A DNA stretch of 18,372 nt from Candidatus Thorarchaeota archaeon. GTDB lineage: Archaea > Asgardarchaeota > Thorarchaeia > Thorarchaeales > Thorarchaeaceae. The notes under the pieces were generated by a model. The model did not search any database. It was not told the origin of the DNA and was given only the letters and a program-made list of their open reading frames with translations. Positions 1 to 18,372 of the stretch are shown here, piece by piece. The position numbers were made by a program, and so were the translations under genes. The DNA lies in NCBI GenBank assembly GCA_048882485.1, contig JBHLRP010000016.1, positions 1 through 18,372 of the forward strand, read 5' to 3'. Each line of letters begins with the position of its first letter. Within the stretch, counting starts at the first letter, position 1.

Positions 1-260
1 ACTCCAAGTCGCGAAATAACTCCCATTTGGCCGCTTAACCGCACCCGCATAGTACCCACTATCTGATCTCCCACTAGTGCCACATATTGGTCACCCATTT
101 GTATGTGGCGAGAAATCTTTGATAGACCTTCGTTAAGTGCTGCAGGAGTTCGAGAAAGCTGCTTCTTCACGGGCTTATACGCTTCCACTATGATTGCTTT
201 GACGAGGTCAACCTCGCCTAGCTCAGCCCGTCTTATCATGACTTCTGCATAGTCGTACAT
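1..260 (-). CDS. GNAT-family N-acetyltransferase, N-terminal part (runs off the left edge; not in the ORF track)
   Basis: Manual translation from ATG at 260 gives 86 open codons: MYDYAEVMIRRAELGEVDLVKAIIVEAYKPVKKQLSRTPAALNEGLSKISRHIQMGDQYVALVGDQIVGTMRVRLSGQMGVISRLG. This fits the GNAT layout: IRRA beta1, two helices, YVA..GDQIVG beta hairpin, then ISRLGV beta4 just before the acetyl-CoA motif. A GAGG lies about 11 nt upstream. Confidence 0.85.
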   Translation of the reverse strand, partial: MYDYAEVMIRRAELGEVDLVKAIIVEAYKPVKKQLSRTPAALNEGLSKISRHIQMGDQYVALVGDQIVGTMRVRLSGQMGVISRLG

Positions 261-435
261 TGTGCGCGCGTCCTCATGACAGTCTCTGCCACTGTGTACA
301 TAACCACACTAACATATGAGATTTGGGGCGTGCACATTTTAGATTCATGTTTTCGGCCATCATTATCCTTTCAGTCTATTGCTTTGATAGCAGAGATTTC
401 ATTAGAGGGAGAGGCGATAGAGATAGTAGATTACA

Positions 436-921
436 ATGGATCCTGTATTTATCCAGCCAGTTAAGGATGCTGACCGAGAATGGGTACGTCGGGTTTCTAT
501 AGAGCACTGGGCGTCCGAGATTGTTGTTACAAGAAACAGCGTATATCTAGTCGAGGAACAGCCCGGGTTCATTGCTCACCTTGACGAGCAGCGCGTGGGA
601 TTGGTGACTTATAGAATAGAGTACAATCATTGTGAAATCCTCACCTTGAACAGTCTTGTACCAAGAAGAGGAATTGGTTCAATGCTCCTAGATGCCGTTG
701 AGGATGAAGCCAAGGAGCAGGATTGCAAGCGGATATGGGTGATAACAACCAACAACAATCTCGAAGCGCTGGGATTCTACCAGAAACGCGGCTATATGAT
801 AAAGACAATTCATAGCAATGCGATCGAGAAATCTAGACAGCTAAAGCCAGAAATTCCTCTTATTGCAGAAAATGGAATTCCAATTCGAGATGAGATTGAG
901 CTTGAGAAATTCCTGGACTGA
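436..921 (+). CDS. GNAT-family N-acetyltransferase (161 aa)
   Basis: Acetyl-CoA motif A (PRRGIGSMLL), followed by RIWVITTNNNLEALGFYQKRG (motif B) and a C-terminal KPEIP..NGIPIRDEIELEK segment typical of a widespread small GNAT subfamily. Confidence 0.93.
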   Translation: MDPVFIQPVKDADREWVRRVSIEHWASEIVVTRNSVYLVEEQPGFIAHLDEQRVGLVTYRIEYNHCEILTLNSLVPRRGIGSMLLDAVEDEAKEQDCKRIWVITTNNNLEALGFYQKRGYMIKTIHSNAIEKSRQLKPEIPLIAENGIPIRDEIELEKFLD

Positions 922-944
922 TTCTCTAGACAGGCACACACAGC

Positions 945-951
945 TTTATTA
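945..951 (+). promoter_or_regulatory. Candidate archaeal TATA-like box (TTTATTA) for the microprotein gene
   Basis: AT-rich box about 25 nt upstream of the SD at 977; positional inference only. Confidence 0.3.
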
Positions 952-976
952 TCTGAAATGCGTTAAGCAGACAAAC

Positions 977-984
977 AGGAGAGG
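977..984 (+). promoter_or_regulatory. Shine-Dalgarno site (AGGAGAGG)
   Basis: Lies 5 nt before the ATG at 990. Confidence 0.6.
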
Positions 985-989
985 CATCT

Positions 990-1136
990 ATGACGGACGA
1001 AGAGAAGGATGAGATTGTTGACTCTCAGAAGTTGAGCAAGAGAGACAAGCAGGAGATACAGGAGGGTGCATGCGTAAACTGCGTAGTCTTTGGAGTCATG
1101 TTCATGATTCTGTCAATTCTCGCGATGGTCCTATAG
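990..1136 (+). CDS. 48-aa tail-anchored membrane microprotein with juxtamembrane CxxC (below the ORF-track length cutoff)
   Basis: ATG at 990 to TAG at 1136: MTDEEKDEIVDSQKLSKRDKQEIQEGACVNCVVFGVMFMILSILAMVL. It has a good SD, a charged N-terminal half and a hydrophobic C-terminal helix ending at the stop, and it fills the gap between two genes. Confidence 0.75.
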   Translation: MTDEEKDEIVDSQKLSKRDKQEIQEGACVNCVVFGVMFMILSILAMVL

Positions 1137-1284
1137 GAATTGGTACAAGAACGAGAATTGGAAAGGATGATGTTTCTAGAAAAGGTACCCGCATTTTGAT
1201 AGTGGGACTTATCTGGCATAGATTTTTGTCGTATTTCTGGCAGTATTCTGCTAATAGACTAGTTTGCTGTCATAGGAAATTGGA

Positions 1285-2331
1285 GTGACGGACTTCGTGA
1301 CTGATCCTGGAGGGCCCACACCATTCGATAGGAGTGAAGGAGAAAAGGCCTTTGATGCAGGGAATGTTATAATGAGCTACACCAGAGGGGTCCTGTTGCA
1401 CCAGAGAATGAATTTAGATGATGCAATTAAGCTGCTTGAGAAATCTCTATCGTTGGCGGTCACAGGAGATATGTTTGATTATGCAATAAAAGCGCAGGTT
1501 CAACTTGCATCTGTTCATCTAAAGAGATACCAGATTCATGGTGATGAACGCGACTACAAAGCAGCATACAACTACTCTGAAAATCTAACTCAGATTGCAG
1601 AAGAACAGAATCTGGGGGCGGGGATTGTTGAGGCATTACTCCTTAGAGCAATCCTCAAGAGAACAGCGAAAGATATCATCGGAGCTAAGCATGATCTGCT
1701 TCGAGCAAAAGCCCTAGCGCTCGAAAACGAACTCACCACAGTTGTTAATGTGATTAATCGGGAGATAGATGAAGTACAAGGCCTTGAGAGGACCACCCTT
1801 GATGTCAATAGGAGTTTCGCTGAGACCCCAGATATCGAAGACAGTCTAGAGGAAGTACCAGGAGTCTTTGCTAGGCTAATGGATATGGAGTTGGCAAGAA
1901 AACCAATTGTTGTTCCAGTCAAGATCTATAGACTCGTCGTTATGCAACCAAGAGTTGGACTGCCAGTCTATACTTATGATTTTGACACTGAGATGGAAGA
2001 AGCGAGCTTTCTTGTTTATGGGCTATTATCTGCAGTCACATCTGTTGGTTCGGAGATCTTCCCCGATGCTGGACGCATTCGATCATTAGCTCATGAAGGG
2101 AAGACAGTCATTATGGAGCATGAAGGGGAGTATATGGGAGCCCTAATAGCTGAAAAGGAGAACTTCAGAGCAAGAATTTCACTTAGCAATTTCCTGAAGG
2201 GATTCAATGAAATATACCCATCTGAGAATTGGAATGGTGAAATGTTGAGTGATGAAGCAAAACAGGAAGCGGACTTCCTAATTGCAAAAACCTTCCGAAA
2301 CTTGGCCATAACAACCCAGAAAGGCGAATAG
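1285..2331 (+). CDS. TPR-like helical repeat protein with C-terminal longin-like domain (348 aa)
   Basis: aa ~28-165 form TPR-like helix pairs (YTRGVLL..DDAIKLLEKSLSLA; AQVQLASV..YKAAYNY; EALLLRAIL..GAKHDLLRAKALA). aa ~212-340 (nt ~1918-2304) follow the longin order beta-beta-alpha-beta-beta-beta-alpha-alpha: IYRLVVM..GLPVYTYDF..LVYGLLSAVTSVGSEI..IRSLAHEGKTVIME..YMGALIA..ARISLSNFLKGF..W.G..ADFLI. The GTG start is bounded by an in-frame TAG at 1273-1275. The fold is assigned by pattern recognition only. Confidence 0.75.
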   Translation: MTDFVTDPGGPTPFDRSEGEKAFDAGNVIMSYTRGVLLHQRMNLDDAIKLLEKSLSLAVTGDMFDYAIKAQVQLASVHLKRYQIHGDERDYKAAYNYSENLTQIAEEQNLGAGIVEALLLRAILKRTAKDIIGAKHDLLRAKALALENELTTVVNVINREIDEVQGLERTTLDVNRSFAETPDIEDSLEEVPGVFARLMDMELARKPIVVPVKIYRLVVMQPRVGLPVYTYDFDTEMEEASFLVYGLLSAVTSVGSEIFPDAGRIRSLAHEGKTVIMEHEGEYMGALIAEKENFRARISLSNFLKGFNEIYPSENWNGEMLSDEAKQEADFLIAKTFRNLAITTQKGE

Positions 2332-2332
2332 A

Positions 2333-5300
2333 TCAGCCTCTTGATGAACGAAATTCCATTTCTTTTTCAATCGACTCTAGAACTGTATCGATGCGGTCGA
2401 GTAACATGTCTTTCAACCGCAAACCAGCTGGCTCTGTGGGAGATTCCAACTCAAAAGCCTTAAAGAACATTCGTTTAGCTTGGGTTAATTCATCACTCAA
2501 TATCATTAAGACGTCATCACCCATATAGGAGATTTCCGCTGATAGGTCTCGCAGCCACTCAAGATGATTTACAATCTGTGCTCGCATTGTGCTGGAAATG
2601 CCAACATCCTCAAGTGATAGGAGCTCTTCAGGAGTCAGTGCATGTTCAAGTGTTGTGACTCGCCTTCGAGCTCGTGAAATGAATATAACAGCCGCAAGAC
2701 CTGCTATTCCGGCTGCTGATATGTAAAGCAACTCAGGTGGAAATTGCTGAGTAGTCCATACAACTTTTGGTATCAATCCTCTGTGATCTACCTCGACGAG
2801 TCCAAATCGGTCTCTGAACGACTCAATCATATACTCAACCAAACCAGCACTACTACTTTCGAAGGACACTTCCCATCGTTCATTATCTGGATTGTATATC
2901 GCACGTTTGCCATTTATGTTCACTAGAGTATTAGGATCTGTAATAGGTGCATCATCTGAAGAATAGCGTAGCTGGAAGTATATTGTAACATTGCTACCTA
3001 GGAGGACAGATAGCACTTCAGGTGGTTCTACCTCAACCACTAAATCTTCAGCTATATTTCTGCCTCTTACTCCAGCAGATGAAACATAGACACTATCAAA
3101 TTTCGCCGTACAGAAGATGACATCTTGATTTCTTAGTACTTGAATCTGTGAGGTGTCATCTTCGAATCCGTCCACAAAGTAGTCGAATTCACCAACAGTA
3201 TCATGAGATACTGAGATGAACCAGAATCCGCCCGAGGAGTCGTAGCTAGCTTGAGTCCCGTTTATCCATATTCTTCCTTTCAAGTCAGCAAAGAGCGTTT
3301 TGTCAAATACATAACGCATCCAAAATCTAACACGAATTGATGCTCCCAAATCACATCGTTCAGGATCGGTTTCAGTGTCAAAAATCTCGAGCTCATCCCA
3401 AATTACGTATGTTTGGTCATTGCTAATAACAACGTTGATTCCATGGATTCCACCGGTGATGGAATCTTCGCGAACAGTATATCCTCGTATTCCAATGAAG
3501 GACTGCACATATGTGGTGTCATTCAATTCCATAGTGCCATCAAAGGGAGTGCCATCGAAGGCATATACGGTGGAGTTTTCCACGGTGATTCTCATTCCCA
3601 AGCCTACTCGGTGATAGTTGACTGATAGGTCAACAATAAGACCATCCCAAATGATGCTCACTTCATCATTTGACAGAATGGTATTGATACCATAAGCGAA
3701 ATCAACAACGGACATTACTGTGAATCCATATCTCCCAACTGTATTCTGTACTAGAGACTGATTGAATATCAGGTTTCCATCAAATTGGCTGCCATCAAAG
3801 GCATACACAGCATCAATATCAAGGACTGTGAGTGCTGATTCATAGACATTTATTCTTTCATCGATGACATTCAGAGTAATATTCACTGCATCCCATATCA
3901 TGTATGGTGCGGAAATATCCATTTGGTAGTATGCCGCTCCAGCAACCTCCATATCTGTAACTAGCCAGTGGCGGTAAAGGACAGATAAACTGGAATTCGT
4001 GAAGGTTACCCACCCAGTTTCGTTAATGATATGCGGCGTTGAGTTCACGTATAATAGACCAGTTACTACTGGACTGCTGTTTTCACGCCATATACAATGG
4101 AAGTAAATGTAGACTAATGTCCCTATATTCACCCGATTTACCGGTCCATCTCCATCACTCACAAAAGCATCATCAACTTCGACTACGGGAGCATTAGTCC
4201 AAAATACCTCAATCATAAAAGTGTCGAATTCTGAAATTCCATATAGACTATCTTGGGCAGAAACCACGAGATATTGATATCGAGCATCTGGTGGTCCATT
4301 CCAAGTGTCACTGAAATTGCCATTCTTGGTTTCCGTTCCATTTCTTAATGTTTGAATTGTTAGACTCATAACTCTGCCGCCATCATATTGATAGGTTGCA
4401 GTCACGGTGAAATATACTAATTCATCATAGTATGCTACCGAGGAATCAGATACAATGATGACATTCATTTTGTCCCATATGATGGACATAGGACTCATTT
4501 GCTCGCCTATTTGAGTTAAACCATATAGAAGATCATTAACAGCCGACACTTGGAAGACGTAGCCAACTGGTGTAGAATAAACGAAACTATGATTCCAACG
4601 CAATAGTGCAGGATTCCAAGTCATTGCCGAGCCATTCATGTATAATGTGCCAAACGCACCCTGAAAAACCGAACCATCGTATTCATAGTCTGCTGTCACG
4701 TAGACTTGCCGTGTAGCACCTACATTCGTCCTTCCATCTACTTCATCAATCCAGTATGAGAGAATTCGCAGTCTATCCCAAATAACATAGTCTTCATCAT
4801 TGGTCCCGATTAGTGATATGCCGTAGGAGTCGCTAGAAGCAGAAGCCACGGAGTAGGCCCACCGACCCACAACTCCATGAACATTGACTGTATCATTGAG
4901 AGTCAAAATACCATCGTAAGGTAGGCCATCGTAGGCATAGACAGCACTTGCCTGAATCGAAGCAGACGAACCAACATCAATCCGTCTATCACTGATTGTG
5001 ATCGTTACTATCAACTCATCCCAGATGACGGTTTGAGATTGGGAGTTTTGGTTCACGCTTTGAATGCCATGAATGTTCCCGGAACAGGTCACAGAATCAA
5101 ATATGATACCCATGACCTCTGATTCTGTTCGAGTGTGGCGCCAGAGTCCTAGCCCAAGATGGCTGAAGCCGAATCCGTTGATAGTTACAATACCATCTTC
5201 AACTGGAGTACCATCATATTCGTAGCGCAGGATTGTATCAACCCGGATAGAATCGCCAACATTGTCTCGGGCGTCGTTTGCCGCCAAAGATAGGACAATT

Positions 5301-8300
5301 ATCTGATCCCATATACACCAAGTTTCATCGTTAGAGAGGATAGACATAATTCCATGGACATCATCACCCACTGCGCTCAGAACTGTGTAGCCCTTCTTTG
5401 TAGCAGCAGCTGAAATGAATACAGTATCATTGAGAAGAAGTGTCCCATCATAGATCGAATTGTCATAGTCATACCTTGCGCTGACAATAATTCCGGAGGC
5501 GTTTTGATTCACGTTAATTCTCTGATCTGGTGAATCTGTCATGGATATTCTAAGAGCGTCCCAAATACAGAATGTCGCATCATCAGTGGAAACTGCTGTG
5601 ATACCATGGACTCCACCAGAAATACTCTGGATGCCATACCCCTGCCTCTGAGGTGAGGCATAGGCAAACTGCGTGACATTCAATGAGAGTATGCCATCAA
5701 ATGGCGAGTTGTCATAATCATACACAGCGGTCACAAGGATGCCTGAAGCATTTGTTCCAATGTTGACCCGCTGGTCAAATGGATCGGTAATTATAATGGT
5801 CAGAGAATCCCAGATGCAATAGACCGCATCATTCAGATTGATTAGGGTAATTCCATGAGTATCATCACCAGCTGCGTTTAGAACTGTGTAACCCTTCTTT
5901 AATGCCACATCTGAAACGAATGAGGTGTCGTTTAGATTTAATGTCCCATCATAGCCCGAGTTGTCGAAGTCATATGTTGCTGTAACAACGATGCCAGATG
6001 CATTCTCGAAAATGTTAATTCTGTTGTCTATGGGACTTGCTATACTTATTGTCAAACTATCCCAGATGATACTCTGCGTCTGACTGTTCTGGTCAACCTG
6101 ATTGAGTCCATGTGATCCACCATTGTAGGCTACAGTGTTGTAGATTACTTCTTGTACTGATGACCTGCTAATCGTGATTCGCCATACGCCTCCGCCAACA
6201 TGACTAGCTGGGATGGAATTGATTGTGACTGCTCCATTTATGACAGGACTTGAGTCGGATGCGTAGATGAGAGTCACATCCAGATTGACATTAGCATTGA
6301 CATTGACTCTGGCATCATCTGGCGAATATGATTGAACCACTACTCTATCAGCAATATATGTACCCTGAACGGAAGTGTCGAAAAGATCTTGAGCTCCACT
6401 ACCCAATCCAGCTTCCACAGCTTTGATTGTTATCGTATCCAGGCCTGCTGAATCGTCAGCAAATGCGACCAAGCTGAAACTCCCTGAAACGAGCGTTGTA
6501 TCACTCCAGGGTCCAACACTAGAACCGTATCCTGAGCTCAACACCCAGACATCGGTTTCATTTGACAGAGGATTATCATCTCCCGAACCCAGATAAAGCA
6601 AAGTTCCACTCACAATGAAGCTCCCATCAAAGGGCCCGCGGTTTAACGTGCCAGAACCGTCGGAAATTGTTAGCCCTGAAATATCTAGGCGCGTTTCAAC
6701 ATCCCAATTCACTTCATAGTAGTCTTCGTCCGAATCAATACCGTCTGTGACATATTGCCTGATGTCTATGTCTGTTAAGTCAGAATGGTCCCAGTCTATC
6801 TTGATTATCCATGTCACTACAAGTTGATTGCCAGATCCTGAAGCTGATGACCATGAAGCTAATGCCACATTGCCTGCTCCTTGTTGAATTGAGAAAGAGT
6901 CGGTTGCAATAGTATATCTCAATGTCCATTCAGCTTGAATGCGAAGATCATCATATAGAGAGATTTCAACATATTGAAGCATATCATAGCCATTTCCATC
7001 ACTCACATTCGATGTTATCACATAGAATCTATACATAGCATAGAGATTGTCTGAATCGTCAGCATTTTCTAGCATCGAAAGCCCATCTGTTATGTTCACA
7101 GGAACTTCATTGGGAGCCTCAGACCAGGTGACTTTCTGGGTGGTAGTGATGAATGCGATTATTCCGAAATTGGTTTCAGAGCTGACAGAAGAAGCATTAT
7201 AATAGTAGATGGCATCAGAAGCTATGTTTCTGAAGAGAGACTTGTTGGAATCAGTGAAAGCGTACCAGTGGGTGGCATTGCGAGAGATGACCACCTCGTA
7301 GGTTGTGCAAGTTGCAGAATCATAGTCATATGTAACCGTGAGTGTGAAGTTGGCCTGCTGCCCATTGAATAGCGAAGCGCCATCTACTGCTATCTCAATT
7401 CTGAGTCTGTCCCAAATGCAGAATGTGGAATCAGGAGTCGATATGGCGGTTATGCCATAACCATCATCACCATTTGCGGTCAGGACTTCATAACCACGTT
7501 TGCCCACAGTAACATAGGCAAATTGAGTGTCGTTCAACACAAGAGTTCCATCGTAATTCGACCCATCATAATCATATACTGCACTCACTATTATGCCAGT
7601 CGCATTATCACCCACGTTCACTCGTAGGTCGGGAGGGTCAGTGATGGATATTGTAAGAGAGTCCCAAATGCAGTATGTATCGTCGTTTTGGCGAATTGCT
7701 GTGATTTCAAATGAATCATCGCCTGAGGCAAAGCTCACCGTGTAACCCTGCTTCTGCGCCGAGCCATAGCTGAATAAGGAGTTGTTTAAAACAAGTGTGC
7801 CATCATAAACAGCACCGTCAAAGTCATACCTGGCCGATACGACAATTCCTGATGCATTAGAATTCACGTCAATCCTTTGATCCAGAGGGTCAGTCATTTG
7901 GATGGTCAAGCTATCCCAAATGCAAGATGCTTCATCATTGACTTCGATCACAGTGATACCGTAAGTGTCGTCCCCACTAGCTGAACTCACATTATACCAG
8001 TGTTGTTGCGCTGACGCATAGCTGAATACCGTGTCATTCAGCATCAATGTTCCATCATAGGATGAGCCATCAAACAAGTATGTCGCTGTGGGGACTATAG
8101 ATGCAGTATCTCCAATGTTCAGTCTGTCATCAGCCACCGTGATTGTGATGGAAAGGGCATCCCAGATAATTGAAGGCTCAGCAATAGTCTGGATAGCACT
8201 TATGCCAAACTGTGTATCAGTGATTGTAGTCACTCCGAATGCGTAGCGGACTATGGTTGAGTATGTATGTAGCTGAGTCCAAACAAGATCCCCTGAATCC

Positions 8301-11300
8301 CAGGCCATGGCGGTCCCATTAAGAAACACAGTTCCCATGGCTCCAGTAAACAGGACACTATCATACTGTCGAATTACGATGGCTGTAATTTCCTGTATCG
8401 AGCCTAAATCACACCTGGAATCAGAAACTGAGTAGCTCAGCACACGCAGCTGGTCCCATATTACAGTAGCAATATCGTTTCTGCCAATCACAGTAATCCC
8501 ATAGGTATCTCCGCTTGCGGAATCCACAGTGTAAGACCTAGCACCAACAACTCCTTGTTGGAAGACTGTATCGTTAAGATCCAATGTTCCATCATACGGC
8601 GTACCATCATAGTCGTAAACAGCCGACGCAGAAACAGAAGCAACATCTCCCACATCTATTCTATAATCAATAGCGGAGATGGAGACAGTTAGAGAGTCCC
8701 AAACGCATGACACGATCATATTCTGTCGAATCGCTGTGATGCCGAAAGAATCTCCAAAAGCAGAAGCAACTGTGTAGCCCCGACGTCCAGCTGAAGCTTG
8801 CTGAAAGATAGTATCATTTAGTTGAAGAGTTCCATCATATGCGGAACCATCATAGTCATAGATGGCTGTAGGAACAATAGATGCAATTGTCCCGGTATCG
8901 ATCCTACTATCACTCACTGTAATGGTAATCGTCAGCGAATCCCAAATAATACCTTGACTCTGTGAGTTCTGGTCTACTGCTGTTATGCCATGTTGATTCG
9001 CAGCGGCAGACACTGTGTTGAAAGTTACGAATTGAGCTGTGCTTCGCATTTCAGTAAAGCCCCAAACTCCATTGGATTCAGAATAAATCGCGCTAATGCC
9101 ATTAATCCAAACAGATCCGTCGATGACAAATGAATTGTCAAAGTTGTAGATTAGAGTGACATTGCAGGAACATCCAGTATTGATGTCAATCCTTGTATCC
9201 TCAGCTGAATAGGAAATGACCACTATCTGATCCCAGATTATCGTAGTGTTGGACGTAGTAACAACCCATTGTGTGAGGCCATAGACCAATTCAGAGGCTA
9301 TGATAACATGATATCCTATTCTTTGGACAGATGCAGAGGTTTCCTGATAACGCCACCGAGTAGCCCCAGCATCCCACGCCAGAATCTTGGAGCCATTAAG
9401 TGCAGCAGAAAATCCCTTTGTAATATCTATCTCAACACCATCATATTGGTATCGTGCCTTCCACCAAGTTTCACCTACTGAATTCGTGTCGATTCGCCCA
9501 TCGACAACACCAGATTGGTAGAACTCTATTCGATCCCAGATTATATCCTGGGATTTTGAATTCAAGTTCAGTAGGTTTATGCCATATGTATCCTCATAGG
9601 CATTGGAACTGTTTACGTAATACCGCCACAAACCAACTTCTGATCTAGACGGTTGATATTCAAAGTGGTCAATGCTCCAAATCATCACATTGTTGTCCAT
9701 GTAGAGAATGTCGTCCGCGCCTAGTGGATGATTATCAAACTCAAGCACAGCGGTTACTATTATTTCAGCTGGCGATCCGTAGTCAATGCGGTCATCAGTA
9801 GTAGAAGTGGTCTGAATTAGAATTCTATCCCAGATCACATCCGTCCAAAGGACATTTGGATTCAGAGAAGAAATATCATGCGTAACTTCATTGGCCAGGG
9901 TCGAATTGACATGGAACCTCCAGAGACCGACTGCTATCTTAGAGGTCTGATACTCAAAATGGTCAGTGTTCCAACTCATCAGAGTGTCATCTAGGTAGAG
10001 TGTATCACTCGATGTCAAAATGTGGCCATCAAACTCGAGTTGTGCGGTGACAGAAACCGTAACTGTGGTACCAAGATTCACTCGATTGTCATTCGCTGTG
10101 GTTGTGGTGATCTGAATACGGTCCCATATCTGTGCCACACTAGTTCCTGCTAGATTAACGTATGAGATTCCATAGGTATCTTCGAGGGCATTTGATGCAT
10201 TTACAAAGAATATCCATTCGCCAACTTGAGCAAACTGTGGCTCATACTGGAAGTATGATCCGAGCCATATCATCTGAGTATTATTCATGTAAAGAAGATC
10301 ATCCACGCCGAGGAAGTGGCTATCAAACTCGAGTTGGGCGGTGACTCGAATATCAGCTTGAGTGTCATAGTCTATGCGCCCATCCTGCGTGGTGGTGGTG
10401 AGAACCAGAATTCTGTCCCAAATTTGGTCTACTGATTTGCCATCAATGTTCACCAAGGAAATTCCATATGTCGTTTCCATAGCATTAGAGGTGTTGACAA
10501 AATAATTCCAAGAACCCACTTCATTTCTTAATGGTTGATACTGGAAATAACTTGAAACCCATGTCATTTCGACATCATCCATGTACAGGATGTCACCGGA
10601 CGCAAGTGGATGATCATCATACTCCAATAGAGCAGTTACTTGGATATCTGCCGCAGAACCGTAGTCAATTCTATTGTCCTGAGTTGAAGTTGTGATTATT
10701 CTGATGCGGTCCCAAATGACGCTGGTAGCTTGGCTGTTGAGATTCACCAATGTTATGTCATGTGTTGATTCCAATGCGCCAGTGGAATTCGCAAAGTAGG
10801 TTAGAATATCCACAATCAAGTATGCTCCAGTTGCAAGTTCGAAGTGATCAACATTCCAAGCCATTAGTGTGTCATTGGCATAGAGAGCGTCTGCTGAACC
10901 AAGCAGATGACCATCATATTCAAGTTCAGCAGTCACGCTGATTGTGGTCGAGGTTCCATAATTGATTCGATCGTCAGCTGTTGTTGTGGTGAGGATTCTG
11001 ATTCTGTCCCATATGACACTAGATTCCCTACCATTCAGGCTCAACTCTGTGATGCCATAGGCACTCATTGTACTGGAGTTCACATAGTATGTCCATAAAC
11101 CAACAGCAGATTGCGATACATCAAGCTCAAACCAGGAGTTTCCACCATCCCACGACATAGCTTGACCCGCTAAAACGACGGTGTCGCTAGAGCCAAGGAG
11201 AGTGTTATCATACTCAAGCATGAGAGTGACTCGGATTTGGACAAGATCATCAACATTGACTCTTTCATCATCAGCCACTGTCGATTGCACTAAAATCCTA

Positions 11301-14300
11301 TCCCAAATGACATCCTGGAAGTTACCATTCTGGTTGACGGAAGATATTCCATAGTCCGATTCCATCGCATTTGTGAGATTGGCAAAGTATCTCCAGGAAC
11401 CTACGCCTGCTTTTGTCCTTGGCAACTCGAACCTCAGTTCCACCACGTCCCAGGTCATCTGGACTCCATCCATGAAGATTGTATCCGAGGAACCCAGCAA
11501 ATGGCCGTCATATTCCAACTGAGCTGTGATCCTCAATTCTGCTATAGAATTGATATTCACTCTGCTATCATTGACAGTAGTTGATGTGATCAAGATTCGG
11601 TCCCAGATTATTGATGTGTCGAATGTAGTCTGAGTCCAAGCCGTCAGCTCATAGGATGTTTCCAACGCGGAAAGAATAGCATATTGCTGGAGCTCGACTC
11701 CTGCCTTTGATTCAGAGTATATCCAGTAAGTACCATTCCAGACCAGAAGTTTGGAGCCTGTGAGCTGCGCTGTCAATCCTGACGTGATTGACACGTCATC
11801 ATAGTCATAGCGCGCTGTCCAATAGGTGGTTCCGGTGGATCCAGCATCAATTCGTCCATCATCTACTCCTGACAAGTAGAACTCAATACGATCTGAGATG
11901 AATGTGCCTGTAGCTGATGCGGTATAGTATAAGTCCGCTCCTGAAGGGCCATCTCCTTCAGCCACCACCTTGAAAGCGTAAGTGTTTACCCGAACCGAGG
12001 ATGACGACCCAATACCTGTTGCTGCTAGCACTCCAAGACCATCCACATTTCCTGACCAAGAACCAGAGATGTCGTGCAAGACCCAAAAGTCCGTTTCATT
12101 TGCCAAGGGGAAGAGTGCTGAAGAATAATAAGTCAAAGCTCCTGTAGCCACTAGGTCAGCGGTATCTACGTTCCCACGATCATCATCTAGACTTGGCAAG
12201 GTTGAATAATCCAAACGAGTTTCTATATCCCAATCAGATTCATACCAATCACTTGCCGTAGAAAATGTATTACTAACGAATTGCTTGGTATCAACATCTA
12301 CAATGTCAGGATGATTCCATGAGATTTTGATATACCATGTGATGTTCAGCCATATGCCAGACTGCTCATAGGTGCAAGGTCCCAAAGCAATGTACATTGA
12401 CCCATTCGTGACAGAGAATGAGGAATTACTTCTGACGAATGTGACAGTCCAGTAGTTAGTTCCTCTGTCATCACTAAAGAGAAGGAGGCGTATGAGTCGG
12501 ATATCTTGATAGCCGTTCTGATCCGAAGCATTTGAAGTGATTTTATAGTAGCGTAGTCGTGCATACATGTTGTCAGTATCATCGGGATTGAGCAGGTTTG
12601 GTGGGGCTTCATTGACGGGAACTATTGGAATATATGATGTCCAATTGACGAGCTCAGTGTTTGTGATGAACAGAGTGATGTCATACAAGGTTTCCGAAAC
12701 AACCAAGGATGCATTGTATAGGTAGACCAAATCACTATTCGTGTCATTGAATAGCGTCGCATTCAGATATGTGAATGCCAACCAGTCAGTGTTATTCCTT
12801 GCACAGATTATCTCGTACGTGGTGCATTCTGTTCCATCAGACTCAAAGCTGACACTGAGTGTAAAATTGACCTGCTGTTCGCTTAGAACCAGCTCGGCAT
12901 CTGCCTGGATGTCAATCAACAGTCGATCCCAAATGACATCCAAGATGTTCGAATCCAGGTTTACAACAGAAATGCCGAAGTCAGTTTCGTTGGCATTGGT
13001 TGAGTTCACGAAGTATTTCCGCAGACCCACGGAAGATTGGGAAGTGCTATGAACGAAGGCGCTTTGAGGTGCACTCCAGACCATGGATAAATCCTCCATA
13101 TAGAGAGTATCTCCAGAACCAAGAAAGTGGTCTCCATTTCCAGTATACTCCAGTTTCGCAGTGACCTGTAGTTCAACTGTATCTCCGACATTGACTCGAG
13201 AATCATCAGCTGCTATCGAGAGGATGAGTATCCTGTCCCAAATGACTTCAACGCTCAATGAATTCAGATCAACTTCACTTATCTCATAGGTAGTTTCAAG
13301 GCTGGAATTGACAAAGAAGGTCCATTTTCCAACTGTTGTGAACGCCAAGTCGAGGATGAAATGACTATTCCCTCCATCCCACGTCATAGCTGAATCGTTG
13401 ACGAATACAGAGTCCCCACTACCAAGATTTGTGTGGTCAAACTCGAGCCATAATGTTACTTGGATCTGGGCAGTCGAACCTACATCTAGGTGGTTGATGT
13501 CAACGTTGGTAGTTTGGACGGTTATTTTGTCCCAGATGATGCTAGTATTGGCTGCTGTCTGAATGAATCGTGTAAGACCGTATGTCGACTCGGAAGCACT
13601 CAATACTCCATATCCCATTGATTGGACTGTGGAAAATGATTCAGAGTAGTCCCACCTAGTAGTGACACCATTCCAAGAAAGCGCCTTGCTACCATTCAGT
13701 GACGCGCTGAGTCCGGTGGTGATCTCAAACTGGTCGTAGGCGTACCTTGCTCTCCACCATGTAGTACCGACCGCATCGATATTGATTCTGCCGTCTTCAA
13801 CACCGGATGAAAAGAACTCAATCTCATCCCATATAATCGATACATTGGAAGCTGTTTGAACCCATGCTGTTAGACCATAGGTTGTTTCAGAGGCAGAAGC
13901 AATCCCATACCCTACAAGTTGCACAGAGTTTTTTGTTTCAGAGTAGTCCCAACGAAGGTCAGAAGAGTTCCAATTGAGTGCTTTAGAGCCATTCATTGAT
14001 GCAGTAAGAATGGCTCCTGTTATCTCAATTCTATCATATTCATACCTTGCGTTCCAGTAGACGAAGTCACTATCATCTACATCAACCCGGCCATCAACTA
14101 CCCCGCTCTGATAGAACTCTATCCTGTCCCAAATCTGGCTAACACTATTGCCGTCGAGGAATAGAGCCGAAATCCCATAGGTTGCCTCATCCGCATTTGA
14201 GGAGTTGACATAGAAATCCCAAATTCCAACCATAAAGAATTGAGGCTGAAGTCGGAAGTACGAGCCAGCCCAAGTCATCACGGTGTCGTTCATGTATAAG

Positions 14301-17300
14301 ATATCAGCAACACCTAGAGGATGGCCATCGAATTGCAATTCCGCTGTAACTCGCAAGTCCGCCGACGACCCGAAGTCAATTCTGCCATCTTGCGTTGTAG
14401 TTGTAACAATCACAATTCGATCCCATATTTGATCGACTTCCGCACCCGCAACATTGACCACCGTTATCTGAAATGTATCTTCCAAAGCTCCAGTAGAATT
14501 CACATAGAACTTCCACTCGCCCACCTGAGAGAACTGAGGTTGCAGTCGGAAATATGGGCCCACCCATGTGAGCCCTGTAGTGTTCATGAAAAGATTATCA
14601 CCCAATCCAAGTGGATGGCCATCATACTCTAGCTCAGCTGTGACTCTCAGATCTGCAGCTGCATTAGTATCGATTCGTGAGTCTTGAGAGGTAGTACTCG
14701 TTATGAGAATGCGGTCCCAAATCACATTCGCTGAAATTGGGTTGGATTGCACGAGGGTTATTCCAGAATCTGTTTCCAGAGCCCCGGATGCATTCACATA
14801 GTACCTGAGTAACCCAACTATAGAGTAGGAGCCAGTTTCGAGGTAGAAGTGATCCGTATCCCATGTCATCACAGTATCATTCATTCGCAATGCGTCGCCA
14901 CTGCCCAAGAAGGTGCCATCATACTCGAGTTGAGCTGTGACATTAACTGTGGTGCTTGTACCATAGTCGATTCGACCGTCAGAAGCCACTGTGGTGATAA
15001 TCAGAATACGGTCCCAGATTTGGTCTATCTGCCGCCCGTCAATATTGACCACAGCAATATCGTAAGTATTCTCCATTGCTCCAGTTTCATTGACAAAGAA
15101 TGTCCACAGCCCTACCTGCGTGAACAGAGGCTGAAGCCTGAAGTAAGGACCAACCCAAGTCATAGCCGTGCCGTTCATGTAGAGAGTATCTCCCACGCCA
15201 AGGAGATGGCCGTCGTATTCCAACTCTGCAGTCATCCTAATGTCTGCAGTTGTCCCATAGTCAATTCTTCCATCCTGCGTGGTGGTTGTGATAATCCGTA
15301 TGCGATCCCAAATGATTGTTGTATTGCTTGCTGTCTGCACCCAGCCAGCGAGTCCGTGTGTAGCGTCGTAGGCTGAGGCTACTGAATATCCAATCGCCTG
15401 AACCGTACTCATAGTTTCTTGAAATGTCCAATATGAGCCATTCCACGAAAGAGTCTTAGTGCCATTTAGCGCCGCGCTCAGTCCGCCAGTTATTGAGAGA
15501 GAGTCGTACTGATATCTGACACTCCACCAAGTGACACCACTCGAGTCGACGTCAATTCTGGAATCGTCTACTCCAGACTGATAGAATTCGATTCTATCAG
15601 CGATATATGTGTCAGCAATGCTCGAGAAAAGAAGATCAGTACCCCCAAATCCTGCACCCTCCTGAACAACCTTGACTGTGTAAGTGTCTTGGCCAACTTC
15701 ATCATCTGCGTAGCAGGTAACATTGAAGAGCCCTGAAACAAGAGATGAATCAGGCCAAGGCCCTAAACTGGTTCCATACTCAGGGCAAGAAACCCACACA
15801 TCCACTTCCGACGATGGGGGAGTGATAGCTGAACCATGGTATGTAACAGTGCCAGTGGTGAAGAACTGACTATCGAGATCCCCTCTATCTATCGTGCCTA
15901 AATTATCATCAGTGGCTATGCCCGCTATGTCCAGCCGAGTTTCTATGTCCCAGTCGACTTCATACCAGTTCGTGTCATTCTCTGATTTACTATCAACGAC
16001 GACACACTCAACATCACTTCCTGTGATATCTGGATGGATCCATTCAATTGAGACTTGGAATGTAATATCAATATCATTCCCCGCTTTCATGGCAGTTGAA
16101 GAAACAGTATCAAGAGTGATGTAGTTTGCTGGATCGGAGAACTCAGCAAAGCTATCAGTGTCCTCATTATACTCGATTGTCCAGTAGAGTGTGAATCTGT
16201 CGTCTGAGTATAGAGAGAGCCGCATGCTTTGGATGTCACCATACCCGTCTTGGTCAGAAACATTTGCAGCTATTAGATAGTCCCTGGCCTTGGCATACAT
16301 GTGGCTACCATCATCAATGTTGCCTACCGAGGGCTTTTGATCGTTCGATGGAATATTGTTCCAAGTGTGAAGAAGAGTTGCATCAATGGACCATTGTGAT
16401 GACACCGCATCGCCTGCTTCCAGCCCGCCCTTGAACCTGATGGTGAATGTTGCAGACGTTAGCCAGGTTTCCACGCTTATGTTGTTCCATGAGTCTGCCT
16501 GCAAGTCAGCGAAAAGACTGACCCAGGTAAGCCCATCCCAGACTTCAACTGCTATGTCTTCTGAATCGGCATTCCCTGCATAGATGCAAAGAAACTCATT
16601 ATTATTATCAAATTCAGCTGCAGTCCATTGAACCTCCAAGTCTAGTTCATAGTTGTAGGTTTGATCTGTCCATGTATGAAGAGTAATGAGATCTATCTCC
16701 CAAAGTCCTTGCTCTGCATCACTTGTGTTATCTGCACCCTGGAGCCTGACGGTGTAGCTGACTGAATCAAGGCCTGTGGCGGTAAGATTGGTCCAGCCGA
16801 TCGAGGTAATCGTTCCCAAGCTGAGCCAGCCGACTCCATTCCAATAGCTGACATTAAGACCCTCAGTCCCAGAAATCGATCCAATGTTGATACAGACTTC
16901 CTCATTGACTTCATCATTGTCTGCTCCACTCCAGGCGTATTCGAGATCAGCCTCATAATTGACGACTTTTGGAGAGCTAACGCCAATCCGTAGATGATCA
17001 ACGTAGGCATAGTCTGCGCCACCTGTCTTATAGAATACCAGCCTAATGCGAAGCGAATTGACTTGTTGTTGAGAGAGAGTGCCTACTATCGTCAGGTTGT
17101 CGTATTGCCTGGCTGTATGCTGCGCGACTCTGCCCAGCAAAGTGCCGACTCCTCCGGTGGTATCATAATAGACATCAAATCCATCATCCGCCGCACCATC
17201 CAGATTCCAACAGTACAATGACACATTTACAGTGAGGGCTCCCGACAATGTCGTATTAGGAAGTCCCCACCAGCCTCCTTGAGATCCCGGAGCCTTTGTA

Positions 17301-17845
17301 TAGATGTAGTTTGCTGGCTCGTCTTGTGAACTAAGGTAGGGAGAAGTACCAACTGTTGTGATTCCGCTATATGTGGCATCGTAGGAGTCTGTATCAAGCC
17401 AGACTGACTGATAGGGATCCCCGACATCTGTTTCTTGAATAGTCATGAACTGGGTGTCAACAGTGGTTCCTTGTGCATTCGCAGGATTCATTTCGACCCC
17501 CACATCTGGTGAAGAGTCAACATCGCTCGCATAACTATCATAGTCATCCTCAGCATCCGTAGTAATCGGTGCTGTATTCTCTTCAGCAAGAATGTCATAG
17601 GTAGCATCAGGTCCAGATTGTTGATTAGCAAAATTCGAGTGACTTCCTATGTATCCAGCACCATCGACATCTGACAGATTATTGGCTGCGAATTGTTCGA
17701 GCGATGATGCAAGAGTGTATTCTGTCTGGGTCACTATCAAACTTGGCTCATACGTTGGAGGGTATGAAGGATTAGTACTAGTGCCCAGCAGCATAGCCAC
17801 TATACAACCTGTGAGGACAATGACTAAGGGTCCTCTCCTCTTCAT
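2333..17845 (-). CDS. Giant (5170 aa) single-pass cell-surface glycoprotein / adhesin-like protein with tandem Ig-like IWD repeats and a cytoplasmic domain
   Basis: Uninterrupted 15.5-kb ORF with a strong SD, an N-terminal basic + hydrophobic signal, about 40 beta-rich repeats, many N-x-S/T sequons, a C-terminal TM helix followed by RARRR, and a 114-aa tail. Confidence 0.95.
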   Translation of the reverse strand: MKRRGPLVIVLTGCIVAMLLGTSTNPSYPPTYEPSLIVTQTEYTLASSLEQFAANNLSDVDGAGYIGSHSNFANQQSGPDATYDILAEENTAPITTDAEDDYDSYASDVDSSPDVGVEMNPANAQGTTVDTQFMTIQETDVGDPYQSVWLDTDSYDATYSGITTVGTSPYLSSQDEPANYIYTKAPGSQGGWWGLPNTTLSGALTVNVSLYCWNLDGAADDGFDVYYDTTGGVGTLLGRVAQHTARQYDNLTIVGTLSQQQVNSLRIRLVFYKTGGADYAYVDHLRIGVSSPKVVNYEADLEYAWSGADNDEVNEEVCINIGSISGTEGLNVSYWNGVGWLSLGTITSIGWTNLTATGLDSVSYTVRLQGADNTSDAEQGLWEIDLITLHTWTDQTYNYELDLEVQWTAAEFDNNNEFLCIYAGNADSEDIAVEVWDGLTWVSLFADLQADSWNNISVETWLTSATFTIRFKGGLEAGDAVSSQWSIDATLLHTWNNIPSNDQKPSVGNIDDGSHMYAKARDYLIAANVSDQDGYGDIQSMRLSLYSDDRFTLYWTIEYNEDTDSFAEFSDPANYITLDTVSSTAMKAGNDIDITFQVSIEWIHPDITGSDVECVVVDSKSENDTNWYEVDWDIETRLDIAGIATDDNLGTIDRGDLDSQFFTTGTVTYHGSAITPPSSEVDVWVSCPEYGTSLGPWPDSSLVSGLFNVTCYADDEVGQDTYTVKVVQEGAGFGGTDLLFSSIADTYIADRIEFYQSGVDDSRIDVDSSGVTWWSVRYQYDSLSITGGLSAALNGTKTLSWNGSYWTFQETMSTVQAIGYSVASAYDATHGLAGWVQTASNTTIIWDRIRIITTTTQDGRIDYGTTADIRMTAELEYDGHLLGVGDTLYMNGTAMTWVGPYFRLQPLFTQVGLWTFFVNETGAMENTYDIAVVNIDGRQIDQIWDRILIITTVASDGRIDYGTSTTVNVTAQLEYDGTFLGSGDALRMNDTVMTWDTDHFYLETGSYSIVGLLRYYVNASGALETDSGITLVQSNPISANVIWDRILITSTTSQDSRIDTNAAADLRVTAELEYDGHPLGLGDNLFMNTTGLTWVGPYFRLQPQFSQVGEWKFYVNSTGALEDTFQITVVNVAGAEVDQIWDRIVIVTTTTQDGRIDFGSSADLRVTAELQFDGHPLGVADILYMNDTVMTWAGSYFRLQPQFFMVGIWDFYVNSSNADEATYGISALFLDGNSVSQIWDRIEFYQSGVVDGRVDVDDSDFVYWNARYEYDRIEITGAILTASMNGSKALNWNSSDLRWDYSETKNSVQLVGYGIASASETTYGLTAWVQTASNVSIIWDEIEFFSSGVEDGRINIDAVGTTWWRARYAYDQFEITTGLSASLNGSKALSWNGVTTRWDYSESFSTVQSMGYGVLSASESTYGLTRFIQTAANTSIIWDKITVQTTNVDINHLDVGSTAQIQVTLWLEFDHTNLGSGDSVFVNDSAMTWDGGNSHFILDLAFTTVGKWTFFVNSSLETTYEISEVDLNSLSVEVIWDRILILSIAADDSRVNVGDTVELQVTAKLEYTGNGDHFLGSGDTLYMEDLSMVWSAPQSAFVHSTSQSSVGLRKYFVNSTNANETDFGISVVNLDSNILDVIWDRLLIDIQADAELVLSEQQVNFTLSVSFESDGTECTTYEIICARNNTDWLAFTYLNATLFNDTNSDLVYLYNASLVVSETLYDITLFITNTELVNWTSYIPIVPVNEAPPNLLNPDDTDNMYARLRYYKITSNASDQNGYQDIRLIRLLLFSDDRGTNYWTVTFVRSNSSFSVTNGSMYIALGPCTYEQSGIWLNITWYIKISWNHPDIVDVDTKQFVSNTFSTASDWYESDWDIETRLDYSTLPSLDDDRGNVDTADLVATGALTYYSSALFPLANETDFWVLHDISGSWSGNVDGLGVLAATGIGSSSSVRVNTYAFKVVAEGDGPSGADLYYTASATGTFISDRIEFYLSGVDDGRIDAGSTGTTYWTARYDYDDVSITSGLTAQLTGSKLLVWNGTYWIYSESKAGVELQQYAILSALETSYELTAWTQTTFDTSIIWDRILITSTTVNDSRVNINSIAELRITAQLEYDGHLLGSSDTIFMDGVQMTWDVVELRFELPRTKAGVGSWRYFANLTNAMESDYGISSVNQNGNFQDVIWDRILVQSTVADDERVNVDDLVQIRVTLMLEYDNTLLGSSDTVVLAGQAMSWDGGNSWFELDVSQSAVGLWTYYVNSSTMSAYGITELSLNGRESSVIWDRIRILTTTTADDRINYGTSTTISVTAELEYDGHLLGSADALYANDTLMAWNVDHFELATGAYLIVDILTYFANSTGALESTHDITLVNLNSQATSVIWDRIRIITTSTQDNRIDYGSAADIQVTALLEYDDHPLASGDILYMDDVEMTWVSSYFQYQPLRNEVGSWNYFVNTSNAMETTYGISLVNIDGKSVDQIWDRILVLTTTTQDGRIDYDTQADIRVTAQLEFDSHFLGVDDLLYMNNTQMIWLGSYFQYEPQFAQVGEWIFFVNASNALEDTYGISYVNLAGTSVAQIWDRIQITTTTANDNRVNLGTTVTVSVTAQLEFDGHILTSSDTLYLDDTLMSWNTDHFEYQTSKIAVGLWRFHVNSTLANEVTHDISSLNPNVLWTDVIWDRILIQTTSTTDDRIDYGSPAEIIVTAVLEFDNHPLGADDILYMDNNVMIWSIDHFEYQPSRSEVGLWRYYVNSSNAYEDTYGINLLNLNSKSQDIIWDRIEFYQSGVVDGRIDTNSVGETWWKARYQYDGVEIDITKGFSAALNGSKILAWDAGATRWRYQETSASVQRIGYHVIIASELVYGLTQWVVTTSNTTIIWDQIVVISYSAEDTRIDINTGCSCNVTLIYNFDNSFVIDGSVWINGISAIYSESNGVWGFTEMRSTAQFVTFNTVSAAANQHGITAVDQNSQSQGIIWDSLTITITVSDSRIDTGTIASIVPTAIYDYDGSAYDGTLQLNDTIFQQASAGRRGYTVASAFGDSFGITAIRQNMIVSCVWDSLTVSISAIDYRIDVGDVASVSASAVYDYDGTPYDGTLDLNDTVFQQGVVGARSYTVDSASGDTYGITVIGRNDIATVIWDQLRVLSYSVSDSRCDLGSIQEITAIVIRQYDSVLFTGAMGTVFLNGTAMAWDSGDLVWTQLHTYSTIVRYAFGVTTITDTQFGISAIQTIAEPSIIWDALSITITVADDRLNIGDTASIVPTATYLFDGSSYDGTLMLNDTVFSYASAQQHWYNVSSASGDDTYGITVIEVNDEASCIWDSLTIQMTDPLDQRIDVNSNASGIVVSARYDFDGAVYDGTLVLNNSLFSYGSAQKQGYTVSFASGDDSFEITAIRQNDDTYCIWDSLTISITDPPDLRVNVGDNATGIIVSAVYDYDGSNYDGTLVLNDTQFAYVTVGKRGYEVLTANGDDGYGITAISTPDSTFCIWDRLRIEIAVDGASLFNGQQANFTLTVTYDYDSATCTTYEVVISRNATHWYAFTDSNKSLFRNIASDAIYYYNASSVSSETNFGIIAFITTTQKVTWSEAPNEVPVNITDGLSMLENADDSDNLYAMYRFYVITSNVSDGNGYDMLQYVEISLYDDLRIQAEWTLRYTIATDSFSIQQGAGNVALASWSSASGSGNQLVVTWIIKIDWDHSDLTDIDIRQYVTDGIDSDEDYYEVNWDVETRLDISGLTISDGSGTLNRGPFDGSFIVSGTLLYLGSGDDNPLSNETDVWVLSSGYGSSVGPWSDTTLVSGSFSLVAFADDSAGLDTITIKAVEAGLGSGAQDLFDTSVQGTYIADRVVVQSYSPDDARVNVNANVNLDVTLIYASDSSPVINGAVTINSIPASHVGGGVWRITISRSSVQEVIYNTVAYNGGSHGLNQVDQNSQTQSIIWDSLTISIASPIDNRINIFENASGIVVTATYDFDNSGYDGTLNLNDTSFVSDVALKKGYTVLNAAGDDTHGITLINLNDAVYCIWDSLTIIITDPFDQRVNIGTNASGILVTAVYDYDNSPFDGILSLNVTQFAYASPQRQGYGIQSISGGVHGITAVSTDDATFCIWDALRISMTDSPDQRINVNQNASGIIVSARYDYDNSIYDGTLLLNDTVFISAAATKKGYTVLSAVGDDVHGIMSILSNDETWCIWDQIIVLSLAANDARDNVGDSIRVDTILRYEYDGTPVEDGIVTINGFGFSHLGLGLWRHTRTESEVMGIIFDSVTCSGNIHGIQSVNQNSQSQTVIWDELIVTITISDRRIDVGSSASIQASAVYAYDGLPYDGILTLNDTVNVHGVVGRWAYSVASASSDSYGISLIGTNDEDYVIWDRLRILSYWIDEVDGRTNVGATRQVYVTADYEYDGSVFQGAFGTLYMNGSAMTWNPALLRWNHSFVYSTPVGYVFQVSAVNDLLYGLTQIGEQMSPMSIIWDKMNVIIVSDSSVAYYDELVYFTVTATYQYDGGRVMSLTIQTLRNGTETKNGNFSDTWNGPPDARYQYLVVSAQDSLYGISEFDTFMIEVFWTNAPVVEVDDAFVSDGDGPVNRVNIGTLVYIYFHCIWRENSSPVVTGLLYVNSTPHIINETGWVTFTNSSLSVLYRHWLVTDMEVAGAAYYQMDISAPYMIWDAVNITLNVIDERINVYESALTVLDIDAVYAFDGSQFDGNLIFNQSLVQNTVGRYGFTVMSVVDFAYGINTILSNDEVSIIWDGLIVDLSVNYHRVGLGMRITVENSTVYAFDGTPFDGTMELNDTTYVQSFIGIRGYTVREDSITGGIHGINVVISNDQTYVIWDELEIFDTETDPERCDLGASIRVRFWMRYVFDKTLFADLKGRIWINGTQASYDSSGGFWFISVSHDTVGEFDYFVDGFEDDTSQIQVLRNQDVIFCTAKFDSVYVSSAGVRGRNIAEDLVVEVEPPEVLSVLLGSNVTIYFQLRYSSDDAPITDPNTLVNINGKRAIYNPDNERWEVSFESSSAGLVEYMIESFRDRFGLVEVDHRGLIPKVVWTTQQFPPELLYISAAGIAGLAAVIFISRARRRVTTLEHALTPEELLSLEDVGISSTMRAQIVNHLEWLRDLSAEISYMGDDVLMILSDELTQAKRMFFKAFELESPTEPAGLRLKDMLLDRIDTVLESIEKEMEFRSSRG
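2678..2731 (-). other. C-terminal transmembrane helix of the giant protein
   Basis: LLYISAAGIAGLAAVIFI followed by the positive-inside cluster SRARRR. Confidence 0.9.
2735..7102 (-). repeat. Super-block 3: node domains A3 (7102-6692) and B3 (6691-6347), 7 IWD repeats, cap (4471-4187), then 5 membrane-proximal repeats
   Basis: Third copy of the node (ADDSDNLYAMYRFYVITSNVSDGNGYD...VNWDVETRLD), followed mainly by short SLTI...YDYDG..YDGTL.LNDT repeats. Confidence 0.85.
7103..12619 (-). repeat. Super-block 2: node domains A2 (12619-12218) and B2 (12217-11891), 16 [I/V]WD repeats, cap repeat (7408-7103)
   Basis: Node A2/B2 is homologous to A1/B1 (DD...MYA..R.Y.I..N.SD..GY.D......L..DDR ... W.H.D....D ... 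YE.DWDIETRLD). Confidence 0.85.
12620..16351 (-). repeat. Super-block 1: node domains A1 (16351-15938) and B1 (15937-15596), 9 IWD repeats, cap repeat (12925-12620)
   Basis: Protein-level repeats with consensus IWD-RI.I.TT..D.RI(D/N).G....VTA.LE(Y/F)DGH.LG..D.L.MN...M.W. Confidence 0.85.
16361..17701 (-). other. N-terminal head (aa 49-495): three beta-sandwich/jelly-roll-like domains, two of them homologous
   Basis: Duplicated segments SDVD..G....AN.Q...D......E (aa 49-91 and 98-141) and NYE.DLE..W....D..NE..CI..G...E...V..W.G..W......W.N......T.R..G.....D.....W.ID...LHTW (aa 296-392 and 398-495) flank a unique domain (aa 146-290). Confidence 0.65.
17780..17845 (-). other. Signal peptide or N-terminal membrane anchor of the giant protein
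   Basis: MKRRG n-region followed by hydrophobic PLVIVLTGCIVAMLLG. Confidence 0.8.
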
Positions 17846-17850
17846 ACTCT

Positions 17851-17858
17851 ACCTCCTC
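17851..17858 (-). promoter_or_regulatory. Shine-Dalgarno site GAGGAGGT of the giant gene
   Basis: Minus strand reads GAGGAGGT-agagt-ATG (5-nt spacing). Confidence 0.85.
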
Positions 17859-18058
17859 TATCAGCCGCTTCAATCTTGCTGTCGGGACCTTCGAAGCCTT
17901 GATTGAAACTCACTTGTATTGCGAATTGCAGGGCTCACTGGACTGGGTTGGATCGACCTGCATCAATTATGGGATTTCCTACCCACACTACGGTCTTCAC
18001 GTTTGCATATTTGTCTTACTTCATTGGTTTCTAAATTGAAAAAACGGAAGCGTGGACT

Positions 18059-18093
18059 AAAAAGAGAAAGGAAGAGGGGCACTACACCCCTCT
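18059..18093 (-). terminator. Hairpin plus pyrimidine/U-tract terminator after the right-edge gene
   Basis: On the minus strand, 6 nt after the TAG: AGAGGGG-tgtagtg-CCCCTCT, then TCCTTTCTCTTTTT. A further T6 tract lies at 18039-18044. Confidence 0.7.
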
Positions 18094-18099
18094 CATCAT

Positions 18100-18372
18100 C
18101 TATTGATCCTCGTCATCTTCTCCGAATCGCTTCGGCCTGCCGAGACGTCGGGAGTCGTCTACTCTAAGCCTATCAGGATCAGGCGGTGCACCATATCGTT
18201 CCTCTTTAGGCTCTTTAATCTCTTCAACGACCTCCCTATCGAGGTCTTCTTCGCGAAATTCTTTGCCTTCTTCTCGCTCCTCTTTCACACGCTCAGCAAC
18301 ACGCTCAGCTCTCTCGAACATGACATAGTAGAGCGTTGTGAAGATTGCTACCAGCGGGAAGGCCAGCAGCTT
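18100..18372 (-). CDS. 3' end of a membrane protein (TM helix plus highly charged C-terminal tail); starts beyond the right edge
   Basis: The frame is open to the window edge: KLLAFPLVAIFTTLYYVMFERAERVAERVKEEREEGKEF...GEDDEDQ*. The ORF-track start at 18321 is an internal Met. Confidence 0.8.
   Translation of the reverse strand, partial: KLLAFPLVAIFTTLYYVMFERAERVAERVKEEREEGKEFREEDLDREVVEEIKEPKEERYGAPPDPDRLRVDDSRRLGRPKRFGEDDEDQ

Follow-up and report, generated by a model that had tools for sequence, protein, structure and literature searches.

A gene for a giant adhesin-like rod, whose cytoplasmic tail probably docks an adaptor encoded by the neighboring gene, was found in the window, by which we mean the whole 18,372-nucleotide stretch of DNA that was analyzed. 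The sequence-only reading of this stretch had suggested that the tail connects the protein to cytoplasmic partners. Genetic linkage, tree congruence, and a predicted-complex score of 0.83 now make such a connection probable, with the product of the adjoining gene as the partner. Giant Ig/FN3 adhesin-like rods are already known from Asgard archaea; what is new is the conserved tail with its linked adaptor.

Anatomy of the giant protein

The reading frame from 2333 to 17845 on the minus strand is uninterrupted across its full length of 5170 aa and is the sole giant ORF of the window (Table 1). A purine-rich stretch upstream of the gene stops 5 nt short of the ATG. Hydropathy detected just two hydrophobic segments, at residues 3 to 25 and 5037 to 5059; the signal peptide was called from hydropathy and the transmembrane (TM) helix from hydropathy together with a helix in the AlphaFold model. 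The signal peptide is probably of the Sec type, and Tat and lipoprotein signals were rejected by inspection, as the orthologues conserve no twin-arginine motif and no lipobox. The protein contains 94 N-x-S/T sequons, compared with 54 +/- 6 expected by chance, and 0 of these lie after the TM helix or in the tail, so that the excess outside and the absence inside fit a type I topology. The exact motif IWD occurs 35 times (mean, 1.06, and maximum, 6, in 500 shuffles).

The layout is one of three runs of repeats with nodes, a head, a TM helix, and a tail of 113 to 114 aa. The signal peptide, head, roughly 40 repeats, six nodes, single TM helix, and 114-aa tail read earlier from the letters were all borne out, with the count of 40 repeats now fixed by a profile. 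The probable Asgard origin also held, since the tail homologues carry the name Ca. Thorarchaeota. None of the three findings that the earlier reading had listed as refuting it was obtained.

Pairwise identity among the repeats averages 29% and reaches 65% at most, and orthologues from another genus have runs of equal length; these observations argue that the gene is real and rule out a collapsed assembly repeat. The last 17 and 13 repeats and the node spacing recur in four genomes of that genus (G384, G366, G388, and G385), and the complete 10/17/13 pattern was seen in G384 and G366. Elsewhere the tail-bearing giants vary in size: the shortest, of 2006 aa, has a single run of ~10 repeats, and the longest, of 6620 aa, has runs of ~30, 11, and 16, for totals of up to 57 repeats. 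In G012, a 385-aa allele lies at the same locus beside the partner gene, with nearly the whole ectodomain missing: the signal peptide plus part of the N-terminal segment are fused to the last repeat, TM helix, and tail. This short allele may be a natural deletion or a misassembly.

Table 1. Features of the giant gene and its neighbors in the window (positions in nucleotides; residue ranges refer to the encoded protein)
Feature	Positions	Strand	Basis
48-aa ORF with C-terminal hydrophobic segment, upstream of partner gene	990..1136	+	Locus comparison
Partner gene, convergent; 348-aa product with TPR-like solenoid and longin-like domain	1285..2331	+	Stop codons 1 nt apart
Helix 17-40 of partner, predicted contact with tail	1333..1404	+	Complex model
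Longin-like domain of partner, ~residues 212-340	1918..2304	+	Transitive, below Pfam cutoff
Giant type I membrane glycoprotein, 5170 aa	2333..17845	-	ORF and hydropathy
Cytoplasmic three-helix bundle, residues 5085-5169; helix 2 is predicted docking site	2339..2593	-	AlphaFold model and alignment
Single TM helix, residues 5039-5057, then basic stop-transfer residues	2675..2731	-	Hydropathy and AlphaFold helix
IWD repeats 28-40; last three modeled as Ig-like beta-sandwiches	2756..6355	-	Profile and pLDDT 90-98
Node pair 3	6356..7123	-	Domain comparison
IWD repeats 11-27, long (97-101 aa) and short (81-84 aa) types	7124..11899	-	Repeat profile
Node pair 2	11900..12640	-	Domain comparison
IWD repeats 1-10, long type, last a cap variant	12641..15604	-	Repeat profile
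Node pair 1 (A, 143 aa, Ig V-like; B, 107 aa, Ig-like)	15605..16354	-	Model pLDDT mostly >90
Two paralogous all-beta head domains, residues 292-394 and 395-497	16355..16972	-	Mutual match E 1e-17; pLDDT mostly 60-91
Head jelly-roll domain, residues 143-291, CBM-like	16973..17419	-	pLDDT 50-70; structure matches
N-terminal segment, residues 40-142	17420..17728	-	pLDDT <50; homologues in P0001, P0020, P0007, P0028
Signal peptide, ~residues 1-23, basic n-region and hydrophobic h-region	17777..17845	-	Hydropathy

The IWD repeat is an unnamed Ig-like stalk module

A profile built from the protein itself delimited exactly 40 IWD units of 81 to 117 aa each, in runs of 10, 17, and 13. Three pairs of node A and node B (six domains) lie at residues ~498 to 747, 1742 to 1982, and 3584 to 3830. 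In the AlphaFold model, the last three repeats are all-beta domains (pLDDT, 90 to 98), and nodes A and B are Ig-like and well modeled. By the measure of a two-sheet beta-sandwich of ~80 to 100 aa that matches solved Ig-like structures, the modeled repeats fall within the Ig-like superfold, as had been anticipated. Their best structural matches are FdeC (Z, 9.2; rmsd, 7.3; 249 aligned) and invasin (Z, 8.7; rmsd, 9.6; 245 aligned), at an identity of ~10%. Fibronectin fragments matched the nodes and repeats together (Z, 11.0; rmsd, 12.6; 342 aligned), nearly tied with other Ig-like stalks, and a ribophorin domain matched the Ig-like part of the model (Z, 9.0; rmsd, 2.8; 99 aligned). The top Foldseek match, a translocon/OST subunit that we take to be ribophorin II, had a TM-score of 0.22 and was set aside as a reflection of the Ig, TM, and helix layout.

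Scans of the whole protein against Pfam and NCBIfam returned no family at the cutoff, in agreement with the earlier reading, which did not recognize a named family in the repeat. Big_1/2/3, FN3, PKD, cadherin, and I-set gave no match at an E value of 1 or lower with the whole protein or of 0.1 or lower with the 40 single repeats, and a sequence search of the PDB with the repeat profile gave a best E value of just 0.067. A faint likeness to DUF7738 (PF24880) was detected on repeats 29 to 38, at 22 bits (E, 2e-4) against a gathering cutoff of 24.6; several relatives pass that cutoff through summed weak partial matches over ~60 of the 103 positions. No paper describing DUF7738, and no description of the IWD repeat, was found in the literature, in which subscription journals were poorly covered for the latter.

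The IWD profile matches proteins in 52 of 85 other genomes of the host family. Beyond that family it gives a strong match in one genome of another family and weak matches in 10 of 22 genomes of a further Asgard family; in the largest Asgard family sampled, just 2 of 135 genomes were matched (E, ~1e-3). In a library clustered at 50% identity, it matches 935 proteins. Among the best 150 of these relatives, 111 have a TM segment after the repeats, and in 65 of the 111 the tail is no longer than 35 aa; the other tails are of several unrelated kinds, among them acidic disordered tails and tails that resemble a winged helix. Beta-helix or peptidase M6 domains are present in some relatives. These findings make the IWD repeat a general stalk module, and its presence does not imply a receptor, given how many TM-bearing relatives end in a short tail. 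When the search of genomes with a repeat HMM that had been called for was run, the absence of a named family at the cutoff stood, and the repeat proved to be widespread, mostly in proteins with short tails.

The head as a candidate binding tip

In a weak model (pLDDT, 50 to 70), head domain 143-291 matched the carbohydrate-binding module CBM15 (1gny; Z, 8.3; rmsd, 3.3; 129 aligned) and the CBD of a cyanophage tail fiber (8ke9; Z, 8.3; rmsd, 2.9; 120 aligned). Z values of about 8 may reflect just a common fold, and the jelly-roll likeness is held at low confidence; the domain is a candidate ligand-binding tip. It is patchy, being found in some relatives only. The head domains are 72 to 74% identical across genera. 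The ESM Atlas returned only unnamed clusters for the head, with low recognition. A nested arrangement, with the N-terminal segment completing later head domains, was not supported, as residues 30 to 150 stayed at a pLDDT of <50.

These observations bear on the possibility, which we hold to be real if clearly the lesser one, that the giant is a structural glycocalyx or tether filament without a specific ligand, which would space, coat, or tie extensions and vesicles while the tail and adaptor only anchor or sort it. The 94 sequons, the variation in run length (from ~10 to 57 repeats, in proteins of 2006 to 6620 aa), and the patchy head tip are consistent with such a filament, as are the thin 3-nm extracellular fibers, several hundred nanometers long, by which a cultured Asgard archaeon keeps its vesicles tethered to the cell body (10.1101/2025.07.22.663070); that report does not assign these fibers to the family described here. 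However, the head domains are well kept between genera, one of them resembles CBM folds, and other members of the family display enzyme or beta-helix domains on the same stalk, so that the stalk is normally a display device. The filament reading is compatible with docking of the tail and differs only in what the outside does.

A folded, conserved tail

The tail was modeled as three long helices (pLDDT, 80 to 95) after a low-confidence linker from the TM helix, and 12 positions are invariant across 25 sequences, so that the folded and conserved tail posited earlier is upheld. Its conservation of ~70% is no higher than that of the distal stalk (~70%). The TM segment is poorly conserved (26 to 65%). 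The fold is a generic three-helix bundle whose best Z of 10.2 lies below the 13 needed for helical bundles. A likeness to spectrin repeats and GAT domains (Z of 10.2 or less; rmsd, 2.0 to 2.9; 87 aligned) was rejected because any three-helix bundle gives such values, and the ESM Atlas gave no usable match for the tail. In helix 2 the residues are spaced as in a TPR helix B (A67, an aromatic residue at 71, A74, and often P79/80), and the best PDB sequence match of the tail profile is an engineered TPR protein (E, 6.6e-5).

The tail family was found in 20 of 86 genomes of the host family and was not found in the other 314 genomes sampled across the phylum. Stand-alone proteins of 137 to 145 aa consisting of a TM segment and the tail exist without an adjoining partner, which indicates that the tail is a mobile module with some unpaired copies; altogether 9 of 26 tail copies have no visible adjoining partner, 2 of these at contig ends. 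In the host genome, nine other giants have in common a different long conserved tail family, and two of the host-genome giants carry a longin-like domain themselves.

The tail gene travels with a truncated gene for a TPR- and longin-like protein

TPR_1 and TPR_12 match all 14 members of the partner family weakly (best E, 2.5e-4), and consensus TPR proteins head the PDB list for the partner. Its C terminus has no direct match to a longin family. Partner relatives in the same alignment match Fuz_longin_1 (E, 7e-4), and an in-genome paralogue (found at an E of 1e-13) matches Longin (E, 8e-5) and Fuz_longin_1 (E, 2.5e-4), all below the cutoff; we therefore call the C terminus longin-like, a transitive assignment below the cutoff. 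The partner is a truncated form of a widespread Asgard TPR-longin family of ~680 aa, from which it lacks ~370 N-terminal residues, and the short subfamily is sharply set apart (E of <1e-78, with the next at >1e-37). The idea that the tail is the lost N-terminal part of the long family was rejected, since the profile-profile probability against 20 long proteins was 0.3% for the tail versus 100% for the partner.

The short partner occurs at 18 loci in 17 genomes. The tail gene adjoins it at 17 of these, and the 18th runs off the contig on that side; a metagenome contig supplies one further pair. The linked pairs span four genera, and their flanks change from GNAT genes in the host genus to permease/MFS genes in another and to glycosylation clusters or another giant elsewhere. 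One genome (G366) has two pairs, from different clades, and in another (G355) the genes still adjoin though they are codirectional. The 48-aa ORF upstream of the partner gene is conserved in same-genus loci and was not found in the retrieved loci of other genera. Of the 86 genomes of the family, both genes are present in 16, the tail alone in 4 (2 cut by contig ends), the partner alone in 1 (cut), and neither gene in 65; within one genus, 7 genomes contain both, 1 the tail only (at a contig end), and 20 neither. These co-occurrence counts are descriptive because the genomes are related and many are incomplete. The tail and partner trees have their main clades in common and are largely congruent, and pairwise identities correlate with those of the partner at a rho of 0.92 for the tail and 0.55 for the last Ig domain, values drawn from kin that are not independent. 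As the giant and partner genes of the window lie on opposite strands, they are not cotranscribed.

The patchy distribution, the several genomic contexts, and the occasional tandem giants would also suit cargo carried by a mobile element, for instance an aloposon with its giants Otus and Ephialtes. That origin is very improbable and largely refuted for this copy. No tRNA was found on this contig or in ten loci; no MinD/ParA gene, integrase, or second giant lies beside this copy; and several same-genus genomes have these flanks in common. The aloposon features of tandem giants, a downstream tRNA site, and an upstream MinD/ParA set are thus all missing at the locus.

Predicted complex of tail and partner

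The tail and partner were predicted to form a complex with a score of 0.83 (runs at 0.83, 0.83, and 0.81), compared with 0.00 for the best of three controls, all of them unrelated proteins that are not described as TPR proteins. Contacts agreed by at least 97% between runs, and the partner had a pLDDT of at least 77. Of 80 solved complexes, 58 reach this mark, as do 2 of 110 mismatched pairs; these counts are a rough guide here, since the alignments used were our own. In the predicted interface, partner helix 17-40 packs against tail helix 2 (residues 56 to 78) and part of helix 1. Among the interface residues, E20, A22, G26, and Y32 of the partner (16 pairs) and W41 and E63 of the tail are invariant, and the tail interface columns are conserved at 0.75 versus 0.63 for the remaining columns. 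The TPR-like character of tail helix 2 suggests a mechanism in which the tail would substitute in trans for the helix lying before the start of the partner in the long family.

That same character leaves room for a less specific explanation. The predicted contact may equal generic TPR stacking, since helix 2 resembles a TPR helix B and the best match of the tail is an engineered TPR protein. On such an account the giant is an ordinary adhesin-like protein whose tail only self-associates or anchors, and the TPR-longin gene hitchhikes beside it, as the convergent orientation, the stand-alone tails without a partner, the TPR-like helix, and the generic nature of three-helix bundles (best Z of 10.2, under the required 13) would allow. 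We judge this unlikely, because the genes stay side by side in all 17 of the visible cases, through changes of flank, a duplication, and an inversion, and because the score of 0.83 versus 0.00 falls on invariant residues.

Proposed working of the tail-adaptor pair

We favor, as the probable reading, an adhesin-like rod whose tail docks the neighboring adaptor. From its sequence, the giant would be secreted and would carry N-glycans, with a single TM helix as its anchor. The stalk, made up of 46 Ig-like domains of which 6 have a modeled fold, would form a rod of ~170 to 220 nm, as estimated from 46 stalk and three head domains at 3.5 to 4.6 nm each, and the rod would hold the variable jelly-roll head. 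That the head binds glycans, on surfaces, on cells, or on the organism's own vesicles, has a little less than an even chance. Inside the cell, the three-helix bundle is predicted to pack its TPR-like helix onto the first, exposed helix of the truncated TPR-longin partner. Such docking, predicted for a pair whose genetic linkage is observed, would tether the longin domain beneath the stalk.

Longin domains occur in eukaryotic sorting and GTPase-regulating complexes, for example, in subunits of the adaptor (AP) complexes. By this precedent the longin domain could pair with other longin/roadblock proteins and with small GTPases, and the rod would in this way be placed, sorted, or anchored in the membrane, a suggestion that we offer tentatively. 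In its most complete form, the proposal is that a 200-nm glycan-binding rod completes the TPR solenoid of its adaptor in trans and so couples adhesion to membrane organization controlled by small GTPases; taken as a whole, this is doubtful.

A true signaling receptor, in which ligand or tension at the head acts through the TM helix to switch the adaptor and hence a small GTPase, as in integrins or cadherins, is quite improbable. It would suit the succession of ectodomain, TM helix, and folded tail with a dedicated longin-type adaptor, and Asgard longins are abundant and fused to GTPase or signaling domains (10.1101/2020.10.19.343400). However, among the loci compared, no conserved GTPase, kinase, or effector gene lies beside the pair, which makes placement or anchoring likelier than switch-like signaling. 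The TM helix is moreover poorly conserved (26 to 65%), the linker from it to the bundle is of low confidence in the model, and a jointed 200-nm stalk would probably make a poor conformational wire.

Comparison with known systems

Like invasin/intimin/FdeC, SiiE, and LapA, the giant is a rod built of Ig-like domains in tandem and has a distal module, in its case a candidate for binding. These bacterial Ig-stalk adhesins are anchored by a beta-barrel or secreted by a type I system and are not known to have a domain in the cytoplasm. The adhesin-like proteins of methanogens and the single-pass surface glycoproteins of archaea consist of a signal peptide, a repeat stalk, and a C-terminal TM segment with basic residues, and most IWD relatives resemble them. 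Whereas these archaeal proteins end a few residues past the membrane, the subfamily described here has a 114-aa folded tail and a linked adaptor. By analogy, the layout is similar to those of the cadherin-catenin, integrin-talin, and Ig-CAM systems, in which a surface rod with one TM helix has a tail bound by a helical-repeat adaptor. The likeness to cadherins and Ig-CAMs drawn by the sequence-only reading does not go beyond the generic fold, and neither Pfam nor the PDB gave a sequence match to them; the tail forms a folded bundle instead of a linear motif, and the resemblance is not one of homology.

The closest published counterparts are Asgard proteins. A 5416-aa adhesin-like protein with 54 domains and a reach of up to ~250 nm has been published for an Asgard archaeon (10.1101/2025.07.22.663070). 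LOKIASV2_19760 of Nerearchaeum marumarumayae resembles the giant in its >5000 aa, ~50 tandem beta-sandwich domains, and Asgard host, and the class as a whole resembles it in having a signal sequence and a membrane span, with a predicted reach of ~200 to 250 nm (10.1101/2025.07.22.663070). The giant has the signal, tandem beta-sandwiches, and membrane span by which this adhesin-like class is recognized in Nobs et al. The domains of the class are described there as FN3 subtypes, whereas the IWD giant has no FN3 family match, a contrast drawn from descriptions, and the portion of the report available mentions no tail partner, whereas the IWD giant has a linked adaptor (10.1101/2025.07.22.663070). 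The suggestion that such a layout sets the giant apart from other prokaryotic giants was overstated, in view of the published 5416-aa protein and of the nine other long-tailed giants in the host genome.

Otus and Ephialtes of the aloposons are likewise Asgard proteins, of 3000 to 6000 aa, yet their loci contain a tandem giant, a tRNA site, and a MinD/ParA gene and the locus of the giant has none of the three (PMC8813620). The same study points out numerous unrelated giant genes in Asgard archaea, to which it gives no function (PMC8813620), and giant Asgard genes without an assigned function were noted again elsewhere (PMC11573180). No characterization of the inner ends of Asgard giant surface proteins was found in the literature, nor was any description of the tail-adaptor pair, in a search that covered subscription journals poorly.

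Implications for Asgard surface proteins

The giant rod by itself is of moderate interest, because its kind has been published. The IWD repeat is an unnamed and widespread Ig-like family (935 clusters at 50% identity) that merits a Pfam entry. Asgard longin/roadblock proteins comprise 130 orthologous groups (10.1101/2020.10.19.343400), and most of these proteins have no known partner or place in the cell. The locus names a specific small pair, tail (114 aa) and partner (348 aa), both predicted to be soluble and with their contact residues predicted, that can be put directly to the test. If the proposed working is true, the pair would constitute an Asgard receptor-adaptor system without prior description, analogous to cadherin-catenin or cargo-adaptor pairs, and it would be one of several independent Asgard routes by which giant surface proteins are wired to longin domains. 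If the tail and partner bind, an adaptor fold of the eukaryote type would be tied to a prokaryotic surface adhesin, which would bear on a link between adhesion and membrane trafficking before eukaryotes.

Tails of the giants and their relatives

Nine other giant proteins (1839 to 6555 aa) of G000, the genome that holds the window, several of them arranged as tandem pairs, have in common one conserved cytoplasmic tail family of 116 to 413 aa, which is unrelated to the tail of the giant at 2333-17845 (see table). Among relatives carrying the IWD repeat, P0127, P0128, and P0137 have tails of 300 to 500 aa that start with a winged-helix-like segment, matched by HTH_24 at an E value of 0.02.

The giant's own tail domain was found at four loci in stand-alone proteins consisting of a TM helix and the tail. 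The residues of the helix predicted to dock onto the TPR-longin partner are altered in these proteins, and the TPR-longin neighbor is absent beside all four. The same domain is internal (positions 248-363) in an 806-aa protein of another genome of the family, G355; this protein is multi-pass in appearance and sits within a glycosylation gene cluster.

Variant alleles and gene neighborhood

At the orthologous locus of G012, the giant's allele is stalkless and encodes 385 aa, reflecting either a natural deletion or a misassembly. In the G366 orthologue a frameshift, either real or a sequencing error, separates the head from the stalk.

Upstream of the giant lies a multi-pass gene, a homologue of which is likewise upstream in G012. 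A 100-N scaffold gap falls inside this gene, and both of its sides bear the same short sequence, which is probably an assembly artifact. Two divergent GNAT acetyltransferase genes lie beside the giant and its TPR-longin partner in the giant's own genus only; between them and the TPR-longin gene is a 48-aa ORF, 58 to 81% conserved across same-genus loci.

Two further large G000 proteins (1930 and 1588 aa) have a longin-like domain from the broad family to which the partner's also belongs, and a TPR plus longin-like family of ~680 aa (L059 to L078) is widespread in Asgard archaea, with matches in 138 of 400 genomes.

Coordinates of features (C, G000 contigs; L, fetched loci)
Feature	Location	Remarks
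G000 giants with the shared other tail	C19:891-20555; C16:48224-64345; C2:109802-122287; C19:20549-32530; C76:1527-11339; C2:122346-131888; C1:183912-191687; C1:191642-199408; C44:5903-11419	
Stand-alone TM + tail proteins	L010:1501-1920; L091:10001-10438; L093:5627-6040; L094:2471-2893	137-145 aa
Internal tail domain protein, G355	L056:8023-10440	
Stalkless allele, G012	L008:1501-2655	
Frameshifted orthologue, G366	L041:531-1928 + L041:1921-15966	
GNAT genes	window 3-260 (-); 436-921 (+)	divergent
48-aa ORF	window 990-1136 (+)	C-terminal hydrophobic segment
Upstream multi-pass gene	window 18100-18372; L001:1101-2633	510 aa
Scaffold gap	contig 18373-18472	
Large G000 proteins with longin-like domain	L088:5905-8001 (C12); L089:1-1935 (C1)

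What the first reader, a model, noticed from the sequence alone, without database searches (positions are those of the whole stretch)
16361..17701. Nested ('Russian-doll') domain architecture at the distal tip
Seen: the order is n, n', X, c', c. Two homologous N-segments (LEQFAANNLSDVDGAGYIGSHSNFANQQSGPDATYDILAEENT and AEDDYDSYASDVDSSPDVGVEMNPANAQGTTVDTQFMTIQETDV) come first, then a unique ~145-aa domain, then two homologous C-segments (NYEADLEYAW...LHTW and NYELDLEVQW...LHTW). Inference: this is best explained by one jelly-roll-like domain inserted into a loop of its own paralog, with a third domain inserted into the inner copy. The result would be a tower joined by double linkers with X at the apex. 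Trp-rich strands and the W.ID...L ending resemble carbohydrate-binding jelly rolls, suggesting a lectin-like adhesive tip.
Basis: partly seen in the sequence, partly recalled or inferred. Interest (0 to 1): 0.72.

Follow-up and report, generated by a model that had tools for sequence, protein, structure and literature searches.

The report
Self-nesting split domain on archaeal giant protein
The outer end of a 5170-residue Asgard-archaeal surface protein is built from a domain cut in two, with a copy of itself and then a third domain placed inside; relatives repeat this up to six levels deep.

Summary
Residues 48-496 of one 5170-aa ORF (2333-17845, minus strand) read n, n', X, c', c. c' and c are 38% identical (E 4e-20). 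n and n' are not alike by BLASTP, but both match a family profile built without them (62.8 and 47.0 bits).

With n written "(" and c written ")", 220 of 309 relatives give balanced bracket strings, up to six levels deep and with branches. Copy numbers agree in 117 of 138 simple cases. The n and c parts come in two co-varying types: 39 of 39 typed single-level units match, and mixed two-level proteins are mirror-ordered 12 times and parallel-ordered 0 times. Residue couplings between n and c reproduce only under nested pairing.

In relatives the innermost slot holds F5/8 type C or LamG domains. This protein's X matches no known family, so the lectin reading is not shown.

No Pfam, NCBIfam or PDB sequence match exists. 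The nearest precedents are the nested SBHM repeats of cyanobacterial RNA polymerase Si3 and the split domains of RTX adhesins. Two first-reader notes of this scan describe the same layout on other genomes.

The parts
2333..17845 (-). Whole ORF, 5170 aa plus stop: a giant surface protein carrying the module at its N-terminal end
   Evidence: No Pfam family at E <= 0.01 in aa 501-5170 apart from one sub-threshold DUF5073 match, and none at E <= 1 in aa 1-615. 94 N-x-S/T sequons.
17774..17845 (-). N-terminal basic start plus an 18-residue hydrophobic stretch (aa 7-24): signal peptide, type unresolved
   Evidence: sequence read directly. No signal-peptide predictor was available.
17570..17704 (-). 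n: N-terminal part of the OUTER split domain (aa 48-92), 'o' type
   Evidence: N-segment profile, 55.4 bits; independent profile, 62.8 bits; type assignment.
17420..17557 (-). n': N-terminal part of the INNER split domain (aa 97-142), 'i' type
   Evidence: N-segment profile, 44.4 bits; independent profile, 47.0 bits.
16964..17419 (-). X: innermost inserted domain (aa 143-294, 152 aa), family unknown
   Evidence: No Pfam, NCBIfam or PDB match. 63 of 149 innermost inserts of 135-175 aa are of this type. Weak profile-profile similarity of its last ~85 residues to c (P 6e-4, probability 29%).
16667..16963 (-). c': C-terminal part of the INNER split domain (aa 295-393), 'I' type
   Evidence: C-segment profile, 99.0 bits; 38% identical to c.
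16358..16657 (-). c: C-terminal part of the OUTER split domain (aa 397-496), 'O' type
   Evidence: C-segment profile, 126.2 bits.
2675..2731 (-). C-terminal hydrophobic membrane span (about aa 5039-5057). It makes the N-terminal module the far end of the protein.
   Evidence: sequence read directly; followed by four basic residues.
2336..2674 (-). Cytoplasmic tail (about aa 5058-5170)
   Evidence: only a sub-threshold Pfam match in the last 555 aa.

Best explanation
Residues 48-496 are three domains nested in one another. The host is a roughly 145-residue domain encoded in two pieces, n (~45 aa) and c (~100 aa). It has one fixed insertion point between them.

In this protein an 'o/O'-type copy (n 48-92 + c 397-496) holds an 'i/I'-type copy (n' 97-142 + c' 295-393), and that copy holds X (143-294). 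The chain runs outward through n and n', forms X, and returns through c' and c. X is therefore the physical apex, and the start of n lies next to the end of c at the base, where the ~4700-residue stalk begins. Linkers between levels are very short (4 and 3 residues between the profile envelopes here), so each joint is a double strand.

Shown: the homology of the parts; the one-to-one, properly nested order across the family; the co-variation of n and c types; and n-c residue couplings specific to nested partners.

Inferred: that n and c pack into one globular beta-domain; that the stack is a rigid tower; and that the tower displays an exchangeable binding domain for adhesion. The last point rests on relatives that carry F5/8 type C or LamG domains in the same slot.
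For: Grammar. With profile HMMs for n and c, 220 of 309 family proteins give balanced bracket strings. Maximum depth among the first 106 balanced proteins was 1 (23), 2 (67), 3 (10), 4 (3), 5 (2) and 6 (1).

Copy numbers. In simple, untruncated n^a..c^b proteins, a = b in 117 of 138 cases. Shuffling b among proteins gives a mean of 54 and a maximum of 72 in 10000 shuffles.

Branched and contiguous forms. "()", "(())" and "(((())))" occur. n and c lie directly next to each other in P0059 565-709 (2-aa linker) and P0098 542-680 (8-aa linker).

Types. Typed single-level units are 23 o/O and 16 i/I, with 0 mixed. Two-level proteins with mixed types read o-i-I-O in 11 cases and i-o-O-I in 1. The parallel orders o-i-O-I and i-o-I-O occur 0 times. 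An earlier count on 22 units gave 14/7/1/0.

Couplings (pseudo-likelihood, 437 units, Meff 333). Under nested pairing, 23 of the top 100 couplings link n to c; under parallel pairing, 1 does. The sum of the top 10 is 3.04 against 1.59. In disjoint halves of the multi-unit proteins, the n-c coupling maps correlate at r = 0.21 and share 9 of their top 40 pairs (chance ~0.4). Under parallel pairing r = 0.07 and 0 pairs are shared. The shared pairs are n3-c95, n8-c10, n14-c72, n21-c41, n22-c7, n29-c11, n37-c7 and n44-c2/c4. They join the start of n to the end of c, and the end of n to the start of c.

Linkers. Median 4 aa between n's and 2 aa between c's.

Apex inserts in relatives. F5/8 type C at 305-411 of P0020 lies in its innermost slot (292-427). 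The same family at 1090-1193 of P0158 lies inside a six-level nest (slot 1072-1213). DUF2341 + Laminin_G_3 lie inside the single slot of P0226 (151-649).

Both n types host the window-type X, so the n type follows c and not the insert.
Against: No three-dimensional model could be made, so packing of n onto c is inferred.

c alone, at ~100 aa, is long enough to be a complete beta-sandwich. n is polar and acidic and could be flexible.

89 of 309 proteins are not balanced: 58 unbalanced, 29 with c only and 2 with n only. Among the first 235 proteins, 14 of the 42 that carry n but are unbalanced have a c-like domain in the X slot (the '(~45-56 aa))' class). Weak n hits rescue only 4 of those 42. 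The 22 c-only proteins of that set lack any signal-like start and look truncated, but I did not check contig ends.

The within-protein mirror test was null overall (46 proteins, Fisher p = 0.45). Several '()' proteins ranked last, and only the deep nests ranked high.

The strongest couplings (n22, n37, c7) sit at positions that also distinguish the two types. They persist in an o/O-only subset, but that subset is part of the full set. Couplings at the insertion junction could also reflect adaptation to the insert.

All proteins were collected by similarity to this module, which enriches for proteins having both n and c.
Confidence: 0.8

Rival explanations
1. Beads on a string. n and n' are a tandem array of a small, independent (or disordered) acidic repeat. 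c' and c are a tandem array of complete ~100-aa beta-sandwich domains. X is an ordinary domain between them, and nothing is nested.
For: n and n' are barely alike pairwise. c has the size of a whole Ig-like domain. Arrays of c without detected n exist in 29 of 309 proteins. No structure was obtained.
Against: Independent arrays would not keep a = b in 117 of 138 proteins up to a = 6. They would not give branched balanced strings such as '()'. They would not give n and c types that match in 39 of 39 single-level units and are mirror-ordered 12 to 0. They would not give n-c couplings that reproduce only for nested partners. The c-only proteins lack signal-like N-termini, and several start inside an X-like sequence.
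Confidence: 0.07
2. Complementation in trans. c domains lack strands that are supplied by n segments of a neighbouring molecule (donor-strand exchange or domain swapping). The n:c stoichiometry would then serve polymerisation or dimerisation rather than an intramolecular hairpin tower.
For: The one-to-one n:c numbers and matched types would also suit identical molecules pairing with each other. Many family members are short proteins with archaeal pilin-type N-termini (Pilin_N; PF07790 listed). Archaeal filaments built by donor-strand complementation appear as a title and abstract in a search listing (PMC12518558); I did not read that paper.
Against: The mirror order of types and the properly nested branching are what a hairpin in cis needs, and pairing in trans does not require them. 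Units with n and c contiguous, with 2-8 aa linkers, can only fold in cis. Inter-level linkers of 2-4 aa leave little freedom for exchange.
Confidence: 0.08
3. n pairs with c, but crossed (n with c', n' with c). Alternatively n is an arm that wraps the inserted domain X rather than completing c.
For: With 4- and 3-residue linkers between the profile envelopes, both wirings are sterically conceivable for a two-level module. For some '()' proteins the mirror test favoured the parallel order.
Against: Types: o-i-I-O 11 and i-o-O-I 1 against 0 for parallel orders. Nested partners are i-I 35 and i-O 17 cases, against i-I 20 and i-O 29 for parallel partners. Couplings: 23 against 1 in the top 100, and 9 against 0 reproducible pairs. 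Both n types occur with the same X type, and the same n type occurs with many insert types, so n does not follow X.
Confidence: 0.05

Closest known systems
Si3 insertion of cyanobacterial RNA polymerase beta' (nested sandwich-barrel hybrid motifs, SBHM)
   Same: Homologous small beta-domains are inserted into one another recursively, giving an elongated body. Some copies are continuous and others are built from distant stretches of the chain (PMC10895346, passages read). It is described as a six-level recursive insertion in a survey of domain insertions (PMC13114784, passages read).
   Different: A different protein, fold family and location: a cytoplasmic enzyme's trigger loop. I found no sequence relation; the window module matches no Pfam family at all. 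Here the host is a family of its own, on extracellular proteins of Asgard and Bathyarchaeota MAGs. Depth varies from 1 to 6 between relatives, and the innermost insert is exchangeable.
'Split domain' of RTX adhesins (FrhA of Vibrio cholerae, MpIBP of Marinomonas)
   Same: A beta-sandwich of a giant adhesin is interrupted near its N-terminal end by a ligand-binding domain that it projects. In FrhA the split domain is residues 1127-1138 + 1334-1439 and the peptide-binding domain is 1139-1333 (PMC12970687, passages read). The sizes are similar: a short N piece, a ~100-aa C piece and a ~150-200-aa insert.
   Different: One level only, with no self-nesting. The RTX/T1SS context is bacterial. No sequence match to any PDB chain at E < 0.05. 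The N piece here is 45 aa, not 12.
Generic nested insertion A1-B1-C-B2-A2 (ECOD/AlphaFold survey)
   Same: The same topology as n-n'-X-c'-c. The survey reports that most insertions are single-level and that deeper nesting is a minority (PMC13114784, passages read).
   Different: In the survey 65.8% of events join unrelated families. Here host and first insert are paralogs, and the family acts both as host and as insert.
F5/8 type C (discoidin) and Laminin_G_3 / DUF2341 modules
   Same: They occupy the innermost slot of the nest in relatives P0020, P0158 and P0226. From general knowledge, these families usually bind ligands or glycans.
   Different: The window's own X matches neither family.

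Membership tests
Recursive (self-)nested domain insertion, as an architecture class | The host domain is encoded in two separated pieces flanking the insert | tested here: met
   Sequence level only: balanced n/c order in 220 of 309 relatives, a = b in 117 of 138, and contiguous n-c units exist.
Recursive (self-)nested domain insertion, as an architecture class | The insert is itself a homolog of the host | tested here: met
   c'/c E 4e-20; n and n' both match an independent profile.
Recursive (self-)nested domain insertion, as an architecture class | The two pieces of a host pack into one globular domain in three dimensions | not testable with these tools
Indirect support comes from nested-specific, reproducible n-c couplings.
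SBHM / RNA polymerase Si3 | Sequence or profile similarity to the sandwich-barrel hybrid motif | tested here: not met
   No Pfam family at E <= 1 on aa 1-615. None of the 9 families listed for the 26 aligned members is an SBHM.
RTX adhesin split domain | Sequence similarity to solved split domains; RTX repeats and a T1SS signal in the protein | tested here: not met
   The PDB profile search gave no adhesin chain at E <= 10. No RTX or other Pfam family in the 5170 aa. A C-terminal membrane span stands in place of a secretion signal.
   Window module: 0 Pfam and 0 NCBIfam families. Best PDB match is a fucose lectin, E 0.069, over 57 columns of c. Among the 26 aligned members, CBM_6 matches one at E 0.079.
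   No model. The Atlas model of relative P0007 has its X region nearest to unnamed phage proteins, TM 0.63-0.72 by the shorter partner.
Archaeal type IV pilin-like proteins (class III signal peptide) | N-terminal Pilin_N-type signal | tested here: inconclusive
   Window aa 1-615: no Pfam match. Relatives: Pilin_N at 24.4 bits against a cut-off of 25.2 in P0020; PF07790 precomputed on P0274, P0297 and P0300; pilin-like starts visible in about 30 short relatives.

The most novel reading that the evidence does not exclude
A previously undescribed domain family of Asgard and Bathyarchaeota surface and pilin-like proteins acts as a dedicated, self-nesting display scaffold. Because its two ends meet at the base and its single insertion point is at the top, copies can be stacked inside one another, 1 to 6 levels deep and also branched. 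This builds a double-stranded tower of adjustable height. Evolution then swaps different binding heads onto its apex: discoidin, LamG, the unknown X and others. The system would be a modular way of diversifying cell-contact specificity in wall-less archaea related to the eukaryotic ancestor.
Probability: 0.5. Interest if true: 0.8.

Novelty: new variant of a known kind. Interest (0 to 1): 0.7.

Why it matters
Nesting of a domain inside its own paralog over several levels is rare. The one clear precedent I found in print is the Si3 region of cyanobacterial RNA polymerase.

Here the same trick defines a whole family: 741 cluster representatives at E <= 0.001. The family lies on extracellular proteins of Asgard archaea (names) and Bathyarchaeota, and it has no Pfam, NCBIfam or PDB counterpart.

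The family gives a natural series, depth 1 to 6, branched or not, with many inserts. That series can be used to study how discontinuous domains fold and how insertion sites are kept. It also points to the part of these giant proteins most likely to touch the outside world.

[quoted passage not shown] The apex domains of this family are concrete candidates for such contacts.

Tried and rejected
- ESM Atlas with the window sequence: not held. For the stored relative P0007 it gave only unnamed neighbours. Feature scores were <= 0.78, which the tool says is within chance. The X region was nearest to phage hypothetical proteins.
- Profile search of the PDB with A1: nothing below E 0.069.
- Pfam on the module, on the rest of the protein and on all 26 alignment members, and NCBIfam on the module: no family for the window.
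- Mean-field DCA: dominated by gap and edge columns. I discarded it and replaced it with pseudo-likelihood couplings.
- Mirror-tree test within proteins: null overall (46 proteins, Fisher p = 0.45). Three-unit proteins have only three distances and scatter from best to worst. The nine proteins with >= 4 units ranked 204/720, 2/24, 18/24, 3/24, 4/720, 14/24, 2/24, 1/120 and 44/720. I do not lean on this post-hoc subset.
- Average-linkage clustering of n and c: it mostly split off outliers. One small n cluster paired 9 of 9 times with one c cluster as the first n and last c.
- Is X a diverged, uninterrupted copy of the same domain? hhalign of X against c gave P 6e-4 and probability 29% over 80 collinear columns. 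That beats one reversed control (P 0.0057) and 12 block-shuffled controls (best P 0.019). The c profile against single window-type X sequences is no better than against reversed sequences, except for P0145. X against n gives nothing. I treat this as a lead only.
- Rescue of unbalanced proteins with relaxed thresholds: 4 of 42.
- The search for related loci with the alignment failed for lack of a conserved stretch. The single-protein scan gave only 4 loci.
- The MpIBP paper (PMC5550230) contains no mention of 'split'. I took the split-domain comparison from PMC12970687 instead.
- Literature searches returned no paper describing this family or a nested module on archaeal surface proteins. Supplements were not consulted.
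Full report
WHAT IS THERE. The window holds one giant ORF on the minus strand, 2333-17845, 5170 aa. It begins with a basic start and an 18-residue hydrophobic stretch (aa 7-24). It ends with a hydrophobic span (about aa 5039-5057), four basic residues and a ~113-aa tail. It carries 94 N-x-S/T sequons. No Pfam family is found anywhere in it beyond two sub-threshold matches, and no NCBIfam family on its first 615 aa. Its closest relatives lie on MAG records titled Hermodarchaeota, Promethearchaeota or Thorarchaeota archaeon. Source names in the protein searches are Thorarchaeota, Sifarchaeia, Hodarchaeota, Promethearchaeota and Bathyarchaeota, all 'hypothetical protein' apart from single names discussed below. 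Earlier notes of this scan also call the genome Thorarchaeota. With a C-terminal membrane anchor, the N-terminal region is the far end of the molecule.

THE OBSERVATION. The finding's coordinates are aa 49-495. c' and c are clearly homologous: 38% identity, E 4e-20, and 0 of 2000 shuffles reach the score. n and n' are not detectably alike by BLASTP and only marginally by Smith-Waterman (10 of 2000 shuffles). Both do match a profile built from 414 n segments of other proteins, with the window protein and its close relatives excluded: 62.8 and 47.0 bits, against <= 0.6 bits for X, c' and c. Profile envelopes are n 48-92, n' 97-142, X 143-294, c' 295-393 and c 397-496.

THE FAMILY. An exhaustive HMMER search found 741 cluster representatives at E <= 0.001 (249 at <= 1e-30); 150 were listed. 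Two word-indexed searches added 158 more proteins. In the window's own genome the module occurs once. In 40 related genomes it was found in 14 of 24 of the same family and 0 of 16 elsewhere in the phylum. Absence there means only 'not found with this query'.

TEST 1, ORDER OF THE PARTS. I built profile HMMs for n (45 columns) and c (100 columns) from alignment A1 and iterated once. I then wrote each protein as a string with n = "(" and c = ")".
- 220 of 309 proteins give balanced, properly nested strings. 58 are unbalanced, 29 have c only and 2 have n only.
- Among the first 106 balanced strings, "()" occurs 57 times, "" 22, "()" 9 and "(())" 8. Depths of 4, 5 and 6 also occur. Two proteins, P0004 and P0158, have six n, one ~135-142-aa insert, then six c.
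- For simple untruncated n^a..c^b proteins, a = b in 117 of 138. Shuffling b among proteins gives a mean of 54 and never more than 72 in 10000 trials.
- Inserts can also sit between two c's of different levels, as in "(((X)) 745 aa )".
- n and c are contiguous in P0059 (2-aa linker) and P0098 (8-aa linker).

Exceptions:
- Among the first 235 proteins, 14 of the 42 unbalanced ones that carry n have a c-like domain in the X slot preceded by 41-56 aa. Relaxed thresholds rescue 4 of the 42.
- The 22 c-only proteins of that set have no signal-like start, 11 do not begin with Met, and several begin inside an X-like sequence. They look like truncated gene calls, but I did not verify contig ends.
- All proteins were gathered by similarity to this module, which favours proteins with both parts. 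That selection does not by itself produce equal numbers or nesting.

TEST 2, WHICH n BELONGS TO WHICH c. Each n was labelled by whether it is closer to the window's outer or inner n (o/i), and each c likewise (O/I). A 3-point identity margin was required, and the window protein and seven close relatives were left out.
- Single-level units are o/O 23 times and i/I 16 times, never mixed; 5 more are untyped on one side. A first count gave 14, 7, 1 marginal and 0.
- Two-level proteins of mixed type read o-i-I-O 11 times and i-o-O-I once. The parallel orders occur 0 times. Two read o-i-O-O.
- Over all multi-unit proteins, nested partners are i-I 35, i-O 17, o-I 5 and o-O 181. Parallel partners are i-I 20, i-O 29, o-I 20 and o-O 168.

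So n and c are two halves of one evolving unit that exists in at least two types. The window protein is an o/O unit wrapped round an i/I unit. Relatives are not independent, so these counts overstate the number of events.

TEST 3, RESIDUE COUPLINGS. I fitted pseudo-likelihood couplings on 437 nested n+c units (Meff 333).
- They place n-c pairs at ranks 11, 18 and 25 of 9045, and 23 n-c pairs among the top 100. With the same proteins paired in parallel order, 1 n-c pair is in the top 100.
- In a subset with only o/O elements (55 proteins, 134 units, Meff 111) the same top pairs return. The top-10 sum is 2.76 against 2.15 for the parallel order. This subset is part of the full set.
- In two disjoint halves of the multi-unit proteins, the n-c maps correlate at r = 0.21 and share 9 of their top 40 pairs (about 0.4 expected by chance). 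Under parallel pairing r = 0.07 and none are shared.
- The nine pairs link the start of n with the end of c (n3-c95; n5-c93 is also high, on the same antiparallel diagonal). They link the end of n with the start of c (n44-c2, n44-c4) and interior positions of n with the first strand region and middle of c.

This is what a domain closed by its two termini, with the insert in a hairpin opposite, would give. Caveats: the depth is low; junction couplings could reflect adaptation to the insert; and n22, n37 and c7 also mark the types.

WHAT SITS IN THE SLOT.
- Innermost inserts cluster at 125-175 aa (150 cases) and 200-225 aa (48 cases), and range up to 889 aa.
- The window-type X accounts for 63 of 149 inserts of 135-175 aa. 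It is hosted by both n types.
- Pfam places F5/8 type C inside the innermost slot of P0020 (four n) and P0158 (six levels). It places DUF2341 + Laminin_G_3 inside the slot of P0226. P0008, P0014, P0031, P0037, P0136, P0218, P0224 and P0228 have no Pfam match inside their inserts (P0008 has one outside). P0219 matches only sub-threshold families outside the nest.
- The window's X has no match. Its C-terminal ~85 residues resemble c weakly by profile-profile comparison: P 6e-4, better than 13 of 13 controls, probability only 29%. X may be a diverged, uninterrupted copy, since n + c is about 145 aa and X is 152 aa. This is a lead, not a result.

MECHANISM. Shown: the homology, the nested order and pairing, and the variable apex. 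Inferred: each n+c pair folds into one beta-domain whose termini meet at the base and whose single insertion point lies at the other end. Stacking therefore gives a double-stranded tower whose height is set by nesting depth. The tower presents an exchangeable head, here X, for binding. The function of this particular X is unknown. By analogy with relatives I favour ligand or glycan binding in cell or substrate contact.

KNOWN RELATIVES OF THE IDEA. Recursive nesting of homologous domains is documented for the SBHM repeats of cyanobacterial RNA polymerase Si3 (PMC10895346, passages; PMC13114784, passages). Giant RTX adhesins use a one-level 'split domain' to project a binding domain (PMC12970687, passages). 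The window module shares the architecture but no detectable sequence relation with either. It is not a member of those families. My six literature searches found no description of this family.

LIMITS. Confidence in nesting (0.8) rests on comparative sequence evidence. The fold class, rigidity and function remain open.

Noticed in passing
window 2333-16345 (-), aa 501-5170: About 4700 residues of repeats with no Pfam family at E <= 0.01 except a sub-threshold DUF5073 match, ending in a membrane span and a ~113-aa cytoplasmic tail. A separate first-reader note covers this giant 'IWD-repeat' adhesin.
   Followed up: partly
window 17774-17845 (-), aa 1-24; relatives P0243-P0253, P0260-P0268, P0284-P0307: Many short relatives (~570-710 aa) begin with an archaeal pilin-type (class III-like) start: basic residues, Gly, then a long hydrophobic stretch. 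Several end exactly with the nested module. Pilin_N scores 24.4 bits in P0020, and PF07790 is precomputed on P0274, P0297 and P0300. The window protein's own start has the same general shape, so whether it is a cleaved Sec signal or a retained pilin-like helix is open. If retained, the 'distal tip' picture would need rethinking.
   Followed up: partly
P0241 (462 aa, 73% identical to the module): One source names it 'Asp23/Gls24 family envelope stress response protein'. It is simply the signal peptide plus the nested module with no precomputed Pfam domain, so the name looks like a mis-annotation.
   Followed up: no
P0280 (406 aa): A single-level unit with a 212-aa insert, labelled as coming from a Gammaproteobacteria MAG. 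This is either a binning error or a rare bacterial member.
   Followed up: no
relative P0007, residues ~124-274 (its X domain): The ESM Atlas's own model of this relative has its X region closest to unnamed ~174-199-aa proteins of tailed phages (TM 0.63-0.72 by the shorter partner). This is a possible link between the apex domain and phage proteins.
   Followed up: no
c domains, profile positions 374-430 of A1 (window aa ~418-474): The best PDB sequence match is to ~90-aa fucose-binding lectins (4i6s and relatives), E 0.069-0.69 over 57 columns. It is not significant.
   Followed up: no
proteins of the form '(()())', e.g. P0031, P0168, P0182, P0187, P0191, P0196: In the within-protein mirror test these ranked last under nested pairing (r near -1). 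With only three distances per protein this may be noise, but the run of worst ranks is unexplained.
   Followed up: partly
window 436-921 (+) and 1285-2331 (+): Downstream neighbours are a GNAT acetyltransferase (Acetyltransf_1, E 4e-14) and a 348-aa ORF with only sub-threshold TPR matches. No link to the giant gene was examined.
   Followed up: no
relatives P0213, P0200/P0201/P0211, P0207-P0209: The split domain also occurs in proteins with precomputed subtilase (PF00082), PKD (PF00801, PF18911) and CARDB (PF07705) domains. The scaffold is therefore combined with enzymes as well as adhesin-type repeats.
   Followed up: no
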